64,000 nucleotides of DNA. Source: Eledone cirrhosa (taxonomy: Eukaryota). Location of the stretch: NCBI GenBank assembly GCA_964016885.1, contig OZ024745.1:11842001-11906000 (forward strand), written 5' to 3'. Below, piece after piece: positions 1 to 64,000 of this stretch (position 1 is the first letter of the stretch; every line of letters starts with the position of its first letter). Both the position numbers and the translations under genes were made by a program. The notes under the pieces were generated by a model. The model worked only from the letters and a program-made list of their open reading frames with translations, did no database searches and was not told the origin of the DNA.

Positions 1-3000
1 AAGGACGGTAGAGGAAGATACAGAGAGGATTTATATTACATTGAGGACGGTAGAGGAAGATACAGTGAGGATTTATATTACATAGAGGACGGTAGAGAAA
101 GATATAGAGAAGATTTATATTACATTCAGGACGGTAGAGGAAGATATAGAGAAGATTTATATTACATTGAGGACGGTAGAGGAAGATACAGAGAAGATTT
201 ATATTACATTGAGGACGGTAGAGGAAGATATAGAGAAGATTTATATTACATTCAGGACGGTAGAGGAAGGTACAGAGAAGATTTATATTACATTGAGGAC
301 GGTAGAGGAAGGTACAGAGAAGATTTATATTACATTGAGGACGGTAGAGGAAGATATAGAGAAGATTTATATTACATTGATGACGGTAGAGGAAGGTACA
401 GAGAAGATTTATATTACATTGAGGACGGTAGAGGAAGGTACAGAGAAGATTTATATTACATTGAGGACGGTAGAGGAAGATACAGTGAGGATTTATATTA
501 CATTGAGGGCGGTAGAGGAAGATACAGTGAGGATTTATATTACATTGAGGGCGGTAGAGGAAGGTACATTGAGGATTTATATTACATTGAGGAGGGCAGA
601 GGAAGGTACAGAGAAGATTTATATTACATTGAGGACGGTAGAGGAAGGTACAGAGAAGATTTATATTACATTGAGGACGGTAGAGGAAGATATAGAGAAG
701 ATTTATATTACATTGAGGACGGCAGAGGAAGATACAGAGAGGATTTATATTACATTGAGGACAGCAGAGGAAGATACAGTGAGTATTTATATTACATTGA
801 GGACGGCAGAGGAAGATATAGTGAAGATTTATATTACATTGAGGAAGGTAGAGGAAGGTACAGAGAAGATTTATATTACATTGAGGACGGTAGAGGAAGA
901 TACAGAGAGGATTTATATTACATTGAGGACGGTAGAGGAAGATACAGAGAGGATTTATATTACATTGAGGACGGTAGAGGAAGATACAGAGAGGATTTAT
1001 ATTATATTGAGTACAGTAGAGGAAGATACAGAGAGGATTTATATTACATTGAGGACGGTAGAGGAAGATACAGAGAAGATTTATATTACATTGAGGACGG
1101 TAGAGGAAGATACAGAGAAGATTTATATTACATTGAGGGCGGTAGAGGAAGATACAGAGAGGATTTATATTACATTGAGGGCGGTAGAGGAAGATACAGT
1201 GAGGATTTATATTACATTGAGGGCGGTAGAGGAAGGTACATTGAGGATTTATATTACATTGAGGAGGGCAGAGGAAGGTACAGAGAAGATTTATATTACA
1301 TTGAGGACGGTAGAGGAAGGTACAGAGAAGATTTATATTACATTGAGGACGGTAGAGGAAGATATAGAGAAGATTTATATTACATTGAGGACGGTAGAGG
1401 AAGGTACATTGAGGATTTATATTACATTGAGGACGGTAGAGGAAGGTACAGAGAAGATTTATATTACATTGAGGACGGTAGAGGAAGATACAGAGAAGAT
1501 TTATATTACATTGAGGGCGGTAGAGGAAGATATAGAGAGATTTATATTACATTGAGGACGGTAGAGGAAGGTACAGAGAAGATTTATATTACATTGACGA
1601 CGGTAGAGGAAGATACAGAGAAGATTTATATTACATTGAGGACGGTAGAGGAAGATATAGAGAGATTTATATTACATTGAGGACGGTAGAAGAAGGTACA
1701 GAGAGGATTTATATTACATTGAGGACGGTAGAGGAAGGTACTGAGAAGATTTATATTACCTTGAGGACGGTAGAGGAAGGTACAGAGAAGATTTATATTA
1801 CATTGAGGACGGTAGAAGAAAGTACAGAGAAGATTTATATTACATTGAGGACGGTAGAGGAAGATACAGTGAGGATTTATATTACATTGAGGACGGTAGA
1901 GGAAGGTACAGAGAGGATTTATATTACATTGGGGACGGTAGAGGAAGGTACAGAGAGGATTTATATTACATTGAGGGCGGTAGAGGAAGGTACAGAGAAG
2001 GTTTATATTACATTGAGAGCGGTAGAGGTAGATACAGAGAAGATTTATATTACATTGAGGACGGTAGAGGAAGGTACAGAGAAGATTTATATTACATTGA
2101 GGACGGTAGAGGAAGATACAGAGAAGATTTATTTTACATTGATGACGGTAGAGGAAGATACAGAGAAGATTTATATTACATTGAGGAGGGTAGAGGAAGG
2201 TACAGAGAAGATTTATATTACATTGAGGACGGTAGAGGAAGGTACAGAGAAGATTTATATTACATTGAGGACGGTAGAGGAAGATACAGAGAAGATTTAT
2301 ATTACATTGAGGGCGGTAGAGGAAGGTACATTGAGGATTTATATTACATTGAGGACGGTAGAGGAAGGTACAGAGAAGATTTATATTACATTGAGGACGG
2401 TAGAGGAAGGTACTGAGAAGATTTATATTACCTTGAGGACGGTAGAGGAAGGTACAGAGAAGATTTATATTACATTGAGGACGGTAGAGGAAGATATAGA
2501 GAGATTTATATTACATTGAGGACGGTAGAGGAAGGTACTGAGAAGATTTATATTACCTTGAGGAGGGTAGAGGAAGGTACAGAGAAGATTTATATTACAT
2601 TGAGGACGGTAGAGGAAGGTACAGAGAAGATTTATATTACATTGAGAACGGTAGAGGAAGATACAGAGAGGATTTATATTACATTGAGGACGGTAGAGGA
2701 AGATACAGAGAGGATTTATATTACATTGAGGACGGTAGAGGAAGATACAGAGAGGATTTATATTATATTGAGTACAGTAGAGGAAGATACAGAGAGGATT
2801 TATATTTCATTGAGGACGGTAGAGGAAGATACAGTGAGGATTTATATTACATTGAGGACGGTAGAGGAAGGTACAGAGAGGACTTATATTACATTGAGGA
2901 CGGTAGAGGAAGGTACAGAGAGGATTTATATTACATTGAGGGCGGTAGAGGAAGGTACAGAGAAGATTTATATTACATTGAGGACGGTAGAGGAAGATAC

Positions 3001-6000
3001 AGAGAAGATTTATATTACATTGAGGACGGTAGAGGAAGGTACGGAGAAGATTTATATTACATTGAGGACGGTAGAGGAACATACAGAGAAGATTTATATT
3101 ACATTGAGGACGGTAAAGTTAGATATAGTGAAGATTTATATTACATTGAGGGCGGTAGAGGAAGATACATTGAGCATTTATATTACATTGAGGACGGTAG
3201 AGGAAGGTACAGAGAAGATTTATATTACCTTGAGGACGGTAGAGGAAGGTACAGAGAAGATTTATATTACATTGAGGACGGTAGAAGAATGTACAGAGAA
3301 GATTTATATTACATTGAGGACGGTTGAGGAAGGTACAGAGAAGATTTATATTACATTGAGGACGGTAGAGGAGGATAAAGAGAGGATTTATATTACATTG
3401 AGGACGGTAGAGGAAGATACAGAGAGGATTTATATTACATTGAGGACGGTAGAGGAAGGTACAGAGAACAGTTATATTACATTTAGGACAGTAGAGGAAG
3501 ATATAGAGAAGATTTATATTACATTGAGGAAGGTAGAGGAAGGTACAGAGAGGATTTATATTACATTGAGGGCGGTAGAGGAAGGTACAGAGAAGATTTA
3601 TATTACATTGAAGACGGTAGAGGAAGGTACAGAGAGGATTTATATTATATTGAGTACAGTAGAGGAAGATACAGAGAGGATTTATATTACATTGAGGACG
3701 GTAGAGGAAGGTACAGAGAGGATTTATATTACATTGAGGGCGATAGAGGAAGATAAATTGAGGATTTATATTACATTGAGGACGGTAGAGGAAGGTACAG
3801 AGAGGATTTATATTACATTGAGGACGGTAGAGGAAGGTACAGAGAGGATTTATATTACATTGAGGGCGGTAGAGGAAGGTACAGAGAAGATTTATATTAC
3901 ATTGAGGACGGTAGAGGAAGGTACAGAGAAGATTTATATTACATTGAGGACGGTAGAGAAAGTTACAGTCAGGATTTCTATTACATTGAGGACGGTAGAG
4001 GTAGATACAGAGAAGATTTATATTACATTGAGGACGGTAGAGGAAGTTACAGAGAAGATTTATATTACATTGAAGACGGTAGAGGATGGTACAGAGAAGA
4101 TTTATATTACATTGAGGACGGTATAGGAAGATATAGAGAAGATTTATATTACATTGAGGACGGTAGAGGAAGGTAGAGAGAAGATTTATATTACATTGAG
4201 GACGGTAGAGGAAGATACAGAGAAGATTTATATTACATTGAGGACGGTAGAGGAAGGTACAGAGACGACTTATATTACATTGAGGACGGTAGAGGAATGT
4301 AGAGAGAAGAGTTATATTACAATGAGGACGGTAGAGGAAGGTACAGAGAAGATTTATATTACATTGAGGACGGTAGAGGAAGATACAGTCAGGATTTCTA
4401 TTACATTGAGGACGCTAGAGGTAGATACAGAGAAGATTTATATTACATTGAGGACGGTAGAGGAAGATACAGAGAAGATTTATATTACATTGAAGACGGT
4501 AGAGGAAGGTACAGAGAAGATTTATATTACATTGAGGAGGGTAGAGGAAGATATAGAGAAAATTTATATTACATTGAGGACGGTAGAGGAAGGTACAGAG
4601 AAGATTTATATTACATTGAGGACGGTAGAGGAAGGTACAGGGAAGATTTATATTACATTGAGGACGGTAGAGGAAGGTACAGAGAAGATTTATATTACAT
4701 TGAGGACGGTAGAGGAAGATACAGAGAAGATTTATATTACACTGAGGACGGTAGAGGAAGGTACAGTGAGGATTTATATTACATTGAGGACGGTAGAGGA
4801 AGGTACAGTGAGGATTTATATTACATTGAGAACGGTAGAGGAAGGTACAGAGAAGATTTATATAACATTGAAGACGGTAGAGGAAGGTACAGTGAGGATT
4901 TATATTACATTGAGGACGGTAGAGGAAGGTACAGAGAAGATTTATATTACATTGAGGACGGTAGAGGAAGGTACTGAGAAGATTTATATTACCTTGAGGA
5001 CGGTAGAGGAAGGTACAGAGAAGATTTATATTACATTGAGGACGGTAGAGGAAGATATAGAGAGATATATATTACTTTGAGGACGGTAGAAGAAGGTACA
5101 GAGAGGATTTATATTACATTGAGGACGGTAGAGGAAGGTACTGAGAAGATTTATATTACCTTGAGGAGGGTAGAGGAAGGTACAGAGAAGATTTATATTA
5201 CATTGAGGACGTTAGAAGAAGGTACAGAGAAGATTTATATTACATTGAGGACGGTAGAGGAAGGTACAGAGAAGATTTATATTACATTGAGAACGGTAGA
5301 GGAAGATACAGAGAGGATTTATATTACATTGAGGACGGTAGAGGAAGATACAGAGAGGATTTATATTACATTGAGGACGGTAGAGGAAGATACAGAGAAG
5401 ATTTATATTACATTGAGGACGGTAGAGGAAGGTACAGAGAGATTTATATTACATTGAGGACGGTAGAGGAATATACAGAGAAGATTTATATTACATTGAG
5501 GACGGTAAAGGAAGATATAGTGAAGATTTATATTACATTGAGGGCGGTAGAGGAAGATACATTGAGCATTTATATTACATTGAGGACGGTAGAGGAAGGT
5601 ACAGAGAAGATTTATATTACCTTGAGGACGGTAGAGGAAGGTACAGAGAAGATTTATATTACATTGAGGACGGTAGAAGAATGTACAGAGAAGATTTATG
5701 TTACATTGAGGACGGTAGAGGAAGGTACAGAGAAGATTTATATTACATTGAGGACGGTAGAGGAAGATACAGAGAGGATTTATATTACATTGAGGACGGT
5801 AGAGGAAGATACAGAGAGGATTTATATTACATTGAGGACGGTAGAGGAAGGTACAGAGAAGATTTATATTACATTGAGGACGGTAGAGGAATATACAGAG
5901 AGGATTTATATTATATTGAGTACAGTAGAGGAAGATACAGAGAGGATTTATATTACATTGAGGACGGTAGAGGAAGGTACAGAGAGGATTTATATTACAT

Positions 6001-9000
6001 TGAGGGCGGTAGAGGAAGATAAATTGAGGATTTATATTACATTGAGGACGGTAGAGGAAGGTACAGAGAGGATTTATATTACATTGAGGACGGTAGAGGA
6101 AGGTACAGAGAGGATTTATATTACATTGAGGGCGGTAGAGGAAGGTACAGAGAAGATTTATATTACATTGAGGACGGTAGAGGAAGATACAGAGAAGATT
6201 TATATTACATTGAGGTGGTAGAGGAAGGTACAGAGAAGATTTATATTACATTGAGGACGGTAGAGGAAGGTACAGAGAAGATTTATATTACATTGAGGAC
6301 GGTAGAGAAAGATACAGTCAGGATTTCTATTACATTGAGGACGGTAGAGGTAGATACAGAGAAGATTTATATTACATTGAGGACGGTAGAGGAAGATACA
6401 GAGAAAATTTATATTACATTGAAGACGGTAGAGGAAGGTACAGAGAAGATTTATATTACATTGAGGACGGTAGAGGAAGATATAGAGAAGATTTATATTA
6501 CATTGAGGACGGTAGAGGAAGGTAGAGAGAAGATTTATATTACATTGAGGACGGTAGAGGAAGATACAGAGAAGATTTATATTACATTGAGGACGGTAGA
6601 GGAAGGTACAGAGACGACTTATATTACATTGAGGACGGTAGAGGAAGGTAGAGAGAAGAGTTATATTACATTGAGGACGGTAGAGGAAGGTACAGAGAAG
6701 ATTTATATTACATTGAGGACGGTAGAGGAAGATACAGTCAGGATTTCTATTACATTGAGGACGGTAGAGGTAGATACAGAGAAGATTCATATTACATTGA
6801 GGACGGTAGAGGAAGATACAGAGAAGATTTATATTACATTGAAGACGGTAGAGGAAGGTACAGAGAAGATTTATATTACATCGAGGAGGGTAGAGGAAGA
6901 TATAGAGAAAATTTATATTACATTGAGGACGGTAGAGGAAGGTACAGAGAAGATTTATATTACATTGAGGACGGTAGAGGAAGGTACAGAGAAGATTTAT
7001 ATTACATTGAGGACGGTAGAGGAAGGTACAGAGAAGATTTATATTACATTGAGGACGGTAGAGGAAGATACAGAGAAGATTTATATTACACTGAGGACGG
7101 TAGAGGAGGTACAGTGAGGATTTATATTACATTGAGGACGGTAGAGGAAGGTACAGTGAGGATTTATATTACATTGAGGACGGTAGAGGAAGGTACAGAG
7201 AAGATTTATATTACATTGAGGACGGTAGAGGAAGGTACAGTGAGGATTTATATTACATTGAGGACGGTAGAGGAAGATACAGAGAAGATTTATATTACAT
7301 TGAGGACGGTAGAGGAAGATACATTGAGGATTTATATTACATTGAGGACGGTAGAGGAAGGTACAGAGAGGATTTATATTACATTGAGGACGGTCGAGGA
7401 AGGTACAGAGAGGATTTATATTACATTGAGGACGGTAGAGCAAGATACAGAGAAGATTTATATTACATTGAGGACGGTAGAGGAAGGTCCATTGAGGATT
7501 TATATTACATTGAGGACGGTAGAGGAAGGTAGAGAGAGGATTTATATTACATTGAGGACGGTAGAGGAAGGTACAGAGAAGATTTATATTACATTGAGGA
7601 CGGTAGAGGAAGATACAGTGAGGATTTATATTACATTGAGGACGGTAGAGGAAGATACAGAGAAGATTTATATTACATTGAGGACGGTAGAGGAAGATAC
7701 AGTGAGGATTTATATTACATTGAGGACGGTAGAGGAAGATACAGAGAAGATTTATATTACATTGAGGACGGTAGAGGAAGATACGGAGAAGATTTATGTT
7801 ACATTGAGGACAGTAGAGGAAGATATAGTGGAGATTTATATTACATTGAGGACGGTAGAGGAAGATACAGAGAGGATTTATATTACATTGAGGGCGGTAG
7901 AGGAAGATACAGAGAAGATTTATATTACATTGAGGACGGTAGAGCAAGATACAGTGAGGATTTATATTACATTGAGGACGGTAGAGGAAGATACAGAGAA
8001 GATTTATTTTACATTGATGACGGTAGAGGAAGGTACAGAGAAGATTTATATTACATTGAGGACGGTAGAGGAAGATAGAGAGAAGATTTATATTACATTG
8101 AGGACGGTAGAGGAAGATACAGTGAGGATTTATTTTACATTGAGGACGGTAGAGGAAGATACAGAGAATATTTATATTACATTGAGTACGGTAGAGGAAG
8201 ATACAGAGAAGATTTATTTTACATTGAGGACGGTAGAGGAATATACCGTGAGGATTTATATTACATTGAGGACGGTAGAGGAAGATACAGAGAAGATTCA
8301 TATCACACTGAGGACGGTAGAAGAATGTACAGAGAAGATTTATATTACATTGAGGACGGTAGAGGAAGATACAGAGAAGATTTATATTACATTGAGGACG
8401 ATAGAGCAAGATACGTTGAGGATTTATATTACATTGAGGACAGTGGATGAAGATACAGAGAAGATTTATATTACACTGAGGACGGTAGAGGAAGGTACAG
8501 TGAGGATTTATATTACATTGAGGACGGTAGAGGAAGGTACAGAGAAGATTTATATTACATTGAGGACGGTAGAGGAAGGTACAGAGAAGATTTATATTAC
8601 ATTAAGGACGGTAGAGGAAGGTACAGTGAGGATTTATATTACATTGAGGACGGTAGAGGAAGATACATTGAGGATTTATATTACATTGAGGACGATAGAG
8701 GAAGGTACAGAGAGGATTTATATTACATTGAGGACGGTAGAGGAAGATACAGAGAAGATTTATATTACATTGAGGATGGTGGAGGAAGATACAGAGAGGA
8801 ATTATATTACATTGAGGACGGTAGAGGAAGATACAGAGAAGATTTATATTACATTGAGGAGGGTAGAGGAAGATACATTGAGGATTTATATTACATTGAG
8901 GACGGTAGAGGAAGATACAGAGAAGATTTATATTACATTGAGGACGGTAGAGGAAAATACAGAGAAGATTTATATTACATTGAGGACGGTAGAGGAAGAT

Positions 9001-12000
9001 ACAGAGAAGATTTATATTACATTGAGGACGGTAGAGGAAGATACAGTGAGGATTTATATCACATTGAGGACGGTAGAGGAAGATACAGAGAAGATTTATA
9101 TTACATTGAGTACGGTAGTGGAAGATACAGAGAATATTTATATTACATTGATGACGGTAGAGGAAGGTACAAGAAGATTTATATTACATTGAGGAGGGTA
9201 GAGGAAGATATAGAGAAGATTTATATTACATTGAGGACGGTAGAGGAAGGTACAGAGAAGATATATATTACATTGAGGACTGTAGAGGAAGGTACAGAGA
9301 AGATTTATATTACATCGAGGGCGGTAGAGGAAGATACAGAGAGGATTTATATTACATTGTGGACGGTAGAGGAAGATACAGTGAGGATTGGTATTACATT
9401 GAGGTCGGTAGAGGAAGATACAGTGAGGATTTATATTACATTGAGGACGGTAGAGGAAGGTACAGTGAGGATTTATATTACATTGAGGGCGGTAGAGGAA
9501 GATACAGAGAGGATTTATATTACATTGAGGACGGTAGTGGAAGATACAGAGAGGATCTATATTACATTGAGGACGGTAGAGGAAGATACAGTGAGGATTT
9601 ATATTACATTGAGGACGGTAGAGGAAGGTACAGTGAGGATTTATATTACATTGAGGACGGTAGATGAAGATACAGAGAAGATTTATATTACATTGAGGAC
9701 GGTAGAGGCAGGTACAGAGAGGATTTATATTACATTAAGGACGGTAGAGGAAGATACAGAGAAGATTTATATTACATTGAGGGCGGTAGAGGAAGATACA
9801 GAGAGGATTTATATTACATTGAGGACGGTAGAGGAAGATACAGTGAGGATTTATATTACATTGAGGACGGTAGAGGAAGGTACAGTGAGCATTTATATTA
9901 CATTGAGGACGGTAGAGGAAGATACAGAGAAGATTGATATTACATTGAGGACGGTAGAAGAATGTACAGAGAAGATTTATATTACATTGAGGACGGTAGA
10001 GGAAGATACAGAGAAGATTTACATTACATTGAGGACGGTAGAAGAATGTACAGAGAAGATTTATATTACATTGAGGACGGTAGAGGAAGATACAGAGAGG
10101 ATTTATATTACATTGAGGACGGTAGTGGAAGATACAGAGAGGATTTATATTACATTGAGGACGGTAGAGGAAGATTCAGAGAAGATTTATATTACATTGA
10201 GGACGGTAGAGGAAGACACAGTGAGGATTTATATTACATTGAGGACGGTAGAGGAAGGTACAGTGAGGATTTATATTACATTGAGGACGGTAGAGGAAGG
10301 TACAGAGAAGATTTATATTACATTGAGGACTGTAGAGGAAGATACAGAGAAGATTTATATTACATTGAGGACGGTAGAGGAAGATACATTGAGGATTTAT
10401 ATTACATTGAGGACGGTAGCGGAAGATATAGAGAAGATTTATTTTACATTGAGGACGGTAGAGGAAGATACAGAGAAGATTTATATTACATTGATGACGG
10501 TAGAGGAAGATACAGAGAGGATTTATATTACATTGAGGACGGTAGAGGAAGATACAGAGAAGATTTATATTACATTGAGGACGGTAGAGGAAGATACAGA
10601 GAAGATTTATTTTACATTGAGGACGGTAGAGGAAGGTACAGAGAAGATTTATATTACATTGAGGGCGGTAGAGGAAGATACAGAGAGGATTTATATTACA
10701 TTGAGGACGGTAGAGGAAGATACTGTGAGGATTTATATTACATTGAGGGCGGTAGAGGAAGATACAGAGAGGATTTATATTACATTGATGACGGTAGAGG
10801 AAGGTACAGAGAAGATTTATATTACATTGAGGGCGGTAGAGGAAGATACATTGAGGATTTATATTACATTGAGGACGGTAGAGAAAGATACAGTCAGGAT
10901 TTATATTACATTGAGGACGGTAGAGGAAGATACAGTGAGGATTTATATTACATTGGGGACTTTAGAGGAAGATACAGAGAAGATTTATATTACATTGATG
11001 ACGGTAGAAGAAGATATATAGAAGATTTAAATTACATTGAGGACGGTAGAGGAAGGTACAGAGAAGATTTATATTACATTGAGGAGGGTAGAGGAAGATA
11101 CAGAGAAGATTTATATTACATTGAGGACGGTAGAGGAAGATACAGAGAAGATTTATATTACATTGAGGGCGGTAGAGGAAGGTACAGAGAGGATTTATAT
11201 TACATTGAGGACGGTAGAGGAAGATACAGAGAAGATTTATATTACATTGAGGATGGTGGAGGAAGATACAGAGAGGAATTATATTACATTGAGGACGGTA
11301 GAGGAAGATACAGAGAAGATTTATATTACATTGAGGAGGGTAGAGGAAGATACATTGAGGATTTATATTACATTGAGGACGGTAGAGGAAGATACAGAGA
11401 AGATTTATATTACATTGAGGACGGTAGAGGAAAATACAGAGAAGATTTATATTACATTGAGGACGGTAGAGGAAGATGCAGAGAAGATTTATATTACATT
11501 GAGGACGGTAGAGGAAGATACAGTGAGGATTTATATCACATTGAGGACGGTAGAGGAAGATACAGAGAAGATTTATATTACATTGAGTACGGTAGTGGAA
11601 GATACAGAGAAGATTTATATTACATTGATGACGGTAGAGGAAGGTACAAGAAGATTTATATTACATTGAGGAGGGTAGAGGAAGATATAGAGAAGATTTA
11701 TATTACATTGAGGACGGTAGAGGAAGGTACAGAGAAGATATATATTACATTGAGGACTGTAGAGGAAGGTACAGAGAAGATTTATATTACATCGAGGGCG
11801 GTAGAGGAAGATACAGAGAGGATTTATATTACATTGTGGACGGTAGAGGAAGATACAGTGAGGATTGGTATTACATTGAGGTCGGTAGAGGAAGATACAG
11901 TGAGGATTTATATTACATTGAGGACGGTAGAGGAAGGTACAGTGAGGATTTATATTACATTGAGGGCGGTAGAGGAAGATACAGAGAGGATTTATATTAC

Positions 12001-15000
12001 ATTGAGGACGGTAGTGGAAGATACAGAGAGGATCTATATTACATTGAGGACGGTAGAGGAAGATACAGTGAGGATTTATATTACATTGAGGACGGTAGAG
12101 GAAGGTACAGTGAGGATTTATATTACATTGAGGACGGTAGATGAAGATACAGAGAAGATTTATATTACATTGAGGACGGTAGAAGCAGGTACAGAGAGGA
12201 TTTATATTACATTAAGGACGGTAGAGGAAGATACAGAGAAGATTTATATTACATTGAGGGCGGTAGAGGAAGATACAGAGAGGATTTATATTACATTGAG
12301 GACGGTAGTGGAAGATACAGAGAGGATTTATATTACATTGAGGACGGTAGAGGAAGATACAGAGAGGATTTATATTACATTGAGGACGGTAGAGGAAGGT
12401 ACAGTGAGCATTTATATTACATTGAGGACGGTAGAGGAAGATACAGAGAAGATTGATATTACATTGAGGACGGTAGAAGAATGTACAGAGAAGATTTATA
12501 TTACATTGAGGACGGTAGAGGAAGATACAGAGAAGATTTACATTACATTGAGGACGGTAGAAGAATGTACAGAGAAGATTTATATTACATTGAGGACGGT
12601 AGAGGAAGATACAGAGAGGATTTATATTACATTGAGGGCGGTAGAGGAAGATACAGAGAAGATTTATATTACATTGAGGACGGTAGAGCAAGATACAGTG
12701 AGGATTTATATTACATTGAGGACGGTAGAGGAAGATACAGAGAAGATTTATTTTACATTGATGACGGTAGAGGAAGGTACAGAGAAGAATTATATTACAT
12801 TGAGGACGGTAGAGGAAGATAGAGAGAAGATTTATATTACATTGAGGACGGTAGAGGAAGATACAGTTAGGATTTATATTACATTGAGGACGGTAGAGGA
12901 AGGTACAGAGAGGATTTATATTACATTGAGGACGGTAGAGGAAGATACAGAGAATATTTATATTACATTGAGGACGGTAGAGGAAGATACATTGAGGATT
13001 TATATTACATTGAGGACGGTAGAGGAAGATACAGAGAACATTTATATTACATTGAGGATGGTAGAGGAAGATACAGAGAAGATTTATATTACATAGAGGA
13101 CGGTAGAGGAAGATACAGTGAGGATTTATGTTACATTGAGGACGGTAGAGGAAGATACAGAGAAGATTTATATTACATTGAGTACGGTAGAGGAAGATAC
13201 AGAGAAGATTTATATTACGTTGATGACGGTAGAGGAATGTACAAGAAGATTTATATTACATTAAGGAGGGTAGAGGAAGATATAGAGAGATTTATATTAC
13301 ATTGAGGACGGTAGAGGAAGGTACAGAGAGGATTTATATTACATAGAGGACGGTAGAGGAAGATACAGTGAGGATTTATGTTACATTGAGGACGGTAGAG
13401 GAAGATACAGAGAAGATTTATATTACATTGAGTACGGTAGAGGAAGATACAGAGAAGATTTATATTACGTTGATGACGGTAGAGGAATGTACAAGAAGAT
13501 TTATATTACATTAAGGAGGGTAGAGGAAGATATAGAGAGATTTATATTACATTGAGGACGGTAGAGGAAGGTACAGAGAGGATTTATATTACATTGAGGA
13601 CGGTAGAGGAAGATACAGAGAAGATTTATATTACATTGAGGGCGGTAGAGGAAGATACAGAGAGGATTTATATTACATTGAGGACGGTAGAGGAAGGTAC
13701 AGAGAGGATTTATATTACATTGAGGACGGTAGAGGAAGATACAGAGAAGATTTATATTACATTGAGGACGGTAGAGGAAGATACTGTGAGGATTTATATT
13801 ACATTGAGGGCGGTAGAGGAAGATACAGAGAAGATTTATATTACATTGAGGGCGGTAGAGGTAGGTACAGAGAAGATTTATATTACATTGAGGGCGGTAG
13901 AAGAAGATATATAGAAGATTTATATTACATTGAGGACGGTAGAGGAAGGTACAGAGATGATTTATATTACATTGAGGAGGGTAGAGGAAGATACAGAGAA
14001 GATATATATTACATTGAGGAGGGTAGAGGAAGATACAGAGAAGATTTATATTACATTGAGGACGGTAGAGGAAGATGCAGAGAAGATTTATATTACATTG
14101 AGGACGGTAGAGGAAGATACTGTGGGATTTATATTACATTGAGGGCGGTAGAGGAAGATACAGAGAGGATTTATATTACATTGATGACGGTAGAGGAAGG
14201 TACAGAGAAGATTTATATTACATTGAGGACGGTAGAGGAAGGTACAGAGAGGATCTATATTACATTGAGGACGGTAGAGGAAGATACAGAGAAGATTTAT
14301 ATTACATTGAGGGCGGTAGAGGTAGGTACAGAGAAGATTTATATTACATTGAGGGCGGCAGAGGAAGGTACAGAGAGGATTTATATTACATTGAGGACGG
14401 TAGAGGAAGGTACAGAGAAGATTTATATTACATTGACGACGATAGAGGAAGGTACAGAGAAGTTTTATATTACATTGAGGACGGTAGAGGGGGTACAGAG
14501 AAGATTTATATTACATTGAGGACGGTAGAGGAAGGTACAGAGAGGATTTATATTACATTGAGGACGGTAGAGGAAGGTACAGAGCGATTTATATTACATT
14601 GAGGACGGTAGAGGAAGATACAATGAGGATTTATATTACATTGAGGACGGTAGAGGAAGATACAATGAGGATTTATATTACATTGAGGACGGTAGAGGTA
14701 GATACAGTGAGGATTTATATTACATTGAGGACGGTAGAGGAAGGTACAGAGAGGATTTATATTACATTGAGGACGGTAGAGGAAGGTACAGAGAAGATTC
14801 ATATTACATTGAGGACGGTAGAGGAAGATATAGTTGAGATTTATATTACATTGAGGACGGTAGAGGAAGATACAGAGAGGATTTATATTACATTGAGGGC
14901 GGTAGAGGAAGATACAGAGAAGATTTATATTACATTGAGGACGGTAGAGGAAGATACAGAGAAGATTTATTTTACATTGATGACGGTAGAGGAAGGTACA

Positions 15001-18000
15001 GAGAAGAATTATATTACATTGAGGACGGTAGAGGAAGATAGAGAGAAGATTTATATTACATTGAGGACGGTAGAGGAAGATACAGTTAGGATTTATATTA
15101 CATTGAGGACGGTAGAGGAAGGTACAGAGAGGATTTATATTACATTGAGGACGGTAGAAGAAGATACAGAGAATATTTATATTACATTGAGGACGGTAGA
15201 GGAAGATACATTGAGGATTTATATTACATTGAGGACGGTAGAGGAAGATACAGAGAAGATTTATATTACATTGAGGATGGTAGAGGAAGATACAGAGAAG
15301 ATTTATATTACATAGAGGACGGTAGAGGAAGATATAGTGAGGATTTATGTTACATTGAGGACGGTAGAGGAAGATACAGAGAAGATTTATATTACATTGA
15401 GTACGGTAGAGGAAGATACAGAGAAGATTTATATTACATTGATGACGGTAGAGGAATGTACAAGAAGATTTATATTACATTAAGGAGGGTAGAGGAAGAT
15501 ATAGAGAGATTTATATTACATTGAGGACGGTAGAGGAAGGTACAGAGAGGATTTATATTACACTGAGGACGGTAGAGGAAGATACAGAGAAGATTTATAT
15601 TACATTGAGGGCGGTAGAGGAAGGTACAGAGAGGATTTATATTACATTGAGGGCGGTAGAGGAAGATACAGAGAGGATTTATATTACATTGATGACGGTA
15701 GAGGAAGGTACAGAGAAGATTTATATTACATTGAGGACGGTAGAGGAAGGTACAGAGAGGATTTATATTACATTGAGGGCGGTAGAGGAAGATACAGAGA
15801 GGATTTATATTACATTGAGGACGGTAGAGGAAGGTACAGAGAGGATTTATATTACATTGAGGACGGTAGAGGAAGATACAGAGAAGATTTATATTACATT
15901 GAGGACGGTAGAGGAAGGTACAGAGAGGATTTATATTACATTGAGGGCGGTAGAGGAAGATACAGAGAGGATTTATATTACATTGAGGACGGTAGAGGAA
16001 GGTACAGAGAGGATTTATATTACATTGAGGACGGTAGAGGAAGATACAGAGAAGATTTATATTACATTGAGGACGGTAGAGGAAGATACTGTGAGGATTT
16101 ATATTACATTGAGGGCGGTAGAGGAAGATACAGAGAGGATTTATATTACATTGATGACGGTAGAGGAAGGTACAGAGAAGATTTATATTACATTGAGGAC
16201 GGTAGAGGAAGGTACAGAGAGGATCTATATTACATTGAGGACGGTAGAGGAAGATACAGAGAAGATTTATATTACATTGAGGGCGGTAGAGGTAGGTACA
16301 GAGAAGATTTATATTACATTGAGGGCGGTAGAGGAAGGTACAGAGAGGATTTATATTACATTGAGGACGGTAGAGGAAGGTACAGAGAAGATTTATATTA
16401 CATTGACGACGATAGAGGAAGGTACAGAGAAGATTTATATTACATTGAGGACGGTAGAGGGGGTACAGAGAAGATTTATATTACATTGAGGACGGTAGAG
16501 GAAGGTACAGAGAGGATTTATATTACATTGAGGACGGTAGAGGAAGGTACAGAGCGATTTATATTACATTGAGGACGGTAGAGCAAGATACAGTGAGGAT
16601 TTATATTACATTGAGGACGGTAGAGGAAGATACAGAGAAGATTTATTTTACATTGATGACGGTAGAGGAAGGTACATAGAAGAATTATATTACATTGAGG
16701 ACGGTAGAGGAAGATAGAGAGAAGATTTATATTACATTGAGGACGGTAGAGGAAGATACAGTTAGGATTTATATTAAATTGAGGACGGTAGAGGAAGGTA
16801 CAGAGAGAATTTATATTACATTGAGGACGGTAGAGGAAGATACAGAGAATATATATATTACATAGAGGACGGTAGAGGAAGATACAGTGAGGATTTATGT
16901 TACATTGAGGACGGTAGAGGAAGGTACAGAGAAGATTTATATTACATTGAGCACGGTGGAGGAAGATACAGAGAAGATTTATATTACATTGAGGACGGTG
17001 GAGGAAGATACAGAGAAGATTTATATTACATAGAGGACGGTGGAGGAAGATACAGAGAAGATTTATATTACATTGAGGACGGTGGAGGAAGATACAGAGA
17101 AGATTTATATTACATAGAGGACGGTAGAGGAAGATACAGTGAGGATTTATGTTACATTGAGTACGGTAGAGGAAGATACAGAGAAGATTTATATTACATT
17201 GAGGGCGGTAGAGGAAGATACAGAGAAGATTTATATTACATTGAGGACGGTAGAGGAAGATACAGAGAAGATTTATATTACATTGAGTACGGTAGAGGAA
17301 GATACAGAGAAGATTTATATTACATTGATGACGGTAGAGGAATGTACAAGAAGATTTATATTACATTAAGGAGGGTAGAGGAAGATATAGAGAGATTTAT
17401 ATTATATTGAGAACGGTAGAGGAAGGTACAGAGAGGATTTATATTACATTGAGGACGGTAGAGGAAGATACAGAGAAGATTTATATTACATTGAGGGCGG
17501 TAGAGGAAGATACAGAGAGGATTTATATTACATTGAGGACGGTAGAGGAAGATACAGAGAAGATTTATATTACATTGAGGGCGGTAGAGGAAGATACAGA
17601 GAGGATTTATATTACATTGAGGACGGTAGTGGAAGATACAGAGAAGATTTATATTACATTAAGGACGGTAGAGGAAGGTACAGAAAAGATTTATATTACA
17701 TTGAGGGCGGTAGAGGAAGATACATTGAGGATTTATATTACATTGAGGACGGTAGAGGAAGATACAGTCAGGATTTATAATACATTGAGGACGGTAGAGG
17801 AAGATACAGTGAGGATTTATATTACATTGAGGACTTTAGAGGAAGATACAGAGAAGATTTATATTACATTGATGACGGTAGAAGAAGATATATAGAAGAT
17901 TTATATTACATTGAGGACGGTAGAGGAAGGTACAGAGAAGATTTATATTACATTGAGGAGGGTAGAGGAAGATACAGAGAAGATATATATTACATTGAGG

Positions 18001-21000
18001 AGGGTAGAGGAAGATACAGAGAAAATAATATTACATTGAGGACGGTAGAGGAAGATACTGTGAGGATTTATATTACATTGAGGGCGGTAGAGGAAGATAC
18101 AGAGAGGATTTATATTACATTGATGACGGTAGAGGAAGGTACAGAGAAGATTTATATTACATTGAGGACGGTAGAGGAAGGTACAGAGAGGATTTATATT
18201 ACATTGAGGACGGTAGAGGAAGATACAGAGAAGATTTATATTACATTTTTGGACGGTAGAGGTAGGTACAGAGAAGATTTATATTACATTGAGGGCGGTA
18301 GAGGAAGGTACAGAGAGGATTTATATTACATTGAGGACGGTAGAGGAAGGTACAGAGAAGATTTATATTACATTGACGACGGTAGAGGAAGGTACAGAGA
18401 AGATTTACATTACATTGAGGACGGTAGAGGAAGGTACAGAGAAGATTTATATTACATTGAGCACGGTAGAGGAAGGTACAGAGAGGATTTATATTACATT
18501 GAGGACGGTAGAGGAAGGTACAGAGAGGATTTATATTACATTGAGGACGGTAGAGGAAGATACAGAGAAGATTTATATTACATTGAGGATGGTGGAGGAA
18601 GATACAGAGAGGAATTATATTACATTGAGGACGGTAGAGGAAGATACAGAGAAGATTTATATTACATTGAGGAGGGTAGAGGAAGATACATTGAGGATTT
18701 ATATTACATTGAGGACGGTAGAGGAAGATACAGAGAAGATTTATATTACATTGAGGACGGTAGAGGAAGATACAGTGAGGATTTATATTACATTGAGGAC
18801 GGTAGAGGAAGGTACAGAGAGGATTTATATTACATTGAGGACGGTAGAGGAAGGTACAGAGAAGATTTATATTACATTGAGGACGGTAGAGGAAGATATA
18901 GTTGAGATTTATATTACATTGAGGACGGTAGAGGAAGATACAGAGAGGATTTATATTACATTGAGGGCGGTAGAGGAAGATACAGAGAAGATTTATATTA
19001 CATTGAGGACGGTAGAGGAAGATACAGAGAAGATTTATTTTACATTGATGACGGTAGAGGAAGGTACAGAGAAGAATTATATTACATTGAGGACGGTAGA
19101 GGAAGATAGAGAGAAGATTTATATTACATTGAGGACGGTAGAGGAAGATACAGTTAGGATTTATATTACATTGAGGACGGTAGAGGAAGGTACAGAGAGG
19201 ATTTATATTACATTGAGGACGGTAGAGGAAGATACAGAGAATATTTATATTACATTGAGGACGGTAGAGGAAGATACATTGAGGATTTATATTACATTGA
19301 GGACGGTAGAGGAAGATACAGAGAAGATTTATATTACATTGAGGATGGTAGAGGAAGATACAGAGAAGATTTATATTACATAGAGGACGGTAGAGGAAGA
19401 TATAGTGAGGTTTTATGTTACATTGAGGACGGTAGAGGAAGATACAGAGAAGATTTATATTACATTGAGTACGGTAGAGGAAGATACAGAGAAGATTTAT
19501 ATTACATTGATGACGGTAGAGGAATGTACAAGAAGATTTATATTACATTAAGGAGGGTAGAGGAAGATATAGAGAGATTTATATTACATTGAGGACGGTA
19601 GAGGAAGGTACAGAGAGGATTTATATTACATTGAGGACGGTAGAGGAAGATACAGAGAAGATTTATATTACATTGAGGGCGGTAGAGGAAGATACAGAGA
19701 GGATTTATATTACATTGAGGACGGTAGAGGAAGGTACAGAGAGGATTTATATTACATTGAGGACGGTAGAGGAAGATACAGAGAAGATTTATATTACATT
19801 GAGGACGGTAGAGGAAGGTACAGAGAGGATCTATAATACATTGAGGACGGTAGAGGAAGATACAGAGAAGATTTATATTACATTGAGGGCGGTAGAGGTA
19901 GGTACAGAGAAGATTTATATTATTTGAGGGCGGTAGAGGAAGGTACAGAGAGGATTTATATTACATTGAGGACGGTAGAGGAAGGTACAGAGAAGATTTA
20001 TATTACATTGACGACGATAGAGGAAGGTACAGAGAAGATTTATATTACATTGAGGACGGTAGAGGGGGTACAGAGAAGATTTATATTACATTGAGGACGG
20101 TAGAGGAAGGTACAGAGAGGATTTATATTACATTGAGGACGGTAGAGGAAGGTACAGAGCGATTTATATTACATTGAGGACGGTAGAGCAAGATACAGTG
20201 AGGATTTATATTACATTGAGGACGCTAGAGGAAGATACAGAGAAGATTTATTTTACATTGATGACGGTAGAGGAAGGTACAGAGAAGAATTATATTACAT
20301 TGAGGACGGTAGAGGAAGATAGAGAGAAGATTTATATTACATTGAGGACGGTAGAGGAAGATACAGTTAGGATTTATATTAAATTGAGGACGGTAGAGGA
20401 AGGTACAGAGAGAATTTATATTACATTGAGGACGGTAGAGGAAGATACAGAGAATATATATATTACATAGAGGACGGTAGAGGAAGATACAGTGAGGATT
20501 TATGTTACATTGAGGACGGTAGAGGAAGATACAGAGAAGATTTATATTACATTGAGGACGGTAGAGGAAGATACAGAGAAGATTTATATTACATTGAGGA
20601 TGGTAGAGGAAGATACAGAGAAGATTTAAATTACATAGAGGACGGTAGAGGAAGATACAGTGAGGATTTATGTTACATTGAGGACGGTAGAGGAAGATAC
20701 AGAGAAGATTTATATTACATTGAGTACGGTAGAGGAAGATACAGAGAAGATTTATATTACATTGATGACGGTAGAGAAATGTACAAGAAGATTTATATTA
20801 CATTAAGGAGGGTAGAGGAAGATATAGAGAGATTTATATTACATTGAGGACGGTAGAGGAAGGTACAGAGAGGATTTATATTACATTGAGGACGGTAGAG
20901 GAAGATACAGAGAAGATTTATATTACATTGAGGGCGGTAGAGGAAGATACAGAGAGGATTTATATTACATTGAGGACGGTAGAGGAAGATACAGAGAAGA

Positions 21001-24000
21001 TTTATATTACATTGAGGGCGGTAGAGGAAGATACAGAGAGGATTTATATTACATTGAGGACGGTAGTGGAAGATACAGAGAAGATTTATATTACATTAAG
21101 GACGGTAGAGGAAGGTACAGAAAAGATTTATATTACATTGAGGGCGGTAGAGGAAGATACATTGAGGATTTATATTACATTGAGGACGGTAGAGGAAGAT
21201 ACAGTCAGGATTTATAATACATTGAGGACGGTAGAGGAAGATACAGTGAGGATTTATATTACATTGAGGACTTTAGAGGAAGATACAGAGAAGATTTATA
21301 TTACATTGATGACGGTAGAAGAAGATATATAGAAGATTTATATTACATTGAGGACGGTAGAGGAAGGTACAGAGAAGATTTATATTACATTGAGGAGGGT
21401 AGAGGAAGATACAGAGAAGATATATATTACATTGAGGAGGGTAGAGGAAGATACAGAGAAGATTTATATTACATTGAGGACGGTAGAGGAAGATACTGTG
21501 AGGATTTATATTACATTGAGGGCGGTAGAGGAAGATACAGAGAGGATTTATATTACATTGATGACGGTAGAGGAAGGTACAGAGAAGATTTATATTACAT
21601 TGAGGACGGTAGAGGAAGGTACAGAGAGGATTTATATTACATTGAGGACGGTAGAGGAAGATACAGAGAAGATTTATATTACATTTTTGGACGGTAGAGG
21701 TAGGTACAGAGAAGATTTATATTACATTGAGGGCGGTAGAGGAAGGTACAGAGAGGATTTATATTACATTGAGGACGGTAGAGGAAGGTACAGAGAAGAT
21801 TTATATTACATTGACGACGGTAGAGGAAGGTACAGAGAAGATTTACATTACATTGAGGACGGTAGAGGAAGGTACAGAGAAGATTTATATTACATTGAGC
21901 ACGGTAGAGGAAGGTACAGAGAGGATTTATATTACATTGAGGACGGTAGAGGAAGGTACAGAGAGGATTTATATTACATTGAGGACGGTAGAGGAAGATA
22001 CAGAGAAGATTTATATTACATTGAGGATGGTGGAGGAAGATACAGAGAGGAATTATATTACATTGAGGACGGTAGAGGAAGATACAGAGAAGATTTATAT
22101 TACATTGAGGAGGGTAGAGGAAGATACATTGAGGATTTATATTACATTGAGGACGGTAGAGGAAGATACAGAGAAGATTTATATTACATTGAGGACGGTA
22201 GAGGAAGATACAGAGAAGATTTATATTACATTGAGGACGGTAGAGGAAGATACAGAGAAGATTTATATTACATTGAGGACGGTAGAGGAAGATACAGTGA
22301 GGATTTATATCACATTGAGGACGGTAGAGGAAGATACAGAGAAGATTTATATTACATTGAGTACGGTTGTGGAAGATACAGAGAAGATTTATATTACATT
22401 GATGACGGTAGAGGAAGGTACAAGAAGATTTATATTACATTGAGGAGGGTAGAGGAAGATATAGAGAAGATTTATATTACATTGAGGACTGTAGAGGAAT
22501 GTACAGAGAAGATTTATATTACATTGAGGGCGGTAGAGGAAGATACAGAGAGGATTTATATTACATTGTGGACGGTAGAGGAAGATACAGTGAGGATTGG
22601 TATTACATTGAGGACGGTAGAGGAAGATACAGTGAGGATTTATATTACATTGAGGACGGTAGAGGAAGGTACAGTGAGGATTTATATTACATTGAGGACG
22701 GTAGTGGAAGATACAGAGAGGATCTATATTACATTGAGGACGGTAGAGGAAGATACAGTGAGGATTTATATTACATTGAGGACGGTAGAGGAAGGTACAG
22801 TGAGCATTTATATTACATTGAGGACGGTAGAGGAAGATACAGAGAAGATTTATATTACTTTGAGGACGGTAGAAGAATGTACAGAGAAGATTTATATTAC
22901 ATTGAGGACGGTAGAGGAAGATACAGAGAAGATTTATATTACATTGAGGATGGTAGAAGAATGTACAGAGAAGATTTATATTACATTGAGGACGGTAGAG
23001 GAAGATACAGAGAGGATTTATATTACATTGAGGACGGTAGTGGAAGATACAGAGAGGATTTATATTATATTGAGGACGGTAGAGGAAGATACAGAGAATA
23101 TTTATATTACATTGAGGACGGTAGAGGAAGATACAGAGAGGATTTATATTACATTGAAGACGGTAGAGGAAGATACAGAGAAGATTTATATTACATTGAG
23201 GACGGTAGAGGAAGATACAGAGAGGATTTATATTACATTGAGGACGGTAGAGGAAGATTCAGAGAAGATTTATATTACATTGAGGACGGTAGAGGAAGAT
23301 ACAGTGAGGATTTATATTACATTGAGGACGGTAGAGGAAGGTACAGTGAGGATTTATATTACATTGAGGACGGTAGAGGAAGGTACAGAGAAGATTTATA
23401 TTACATTGAGGACGGTAGAGGAAGATACAGAGAAGATTTATATTACATTGAGGACGGTAGAGGAAGATATAGAGAAGATTTATTTTACATTGAGGACGGT
23501 AGAGGAAGATACAGAGAAGATTTATATTACATTGATGACGGTAGAGGAAGATACAGAGAGGATTTATATTACATTGAGGACGGTAGAGGAAGATACAGAG
23601 AAGATTTATATTACATTGAGGACGGTAGAGGAAGATACAGAGAAGATTTATTTTACATTGAGGACGGTAGAGGAAGGTACAGAGAAGATTTATATTACAT
23701 TGAGGACGGTAGAGGAAGGTACAGAGAAGATTTATATTACATTGAGGAGGATAGAGGAAGATACAGTGAGGATTTATATTACATTGAGGGCGGTAGAGGA
23801 AGATACAGAGAATATTTATATTACATTGAGGACGGTAGAGGAAGATACAGAGAGGATTTATATTACATTGAAGACGGTAGAGGAAGATACAGAGAAGATT
23901 TATATTACATTGAGGACGGTAGAGGAAGATACAGAGAGGATTTATATTACATTGAGGACGGTAGAGGAAGATACAGAGAAGATTTATATTACATTGAGGA

Positions 24001-26541
24001 CGGTAGAGGAAGATACAGAGAGGATTTATATTACATTGAGGACGGTAGAGGAAGGTACAGTGAGGATTTATATTACATTGAGGACGGTAGAGGAAGGTAC
24101 AGAGAAGATTTATATTACATTGAGGACGGTAGAGGAAGATACAGAGAAGATTTATATTACATTGAGGACGGTAGAGGAAGATATAGAGAAGATTTATTTT
24201 ACATTGAGGACGGTAGAGGAAGATACAGAGAAGATTTATATTACATTGATGACGGTAGAGGAAGATACAGAGAGGATTTATATTACATTGAGGACGGTAG
24301 AGGAAGATACAGAGAAGATTTATATTACATTGAGGACGGTAGAGGAAGATACAGAGAAGATTTATTTTACATTGAGGACGGTAGAGGAAGGTACAGAGAA
24401 GATTTATATTACATTGAGGACGGTAGAGGAAGGTACAGAGAAGATTTATATTACATTGAGGAGGATAGAGGAAGATACAGTGAGGATTTATATTACATTG
24501 AGGGCGGTAGAGGAAGATACAGAGAATATTTATATTACATTGAGGACGGTAGAGGAAGATACAGAGAGGATTTATATTACATTGAAGACGGTAGAGGAAG
24601 ATACAGAGAAGATTTATATTACATTGAGGACGGTAGAGGAAGATACAGAGAAGATTTATATTACATAGAGGACGGTAGAGGAAGATACAGAGAAGATTTA
24701 TATTACATTGAGGACGGTAGAGGAAGATACAGAGAAGATTTATATTACATTGAGTACGGTAGAGGAAGATACAGAGAAGATTTATATTACATTGAGGACG
24801 GTAGAGGAATGTACAGAGAAGATTTATATTACATTGAGGGCGGTAGAGGAAGGTACAGAGAAGATTTATATTACATTGAGGAGGGTAGAGGAAGATACAG
24901 AGAAGATTTATATTACATTGAGGACGGTAGAGGAAGATACAGAGAGGATTTATATTACATTGAGGACGGTAGAGGAAGATACATTGAGGATTTATATTAC
25001 ATTGAGGACGGTAGAGGAAGATATAGAGAAGATTTATATTACATTGAGGACGGTAGAGGAAGATACATTGAGGATTTATATTACATTGAGGACGGTAGAG
25101 GAAGATACAGAGAAGATTTATATTACATTGAGGACGGTAGAGGAAGATACAGAGAGGATTTATATTACATTGAGGACGGTAGAGGAAGATATAGAGAAGA
25201 TTTATATTACATTGAGTACGGTAGAGGAAGATACAGTGAAGATTTATATTACATTGATGACGTTAGAGGAAGGTACAAGAAGATTTATATTACATTGAGG
25301 AGGGTAGAGGAAGGTACAGAGAAGATTTATATTACATTGAGGACGGTAGAGGAAGATACAGAGAAGATTTATATTACATTGAGGACGTTAGAGGAAGGTA
25401 CAGAGAAGATTTATATTACATTGAGGACGGTAGAGGAAGATACAGAGAAGATTTATATTACATTGAGGACGGTAGAGGAAGATACACAGAGGATTTATAT
25501 TACATTGAGGACGGTAGTGGAAGATACAGAGAAGATTTATATTACATTGAGGACGGTAGAGGAAGATACAGTCAGGATTTATATTACATTAAGGACGGTA
25601 GAGGAAGATACAGTGAGGATTTATATTACATTGAGGACGGTAGAGGAAGATACAGAGAAGATTTATATTACATTGAGGACGGTAGAGGAAGGTACAGAGA
25701 AGATTTATATTACATTGAGGAGGGTAGAGGAAGATACAGAGAAGATTTATATTACATTGAGGACGGTAGAGGAAGATACAGAGAGGATTTATATTACATT
25801 GATGACGGTAGAGGAAGATACATTGAGGATTTATATTATATTGAGGACGGTAGAGGAAGATACAGAGAAGATTTATATTACATTGAGGGCGGTAGAGGAA
25901 GATACAGAGAAGATTTATATTACATTGAGGGCGGTAGAGGAAGATACAGAGAAGATTTATATTACATTGAGGGCGGTAGAGGAAGATACAGAGAGGATTT
26001 ATATTACATTGAGGACGGTAGAGGAAGATACAGAGAAGATTTATATTACATTGAGGACGGTAGAGGAAGGTACAGAGAAGATTTATATTACATTGAGGAC
26101 GGTAGAGGAAGATACAGAGAAGATTTATATTACATTGAGGGCGGTAGAGGAAGATACAGAGAGGATTTATATTACATTGAGGACGGTAGAGGAAGATACA
26201 GAGAAGATTTATATTACATTGAGGACGGTAGAGGAAGATACAGTGAGGATTTATATTACCTTGAGGACGGTAGAGGAATATACAGTGAGGATTTATATTA
26301 CATTGAGGACGGTAGAGGAAGATACAGAGAAGATTTATATTACATTGAGGACGGTGGAGGAAGATACAGTGAGGATTTATATTACATTGAGGACGGTAGA
26401 GGAAGATACAGAGAGGATTTATATTACATTGAGGACGGTAGAGGAAGATACAGAGAAGATTTATATTACATTGAGGACGGTAGAGGAAGGTACAGAGAAG
26501 ATTTATATTACATTGAGGACGGTAGAGGAAGATTTATATCA
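1..26541. repeat. 42-bp tandem satellite, consensus AGGACGGTAGAGGAAGATACAGAGAAGATTTATATTACATTG, about 630 copies, continues beyond the left window edge
   Basis: Unit read directly; 14-aa periodicity in the ORF track; array ends with a GAAGAT-to-GAAGAT collapse (gaggaagatttatatcac) near 26525-26541. Confidence 0.98.
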
Positions 26542-26847
26542 CTAAACTTGTCAGAAAGGAAAATAAGGAGAACAGAAACAAAATGAATTATAATAAAAAT
26601 GAAAACAAAAAAAAAACATTTCTCAATAAGGAGGAGGCTTGGCGAGTGGGGTGGGTGGGGAATAAACCACGAACATGATGACCACTAAGACTAATGTCTT
26701 CTCCCAATTGTCCTCCTCCTGTCTACATGTATATACTCAAAGTAGAACCATTCACCCAGACAATGCTTGTTACTCTTATCCATCTTGCAACAAATTTGTT
26801 GATAAACAACACAATCTTTCCACCCTCTACATCCTTTTCAGGTAATA

Positions 26848-27056
26848 TCTGTTTCTACATTTGCCACAAGGCCAGCAATGTGATGGGAAGAGGAACATCG
26901 ATTAAATCGACCCCAGTGCGTTACTGGTACTTTATTTTATCAACCCCGTAAGGATGAAAGGAAAAGCTAACCTTGACGGGATTTGAACTCAGAACGTAAA
27001 GACCTGAGCAAATACTGGTAAGCATGTTGTCCGACGCTCTAGCAACTCTACCTATC
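26848..27056 (-). mobile_element. tRNA-derived SINE with Nin/Deu-like central domain, interrupted in its head by the RTE LINE
   Basis: Matches the window's SINE family (tail tgtttctac..cacaaggccagc, domain ctggtactttatttt..ccccgtaaggatgaaagg, B-box complement gatttgaactc). A 19-bp TSD acatccttttca[g/a]gtaata at 26829-26847 and 30389-30407 encloses SINE plus LINE. Confidence 0.85.
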
Positions 27057-30000
27057 TATCTATCTATCTAAGGCGGGTAAAATTCCCGAGATCCATGGAC
27101 GAGTTCTCTCCAGCGGTCTCTGTCCCTCATTATCGCTGCCATATCCTGCATCTCCAACAGACCAGTGTCTGTCCTTAGGGCATCAACATATGTTAACCTT
27201 GGTCTTCCTCTTCTAGTGTGTCCATGTAGGGGCTCCCAAAGGAGCACTGAGTGCAATGTCAACTCTGGATGTCGGTGAGCATGTCCAGCCAACCTCAGTC
27301 TCCTCTGTGTCACTTTTGAGCTGACTTTTGGGATGCTCCCATACAGCTCTGAGTTTTTCATCCTCAGTGTATACTGATTAATGTTCAGAGCCATCCTCAG
27401 CATTCTCGTGTAGCACCCATCCACCATCTGAGTGAGTCTCTTGGTCAGTGTCCAAGTCTCAGACCCATACAGCAGCACAGACTCCACTACAGCAATGAAG
27501 AGGCGGATTTTCAGGTTTCTACGAAGGTCCGACTTCCACACCGATCTCAAGCTGTGACACGCCGCCCAGGCCTTGCTCTTCCTCCCAACCACATCATCTT
27601 CCGTATTCCCAATCTTTGCTCCCAAATACAGGAAGTCCTCAACCAATTCCAGCGGCTTCCCGCCTACATTAGTGATCCCCTCTGGCTTCTCAACATTCTC
27701 CACCAGATATTTTGTTTTAGTCTCATTCATTCTCAGCCCCACACTCATCGACACAGTCTCAACCTCCCGCATCAAATCCTCTGCCTCCTTCACTGTATTT
27801 GTCACCAAAACTATGTCGTCGGCAAATTCAGCATCCGATACCTTTTTCGCCCCAACTCTCCTGCTCTGAGCCGGTGCTACAGTAAAGCCAGTGTCCTGGT
27901 ATTTCTCCAGTGCAAGGCGCATACAATAGTCCACTACGATGATAAAAAGGTAGGGAGCCAATGTATCTCCCTGGAGCACTCCAGCCAGTATCTCAAAGAA
28001 CTCTGTCATCCCATCAGGTGTAATGACTTGGGCTTTGGTGTTGGTGTAGAGCAGTGATATCAGGTCCACTATCCTCTTGGGGATTCCATAAGCCTGTAAG
28101 ATCTTCATCAGGCAGTAACGGTCCACAGAATCAAAGGCCTTCCTAAAGTCAATGAAAACCATGACCGCAGGAAGGCACTTTGCTCTAGCTCCCTCTAATA
28201 TCCTCCTCAGCATCAGGATGTGACTGGTGGTTGATCTACCCTCTCTGAAGCCGTTCTGGTTGTCCCTGAGCTTCTTCTCCATCTCAGGCTGGATCCTGTT
28301 AAGAATCATCCTGTTGAGGGTCTTTGCCACAAGTGACGTCAGTGAGATCCCCCGGTAGTTGTTGGTGTTAGAGAGATCTCCCTTCTTTAGCACTGGGACG
28401 ATGTTACTGATCCTCCACTGATTCGGGGCAACTCCTTTCTCCAGTGCCCCGTTACAGAACCCCAGGATGATATCATCAAAATCACACCTCTTCATCACCT
28501 CTGATGCCACTCCCTCCTCTCCATGAGCCTTGCCCTCCTTGATCTTCTTCTTGGCTCTCTGAAGCTCCTCTCTGGTGAAGAGCTCTGTCTCAACATCCAG
28601 TTCCTCAAACAGCCGCCTGATCTCCCCACTGCTCTGGGCTGTGGAGGGTGGCTCTCCTAGTAGGGTCCTAAAATGGTCTAGCCATTTCCTCTTCCTATCC
28701 TCGGGCCCCGTTCCCTGGATCTGACTCGAACACCTTTTCTTCCTCCCTGTGATCTCGATGATAATCATCCAGCTCTCCTTACATCCAGATCTGTCAACCG
28801 CTCTCTCCACACTTCTGATCTTCTCTATCAGTGCCTCCTCTCTGACCTCAGTGTAAGCGGTACAGAGCTCTTCCCTCATCACCTCCACAGTCTCCATCCT
28901 CTCCTCCGTAGGATCAGCATAGAATTGGTCCCTGGCAGCTTTCAGGTGTTCTCTGGCTGCACACACTTTTGTGTTTGCAGAGCTGACGTGCTTCCCTTTG
29001 TTCTTTTTCCTCGGCACCAGGGTTTCACTTGCTTTCGCCACTGCATTGGTGAAGTGCCCGTACCTCCTCGTCACACTCTCCTCAGTCCATCCAATCTCTC
29101 TCTCCTCTGACTCTCCACACAGAGCACTAAACCTGAATCTCACTTCCACTGTGAACCTCTCCTGTAGCTTATCATCTTCCTTGAAAGCTCCCCAGTCATA
29201 GATTGTTCTCCGGGGCTGAGCCTTGCTCTTTCTTAAGCTCACGCGGACCTCACTCATAACAAGCCGGTGGTCACTACCCAGTGTACTGAAATAGCTGTAT
29301 GGTTCCGTGTTCAGAACACTATTCCGCCACTTTTTCCTCACCAGAATGAAATCAATCTGGGACTTGGACAGGTGCATATCTGAGATGTAGGTCCACATCT
29401 TCCCCAGATTCTTCCTAAACCTTAGGTTGGTTGCCATCAAGTTCGCCTCCAGCAGGGTGTCTCTCAGTAGTCTTCCATTTCGGTTGGTGTTGTTATGGAA
29501 GTACCAGCAAGGATCTTCACTGCCCTCCTTACTCAGATGTGCATTGAAGTCCCCCAAAACAAGCAGGATATTGTGTGCCTGAGTGGTGTTGACAGCCCCA
29601 CACACCTCCTCATGGAACTCCTCGGCATTCACATCACTGTCCCCCTCGGTTGGACTATAGGCTGAGATGACTGTCAGTCTTGGGTTTCCATTGAAGGTCA
29701 CCCTCAACACTCGCGGAGAGATAGGCATTATTTCCCTCACCAACAGATTGGTTTTTGCACTGAACACAAAACCCACTCCTCCTACTGCAGCATTTGTTGT
29801 GTTCTTCACTGCCGATGTAGTGATGAGCTGGCTCTTCCTCCCGATCATCACACTCCTCACGGGCTCATCGTGTAGAATCCTGTGTTCTTGGATCGCAAGT
29901 ATCTGTATACCACTCTCCTCGAACAGATGTCCCAACTCCTCTCTCTTCTCCAGCGTTCGAATAGTCCTCACATTCAAAGTGCCCATTTTGATGGCTCTTC

Positions 30001-30374
30001 TGCAGGACAAAACTGCATTCTTTATATTTGTCTCAGAGACAGCTGATCCATCATCCACTGGCCCTCTCTGTGGCTCTAAGCCAGCAGAGTCATAACGACC
30101 AGGCTGCTCCTTGACAGTGTAATTAGGGGCTCTAACCCTAGTGCTGTTAGATCGACTCTCCATATTTCTTTTCAATGGCTGACAATACCTTACCGGCGCC
30201 ACTCGAATAAGGTAGTTATTTAACCCATAAATGGAGCCCTAACAGGTACTACCACCCCGGGCCAGGGCAGACCTGGGAGTCATGACAACTAAGGGGTAAC
30301 TCCACATTCCCCACAACTCCTGAACTCCCGAACTGGAGCCTTGCCACTGGATGTAGTTTAATGTCATACCCAGG
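27057..30374 (-). mobile_element. RTE-clade non-LTR retrotransposon, apparently near full length and recent
   Basis: Perfect 12-bp TSD actctacctatc (27045-27056, 30375-30386); single long ORF; short (TAGA)n 3' tail; about 210-nt 5' UTR. Confidence 0.93.
27068..30163 (-). CDS. RTE ORF: AP endonuclease plus reverse transcriptase (1031 aa from first ATG; reading frame open to 30202)
   Basis: APE motifs GTLNVRT, QEHR, SAYSPT, GDFNAH, SQIDFIL, SDH; RT motifs YRGISL, QNGFR, FIDFRKAFDSV, GVLQGDTLAPYLF, FADD; RTE-type C-terminus RLRLAGH..RRGRPR..DRDRW; no internal stops. Confidence 0.95.
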   Translation of the reverse strand: MESRSNSTRVRAPNYTVKEQPGRYDSAGLEPQRGPVDDGSAVSETNIKNAVLSCRRAIKMGTLNVRTIRTLEKREELGHLFEESGIQILAIQEHRILHDEPVRSVMIGRKSQLITTSAVKNTTNAAVGGVGFVFSAKTNLLVREIMPISPRVLRVTFNGNPRLTVISAYSPTEGDSDVNAEEFHEEVCGAVNTTQAHNILLVLGDFNAHLSKEGSEDPCWYFHNNTNRNGRLLRDTLLEANLMATNLRFRKNLGKMWTYISDMHLSKSQIDFILVRKKWRNSVLNTEPYSYFSTLGSDHRLVMSEVRVSLRKSKAQPRRTIYDWGAFKEDDKLQERFTVEVRFRFSALCGESEEREIGWTEESVTRRYGHFTNAVAKASETLVPRKKNKGKHVSSANTKVCAAREHLKAARDQFYADPTEERMETVEVMREELCTAYTEVREEALIEKIRSVERAVDRSGCKESWMIIIEITGRKKRCSSQIQGTGPEDRKRKWLDHFRTLLGEPPSTAQSSGEIRRLFEELDVETELFTREELQRAKKKIKEGKAHGEEGVASEVMKRCDFDDIILGFCNGALEKGVAPNQWRISNIVPVLKKGDLSNTNNYRGISLTSLVAKTLNRMILNRIQPEMEKKLRDNQNGFREGRSTTSHILMLRRILEGARAKCLPAVMVFIDFRKAFDSVDRYCLMKILQAYGIPKRIVDLISLLYTNTKAQVITPDGMTEFFEILAGVLQGDTLAPYLFIIVVDYCMRLALEKYQDTGFTVAPAQSRRVGAKKVSDAEFADDIVLVTNTVKEAEDLMREVETVSMSVGLRMNETKTKYLVENVEKPEGITNVGGKPLELVEDFLYLGAKIGNTEDDVVGRKSKAWAACHSLRSVWKSDLRRNLKIRLFIAVVESVLLYGSETWTLTKRLTQMVDGCYTRMLRMALNINQYTLRMKNSELYGSIPKVSSKVTQRRLRLAGHAHRHPELTLHSVLLWEPLHGHTRRGRPRLTYVDALRTDTGLLEMQDMAAIMRDRDRWRELVHGSREFYPP

Positions 30375-31075
30375 ACTCTACCTATCCAACATCCTTTTCA
30401 AGTAATAATGATAATATAATCCATCATCCAGTATTGATTCTTGGAGAGAATGGATTGCTTTACTGTGCGAAACGTGCGTATGTTGTGTTGGAGAGCTGAA
30501 TAAACATTATTCACTCGTAAATTGTAGTAAGTAATACCCCAAAGACATCAATATAAAATGTTATTATTGCTCAACTAAGCGGATGTTACGACATGCCTGT
30601 AGCAATGGATAAGTTGGACACTCTTCAAATATACAAATATATAACTAAATAGATACAGTTGCCTCATTCAATCAAACTACTGGATATGATAGCAGTTCAA
30701 TATCATGCTTGACATCACTCACCACTAATGATACTCTGCAGTTTTTGGCACATTATCACCATCAAGTCGATGTTACTTTTAACATGCAATGATGAGATTC
30801 TTTGCCACAGAAAATATGCATATTTTTATGATAATTCATTCGTGTTTTAATGTCGCCTATATAAAGATACCAGCGTTTCTCTTTCTTCCTTACAAAATAC
30901 ATCGCTTTCTAAACTATTTCTGAAACATTATTTCAAAGTCTCACATGTCAACTTGCTTATTTCGAGGCCTGGAAAAAAATCTCAAATCTTAATGTAAAGT
31001 TCCCCAAGCGTTAAGCTTATATCTCATTGAGAATAGAATGCTATTAACTTAAGGAAAAGATCTTTAAATACGTAT

Positions 31076-31077
<2 letters not shown>

Positions 31078-31146
<69 letters not shown>
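31078..31146. repeat. (TC)n microsatellite
   Basis: Direct reading. Confidence 0.95.
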
Positions 31147-31149
<3 letters not shown>

Positions 31150-31310
31150 TTATATATATACCTGTGCACCCGTTATTGTTGTACGTATATATATGATTAT
31201 TTTTATTTCTTCTCATATGTATGTAATATTTGTGTATGTGTGTATGCGAGTATGTGAGTGTAAATTTGTAAGTGTGTATGAATGTGCTATATGTGAGTGT
31301 CAATTTGTAT

Positions 31311-31425
31311 GTGGGTATGTACATATATGTATGTAATATATGAGTGTGTGTATGTACATATATGTATGTAATATATGAGTGTGTGTATGTACATATATGT
31401 ATGTAATATATGAGTGTGTGTATGA
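31311..31425. repeat. 35-bp minisatellite, 3 copies (gtgtgtatgtacatatatgtatgtaatatatgagt)
   Basis: Units start at 31311, 31346 and 31381. Confidence 0.85.
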
Positions 31426-31519
31426 ATGTGACAACATAGTTTCAATGATGTTCAGGAATTCAATATAAATTTAAAGCCGTATTTTAATGATAGGCGACTA
31501 AAATACAAATTCTTAATTA

Positions 31520-31700
31520 TCTATATATCGAAAACAGAGAATGTATGTCTGTCTGTCAGCTCCCTAAAACTCGAGAACCACCCAACCGATTGTTTTCAAA
31601 CTTTACACATGTAATACTTATGGTCCTGTGAGTGTTTTGAGCAAAACGAATTTCAAATTTTCAATGCCCTAGGGACCGCATTAGGCGATTTATCGATCTC
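31520..31700 (+). mobile_element. 5' fragment of a non-autonomous Helitron-like element
   Basis: A|TCTATATAT start followed by (GTCT)n and ..accgattgttttcaaactttacac.., typical of Lep1/DINE-like Helitron derivatives; no 3' CTAG end found. Confidence 0.5.
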
Positions 31701-31806
31701 TCTATAATTCTTAGTCCTTCTTTTTAGATAGATACATAGATATAACGTTGAGCCCTTATAATATCTGTCTGTATGTCTGACTGTCTGCATTACGACATTA
31801 TGACGC

Positions 31807-31958
<152 letters not shown>

Positions 31959-32299
31959 TGTGTGTAACGTTTTTCGAAATATTTACTTCTGCGTTCACAG
32001 ATTGATTTTTTTAGTTTCAGAAGATCCCGTTAAGGGTGAAAGCAGCGATTCTTTGCTTAAACTTTAATCTGTTATTTTAATATATATATATATATATATA
32101 TAAGTATGTATACGTACATACATATATGTATACATACTTACAGTAGTATATATATATAATACATGCACACATATATATATGTACGTATGGATTCACCGAA
32201 CATTTATTATAATGCTCTGTGTGTTTGTAAACAAACATCCCGTATTAAGCCGTAGTGTCTAGCAACCATCGTTGCTCGTTTGTTCAACACTGACAAAGA

Positions 32300-32342
32300 A
32301 CGCTGTACAAGTTTCAAGCTTATTAGCTATCGTCAGCAACGT
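32300..32342 (-). ncRNA. Minimal type I hammerhead ribozyme motif
   Basis: Minus strand ACGUUG-CUGACGA-UAGCU(AAUA)AGCUU-GAAAC-UU-GUA|CAGCGU: 6-bp stem I, canonical core, 4-bp stem II with a U-U closing mismatch. Confidence 0.75.
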
Positions 32343-32460
32343 ATACCTCCCTGCCAGATGATTGAACGTCTGAAAGTATATATTTTCCTTATGCATATTA
32401 ACGGCTGAGTAGCCTAATTTGCATATCGAGTGGGTTAATCGGCCGGGTGCACCGAAAACG

Positions 32461-32610
32461 ATAAACGGAAAAAATGAAAGGAAATTTCATTTCCCACTCT
32501 TAGTACGGCTGTTACTTAAATATAAGTATGTATACGTATAAGTATGTATATTTAAGTAACAGCCGTACTAAGAGTGGGAAATGAAATTTCGTTTCATTTT
32601 TTCCGTTTAT
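32461..32610. repeat. Inverted repeat, 64-bp arms with 1 mismatch, centred on TATACGTATA
   Basis: 32461-32524 is the reverse complement of 32547-32610. Confidence 0.92.
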
Positions 32611-32671
32611 ATATATATAATTATATATAAACAAATACATATATAAACAAATACACACACGTATATATATA

Positions 32672-32672
<1 letters not shown>

Positions 32673-32769
<97 letters not shown>

Positions 32770-32772
32770 GTG
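32673..32772. repeat. (TG)n microsatellite
   Basis: Direct reading. Confidence 0.95.
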
Positions 32773-32871
32773 ATTAGAATCTGAAGATTTTTGAATCATT
32801 ATTCTGAGTTCCACGTTGTTGGTTATTCAAATACATTAAGAAGTAAAGCAGAGTAACAATATATAACACTA

Positions 32872-33513
32872 CTAGCCGAATTACCCGCGCCTTGCTGCGT
32901 TTCACACATTTTTATTTTTTTGTAAGAAAATAATGATTGATTTTAAATCAGTGATATAATTTATGGAGAAAAACTCTGCCTTTCAATATTACTCAATGTA
33001 AAATGTAATGCAGAAAAAATTGGAAAACATTATTTTTTGTAATATATCAAATCAAAATTACATTAAATCCTATTCTTATTTTCTTTCTCGTAAATAATTT
33101 TTTTCAAAATATCAATTCAAAACTTTTGTGAATAGGCATCTTTAAATTTCATATAAATCGAAGGAGAAAAATTTTCAGCGGGGTTTTGTGCCCCCGGGAA
33201 CCATAATAGGGGGTTTACCCCCATTAGGGTGTCTTAATATTATTAAAATTTGCTGAAATTTTCAGAATAGGCATCATATCTTGTCATTTACCTATGGTTT
33301 AAATTTCATATAAATCGAAGGGAACAAATTTTCAGTAGGGGTTTGTGCCCCGGGGAATCCTTTCATTAAAATGAAATATACTTATCCAAGTACCCTGGGC
33401 AATGTAGTTTCAGAATATATATGGTTATGTGGGTCTATCTCCAAAACCATAGGAGGAGTTCGTGAACAAACAAACAAACAAACAGACAGGAACTACAACT
33501 TTATATATATAGT
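32872..33513 (-). mobile_element. Non-autonomous Helitron-like element (Lep1/HINE-type)
   Basis: Minus strand begins ctatatatataaa followed by (GTTT/GTCT)n and ends GC-rich ..cgcagcaaggcgcgggtaattcggCTAG|T; internal imperfect duplication 33130-33200 vs 33265-33355. Confidence 0.7.
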
Positions 33514-33890
33514 TATATGTAAAAACATTCTGAAAAGTCACCAGAACTCGAGATTTGATTGGTTGCCAAAAAGATCCAGAAAATACATCAGATATTCGAC
33601 TGTCATATGTGATATATTCATCTATTGGCATAAATACTTTATATTTCTCCAATTATTGGAAGCGGTTATATAATTATTGACAGTTATATAATGAAAAATA
33701 ACATTCACTTATCAACAGCTTCATTAAGCGTGTTTTACATGATATCCAGTTTTACCCATATCATACTGAAGACGTATATACAATATATATATATATATAT
33801 GTGTGTGTGTGCGTGTGTGTGTGTGTGTGTGCGCGCGCGCTTGTGTGTGTAGTGAAAATAATTGAAGTCAGATTTGCAGCTTGTGTAATA

Positions 33891-33977
<87 letters not shown>

Positions 33978-33979
<2 letters not shown>

Positions 33980-34331
33980 TTAGGTTTGGTGGTTCACCAC
34001 TCGATAGTACTGGTCATTCTGTATAGTCAACCATGATGTAATATTAGGAGAAGCATTCGACGTTATATAACTCATCCATCTTCGATGTTGAATCTTGTTG
34101 GTGGTGTGAGAACGGAGTTAATTATTATTTAGTAAAATGACAGGAGGCCGGACTGGTGAAATTCCTTCGCATTTCAATGACCAAGTTCCGTAAGATCCTG
34201 GTGACATCATCAGGTGTTTATTCCATAACAGTTATATAATAAAAAAACAGAGAGAAATGTTTATGACTCGAAGGTAGTCAGGGCCTGTTGTTGTCAATTT
34301 GGCTGACCACCTTCGAGTGTTTTACTCAATA

Positions 34332-34333
<2 letters not shown>
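33978..34333 (-). mobile_element. ORF-less insert between (TA)n tracts with a degenerate hammerhead (34175-34218) and a hairpin (34266-34318); Penelope-pLTR-like
   Basis: Minus strand CUGAUGA-UGU..UAC-GGAAC-UUG-GUC (GAAA mutated, poor stem I); hairpin actcgaaggtagtcag / ctgaccaccttcgagt. Confidence 0.5.
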
Positions 34334-34429
<96 letters not shown>

Positions 34430-34486
34430 ATAATACTAATAATAATAATTATATATATATATATATTTATATATACATATATATAT

Positions 34487-34515
<29 letters not shown>

Positions 34516-34517
<2 letters not shown>

Positions 34518-34655
34518 ACGAAGGAAATGTGGTAAGGAACCAGGTGGACCATAACGCATCAAAGTACTCAATACTTAGGGTAGTAGAGTGGGTAATAGGA
34601 ACGAGTAGGACCCCGACGGCTGAGCTCAAGCCGTCGAGGTCCTACTCGTTCCTAT
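34516..34655. mobile_element. Short tail-plus-hairpin element, homologous to 49812-50612
   Basis: About 80-bp segment ataacgaagg..gtagagtgggt shared with 49812-49891, then taggaacgagtaggaccccgacggct-GAGCTC-aagccgtcgaggtcctactcgttccta; flanked by (TA)n. Confidence 0.75.
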
Positions 34656-34672
34656 ATATATATATATATATA

Positions 34673-34709
<37 letters not shown>

Positions 34710-34710
<1 letters not shown>

Positions 34711-35963
34711 CTTGAGTCTCAGTCATTGATGTTAGTTAACTGGAAAGTCCGTTGGAATGAATATCAAGCCACTACCTGCAGCCTCAGATATTCAGGACGT
34801 ATCGGAGGGTTCTTGCTGTTCCCAGCAAGCATGCCTTTTGAAGCGTTCCAAAAAGCGTGAAGGGGCCGATTTTCTTTAACCATCCCTGGAAACTTTTGGA
34901 GATAGTCCCCAGTGCGCCTATGACAATCGGGATCACTTTGACTTCATGGCAGTTCCAAATCCTTTTTACCTCTCACTTTAAGTCCTGGTATCGGTTAATT
35001 TTCTCCCTCTCCTTCTCTTGCACTCTCGTGTCGAATGGGCAGGCCACATCCACAATCAGACACGATCTTTATTCTTTGTCCACAACCACCAGGTCAGGTC
35101 TATTGTGTTCCAGTTTCTTGTCCGTCTGTATCCTAAAATCCCACAGCACCTTCACCTGATCGTTCTCTATCACCGCCTCTGGCTTATGCTCATACCATCT
35201 CTCAGAATGTGGTAAATTGTTTACTTTGCACAGGTGCCAGTGGATCACCCTGCCCATCACATCATGTCTCCAGCCCTTATAGTGGGTCTGGGCTAGGTGT
35301 TTACACTCGGATACAATGTAAGCCACAGTCTCCTCTCTCTCTCCACAGATCCTGCACAGTGGGCTAGCCTCCTCCTTGTAAATATGGTGTTTCAACCACT
35401 TCGTTTTGAGGGCCTGCTCCTGCGCAGCCATTAACATTCCTTCTGTAGCCTTTTTAAGGTCTCCTCTTCTCAACCAGTTCCATATCTGTGGATCTCTAAA
35501 TTCAGTTTTCTCAAAGAAGGTACTATGAAGGGATTTTTCCTGAAGGCTGCTCTTTCTCTTTGATGTTATTTCCTCCTTGGACATCCCCTGGCCTATTGTC
35601 CCCTCCTTCAGTACAGTTCTGAGCATTGGCTCCGTACTATCAGTCACGTATTTGTGTAGGTTGTTGTTCTCCATCTGAACACAGTCCTCTATGCTGATAA
35701 GACCTCTTCCACCTTCAAATCTCCTTAAGTAGAGTCTATCGACATCACTCCTCTTGTGGAACATGTTGTAGATAGTCAATAGCTTCCTAGTCTTCCTATC
35801 CATTTCTTTTTGTTCAGCAACATTCCATCTCAGGATTCCCGCACTGTACCTAATAATAGACACAGCTCGGGAATTTACTGCGCTTATGGCATTTCTGCTG
35901 TTCAGATGTGACTTCAATACGCTCCTTACTCTCCGAATGTATTCAGTTCTTAACAATTCATTC

Positions 35964-35965
<2 letters not shown>
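34710..35965 (-). pseudogene. 5'-truncated R4/Dong-like non-LTR retrotransposon (RT thumb, zinc knuckle, RLE endonuclease) with two premature stops
   Basis: GGRGL, AAQEQAL, CRICG..ETVAYIVSEC, RHD, WDF..HNRPDLVV; the frame continues past TAA 35069 and TGA 34973 as LIVDVACPFD..EKINRYQDL..PIVIGALG..LQKACLLGTARTLR to the stop at 34784; (TAA)n on both flanks. Confidence 0.9.
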
Positions 35966-36006
<41 letters not shown>

Positions 36007-36582
36007 TTATATATATATATATATATACATGGGTGTGTGTGTGTGTGTGCGTGTATGTATATAATAGATTTATTCTTAAAATGCTGGATTATCCATCGAT
36101 CTCCGACAGAGATAAAGAGATAGGTATCACGTTTTTGTTTTCATTTATCGATCATTTTACATATATGTTGTTTTGTTTTTTCTATCAGTCAAAAAGTTTC
36201 TCTAATGGTTGCAACCTAGGCTACTATATTGGTGTGTGAGTGTCGTTTTATCATTTCTATGATCACTATAATTCTCAGCATCTCCATAAACCTCTCTATC
36301 AATATAATTGCTACTACAAACAACAAAACTGAAAACAATAACAGTTCAGTTGGCCATCGTTAAAATAGTCTTTATATAACTATTATGAAACAACAGTAAC
36401 AGCGCCATCTACAACAGTAACAGCGCCATCTACACTACCAAACTTACAGACGTACAAGAACTAACCACAGCAACAAACTGAAATCCATTATATAACCTCA
36501 AACTCTTTCTCAAACTGTAGAAGATCAACAGAAACAAAAGCAATCTTCACATCTATATATAACCAGATCTGTAGCAGATCAT

Positions 36583-36596
36583 GTTTCCATAGCAAC
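36583..36596. promoter_or_regulatory. RFX X-box-like motif GTTTCCATAGCAAC
   Basis: Fits GTYNCYATRGNAAC; motif match only. Confidence 0.3.
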
Positions 36597-36729
36597 TGAT
36601 AGAAGTGACTTCCAGTTGAAGGAGTTATTATATCATTATGACCATTGTCTTGTCGCTATTATCCAACTATTTCCATAAATAGAAACTTAGTTTCCCGTGA
36701 GAGAAAGTTCTTTTTTTTTTTCGTCTGTC

Positions 36730-36890
36730 CCCTCTCTCTCTCACACACACACACTCTCTCTGTCACAAACACTCTCTCTTTCTCCCTCCATCTCTCCCTC
36801 TTTTTTCTCTCTCTCTCTCAATCTCTCTCACATACACACACTCCCTCTTTCTCTCTCTCACACACACATTATATCTCTGTGTGTCTATCC

Positions 36891-36961
<71 letters not shown>

Positions 36962-37014
36962 CATACATAAATATATTATATTTCGTTATTTTTCTGTCTG
37001 TTTCTTTCTCTCTC

Positions 37015-37072
<58 letters not shown>

Positions 37073-37380
37073 GTGAAAACTGGAACGGGAACAAAAACAG
37101 TGATGCAGTACAAACAAAGGTTTATTAGTTTCACGCTCTTGAGAGTGGGGGGTGGTGTGGTGGTGTGGTGGTGTGGTGGGGTGGGGATATGTATATATAT
37201 ACGTACACACACACATATATATATATATAAATATATATATATATACATACATACACTCTCGTTCAGTCCCCCCCCCCCCCTTCTTTTCATCTGACTATTT
37301 CAGTAATAACACAATTAACAATAGTTACGATTCTTTTTTCCTTTTGTTGTCAGAATTATCCATTTTGCAACAAAAAAATG

Positions 37381-37421
<41 letters not shown>

Positions 37422-37470
37422 AACCACTACTACTACTACTACTACTACTAATACTGCCACTACTACTACC
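36730..37470. repeat. Cluster of (TC)n, (TA)n, (GTG)n and (CTA)n microsatellites
   Basis: Direct reading. Confidence 0.85.
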
Positions 37471-37480
37471 ACTAATGATA

Positions 37481-37597
37481 ATAATTGTTTCTACTTTTGG
37501 CACAAGGCCAGCAATTACTCAGTGTATTACTGGTACTTTATTTTATCGACCCCGTAAGGATGAAAGGCAAAGTTAACCTCGGCGGGATTTGAACTCT
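37481..37597 (-). mobile_element. Nin/Deu-type SINE, 5'-truncated at the B box
   Basis: ataattgtttctac..ctggtactttattttatcgaccccgtaaggatgaaaggc..gatttgaactc. Confidence 0.88.
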
Positions 37598-37602
37598 AAC
37601 AT

Positions 37603-37818
37603 TACTACTACTACTTCTACTACTACTCCTACTACTACTACAACTACTACTACTACCACTACTACTACTACTACTGCTACTACTACTTCTTCTACTACTA
37701 CTCCTACTACTACTACAACTACTACTACTACCACTACTACTACTCCTACTACTACTACTACCACTACTACTACAACTACCACTACTGCCATCACTACTAT
37801 TACTACTATTACTACTAT

Positions 37819-37893
<75 letters not shown>
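37603..37893. repeat. (CTA)n degenerate microsatellite
   Basis: Direct reading. Confidence 0.95.
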
Positions 37894-38020
37894 ATAACAA
37901 CAACTCAGATCTGGAAACATAGCCCTTCGTAACAACTGAAATAAATCCTCTACAAAAATGAAGAATTAACCCCAATAAGTACAACTGATACATATTAAAT
38001 GGGATTATTATAGGGAAAAG

Positions 38021-38605
38021 GGCGGTGGATTGGCAATATCGGTAGAGGGTCGGACGCCATGCTAGGGAGGTGGATTGGCAATATCGGTAGAGGGTCGGAC
38101 GCCATGCTAGGGAGGTGGATTGGCAGTATCGGTAGAGGGTCGGACGCCATGTTAGGGCGGTGGATTGGCAGTATCGGTAGAGGGTCGGACGTCATGTTAG
38201 GGAGGAGGATTGGCAGTATCGGTAGAGGGTCAGACGCCATGCTAGGGAGGTGGATTGGCAGTATCGGTAGAGGGTCAGACGCCATGCTAGGGAGGTGGAT
38301 TGGCAGTATCGGTAGAGGGTCGGACGCCATGTTAGGGAGGTGGATTGGCAGTATCGTTAGAGGGTCGGACGCCATGTTAGGGCGGTGGATTGGCAGTATC
38401 GGTAGAGGGTCAGACGCCATGCTAGGGAGGTGGATTGGCAGTATCGGTAGAGGGTCGGACGCCATGCTAGGGAGGTGGATTGGCAATATCGGTAGAGGGT
38501 CGGACGCCATGTTAGGGCGGTGGATTGGCAGTATCGGTAGAGGGTCGGACGCCATGTTAGGGCGGTGGATTGGCAGTATCGGTAGAGGGTCGGACGCCAT
38601 GCTTT
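38021..38605 (+). repeat. 45-bp minisatellite, 13 copies, made from the SINE 5' head
   Basis: Unit gg[c/a]ggtggattggcagtatcggtagagggtcggacgccatg[c/t]tag; the 13th copy (38561) runs into the SINE body. Confidence 0.95.
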
Positions 38606-38752
38606 GACGCATAAAGTTACGGCCCTTTATGGTCTGAGTTCAAATCTCGCCGAGGTAAACTTTGCCTTTCATCCTTACGGGGTCGATAAAATAAAGTACC
38701 AGTAATACACTGGGATAATTGCTGGCCTTGTGCCAAAAGTAGAAACAATTAT
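38561..38752 (+). mobile_element. Nin/Deu-type tRNA SINE, complete
   Basis: A-box-like tggcagtatcgg, B box gagttcaaatc, gcctttcatccttacggggtcgataaaataaagtaccag, tail tagaaacaattat; TSD-like attattatagg.aaaa at 38004-38019 and 38748-38763. Confidence 0.9.
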
Positions 38753-38768
38753 TATAGGAAAAATATAA

Positions 38769-38925
38769 GGCGGTGGATTGGTAAAATCAGTAGAGCGTAG
38801 CATAGAGTTGTGGCCCTTTACGTTCAGTGTTCAAATGCCACAAAGGTTAGATTTACCTTTCATCTTTACGGAGTCGATAAAATAAAGTACCAGTAATACC
38901 CTGGGGTTGATATAATCAACTTTCA
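38769..38925 (+). mobile_element. Second, more diverged Nin/Deu-type SINE in tandem
   Basis: ggcggtggattgg..gttcaaatg..tttcatctttacggagtcgataaaataaagtaccag. Confidence 0.8.
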
Positions 38926-39251
38926 CCTCCCAAATATATTGTTTAAATATGAAAATAGGCAACAAACAGACGACGCCACGGATGGCTTAGTGAGATGAAC
39001 TGAAAATCAACTGGATTTGTAAACAAAAAAATGAACTCTATCTAGGAATTAAGCAATTAGAAGCAGCAGCAGCAGCAGTAGCAGCAACAACAGCAACAAC
39101 AACAGCAACAACAGCAACAACAACATGGACGGTCGACTCATCTTCTATAATGAACTTCGTGGACTGGATTTATTGCAACAATAACACGAAAGCTATGTCA
39201 CATATTAATTCAAAAACTGTGTTCTGCTAAATGATTTACTCAGAACAAAAG

Positions 39252-39468
39252 TAAAATTGATATAAAGAGTGGTGTGCTCATGCACGGAGATGCTATAAAA
39301 TAGCTTATAAAACAGGGTGAAGACCCTGAAAGACGTAAAAAGAAGTTGACATCGGTTGCTCGAGCAATATGGGCTTCTAAACAACTTCTTTTTCGGTCTT
39401 TAAGGCTATTTTAAAGCTATTTTATAGCATCTCCGCGCATGAGCATACCACTCTTTATATTAACTTTA
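39252..39468. repeat. Imperfect fold-back element (MITE-like)
   Basis: Outer arms atataaagagtggtgtgctcatgcacggagatgctataaaatagctt / its complement; inner arms aaagac..aaaaagaagttg / caacttcttttt..gtcttt; central ttgctcgagcaa. Confidence 0.75.
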
Positions 39469-39550
39469 TCCCGTCAGCACTTCGTAGAAATCCAAAAATA
39501 AAATGGTTTAATTCAAAATAAATATAAAATATAGAGTTGAACGAATATAA

Positions 39551-40606
39551 ACAATGTTACCATCATAGTCACCAAATTGTGGTTAGAAGTTGGTGTATTA
39601 TAATACAATGTTACTATCATAGTCACCAAATTGTGGTTAGAAGTTGGTGTATTATAATACAATGTTACTATCATAGTCACCAAATTGTGGTGAGAAGTTG
39701 GTGTATTATAATACAATGTTACTATCATAGTCACCAAATTGTGGTGAGAAGTTGGTGTATTATAATACAATGTTACTATCATAGTCACCAAATTGTGGTT
39801 AGAAGTTGGTGTATTATAATACAATGTTACTATCATAGTCACCAAATTGTGGTGAGAAGTTGGTGTATTATAATACAATGTTACTATCATAGTCAGCAAA
39901 TTGTGGTGAGAAGTTGGTGTATTATAATACAATGTTACTATCATAGTCACCAAATTGTGGTGAGAAGTTGGTGTATTATAATACAATGTTACTATCATAG
40001 TCACCAAATTGTGGTGAGAAGTTGGTGTATTATAATACAATGTTACTATCATAGTCACCAAATTGTGGTGAGAAGTTGGTGTATTATAATACAATGTTAC
40101 TACCATAGTCACCAAATTGTGGTTAGAAGTTGGTGTATTATAATACAATGTTACTATCATAGTCAGCAAATTGTGGTGAGAAGTTGGTGTTTTATAATAC
40201 AATGTTACTACCATAGTCACCAAATTGTGGTGAGAAGTTGGTGTTTTATAATACAATGTTACTATCATAGTCACCAAATTGTGGTGAGAAGTTGGTGTAT
40301 TATAATACAATGTTACTATCATAGTCAGCAAATTGTGGTGAGAAGTTGGTGTATTATAATACAATGTTACTATCATAGTCACCAAATTATGGTTAGAAGT
40401 TGGTGTATTATAATACAATGTTACTATCATAGTCAGCAAATTGTGGTGAGAAGTTGGTGTATTATAATACAATGTTACTATCATAGTCACCAAATTGTGG
40501 TTAGAAGTTGGTGTATTATAATACAATGTTACTATCATAGTCACCAAATTGTGGTTAGAAGTTGGTGTATTATAATACAATGTTACTATCATAGTCACCA
40601 AATTGT
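39551..40606. repeat. 54-bp minisatellite, about 19.5 highly homogeneous copies
   Basis: Unit acaatgttactatcatagtcaccaaattgtggt[g/t]agaagttggtgtattataat. Confidence 0.97.
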
Positions 40607-40610
40607 CGTA

Positions 40611-40797
40611 ATAATTGTTTCTACTTTTGGCACAAGGCCAGCAAATACCGAGTACATTACTGGTACTTAATTTTATCGACCCCGTAAGGATGAAAGGCAA
40701 AGTTATCCGCGGCGGGATTTGAACTCAGAGCGCAAAGGGACGTAACTACCTGCTGTAAATCATGGCGTCCGACCCTCTACCGATTCTGCCAATCCAC
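40611..40797 (-). mobile_element. Nin/Deu-type SINE, complete
   Basis: Reverse complement of the family consensus from tail to head (..ccgaccctctaccgattctgccaatccac). Confidence 0.9.
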
Positions 40798-40814
40798 AGA
40801 ATGTTAATAATAAC

Positions 40815-40914
40815 AATGGTAGTGGTTCTGATGGTGTTAGTAGTAGTAGTGGTGGTAGCTGTGGTGGTGGTGGTTGTAGTAGTAGTAGTGGAGATGGTGG
40901 TTGTTGTTGTTGTT

Positions 40915-40966
<52 letters not shown>

Positions 40967-41027
40967 CAGCAGCAGCAGCAGTAGTAGAAGCAGTAGTAGT
41001 GGCAGTAGCAGCAGCCGTAGTAGAAAC

Positions 41028-41059
<32 letters not shown>

Positions 41060-41099
41060 CAGCAGTAGTAGTAGTAGTAGCAGCAGAAGCAGTAGTAGT

Positions 41100-41146
<47 letters not shown>

Positions 41147-41202
41147 CAGTAGTACAAGTAGTAGTAGTAGTAGTAGTAGTAGCAGGAGCAGGAGCACTAC
41201 TA
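40815..41202. repeat. (GTA/GCA/GTG)n trinucleotide tract
   Basis: Direct reading. Confidence 0.92.
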
Positions 41203-44200
41203 CTAGTGGTGGTGTGGTGTTTTGGTGTAGTGGTGTTGTGGTGTTGTAGTGTAGCGGTGGCGTGGTGTTGTAGTGGTGTGGTGTTGTGGTGTAGTGGTGG
41301 TGTGGTGTTTTGGTGTAGTGGTGGTGTGGTGGTGTGGTGTAGTGGTGGTGTGGTGGTGTGGTGTAGTGGTGGTGTGGTTTAGTGGTGGTGTGGTGTTGTG
41401 GTGTAGTGGTGGTGTGGTGTTGTGGTGTAGTGGTAGTGTGGTGTAGTGGTATTGTGGTGTTGTGGTGTTGTGGTGTTGTGGTGTAGTGGTGGTTTGGTGT
41501 AGTGGTGGCGTGGTGTCGTGGTGTAGTGGTGGTGTGGTGTAGTGGTGTAGTGGTGGTGTGGTTTTGTGGTGGTGTGGCGGTGTTGTGTAGTGGTGGTGTG
41601 GTGTAGTGGTGGTGTGGTGGTGTGGTGTTGTGGTGTAGTGGTGGTGTGGTGTAGTGGTGGTGTGGTGTAGTGGTGGTGTGGTGTTGTGGTGTTGTGGTGC
41701 TGTAGTGTAGTGGTGGTGTGGTGTAGTGGTGTTGTGGTGTACTGGTGGTGTAGTGTAGTGGTGGTGTGGTGTAGTGGTGATGTGGTGTTGTGGTGGTGTG
41801 GTGTTGTGGTGTAGTGGTGTTGTGGTGTTGTGCTGGTGTGGTGTTGTGGTGTAGTGGTGTTGTGGTGTTGTGCTGGTGTGGTGTTGTGGTGTAGTGGTGG
41901 TGTGGTGTAGTGGTGGTGTGGTGTAGTGGTGGTGTGGTCTAGTGGTGTTGTGGTGTAGTGGCGATGTGGTGTTGTGGTGTTGTGGTGTTGTGGTGTAGTG
42001 GTGGTGTGGTGTAGTGGTGGTGTGGTGTTGTGGTGTTGTGGTGGTGTAGTGTTGTGGTGGTGTGGTGTAGTGGTGTTGTGGTGTTGTGGTGTAGTGGTGG
42101 TGTGGTGTAGTGGTGGTGTGGTGTTGTGGTGTTGTGGTGGTGTAGTGTTGTGGTGGTGTGGTGTTGTGGTGTAGTGGTGTTGTGGTGTTGTGGTGTAGTG
42201 GTGGTGTGGTGTAGTGGAGGTGTGGTGTTGTGGTGTAGTGGTGTAGTGGTGGTGTGGTGGTGTTGTGGTGTAGTGGTGGTGTGATGGTGTAGTGGTGTTG
42301 TGGTGTAGTGGTGATGTGGTGTTGTGGTGTAGTGGTGGTGTGGTGTTGTGGTGTAGTGGTGTTGTGGTGTAGTGGTGGTGTGATGGTGTAGTGGTGTAGT
42401 GGTGGTGTGGTGTAGTGGTGTTGTGGTGTTGTGGTGTTGTAGTGTAGTGGTGTTGTGGTGTTGTGGTTTAGTGGTGGTGTGGTGTTGTGGTGTAGTGGTG
42501 GTGTGGTGTAGTGGTGTTGTGGTGTTGTGGTGTTGTAGTGTAGTGGTGTTGTGGTGTTGTGGTGTAGTGGTGTTGTGGTGTTGTAGTGTTGTGCTGTTGT
42601 GGTGTAGTGGTGTTGTGGTGGTGTGGTGTAGTGGTGTTGTGGTGTAGTGGTGTTGTGGTGGTGTGGTGTTGTGGTGTAGTGGTGATGTGGTGTTGTGGTG
42701 TAGTGGTGTTGTGGTGTTGTGGTGTAGTGGTGGTGTGGTGTAGTGGTGTAGTGGTGGTGTGGTGGTGTAGTGGTGTTGTGGTGCTGTGGTGGTGTAGTGT
42801 TGTGGTGGTGTGGTGTTGTGGTGTAGTGGTGTTGTGGTGGTGCGGTGTGGTGGTGGTGTTGTGGTGTAGTGGTGGTGTGGTGTTGTGGTGGTGTGGTGGT
42901 GTGGTGTAGTGGTGTTCTGGTGGAGTGGTGTAGTGGTGTTGTGGTGTTGTGGTGGTGTGGTGATGTGGTGTAGTGGTGTAGTGGTGGTGTGGTGTTGTGG
43001 TGTTGTGGTGGTGTGGTGTTGTGGTGTAGTGGTGTAGTGGTGGTGTGGTGTTGTGGTGTTGTTGTGTCGTGGTGTAGTGGTGGTGTGGTGGTGTGGCGTT
43101 GTGGTGTAGTGGTGTTGTGGTGTTGAGGTGTAATGGTGGTGTGGTGTTGTGGTGGTGGTGTGGTGTTGTGGTGGCGTGGTGTTGTGGTGTAGTGGTGGTG
43201 TGGTGTTGTGGTGTAGTGGTGGTGTGGTGTTGTAGTGTTGTGGTGTTGTGGTGTTGTGGTGGTGTGGTGGTGTGGTGGTGTGGTGTTGTGGTGTTGTGGT
43301 GTAGTGGTGTAGTGGTGGTGTGGTGTAGTGGTGGTGTGGTGTTGTGGTGTAGTGGTGGTGTGGTGTAGTGGTGGTGTGGTGTTGTGGTGGTGTAGTGCTG
43401 TGGTGATGTGGTGTTGTGGTGGTGTGGTGTTGTGGTGTAGTGGTGTTGTGGTGTAGTGGTGTTGTGGTGTAGTGATGTGGTGTTGTGGTGTAGTGGTGTT
43501 ATGGTGTAGTGGTGTGGTGATGTGGTGTTGTGGTGGTGTGGTGTTGTGGTGGTGTGGTGTTGTGGTGGTGTAGTGGTGTGGTGATGTGGTGTTGTGGTGG
43601 TGTGGTGTTGTGGTGTAGTGGTGTTGTGGTGTAGTGGTGTTGTGGTGTAGTGGTGGTGCGGTGTTGTGGTGTTGTGGTGTAGTGGTGTAGTGGTGGTGTG
43701 GTGTAGTGGTGTTGTGGTGGTGTAGTGGTGTGGTGATGTGGTGTTGTGGTGGTGTGGTGTTGTGGTGTAGTGGTGTTGTGGTGTAGTGGTGTTGTGGTGT
43801 AGTGGTGTTGTGGTGGTGTGGTGTAGTGGTGTTGTGGTGTAGTGGTGTTGTGGTGGTGTGGTGTTGTGGTGTAGTGGTGATGTGGTGTTGTGGTGTAGTG
43901 GTGTTGTGGTGTTGTGGTGTAGTGGTGGTGTGGTGTAGTGGTGTAGTGGTGGTGTGGTGGTGTAGTGGTGTTGTGGTGCTGTGGTGGTGTAGTGTTGTGG
44001 TGGTGTGGTGTTGTGGTGTAGTGGTGTTGTGGTGGTGCGGTGTGGTGGTGGTGTTGTGGTGTAGTGGTGGTGTGGTGTTGTGGTGGTGTGGTGGTGTGGT
44101 GTAGTGGTGTTCTGGTGGAGTGGTGTAGTGGTGTTGTGGTGTTGTGGTGGTGTGGTGATGTGGTGTAGTGGTGTAGTGGTGGTGTGGTGTTGTGGTGTTG

Positions 44201-45113
44201 TGGTGGTGTGGTGTTGTGGTGTAGTGGTGTAGTGGTGGTGTGGTGTTGTGGTGTTGTTGTGTCGTGGTGTAGTGGTGGTGTGGTGGTGTGGCGTTGTGGT
44301 GTAGTGGTGTTGTGGTGTTGAGGTGTAATGGTGGTGTGGTGTTGTGGTGGTGGTGTGGTGTTGTGGTGGCGTGGTGTTGTGGTGTAGTGGTGGTGTGGTG
44401 TTGTGGTGTAGTGGTGGTGTGGTGTTGTAGTGTTGTGGTGTTGTGGTGTTGTGGTGGTGTGGTGGTGTGGTGGTGTGGTGTTGTGGTGTTGTGGTGTAGT
44501 GGTGTAGTGGTGGTGTGGTGTAGTGGTGGTGTGGTGTTGTGGTGTAGTGGTGGTGTGGTGTAGTGGTGGTGTGGTGTTGTGGTGGTGTAGTGCTGTGGTG
44601 ATGTGGTGTTGTGGTGGTGTGGTGTTGTGGTGTAGTGGTGTTGTGGTGTAGTGGTGTTGTGGTGTAGTGATGTGGTGTTGTGGTGTAGTGGTGTTATGGT
44701 GTAGTGGTGTGGTGATGTGGTGTTGTGGTGGTGTGGTGTTGTGGTGGTGTGGTGTTGTGGTGGTGTAGTGGTGTGGTGATGTGGTGTTGTGGTGGTGTGG
44801 TGTTGTGGTGTAGTGGTGTTGTGGTGTAGTGGTGTTGTGGTGTAGTGGTGGTGCGGTGTTGTGGTGTTGTGGTGTAGTGGTGTAGTGGTGGTGTGGTGTA
44901 GTGGTGTTGTGGTGGTGTAGTGGTGTGGTGATGTGGTGTTGTGGTGGTGTGGTGTTGTGGTGTAGTGGTGTTGTGGTGTAGTGGTGTTGTGGTGTAGTGG
45001 TGTGGTGTTGTGGTGTAGTGGTGTTGTGGTGTAGTGGTTTGGTGATGTGGTGTTGTGGTGGTGTGGTGTTGTGGTGGTGTGGTGTAGTGGTGTAGTGGTG
45101 GTGTGGTGTTGTG
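41203..45113. repeat. Complex GT-rich simple repeat (GTGGTGTA / GTGGTGTT / GTGGT units) with an internal 1195-bp tandem duplication
   Basis: Identical ORF translations at 43093 and 44288 (offset 1195); marker ttctggtggag near 42915 and 44110. Confidence 0.93.
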
Positions 45114-45519
45114 TTAACATATAAGACAATAAAATAATAAAGAGAAAATCCGACCTTTCTCCTATAATGTATTTAATACGATGGAGAAATGGAAAACTTT
45201 AGGCCTGGAATGTAATAAAATGGCCTTCTCTTTATTCTTCTATTTATTGCTAAATAATAGACTTATAAATGATTTTTCATTTTTACTGCCTTTGAAAAAA
45301 ATCGAAGAAATTTATGGTTTTGTTGTATTTGTTATTTTTAATAATTAGGCTTTTGTTTGTTTGTGTATGTTTGTTTGCGTGTTTTTTTAGCGGGTAATTT
45401 TAACTGAATGAAGAGTGTTACCAAATGAATAGTTAGCAATATATTATTGGTACTCGTTGATATTGTGGTTGCTAAGGTAGATTATCCTTGTTCAGCGATT
45501 GTTGCGTGGACCTATAGCC

Positions 45520-45710
45520 AAAGGCATCCCAGGCGTGAATCGAACTCACAATCCTACGATTGTGAATCCAAATCTCTAACCACTAAACTCAGCGCCTTCA
45601 CAACATAGATGCACGATATCAGAAGAGAACATCGCCCGGTCCAGGAATCGAACTCGCAACCTTACGATTGTGAAACTAATTCTCTAACAACTAAGCCCGG
45701 TGCCTTCACA
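45520..45710 (-). mobile_element. Two tandem tRNA-like SINE heads (CORE-type family)
   Basis: Both read aatcgaactc..tacgattgtgaa..ctctaac.actaa..gccttcaca, matching the head of the 49.2-49.8 kb SINE. Confidence 0.7.
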
Positions 45711-46296
45711 TATATAACCATTAAATAAGTGTTCTTGTTCTAAACTTGTTAGCAAGATTTCTTAACTCTTTTCTGGAACATTTAGAAAGTTCTGCCGTTA
45801 GCATATCTACGTTTATCAATATTTACCAACTAAAATAAATAAATAGATAAAATAGTTTTTGTATTTTCTAAATTTTGGTTTTCAGCAAATTCTTTGGATA
45901 TCAAGTCGTGAATTAATTCTATTTAACATTTCAATATATTTATTACAAGAACTACGAGTTTTACGAAACTTAATTGTACTAGAAATAAATTCATAGACAT
46001 AGATACTTAGCAATGCAATTGTGCTTGGATATTGGTGACTATAAATATACTAAATATACTAAATATACTAATGAAATACTAATCACACATGTGGGTGAAG
46101 TCTTTTCAGTTGTTTATTTATTGGTTAATATTAGGTGAAATAGTTTTCTAACCATGTAAGTAAATGTTACACGTATATACCAAACGTATCCTTACGTGTT
46201 TTTTGTTAATAACATTTATTTTTAAACTCTTAATCAGGGGTAATCTTGGATAGAAGACCATCATTATGAAATCGAACGACAGTTATCAGGTTTTCC

Positions 46297-46308
46297 GCCG
46301 CCATCTTG
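46297..46308 (-). promoter_or_regulatory. YY1-type motif CAAGATGGCGGC
   Basis: Exact consensus in non-repetitive sequence; motif match only. Confidence 0.35.
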
Positions 46309-46452
46309 ACTTAGATAATCTCCAGACTGAACTCTGTTTTGTACAACTTTAATCATAGTTCAAAACTCTCTCAGACTGGCTTTTTTTTTCATTACTTGCT
46401 AATCAATAGAACAATTCCCTTTATCTAATTAATACACTGGAAACAATTTAAC

Positions 46453-46690
46453 TCATTATGTAGAAATAATATTTGCTAAGAACACCGGAAGTCTCTGCTG
46501 CCACAAGTTCAACCATAAATCTATCTGAGAGCGGCCGATACTTTGACAATCTTTCTTCCTTCGATCTCGTGAGCTGTGAAGGCTGGGCTGGGACATGAAT
46601 GCACCAGGTTGAGGCCAGGGAGGTGTCACGACATGTAGCAACCTAGATGAAGGGCCTACCCCTAAGGAAGACTGTATACATCACCACTGA
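46453..46690 (-). pseudogene. Decayed RLE endonuclease fragment of a CRE-like non-LTR retrotransposon
   Basis: Frameshifted translation GRPFI*VATCRDT..AHEIEGRK..KYRPLSDRFMVELVAAETSGVL resembles WDATCxDT..AE.RK..KY..L..F.P.A.ETSG. Confidence 0.55.
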
Positions 46691-46911
46691 ATAAAATAAT
46701 AGCTGAACAGGAAGCGAGGATTACTAGAATTGAACCTGATTTCTTCAGTGAACATCAGGTTTAGCTATTTATTACCTTACGATGTTATTACAATTGGATG
46801 TCAGTTCTTGGTGAAATGATTCTTTGGACCGACTTTGACTTTTTTGCTTTTGATGCTTGGAGAAAGGAATATATGTCGTTCAACATCTATATATGAAATC
46901 AATATATACAC

Positions 46912-46993
<82 letters not shown>

Positions 46994-47057
46994 TATATCT
47001 ATATATCTATATATCAATGATATTAATAAATGGAAACTATATTTATAAAACCATATT

Positions 47058-47118
47058 TATTCTATTATATATATTTCAAGGGTACCAAAACATTGGTACG
47101 CTCTCATCAGATAAAATA
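47058..47118 (-). ncRNA. Minimal type I hammerhead ribozyme, canonical core
   Basis: UAUUUUAU-CUGAUGA-GAGCGUACCAA(UGUU)UUGGUACCCUU-GAAA-UAUAUA-UA|AUAGAAUA: 8-bp stem I, 11-position stem II with one mismatch and a G-U closing pair, palindromic helix III; lies in a ~190-bp insert between (TA)n tracts. Confidence 0.82.
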
Positions 47119-47181
47119 CAAACTTTGTTTTATAAATAGTGACATACCCTGGAATGAAACCTTAACGGTTCAAGTTCTGTC

Positions 47182-47225
<44 letters not shown>

Positions 47226-47230
<5 letters not shown>

Positions 47231-47816
47231 AGTGTAATTTTCTACACAAAACGAAGGTTATAGAGAAAATTGAGGTTGGTAATGGCACATAGAATATATA
47301 AGAGACAGAATACTTTTTTGTGAAAAAACATAATTTTATAAGGTAAGGAAATAATAAAGGGTATAAAAAATGACCGGTTTCGATGGGTCTGCAAAAGCCA
47401 TCTTTTCAAATGTTGATTAATATTAAGAAAAATTAATAATACGAAGAGTTAAAATTTGAGACTTGAAAATTCAAGTATAAAATTCATTGTGGGATTTCAT
47501 AGCAGTTTTCATCTAGGTGAAATTCACTACCAGAAAGGGACACAGCAGTCAACCTGTTGTTGCTACCTAAATGAAAACTGCTATGAAATCCCACAATGAA
47601 TTTTATACTTGAATTTTCAAGTCTCAAATTTTAACTCTTCGTATTATTAATTTTTCTTAATATTAATCAACATTTGAAAAGATGGCTTTTGCAGACCCAT
47701 CGAAACCGGTCATTTTTTATACCCTTTATTATTTCCTTACCTTATAAAATTATGTTTTTTCACAAAAAAGTATTCTGTCTCTTATATATTCCATGTGCCA
47801 TTACCAACCTCAATTT

Positions 47817-47821
<5 letters not shown>
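47226..47821. mobile_element. Penelope-like inverted pseudo-LTR pair: 36-bp tail, 257-bp arm, 46-bp spacer, 257-bp inverted arm
   Basis: 47262-47518 is the reverse complement of 47565-47821 (2 mismatches seen); each arm carries a hammerhead motif pointing outward; flanked by (TA)n and (TC)n(TA)n. Confidence 0.8.
47669..47716 (+). ncRNA. Hammerhead motif with U3-A8 core (mirror copy on minus strand at 47367-47414)
   Basis: AACAU-UUGAAAA-GAUGG(11 nt)CCAUC-GAAAC-CG-GUC|AUUUU; palindromic ACCGGU helix III. Confidence 0.68.
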
Positions 47822-47855
<34 letters not shown>

Positions 47856-49176
47856 AAGAAAATGCACAATGAGAATGAAGCATGTGGACATTATAATTGT
47901 GAATGATTTGTATTAGAAAAGTTTGCAGATAGAGGAAGAGGGCGGGGTGGTTAGTGAAGGGGTGGGGGTTGACAAGGAAATATTGAGAGAAATGTGCAGA
48001 TATAAATGTTATTTAAGGCAGAAGGTGGAATGTAAAGAAGGACAAGACAAAGAGAAAGTGGTGATGGTGAAAATGATAGGAAGAAAATGAGATTAGTGAA
48101 GCGAAGAATGAAAACAATCCCAGAGAAGGAAATGCAAGTATTACAAATCAGAAATACGTAAGATAAAGTTAATTGTTTTTATTAAAAAAAAAGAAAGAAA
48201 GAAGAGAATATAAACTAAAAAAGAGAGAGGGTAGAGGAAGATGGAAGCAAAGGAAATATAGAAAATCAAGATAAATAGAAAAATATAATACAGACAGAAA
48301 GGAGAAGAAAGAAAAGAGGAATGAAAAAAAGCAGTAAAGCTTTAGGAATTTTAAAAGTGAAATACTAAATTTAAATTAAAAATAAAATCAAAATCTATAG
48401 ATAGTTTAAAATTGGATGAGAAGTCTAAAAACGATCATAGAGAGCATAAAACATAAAAGACATTTCAGACGAGAATTTGTTATAAAAACAAAATAAGAAA
48501 TATATATATAGACAATGAAATAAAATCTTATGACAATCGAGATAGAAATACAAAGAGAGAAGATTCGTGTATGAAATGCTGGGGCGATAGATGGGAAGAA
48601 TAGACGCATTGGAGAACTACAATTATAAGAAAGAAAAATAACATCCGGAAGACGAACGGAAAACATGAAGTACGAAATAAAGTGTGGAATAAGAAAAAAG
48701 ATGAAATCCCTAAATTGAAAATAAATAAAACGAAAAATTGCAACTCGTTATAGTATAGCTTGTAAAGAAAGTAATGAGTTGAAGAAAAGCGTTAATGGTG
48801 AACAAGGTAAATAGCAGCCATTTTAGTTTGATTTCAACTTAATGGGGAACAGAGGGGTGAAGGTGTCGTTTCATATTTAGAAACAACTCTGAATGACTTA
48901 ACACTTCTATTGTGAAAGGTTCCCAAAAATAACACGCATGCTCACACACACACACACACATTCACACATAGATACATGTGTGTGTGCGTGTGTTGAACAA
49001 TGAAAACAGAGGACGAAGTTTATTGCTTAATCAGTTTGTTTTACGATCGTTTCAGAAGGTTGATTGATCATGATAAATCGATATAGTGGCTAATCAATAG
49101 TAGTTATGTAACCCGATATTATTAGTCTCGATACTATAGACCCATATGATCGTCTTCGTCAGAAATATATATATAT

Positions 49177-49432
49177 CACCTTGACCGACCAGTCTATCGG
49201 GCGCAAATCGGCGCCGCTGGTCACAGCACGTCGTGCTTTTTTAACCATAAGATAACGCCACCCCACTAGCTGGGTGGGCAGGCTGGTACTCATTTCTAGT
49301 AAACTGAGTAAACTGGAGCAACGTGAAATAAAGTGTCTTGCTCAAGGAAACAACACATCACCCGGTCCGAGAATTGAACTCACAACCTTTCGAATGCAAG
49401 CCCAATGCTCTAACCACTAAGCCATGCGCCTT

Positions 49433-49433
<1 letters not shown>
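49177..49433 (-). mobile_element. CORE-type tRNA SINE, left arm of palindrome
   Basis: Reverse complement of 49520-49776 with about 6 substitutions. Confidence 0.88.
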
Positions 49434-49519
<86 letters not shown>

Positions 49520-49522
<3 letters not shown>

Positions 49523-49776
49523 GGCGTATGGCTTAGTGGTTAGAGCATTGGGCTTGCATTCGAAAGGTTGTGAGTTCAATTCTCGGACCGGGTGATGTGT
49601 TGTTTCCTTGAGCAAGACACTTTATTTCACGTTGCTCCAGTTTACTCAGTTTACTAGAAATGAGTACCAGCCTGCCCACCCAGCCAGTGGGGTGGCGTTA
49701 TCTTATGGTTAAAACAGCACGACGTGCTGTGACCAGCGGCGGCGATTGGCGCCCGACAGACTGGTCGGTCAAGGTG
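49520..49776 (+). mobile_element. CORE-type tRNA SINE, right arm of palindrome
   Basis: A box tggcttagtgg, B box gagttcaattc, CORE-like ccttgagcaagacactttatttcacgttgctccagtttactcag..aaatgagtacc, (TA)n tail. Confidence 0.88.
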
Positions 49777-49811
<35 letters not shown>

Positions 49812-49814
<3 letters not shown>

Positions 49815-50606
49815 AACGAAGGAATTGTGGTAAGGAACCAGATGGACCATAACACACCAAAGTATTCAATACTTAGGGTAGTAGAGTGGGTTATAGGAAC
49901 AAGTATGACCCCGATGGCAGAGCTCAACCCGTTTCGACGGCTATTTCTGGACTAAATAAGAATTCTCAGGGGGTATTTCCTTATATGGGAAGATAGTAAT
50001 TGTCAAATGGATTGGTCAACAATTTGTTGTAAAGACAGATGAATCTATCATGGCATTTGGTGGGAGGTAGGGGTGGCTGAACTTGCCGGTAGAACCAAGA
50101 GGGAGTGGGGGAAGGATAGTGTATAAAAGGTCGAAAAAAGTGTACCGGAGAAGAGGAGGGGGGTGAAAGAATAGGTAAATCGAAAGGGAGTAAAAAAAAA
50201 ACCATTATAAAAATAAGGATATAATATATATATATATTATATTTATATATATTATATCCTTATTTTTATAATGGTTTTTTTTTACTCCCTTTCGATTTAC
50301 CTATTCTTTCACCCCCCTCCTCTTCTCCGGTACACTTTTTTCGACCTTTTATACACTATCCTTCCCCCACTCCCTCTTGGTTCTACCGGCAAGTTCAGCC
50401 ACCCCTACCTCCCACCAAATGCCATGATAGATTCATCTGTCTTTACAACAAATTGTTGACCAATCTTTTTGAAAATGACTATCTTTCCATATAAGGAAAT
50501 ACCCCCTGAGAAGTTCGGTTATTTATTTACCAGGCTAAAAATTGTTATTTAGTCCAGAAATAGCCGTCGAAACGGGTTGAGCTCTGCCGTCGGGGTCATA
50601 TTTGTT

Positions 50607-50612
<6 letters not shown>
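49812..50612. mobile_element. Penelope-like inverted pseudo-LTR pair: ~80-bp tail plus ~340/370-bp inverted arms; degenerate hammerhead at 50502-50581 (+)
   Basis: 49892-50232 mirrors 50244-50612 apart from a ~28-bp indel; right arm reads CUGAGAA-G..CGGUUAUUU..GGCUAAA..UUUAGUC..AAAUAGCCG.C-GAAAC-GG-GUU; (TA)n on both flanks. Confidence 0.78.
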
Positions 50613-50657
<45 letters not shown>

Positions 50658-50872
50658 CAAAGGAAGGGCAAGTTTCGTTTACATGTATTAGATTTTTATT
50701 GTGTATCGACCTGTTACACGTGTTTCACAGATGATTGGCTCAGGGTCATCCATACTCCATAATCGATCTGCTCTTCTCTTCAGACTGGAGAGGTGACAAA
50801 AATATAGTGTTTGCTGTGGTTTGTGAGATGATGAGTGTATACAGTATATAAGCATCGGCCCTATTTTTCTGT

Positions 50873-51505
50873 TTGTGGGCGTGATTCTGTGTGTGGGCGT
50901 GTGTCTGTGTGTGTGCGTGTGTATGTGGGCGTGTGTCTGTGTCTGTGTCTGTGCGTGTGTCTGTGTGTGTGCGTGTGTCTGTATGTGGGCGCGTGTCTCT
51001 GTGTGGGCGTATATCTGTGTGTGTGCGTGTGTGTGGGCGTGTGTCTGTGCGTGTGCCTGTGTGTGTGCGTGTGTTGGCGTGTGTCTGTGTCTATGCGCGT
51101 ATCTGTGTGTGTGCGTGTTTCTGTATGTGGGCGTGTGTCTGTGCGTGTGTCTGTATGTGGGCGTGTGTCTGTGTGTGTGAGTGTATCTGTATGTGGGCGT
51201 GTGTCTGTGTGTGTGCGTGTGTCTGTATGTGGGCGTGTGTCTGTGTGTGAGAGTGTGTCTGTATGGGCGTGTGTCTGTGTGTGGGCGTATATCTGTGTGT
51301 GTGGGCGTGTGTCTGTGTCTGTGCGTGTGTCTGTATGTAGGCGTGTGTCTGTATGTGGGCGTGTGTCTGTGTGTGTGCGTGTGTCTGTGTATGTGGGCGT
51401 GTGTCTGTGTGTGTGCGTGAGTGTGTGGGCATGTGTCTGTGTGCGTGTGTCTGTGTGTGTACGTGTGTCTGTATGTAGGCGTGTGTGTGTGTCTGTGTAT
51501 GTGTG
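50873..51505. repeat. Degenerate TG-rich repeat (gtgggcgtgtgtct variants)
   Basis: Direct reading. Confidence 0.9.
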
Positions 51506-51655
51506 ATTGTATATCTTGATCGATTTTTATTCACTAATCACAAAGCCTCAAATATTACAGGTGTTATAAATGGACTGAAAGGATTGTGGTTGTTATCTAT
51601 AGGTATAGAAATAATGGCAATAGGTAATTGGAAATAATATTTTATTATTACCTAT

Positions 51656-51843
51656 GGGGGGAGTGGCAGTATCGGTAGAGGGTCGGACGCCATGCTTTGC
51701 AGCATAGTTACGTCCCTTTACGGACTGAGTTCAAATCCCAGCGAGGTTAACTTTACCTTTCATCCTTACGGGGTCGATAAAATAAAGTACCAGTAATACA
51801 CTGGGATAATTGCTGGCCTTGTGCCAATAGTAGAAACAATTAT
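51656..51843 (+). mobile_element. Nin/Deu-type SINE
   Basis: Family consensus match from head to tail. Confidence 0.9.
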
Positions 51844-52033
51844 ATTATTATCTATTAAATATTCCAAAATATTTTTATTTCATATATACTGATTATTTTC
51901 AACATAAAATAACTTGATAAATATTTACAGCGTTTCTACATCAATTAATATCGAATGATTTATATTGAATCACGGACCGTAAATCTCGTTACTTAGCTTC
52001 CTGTTACTGACTCCAAGATCGATATAATAATTA

Positions 52034-52415
52034 ATAATTGTTTCTGCTTTAGGCACAAGGCCAGCAATTCACCAGTGCATTACTAGTACTTTATTTTATC
52101 GACCCCGTAAGGATGAAAAGTAAAGTCAACCTCGGCGAGATTTGAACTCAGATCGTAAAGGGACGTAACTATGCTGGAAAGCATGGCGTCCGACCCTCTA
52201 CCGATACTGCCAATCCACCGCCCTTATATAATTGTTTCTACTTTAGGCACAAGGCCAGCAATTATCCAGTACATTACTGGTACTTTATTTTATCGACCCT
52301 TAAGGATGAAAGGCAAAGTCAACCTCGGCGGGATTTGAACTCAGATCGTAAAGGGACGTAACTATGCTGGAAAGCATGGCGTCCGACCCTCTACCGATAC
52401 TGCCAATCCACCGCC
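52034..52415 (-). mobile_element. Tandem dimer of complete Nin/Deu-type SINEs (52034-52222, 52228-52415)
   Basis: Two near-identical reverse-strand copies, each followed by cttatata. Confidence 0.92.
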
Positions 52416-53875
52416 CTTATATAATAATTAATAATATATTGGAGATTTATACAATCAATAATATCGACTCTATTACTTGGTCTGTTCTTTATCTTTATAT
52501 TGTTCCATTAAGTTTCTTTCAGGTAAAATATTTGTTTGTTCTGTGGGGGATTAACGTGATTTCTGGTGGTAGAAAGGTAACCAAGTTAAGCAGGTGGGAA
52601 CTCAACTCCGTACATCAAGCGACATAAAAAAACACAAAATATTTTGTCCGACTTTCCATCAATTTTGTCATCCATCCTCCGATGTAAATATTGGGAATAA
52701 CAAGATCCATTTTAATTTGTTTGTGTTTTAAAAATAAAGCCTATAATATAAAAACTACAGTTATACCAGTATTGTGTATAACTATAGTTTCATTAGCCGC
52801 TATCGAATGTACGTTGTGCAAATTGATTGGTTATTTCATTTAAGTTCTCGTTTGTGTTTTATATAAATAGCGATTTACTCTAAGTTCTTTTCATAAACAG
52901 AATAGTATAGGTGTTTGTCTTCTAATGAACAGCTAGTTGTGAAACATACAAAGCCAATCTGTACATAAAGAGACATTTACTTACGAATATATATTCGAGA
53001 ATTGTGTTTGTATGCGTATCTGTGTATATCTTTGTGTGTATGTGTGTGCATGTGTATGTGTATGTGTAGGTGTGTGTGCGTGTATGTCACATTTCCCAAA
53101 CAAGGATTTGGTCGAATCGAAGCTGCAGTAGAAGACACGTGACTAAACTGCAACGCATTAAGATCAAACATTGAACCGCGTGATTGGGAATCGAACTTAT
53201 TTATGTGATCTCAACTATGTTGCTGGTCTCAGGTGTGTTGTATTGATTGGTGCGCTATTTGTGAGGATTGGATGGTGAAGAAGAGGGAGGGCAAGGTGCA
53301 GAAGAAGAAGAAGAAGAAGAAGAAGAAGAAGAAGAAGAAAAAGCGTTGTAACTACAACAGAAATGTCTTCAGGAAAAATAACAACAACAACATCATCAAA
53401 AATAATTATCAAATGAAAGTCCTTTTTTCTGGTGGGGGCGGGGGTGAATTCTTCTGTAGATAATTGACAGAACCCAATTTCAGATTTGAATTCTTAAAAT
53501 TAATTAAATTCTATTGTGTTGAAGTTGACTCGGGAATAGGTTTTAAATCAGTTCGTTAAAAATGTTTCTTTCTGCCTGAAGGATTAATATTACTGTTTTT
53601 TTGTTGTTTTTCAACAATGTCTGCCAGCGATATGTAAAGCGGCTCCGCTTGTAAGATCCACTAGCAATGAAATTTTATTTATTTTTTCTGAAGCAGATGA
53701 AATATAGGCCATAGTATCAGTGGGAAATATCTCTATATGACATTATAGCTAGTCTCTGTTAGTGAGATGTGGAACAGCAAGTAATATATAAACTATTATA
53801 TAGTGGCATAGTAACATGCTAGGATAGCAGCCAATCCACTCTCAAAATTTCTGTCTTAAAATAAAGAACGATACA

Positions 53876-54001
53876 TGTGAAGGAGTGGCGTGTGTCGTGT
53901 GGCTAGAGTGCCTGGACTCACGATCATAAGGTCGTGAGTTCGATTCACCGACAGGAGAATGCGTGCATTTTTGAGAAAAATACTTTATTTCACGTTGCTC
54001 C
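53876..54001 (+). mobile_element. Diverged CORE-type SINE 5' portion
   Basis: tgtgaagg..gtgagttcgattc..actttatttcacgttgctcc. Confidence 0.7.
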
Positions 54002-54107
54002 TTCTGACAGGAGTTATAACCGGCAGATAGTATGAATACAGCAGATTTCTTCCAGAGAAGGATAGAGAGAGTGAGAAAATGGACGGGAGAAAGAGATATA
54101 TAGGAAG

Positions 54108-54273
54108 AATCGACCCCAATACCCCAATATTTGACTGGTACTTTTTGTTGACCTCGAATAAATAAAAGGAAAAGTTGACCTCGGCGGGATTTGAACTCAA
54201 AGAAAGCAGAAAGCCGAAGGAAATACCACAAATCATTCTATCTGACGTTCTAATGAATCTGCCAATTAGCCGC
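54108..54273 (-). mobile_element. Diverged Nin/Deu-type SINE
   Basis: gactggtactt..aagttgacctcggcgggatttgaactc..tctgccaattagccgc. Confidence 0.75.
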
Positions 54274-55298
54274 AATAACAGCAACAATAACAACAATAAC
54301 AATAGTGTAATGCTACTTATTCTACTTGACAGATAATTTATAATATATAACATACTCCCTTTATAGAAGGTCTTTGCTAGTTTTTCAAGCAATTAATAAC
54401 GATTTGATTCCAATTTTGTCTGGAAAACAATACTATTTGAACTAGTATTGTGTCAGACGTAATAAATCAGACTTCATCTTCAAAGAATTTCTTTTGAATG
54501 ATAGCCAGTGAGGTAGCTACTATGTAGTTGCTCGACCTCCAAAGAATAGCAGTCAAATCTCCTTCAATTCACACCCTGACTTTCTTAAAAGTCTAGAAAT
54601 ACGTAACAATTATCACTTGGAAACCTTTGACCATATATCTACTTTTTTATGACTGATCTATAAACAACTAGTTAAGAGGATACAATTTTAAACCGTACGA
54701 GTGATAGGAGCGTCGAATTCAATACGCCTTGAGTTCCAGTTCAGTGTGCTCTAAGTTCAAATCCTTCCGAAGTCCACTTTGCCTTTTCTTTCGAAGTACC
54801 AGTTTAATACTGGGGACAATTCTTCCATGATTTCTCTACAAAGGTATTGAAAATAATATTGTTAGGAGAATGACAGATATGTAACCCAACATATGTATCC
54901 TTGCCGTCCTCCGGGGAAACGCCTTTTCCATTCTGTCCGCCGGGGCTGTGGGGAGGCCACCTATATGATTGAGTGTGTATGTGTATTGGGAGGGGAAATT
55001 TATAAAGAAATCATTTCTATAAATATATAAAAACAAACAAAAAACGATCACGTGTAACCCAAATAAATAATGTATTAATTGCTAAACTTTGATCTATTTC
55101 TTGTGTTAATATATGTTCTGTGATTATAAATATAAGATGATTGGAAGAAGACCAACAGGATTTACCTCTGAACTCTCACTAATCTGGATATTGGAAAAAC
55201 CCATTTAACACTAAAATATCTGAATGCTTTACTGTTGTATTATCAACTTATATGATTTACCTTATAATATATATTGTCCTGTGTGCTCACTATTTTGA

Positions 55299-55383
<85 letters not shown>

Positions 55384-55501
55384 AATTTTGAGCAAGAAAG
55401 ATGGAACAAAACTTACTCCAATATTTGATTTTAATTTTAAATCTTTAATTTTTAGTTTTTAACTCCTATTAATTCTTTTTAATTTTTTTATTTCAATACT
55501 C

Positions 55502-55549
55502 AACATTTGATAAGATTAATTTTAATAATACATCGAAACCGGTAATACT
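55502..55549 (+). ncRNA. Second, diverged U3-A8 hammerhead motif of the 47.7-kb family
   Basis: CAACAU-UUGAUAA-GAU..AUC-GAAAC-CG-GUA; flanks (ttttaactc.., ..tataaaa) align by eye to 47630-47790; stem I is weak. Confidence 0.5.
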
Positions 55550-55783
55550 TTATATACTTTATATACATTATATACATTATAAAACTTTTTTTTTTAAAGA
55601 ATTGTCCCTCACATTTTTTCAATAATGTCATCTTTTCAATAATGTCACTTTGACGAATCAAAGAAAGGATGAAAATAAAAGAAAAACAGACCATTATATA
55701 TTTCCCGTGCTATTTCCAGCTTCACCTTTTCTCTATATCCACTGTTTCGTATAGAACCTTACTTCCCTTTTCTAATATATATA

Positions 55784-55884
55784 TTGTGATTTGTGTAGAG
55801 ATAAAAAAAAAAGACATCACATATAGGGCTAGCATTAGAGTATCTTTGTATATGGAAACATTACACATAGATAGAAAATAGTAG

Positions 55885-55948
<64 letters not shown>

Positions 55949-56048
55949 CTACTATTTTCTATCTATGTGTAATGTTTCCATATACAAAGATACTCTAATG
56001 CTAGCCCTATATGTGATGTCTTTTTTTTTATCTCTACACAAATCACAA
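55784..56048. repeat. Near-perfect 265-bp palindrome: ~105-bp arms around (TA)28
   Basis: Arms differ only in A10 vs T9 run length. Confidence 0.93.
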
Positions 56049-56899
56049 GGCATTGCAAAGCCTGTTCTTAACAACAACTTTTTCTATGATTAAGCAGAAG
56101 AGACATCTCCCACATAGATCAGTAAAACCTGATTGCTATTTCATTACAGGAAAATATTTAACTATGAACCAGCTATCCAATTGCTTGAATCTCTTTGATA
56201 TTTCGGTTTTAAGATACGCTTCTCAGTGGTGGATGCCAAGCGCCATTGTTATATTCATACAAGCAACACTAAAATATTTTACTGTATCGATCATGAAAAT
56301 TAATCATAGCGACCACCATGCTTTGATATCCCACTGCTTTTCCTTACACTATTTCACCATCTTTCTGTCTCTATCTTTAATGAGTTACACTCATTAAAGA
56401 TTATTCATTAATTCATTTCAAATACGTTTAAAACAGATTATTCTATCTCTGCCATATTGGTTTGTTTTTTCTCTTTTAGTTCTATTTTTATTTTTTATTT
56501 TATTCTATTTATTTATTTATTTTGTTATTTCCCACCATTTCATCTAATTCATCTTACAGCAATCAGTAAGCTATACGTTTCTCTCCTTAGTTTAAAGTCT
56601 TAAATCATACGTTTCTTATCTGCTGGTTTTTCTCCTTTATCCTGTTTCCTTTGTAATTAGTCATCTGCGCCATTTGCAAGACTATTAACATGATAAAAGT
56701 AAACTACATGAATATGTTTGTAACAGCTCAATAGAAATCGAAATAAACTTCCTGTCGTGGTAACTTCATAATTTGACACACGTGAAAAGACAAAACCGGA
56801 AACGATGATTTGAAGTTAAAGTGAGATAAGTGAATATTATTTCTAACATTAGCTTAAGACCAGTAATCTTTTTTTTTATATTGGGTGGGGGGGGGGGGG

Positions 56900-56982
56900 A
56901 ATAATCAATTGTATCGACCCCAGTACTTAATTGGTACTTTTATTTCATCGATCTTTGAAGGATGGAAGACAAAGTTGACCTG
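56900..56982 (-). mobile_element. Partial Nin/Deu-type SINE
   Basis: atcgaccccagtact..tggtacttt..aaggatggaagacaaagttgacct. Confidence 0.65.
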
Positions 56983-57524
56983 ACAGCAACTTTAGACTAG
57001 ATATGTCCAGATAGAAGTATCTATGTACCGTCTAGCTAACGTTACTGGATCAAGTTAATCCGGCAACTTTAGACTTGAGCTGTGTTGATGGAAGTATCTA
57101 TTTACTGTTTACAGAATCCAGAAATAAATTATGTTTTTATGGGATTTATGTTGTAAATATTTAAAACTCTGTCATCTTATCGATCGTTCCGATATTAAGG
57201 ATAAACATTTGAAATCATAAATATCAGCAGGTAAACAAGTTAGAATCTAATTTATATTTTTCTGTCTTAGCTTTGAAATTACAAATATTATTTATTTATG
57301 TCATTCACATAAGTAGAAAGTTATAAATTAGATATATTCAATGGAATCTACTCCCAATACATGCTTGCAACTTAGTGTATCGATTTCGGTGGGAGGAGGG
57401 TTAAATACGAGATCTCGAAAGAATATAAATAAAGATACAAGGGAGGGGGGGGATGAAACAAAACACTGACAGAATTGAAACTGGAACATGTTGTCATGCC
57501 AACCACTTCTTAAGTGATATTATG

Positions 57525-57574
<50 letters not shown>

Positions 57575-58088
57575 GGTGTGTAACGACAGTTACAGGTGCA
57601 GTTCGAAGCACTCAATACTGTTACGAGGTCCCTTTCGTTTGGGTTGTATTATATTTATAATCAAATTGACGCTTTCGGAAATATAAAATACTGCCAGCTC
57701 TATCTACTCCCCACTTCTGACTGGATCAAGATATAGTTGGTGATAGCTACAATTCTAAAACAAGAGAAATCTATTTCGTGCTGTCTTAGAGATAGAGAAG
57801 ATGATACGAGAGTTGCAACGAAGGTAAAAATGTGGATATAATCGAAATTAACTATATATTATTTATTTTATATCACTAGCAACGTGTGTAACATGACAGA
57901 AGATAAAACAAATCAAGCTACAGTTAACGTAAAGCTTGGAGTGAAGTCACACATTGTGCGGAATAGAGAGGCTGTTTAAAAAATATCATTTGAGATATAA
58001 ATATCCCGGAAACTACAAAGTCTAGGACAAGACAGAGTCGGCTTAATGTTGAGTAACATAAGATTTATTCCACATAATTTGTCAACAT

Positions 58089-58270
58089 TTGGCAGTATCG
58101 GTAGAGGGTCGGACGCCATGCTTTGACGCATAGAGTTAAGGCCCTTGCCATTCTGAGTTCAAATCACGCCGAGGTTAACTTTGCCTTTCATCCTTATTGG
58201 GTCGATAAAATAAAGTACCAGTAATACACTGGGTAATTGCTGGCCTTGTGCCAAAAGTAGAAACAATTAT
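58089..58270 (+). mobile_element. Nin/Deu-type SINE
   Basis: Family consensus match. Confidence 0.9.
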
Positions 58271-58304
58271 AACACTAATTCACAATATATAGGGGTAGTT
58301 TTTC

Positions 58305-58615
58305 AGTTATTCCTGAGAGGGTTGTGGGGACAGAGTCCTCAAAGATTCCTTCCTGTGGGTCCTGTCAGAATCAACCATCTTCAACTGATCCGGCTGGATC
58401 ACCAAGCGAGACCAGCCAAGCTCATGGATGTTATTCAAACATCTTGCTCGGGGTCTACCTCTGGGTCATCTGCAGGTTGGTTTTGCCCGTAAAATCTGTT
58501 CAACGATTCTTTCCTGAATCATTCTAGCCCCCATGCCCGTAGTATCGGAGCTGTGATCTCTCATTCGGAGAAATAGCGGCTCTACCTGGGGACTTTGGAG
58601 TAACTTCAAATGAGA
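58305..58615 (-). pseudogene. Decayed 3' end of a second RTE (Rex3-like) LINE
   Basis: Frameshifted translation VEPLFLR.ERSQLRYYGH.ARM..ERIVEQILRAKPTCR*PRGRPRAR..LGWSRL..DR..LRTLSPQP. Confidence 0.75.
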
Positions 58616-58865
58616 TATGTTTTTAACGCTCTGTATATATAGCATAAACTAATCCAAAGATCCGTTCTTCGTGTATTCAACAATATTGGATTATGTTAAG
58701 GTGGTTCATCTTGATCACTCTCTAAAATTATACTCGGTATCTAAAAATATTTCATGTGTAGACCACGAACTGCTTTTGATCCAGAAACCTCCAAAACCAT
58801 TGTTTTTTTATCGACATGTAGTCAGTACTGTATTATCGACATGTCTTAATCCTTTATTGAATATC

Positions 58866-59052
58866 ATTGTTTCTACTCTTGGCACAAAGCCAGCAATTAC
58901 TCAGTGTATTACTGGTACTTTATTTTATCGACCCCCGTTTCAATGAAAGTCAAAGATAACCTCGGCGGGATTTGAACTCAGACATAAAGGGCCGTAACTC
59001 TTTGCTGGAAAGAATGGCGTCCGATATTCTACCGATACTGCCAATCCACCGC
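58866..59052 (-). mobile_element. Nin/Deu-type SINE
   Basis: Reverse-strand family match. Confidence 0.88.
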
Positions 59053-59219
59053 TTTATTGAATATAAAAATAACGACTTAGATAAAATGATATCATTTGTT
59101 CACGATAGACGTCATGAACTGTTGGGTGGGGAGGAGTATATTTTTGAAACTAAAGAAATACAAGTTCAAAATATATAAAATTCTGTGTTGGGTCTGACTT
59201 CAGGCAAGATTCGCTACCA

Positions 59220-62200
59220 TAGAACTACCATACTATCATACTGGCAATGTTGGACAATAGAACTACCATACTATCATACTGTCAATGTTGGACAATAGAA
59301 CTACGATACTATCATACTGTCAATGTTGGACAATAGAACTACCATACTATCATACTGTCAATGTTGGACAATAGAACTACCATACGATCATACTGTCAAT
59401 GTTGGACAATAGAACTACCATACGATCATACTGTCAATGTTGGACAATAGAACTACCATACTATCATACTGTCAATGTTGGACAATAGAACTACCATACG
59501 ATCATACTGTCAATGTTGGACAATAGAACTACCATACGATCATACTGTCAATGTTGGACAATAGAACTACCATACGATCATACTGTCAATGTTGGACAAT
59601 AGAACTACCATACTATCATACTGTCAATGTTGGACAATAGAACTACGATACGATCATACAGTCAATGTTGGATAATAGAACTACCATACTATCATACTGT
59701 CAATGTTGGACAATAGAACTACTATAATATCATACTGTCAATGTTGGACAATAGAACTACTATAATATCATACTGTCAATGTTGGACAATAGAACTACGA
59801 TACGATCATACAGTCAATGTTGGACAATAGAACTACCATACTATCATACTGTCAATGTTGGACAATAGAACTACTATAATATCATACTGTCAATGTTGGA
59901 CAATAGAACTACTATACTATAATACTGTCAATGTTGGACAATAGAACTACCATACGATCATACTGTCAATGTTGGACAATATAACTACCATACTATCATA
60001 CTGTCAATGTTGGACAATAGAACTACTATAATATCATACTGTCAATGTTGGACAATAGAACTACTATACTATCATACTGTCAATATTGGACAATAGAACT
60101 ACTATACTATCATACTGTCAATGTTGGACAATAGAACTACTATACTATAATACTGTCAATGTTGGACAATAGAACTACCATACTATCATACTGTCAATGT
60201 TGGACAATAGAACTACCATACTATCATACTGTCAATGTTCGACAATAGAACTACCGCACTATCATACTGTCAATGTTGGACAATAGAACTATTATACTAT
60301 CATACTGTCAATGTTGGACAATAGAACTACCGCACAATCATACTGTCAATGTTGGACAATAGAACCACTATACTATCATACTGTCAATGTTGGACAATAG
60401 AACTACTATACTATCATACTATTAATGTTGGACAATAGAACTACGATACTATCATACTGTCAATGTTGGACAATAGAACTACCATACTATCATACTGTCA
60501 ATGTTGAACAATAAAACTACCATACTATCATACTGTCAATGTTAGACAATAGAACTACGATACTATCATACTGTCAATGTTGGACAGTAGAACTACCATA
60601 CTATCATACTGTCAATGTTGGAAAATAAAACTACGATACTTTCATACTGTCAATGTTGGAGAATAGAACTACGATACTATAATACTGTCAATGTTGGACA
60701 ATAAAACTAGCATACTATCATACTGTCAATGTTGGACAATAGGACTACGATACTATAATACTGTCAATGTTGGACAATAAAACTAGCATACTATCATACT
60801 GTCAATGTTGCACAATAGAACTACTATACTATCATACTGTCAATGTTGGACAATAGAACTACGATACTATAATACTGTCAATGTTGGACAATAAAACTAG
60901 CATACTATCATACTGTCAATGTTGGACAATAGAACTACTATACTATCATACTGTCAATGTTGGACAATAGAACTACCATACTATCATACTGTCAATGTTG
61001 GACAATAGAACTACCATACTATCATACTGTCAATGTTGGACAATAGAACTACCATACTATCATACTGTCAATGTTGGACAATAGAACTACCATACTATCA
61101 TACTGTCAATGTTGGACAATAGAACTACCATACTATCATACTGTCATTGTTGGACAATAGAACTACCATACTATCATACTGTCAATGTTGGACAATAGAA
61201 CTACCATACTATCATACTGTCAATGTTGGACAATTGAACTACGATACTATCATATTGTCATTGTTGGACAATAGAACTACCATACTATCATACTGTCAAT
61301 GTTGGACAATAGAACTACTATACTATCATACTGTCAATGTTGGACAATAGAACTACGATACTATCATACTGTCAATGTTGGACAATAGAACTACGATACT
61401 ATCATACTGTCAATGTTGGACAATAGAACTACCATACTATCATACTGTCATTGTTGGACAATAGAACTACCATACTATCATACTGTCAATGTTGGACAAT
61501 AGAACTACCATACTATCATACTGTCAATGTTGGACAATAGAACTACTATACTATCATACTGTCAATGTTGGGCAATAGAACTACCATACTATCATACTGG
61601 CAATGTTGGACAATAGAACTACCATACTATCATACTGTCAATGTTGGACAATAGAACTACCATACTATCATACTGTCAATGTTGGACAATAGAACTACCA
61701 TACTATCATACTGTCAATGTTGGAAAATAGAACTACCATACTATCATACTGTCAATGTTGGACAATAGAACTACCATACTATCATACTGTCAATGTTGGA
61801 CAATTGAACTACGATACTATCATACTGTCAATGTTGGACAATAGAACTACGATACTATCATACTGTCAATGTTGGACAATAGAACTACTATAGTATCATA
61901 CTGTCAATGTTGGACAATAGAACTACTATACTATCATACTGTCAATGTTGGACAATAGAACTACGATACTATCATACTGTCATTGTTGGACAATAGAACT
62001 ACGATACTATCATACTGTCAATGTTGGACAATAGAACTACGATACTATCATACTGTCAATGTTGGACAATAGAACTACTATAGTATCATACTGTCAATGT
62101 TGGACAATAGAACTACTATACTATCATACTCTCAATGTTGGACAATAGAACTACTATACTATCATACTCTCAATGTCGGACAATAGAACTACGATACTAT

Positions 62201-62296
62201 CATACTGTCAATGTTGGACAATAGAACTACCATACTATCATACTGTCAATGTTGGACAATAGAACTACTATACTATCATACTGTCAATGTTGGACA
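59220..62296. repeat. 38-bp minisatellite, about 81 copies
   Basis: Unit tagaactac[c/g/t]atactatcatactgtcaatgttggacaa. Confidence 0.97.
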
Positions 62297-62360
62297 TTTT
62301 TGTTGTATTTTGTTATACAAATTATTTTGCAGTTTACGAATTTTATGCTCACTATTGTAC

Positions 62361-62809
62361 ATGTGTGTGTGTGTATGTGTGTGTGCGCGTGTGCGTTATG
62401 TGTGTGCGTGTGCGTCATGTGCCTGTATGTGTGTGCGTGTATGTGCGTGTGTGTGTTTACGCTTGTGTGTATGCGTGTATGTGCGTGTGTGTGTGCGTGT
62501 GCGTGTGTGTGTGTGTATGTGTGTGCGTGTATATGCGTGTGTGTGCGTGTGTGTGTGCGTGTGTGTGTTCGTGTATGTGTGTGTGTGTGCGTGTGTGTGT
62601 GTGCGTGTATGTGCGTGTGTGTGTGCGTGTGTGTGTGCATGTATATGTGTGTGTGTGTTGGTGTGTGTGTATGTGTGTGTGTGTGCGTGTGTGTGTGTTC
62701 GTGTGTGTGTGTTCGTGTATGTGTGTGTCTGTGTGCGTGTGTGTGTGTGTGCGTGTATGTGCGTGTGTGTGTGCGTGTGTGTGTGCATGTATGTGTGTAT
62801 GTGTGTGTA

Positions 62810-62887
<78 letters not shown>
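62361..62887. repeat. (TG)n degenerate microsatellite
   Basis: Direct reading. Confidence 0.95.
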
Positions 62888-62890
<3 letters not shown>

Positions 62891-63074
62891 GTTTCTGTTT
62901 GATAGAACACATTGCAACATATGATAGAAAATGCTGCGAAAAGTTGTGAAGCTGTGTAGAAGGGAGAGAAAGAGAGAAATACTGTGTTACATCACCAACA
63001 CTCTGTATAATTAACTAACATTGAATAAACTATATAACTTGACAACACGACTGTTCATTATAGGGTTGATATTG

Positions 63075-63266
63075 CGCGGTGGATTGGCAGTATCGGTAGA
63101 GAGTCGAACGCCATGATTTGCAGCATAGAGTTACACCCCTTTACGGTCAGAGTTCAAATCCCGCTGAGGTTAACTTTGCTTTTCATCCTGATGCGGTCGA
63201 TAAAATGAAGTACCAGTAATGCACTGGGGAAATTGCTGGCCTTGTGCCAAAAGTAGAAACAATTAT
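63075..63266 (+). mobile_element. Nin/Deu-type SINE with TSD
   Basis: Family match; attatag[g/a]gttgata at 63057-63071 and 63262-63276. Confidence 0.88.
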
Positions 63267-63797
63267 AGAGTTGATAAGGGAGCTCAGTTGATAGACCGTG
63301 TTTCTTTTGGTTCTTCTTTCGAATCACACCAAGGTCAACTTAGTTTTTCATCCTTCCGATGTTGATAAGATAAAATACCAGTCAAATACTGGGGTGGATT
63401 TAACCGGCTTTCTCTCCTCCATCAGTCTAAAAGCTGTTTCTTGTACATCTACCAGAATTAATGTTACTTATCATTTGGATTTGCCATTCTTCTTCGTAGA
63501 CGACGAGTAGGTTGCTGCTACGTTTTAATATTAAACTCTTCAAATACATCGCCTGTTCTCCAGCCAACTTTAAGAATAATTCATGCCAAAGTCCAAATGC
63601 ACCGATTTTTACACAATTTTAGTTTTTTGGGGTATTTTTGTCGTATTGTTAATCTGTGTGCCATATGTCAACGACTTTTATGGATACGATCAATAAAAAC
63701 GCTGAACAACTACAGAAAGTAAATAAATTACAAACCTTGACAGAATCGTTTCAAGTCAAACAAAATTGCTATGTAGAATTGGTTATCATTATTTACA

Positions 63798-63905
63798 TTC
63801 TCAGTTCAAATCCGACCGAGCTCAGCTTTGCTTTTCATCTTTCAGGGAGTCGATACAATAAAGTACCAGTAACGTTCTGGGGTTAATGGAATCGATTAAT
63901 CCCCC
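63798..63905 (+). mobile_element. Diverged partial Nin/Deu-type SINE (another fragment at about 63330-63400)
   Basis: agttcaaatcc..ttttcatctttc..gtcgatacaataaagtaccag..ctggggtt. Confidence 0.65.
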
Positions 63906-64000
63906 TCCCCACCCACACAGACACTCGTTCACCCAAATTTCTCGTCTTGTGATTACGTTAATAATGATTTTTTATCCTCATACATACGTCATATTCCTAG

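What the first reader, a model, noticed from the sequence alone, without database searches (positions are those of the whole stretch)
34516..50612. Same element, two fold-back lengths, identical outer boundary and one-sided tail
Seen: 34516-34655 and 49812-50612 share an ~80-bp unpaired segment, and both inverted arms stop at the same point (..GTTCCTA then (TA)n). One turns after ~28 bp at GAGCTC, the other after ~340 bp at an AT-rich centre. Established: Penelope insertions show inverted, variably 5'-truncated pLTRs with a tail on one side only. Inference: two defined priming points on one RNA with both cDNAs joined at a self-complementary site, so this is a programmed integration geometry and not random duplication.
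Basis: partly seen in the sequence, partly recalled or inferred. Interest (0 to 1): 0.72.

Follow-up and report, generated by a model that had tools for sequence, protein, structure and literature searches.

The report
Twin-primed Hydra-clade Penelope insertions
The two mirror-image repeats are real copies of a very abundant Penelope-like jumping gene whose lopsided shape is already published; across the genome they almost always join one tailed and one tail-less arm, which likely records two DNA copies started at two fixed points of the element's RNA from both cut strands of a TA repeat.

Summary
Observation confirmed. Both sites are head-to-head insertions of one Hydra-clade Penelope-like retroelement (PLE) in (TA)n; the genome holds 29,652 exact matches to a 27-nt tail motif. 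Outer ends are two fixed points 77-80 nt apart. Of 115 paired insertions, 101 join a tailed to a tail-less arm and 3 join like with like. Full-length copies (7 of 7) and a second PLE family (7 of 7) do the same. Fold-back fails as the general route: the tail-less arm is longer in 56 of 101, and in 9 the tailed arm stops at or before ref 81, where the other begins. Turn points are mostly not variable: 62 of 101 have both arms ending at ref 128-147, probably the RNA 5' end. Those joins show no microhomology excess; only off-mode turns such as copy A use self-complementary sites (hammerhead stems; GAGCTC is loop III). Inverted pLTRs, the one-sided tail and two RT start sites are published; the strict pairing counts were not found in the papers searched. 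This scan reached the same reading in at least 25 other genomes. One RNA molecule versus two is unresolved.

The parts
34334..34517 (.). (TA)n target repeat left of copy A
   Evidence: TRF
34518..34594 (-). Copy A tail (ref 1-77): element sequence between RT start site 2 (tail end) and site 1; sense strand is minus; in read-through copies it continues towards the ORF start
   Evidence: read-through copies L151 and L226-L255
34595..34634 (-). Copy A tailed arm beyond site 1 (ref 78-117), including hammerhead stem III with loop GAGCTC (34622-34627)
34629..34655 (+). Copy A tail-less inverted arm (ref 104 to 78); 34629-34634 is the 6-nt microhomology AGCCGT at the join
   Evidence: winA
49816..49892 (-). 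Copy B tail (ref 1-77), preceded by (TA)n 49777-49815
49893..50232 (-). Copy B tailed arm (ref 78-491), 3' UTR/pLTR of the element; private 29-nt deletion
50233..50241 (.). Copy B junction: AT-rich insert between the arms
   Evidence: winB
50242..50611 (+). Copy B tail-less arm (ref 493 to 78), followed by (TA)n to 50655
50501..50596 (+). Type I hammerhead-like motif: stem I ACCCC/GGGGT, core CTGAGAA (C3 with A8), GAAA 50569, stem III with GAGCTC loop, GTC site ending 50591
   Evidence: assigned by eye from 55 arms; no Rfam hammerhead hit
50549..50554 (+). TTAGTC, initiator-like (consensus recalled, untested); its A (50551 = ref 138) is the commonest inner arm end in the family

Best explanation
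Both sites are non-coding end-pieces of a Hydra-clade Penelope-like retrotransposon, each likely built at insertion by twin priming: the element's endonuclease would cut both strands of a (TA)n repeat, and the two freed ends would prime reverse transcription at two fixed points 80 nt apart on the element's RNA. Shown: two fixed ends, near-obligate tailed/tail-less pairing, (TA)n flanks, an ATA (UAU in the RNA) match between target and element at both start points, and arms of one subfamily. Inferred: the 3' ATA of each cut strand pairs with UAU; one primer takes the inner site and one the tail end, most simply on one RNA held by an RT dimer; both cDNAs usually run off an RNA 5' end near ref 138 and are joined head-to-head by end joining, blunt or with small inserts; when they stop early they anneal through the hammerhead stems (copy A); longer or multimeric transcripts give long arms (copy B) and full-length copies. 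Copy B's inner arms were probably homogenised later.
For: Pairing 101 vs 3 among 115 paired insertions, 11 unclassified (binomial 9e-27). 7 of 7 full-length copies with both ends visible, in both polarities. 7 of 7 true pairs in a second family. Genome-wide 852 tail-joined vs 977 TA-joined arms of one variant. Tail-less arm longer in 56 of 101; tailed arm stops at or before ref 81 in 9; early stops (under 120) hit the tailed arm 26 times vs 6, as expected if it runs behind the inner primer. Arms concordant at subfamily sites: 82 of 88, 87 of 92, 90 of 91, 74 of 75, 67 of 67, against 45, 68, 53, 50, 42 expected; 0 of 23 mixed pairs between two alleles that mark subfamilies of similar age. The best natural 5-nt fold-back just past 138 was seen 0 times, against 12 blunt 138/132 joins; that join occurs in both polarities and two subfamilies. 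TA repeat on at least one side in 123 of 127 rows, 12 rows duplicated between samples. In vitro precedent: two RT start sites bracket the tail, both strands are cut and extended, dimer predicted (PMC11167929).
Against: No RNA or biochemical data for this family. Subfamilies differ in age (1.5-5.5% divergence), so concordance partly reflects time, and two RNAs from one source locus give the same signal. In 16 long pairs only 26 of 59 minor-allele sites are shared (null 13%). Among 30 copies holding the ORF start, 18 run past ref 147 and only 1 stops at 136, so ref 138 is not the 5' end of the RNAs that make long copies. The base after 138 is G 25, C 19, T 5 of 49, not the C-only mark of cap copying. 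Both samples come from the first 42 Mb of one contig and need an exact anchor match. 15 of 85 and 12 of 69 insertions had no detectable partner. PAc start sites were reported as not homologous to the target, unlike the UAU match here.
Confidence: 0.68

Rival explanations
1. Two RNAs, one per protomer of an asymmetric RT dimer, one forced to start at the tail end and the other at the inner site.
For: Gives the same pairing; dimer predicted for PAc (PMC11167929). Overlapping arms need the same RNA stretch copied twice, which two RNAs do without strand displacement. Age structure can explain allele concordance.
Against: Needs an unexplained asymmetry. 0 of 23 mixed pairs between similar-aged subfamilies. 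Private deletions shared by both arms of copy B. Early stops favour the tailed arm (26 vs 6).
Confidence: 0.2
2. Fold-back or self-priming: one cDNA (or an antisense RNA, as proposed in PMC3846280) turns on a palindrome and copies itself back.
For: Explains arm identity and the 3-6 nt overlaps in 8 of 20 off-mode blunt joins, including copy A, and the near-identical inner arms of copy B (1 mismatch in about 216 sites vs 8 in about 115, p=0.001).
Against: Cannot give a second arm longer than the first (56 of 101), arms that barely or do not overlap (9 of 101), or a full-length copy with either polarity. No microhomology at modal joins; the best fold-back site is unused.
Confidence: 0.06
3. The ~200-bp hairpins are a non-autonomous MITE- or retrozyme-like unit copied whole from master copies.
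For: Tens of thousands of near-uniform short units; recurring joins (138/132 in 9 of 70).
Against: The same join carries the tail on either arm and occurs in different subfamilies; about half of joins have individual inserts. Short units lack most of the hammerhead and the sequence 3' of the tail.
Confidence: 0.04
4. For the fixed inner end only: ref 132-138 is an RT stall at a hairpin, or a processed or spliced RNA end (two AG dinucleotides lie there on the sense strand), not a transcription start.
For: A weak hairpin ends at this point; peaks at 132/134 and 137/138; Penelope has a 5' UTR intron near its start site (PMC2377424 passages); long copies do not start here.
Against: RT passes this point in 18 of the 19 ORF-start copies that reach it; no shared upstream-exon sequence follows 138.
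Confidence: 0.3

Closest known systems
Hydra clade of C-terminal EN+ PLEs (Craig et al. 2021, PMC8557442, section 11 read)
   Same: RW[RK], DKT, RT YxDD, CxCx5C linker, C-terminal GIY-YIG-like EN with CxxC..E..N..CxH, (TA)n target, hammerhead-like motif.
   Different: Unit about 3.4 kb (under 3 kb is typical there); tail 77-80 nt, not 30-40; hammerhead core mostly C3 with A8; at least 29,652 tails; no tree against named Hydra families could be built.
Inverted-pLTR PLE insertion unit with one-sided tail (Pen2a_Av, PMC3846280; Fig. 2 legend of PMC8557442; passages read)
   Same: Head-to-head 5'-truncated inverted copy, tail at one end only, partial tandems.
   Different: There the tail is called optional and junction palindromes are read as self-priming; here pairing is near-obligate, modal joins lack palindromes, and self-priming is excluded as the rule.
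PAc (Poseidon, Anolis) internal RT initiation (Frangieh et al. 2024, PMC11167929, main text read)
   Same: Two adjacent internal RT start sites that delimit the tail; AT-rich target cut and extended on both strands; hammerhead 5' of the sites.
   Different: That paper does not pair the two sites on one insertion or explain the inversion, and its start sites are reported as not target-homologous; here both share ATA/UAU with (TA)n.
L1 twin priming (recalled, not read)
   Same: The second target strand primes a second cDNA internally; the two are joined inverted.
   Different: In L1 the internal site is variable and the arms do not overlap; here both sites are fixed and the arms usually copy the same stretch.

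Membership tests
EN+ Penelope-like element | Single ORF with RT and GIY-YIG endonuclease linked to these ends | tested here: met
   Full-length copies run from ORF start to the same ends. The 404-aa RT part finds 315 homologues, best 47%, one with Pfam RVT_1 at 2e-7; the EN part has only a sub-threshold GIY-YIG hit, E 0.069, and 36% identity to that homologue's C-terminus. All copies examined are broken.
EN+ Penelope-like element | pLTR from partial tandem, tail lying 5' of the ORF start | tested here: met
   L151 and most of L226-L255 read through the tail into the ORF N-terminus.
EN+ Penelope-like element | Hammerhead ribozyme in the pLTR | tested here: inconclusive
   Type I layout by eye, variable position 7, A8 with U3 in 10 of 55 arms (the U3-A8 variant of PMC4209133) and C3 in most. 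No Rfam hit; fold z 0.21; activity untested.
Hydra clade | RWK-like motif and DKT in place of DKG | tested here: met
   RWR and DKT in L149/L151; motif order in 4 full-length copies.
Hydra clade | CxCx5C linker; CxxC and CxH around conserved E and N; no CCHH | tested here: met
Hydra clade | Insertion into (TA)n | tested here: met
   84 of 100 tail ends directly after TATATA; 123 of 127 rows.
Hydra clade | Phylogenetic placement with named Hydra RTs | not testable with these tools
   No named Repbase references were available; homologues are unnamed.
Neptune clade (first guess) | CX2-5CxxC linker and CCHH motif | tested here: not met
   Linker is CxCx5C and CCHH is absent; met instead, by eye, by the second family at 47227-47830.
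MITE / retrozyme | Unit copied whole with a conserved centre, or tandem ribozyme repeats | tested here: not met
   Junctions individual, both polarities, subfamily-independent.
EN+ Penelope-like element | Target site duplication | tested here: inconclusive
   Flanks are (TA)n, so a duplication cannot be read.

The most novel reading that the evidence does not exclude
PLE integration is an obligate one-RNA twin-priming reaction: a helix closing over the tail (CUCUACUAC with GUAGUAGAG just 3' of the tail end, predicted) presents two UAU anchors to the two cut (TA)n strands, so every insertion gets exactly one tailed and one tail-less cDNA, and the commonest product is a run-off hairpin that maps the transcript's 5' end. 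This would explain the tail, the inversion and the microsatellite bias in one step.
Probability: 0.45. Interest if true: 0.62.

Novelty: new member of a known kind. Interest (0 to 1): 0.38.

Why it matters
How PLEs make their tandem/inverted structures and one-sided tail is named as open in PMC8557442 and left to 'additional steps' in PMC11167929. The counts here give a sharp prediction for the existing in vitro system (one start site per target strand, always one of each) and argue against the published self-priming idea. In practice, tens of thousands of such hairpins can be mis-annotated as MITEs or miRNA-like loci (one search shows sub-threshold miRNA hits on copy B). The structure itself is known, and this scan has recorded it in many other genomes.

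Tried and rejected
Rfam scan: only sub-threshold miRNA-type hits from hairpins and microsatellites. Neptune assignment dropped after motif check. General palindrome enrichment at turns rejected. Cap-derived C after ref 138 not supported. Stops at the predicted ribozyme cut (ref 97): about 8 of 122 arm ends in sample 2 fall at 96-98, confounded by G/C-run microhomology; inconclusive. Covariation of the tail helix: by eye the 30 ORF-start copies show no compensatory change and are too alike to test. A genome-wide count of end pairs was not obtained; pairs were counted on fetched loci. No coding PLE remnant elsewhere in the window (tblastn). Pfam did not recognise the element's own RT fragments. 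Arkhipova 2006 is not held, so its text, and the supplements of the cited papers (not opened), may already hold pairing statements. Literature searches; in the listings and passages read, none showed a twin-priming model or pairing counts for PLEs. No structure or complex prediction was run.
Full report
Coordinates. 'ref' counts along the element from the tail end (ref 1 = window 34518 and 49816) in the window's + direction, which is the cDNA (antisense) direction. T = arm starting at the tail end, N = arm starting at ref 78.

1. Observation. The two sites align at 91% over 119 nt. Each is (TA)n, a 77-nt unpaired tail, an arm, an inverted arm ending at GTTCCTA, then (TA)n. Copy A is T 1-117 joined to N 78-104 through a 6-nt overlap, AGCCGT; GAGCTC is the loop the left arm simply reads through. 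Copy B is T 1-491, a 9-nt AT insert, and N 78-493. Its arms share a 44-nt deletion found in no other of 60 long arms, a 3-nt deletion and private substitutions, and 8 of their 9 mismatches lie in the outer third. That suggests one template plus later arm-to-arm repair (inference). The window lies in a 3.0-Gb genome. The family has 9,612 exact matches to an arm 32-mer and 29,652 to a tail 27-mer, with 0 for reversed controls.

2. Identity. Walking inward reached an ORF on the strand opposite to ref, and read-through copies show the tail lying just 5' of the ORF start, as in PLEs. The unit is about 3.4 kb. The RT part finds 315 longer homologues, best 47%; one has Pfam RVT_1, and the C-terminal part has a weak GIY-YIG hit. 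The motifs RWR, DKT, CxCx5C and CxxC-E-N-CxH, the absence of CCHH and the (TA)n target match the Hydra clade as defined in PMC8557442 section 11; my first guess, Neptune, failed. The arms hold a type I hammerhead-like motif assigned by eye, with A at position 8 and U3 in 10 of 55 arms. U3-A8 is a described PLE variant (PMC4209133, part 1 of 4 read); the commoner C3 with A8 may be inactive. Rfam did not find it.

3. Census. Sample 1: the first 100 matches gave 85 insertions. 70 have a head-to-head partner: 60 T+N, 1 T+T, 1 N+N, 8 unclassified; of 155 outer ends, 68 are at ref 1 and 59 at ref 78. Sample 2: the first 70 matches gave 69 insertions, 57 paired: 51 T+N, 2 T+T, 4 other. Merged without duplicates: 115 pairs, 101 T+N, 3 like-with-like, 11 other. 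Of 20 ORF-start copies extended plus L151, 7 showed both ends; all 7 are mixed, six with the short inverted arm T and one with it N. A second family from the window (47227-47830, about 35-nt tail, Neptune-type motifs by eye) gave 8 pairs among 30 loci; one is a read-through and was dropped, and the other 7 are all T+N, 37 to 2,345 bp apart. Both samples are anchored on exact motifs in the first 42 Mb of one contig, which biases arm lengths.

4. Turn points. 62 of 101 pairs have both arms ending at ref 128-147; the commonest arm ends are 138 (32), 137 (24), 132 (21) and 134 (20). In this class 28 of 62 joins have inserts and the 34 blunt ones have no microhomology excess (0.56 vs 0.81). Of the 39 other pairs 19 have inserts, and 8 of the 20 blunt ones overlap by 3-6 nt against 0.87 expected, at the hammerhead stems and G/C runs. 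A natural 5-nt fold-back just past 138 was used 0 times, against 12 blunt 138/132 joins, so the template probably ended there. Ref 138 is the A of TTAGTC, an initiator-like word (recalled consensus); Penelope's start site lies in its pLTR (PMC2377424 passages). Against: 18 of 30 ORF-start copies run past 147 and only 1 stops at 136, no cap-specific C follows 138, and the second family shows no fixed inner end in the pairs seen.

5. Mechanism. Fold-back cannot make N longer than T (56 of 101), T arms that stop by ref 81 (9 of 101) or both polarities of full-length copies, so two separately primed cDNAs are needed. At both start points the element continues with ATA in the cDNA direction, matching (TA)n; the second family likewise has TATA or TATAT at both points. 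I infer that each cut strand's 3' ATA pairs with UAU. Strict T+N pairing is simplest if one RNA, with one of each site, templates both. In favour: subfamily concordance (90 of 91, 74 of 75 and 67 of 67 at three sites; 82 of 88 and 87 of 92 at two more), no mixed pair among 23 between two similar-aged alleles, and more early stops on the trailing T arm (26 vs 6). Most deviations from the majority are not shared between arms (19 shared of 63 and 57), so conversion is not the general cause. But subfamilies differ in age, long pairs share only 26 of 59 minor alleles, and two RNAs of one source locus would look the same. A predicted 9-bp helix could hold both sites together; it has no covariation support.

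6. What is known. Inverted 5'-truncated copies with a 30-40 bp tail often at one end only: PMC8557442 (passages and section 11) and PMC3846280 (passages; proposes self-priming). Two internal RT start sites equal to the tail ends, both strands cut and extended, predicted dimer: PMC11167929 (main text and part of methods). Passages of PMC8969392, PMC13282606 and preprint 10.64898/2026.07.22.740005 added nothing on the mechanism. Searches showed no pairing counts or twin-priming model for PLEs; Arkhipova 2006 and all supplements were unseen. The scan's own index had no sequence match but 128 findings with these words in at least 25 genomes, the 8 shown being mostly the same twin-priming reading (looked up after my analysis; unreviewed, not independent evidence).

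7. Verdict. Real and programmed; a new Hydra-clade family showing a known PLE insertion geometry. Added here: near-obligate pairing in two clades, an unusually long tail, UAU anchors at both sites, a third fixed end, and the result that self-complementary joining is the exception. Interest 0.38.

Noticed in passing
window 47227-47830: Second PLE family (Neptune-type CX4CxxC linker and CCHH-like EN by eye in L270; minimal hammerhead with U3-A8 core) with 257-nt inverted arms, a 35-nt one-sided tail and (TA)n flanks; 2,627 exact 23-mer matches; same tailed/tail-less pairing but variable arm length.
   Followed up: partly
window 49165-49788: Two tRNA-related SINE-like copies in inverted orientation (312-nt arms, 95%) around a (CA)n(TA)n(TG)n centre, directly left of copy B.
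   Followed up: no
window 32460-32610: Short palindrome with an AT-rich centre next to (TA)n; family not identified.
   Followed up: no
window 27068-30238 (-): Uninterrupted 1,056-aa reading frame with endonuclease and RT motifs of a LINE (RTE-like by recall); possibly a young copy.
   Followed up: no
window 35069-35965 (-): 298-aa fragment of another non-LTR retrotransposon C-terminus just right of copy A.
   Followed up: no
window 2-26533, 38019-38603, 39546-40606, 41206-45113, 59219-62296: Large satellite and minisatellite arrays (42, 45, 54, 16-40 and 38 bp units).
   Followed up: no
L019-L022 (G000:C2, 338.33-338.46 Mb): The same insertion with its flanks repeated four times at about 44-kb spacing: a segmental tandem duplication or an assembly repeat.
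   Followed up: no
L085, L088, L121, L134, L140: Two hairpin units of this family close together in one (TA)n tract, suggesting repeated targeting of the same microsatellite.
   Followed up: no
ref 3-10 of family 1 and the site-1 end of family 2's tail: Both families carry CCTTCGTT on the sense strand next to one start site; may be chance.
   Followed up: no
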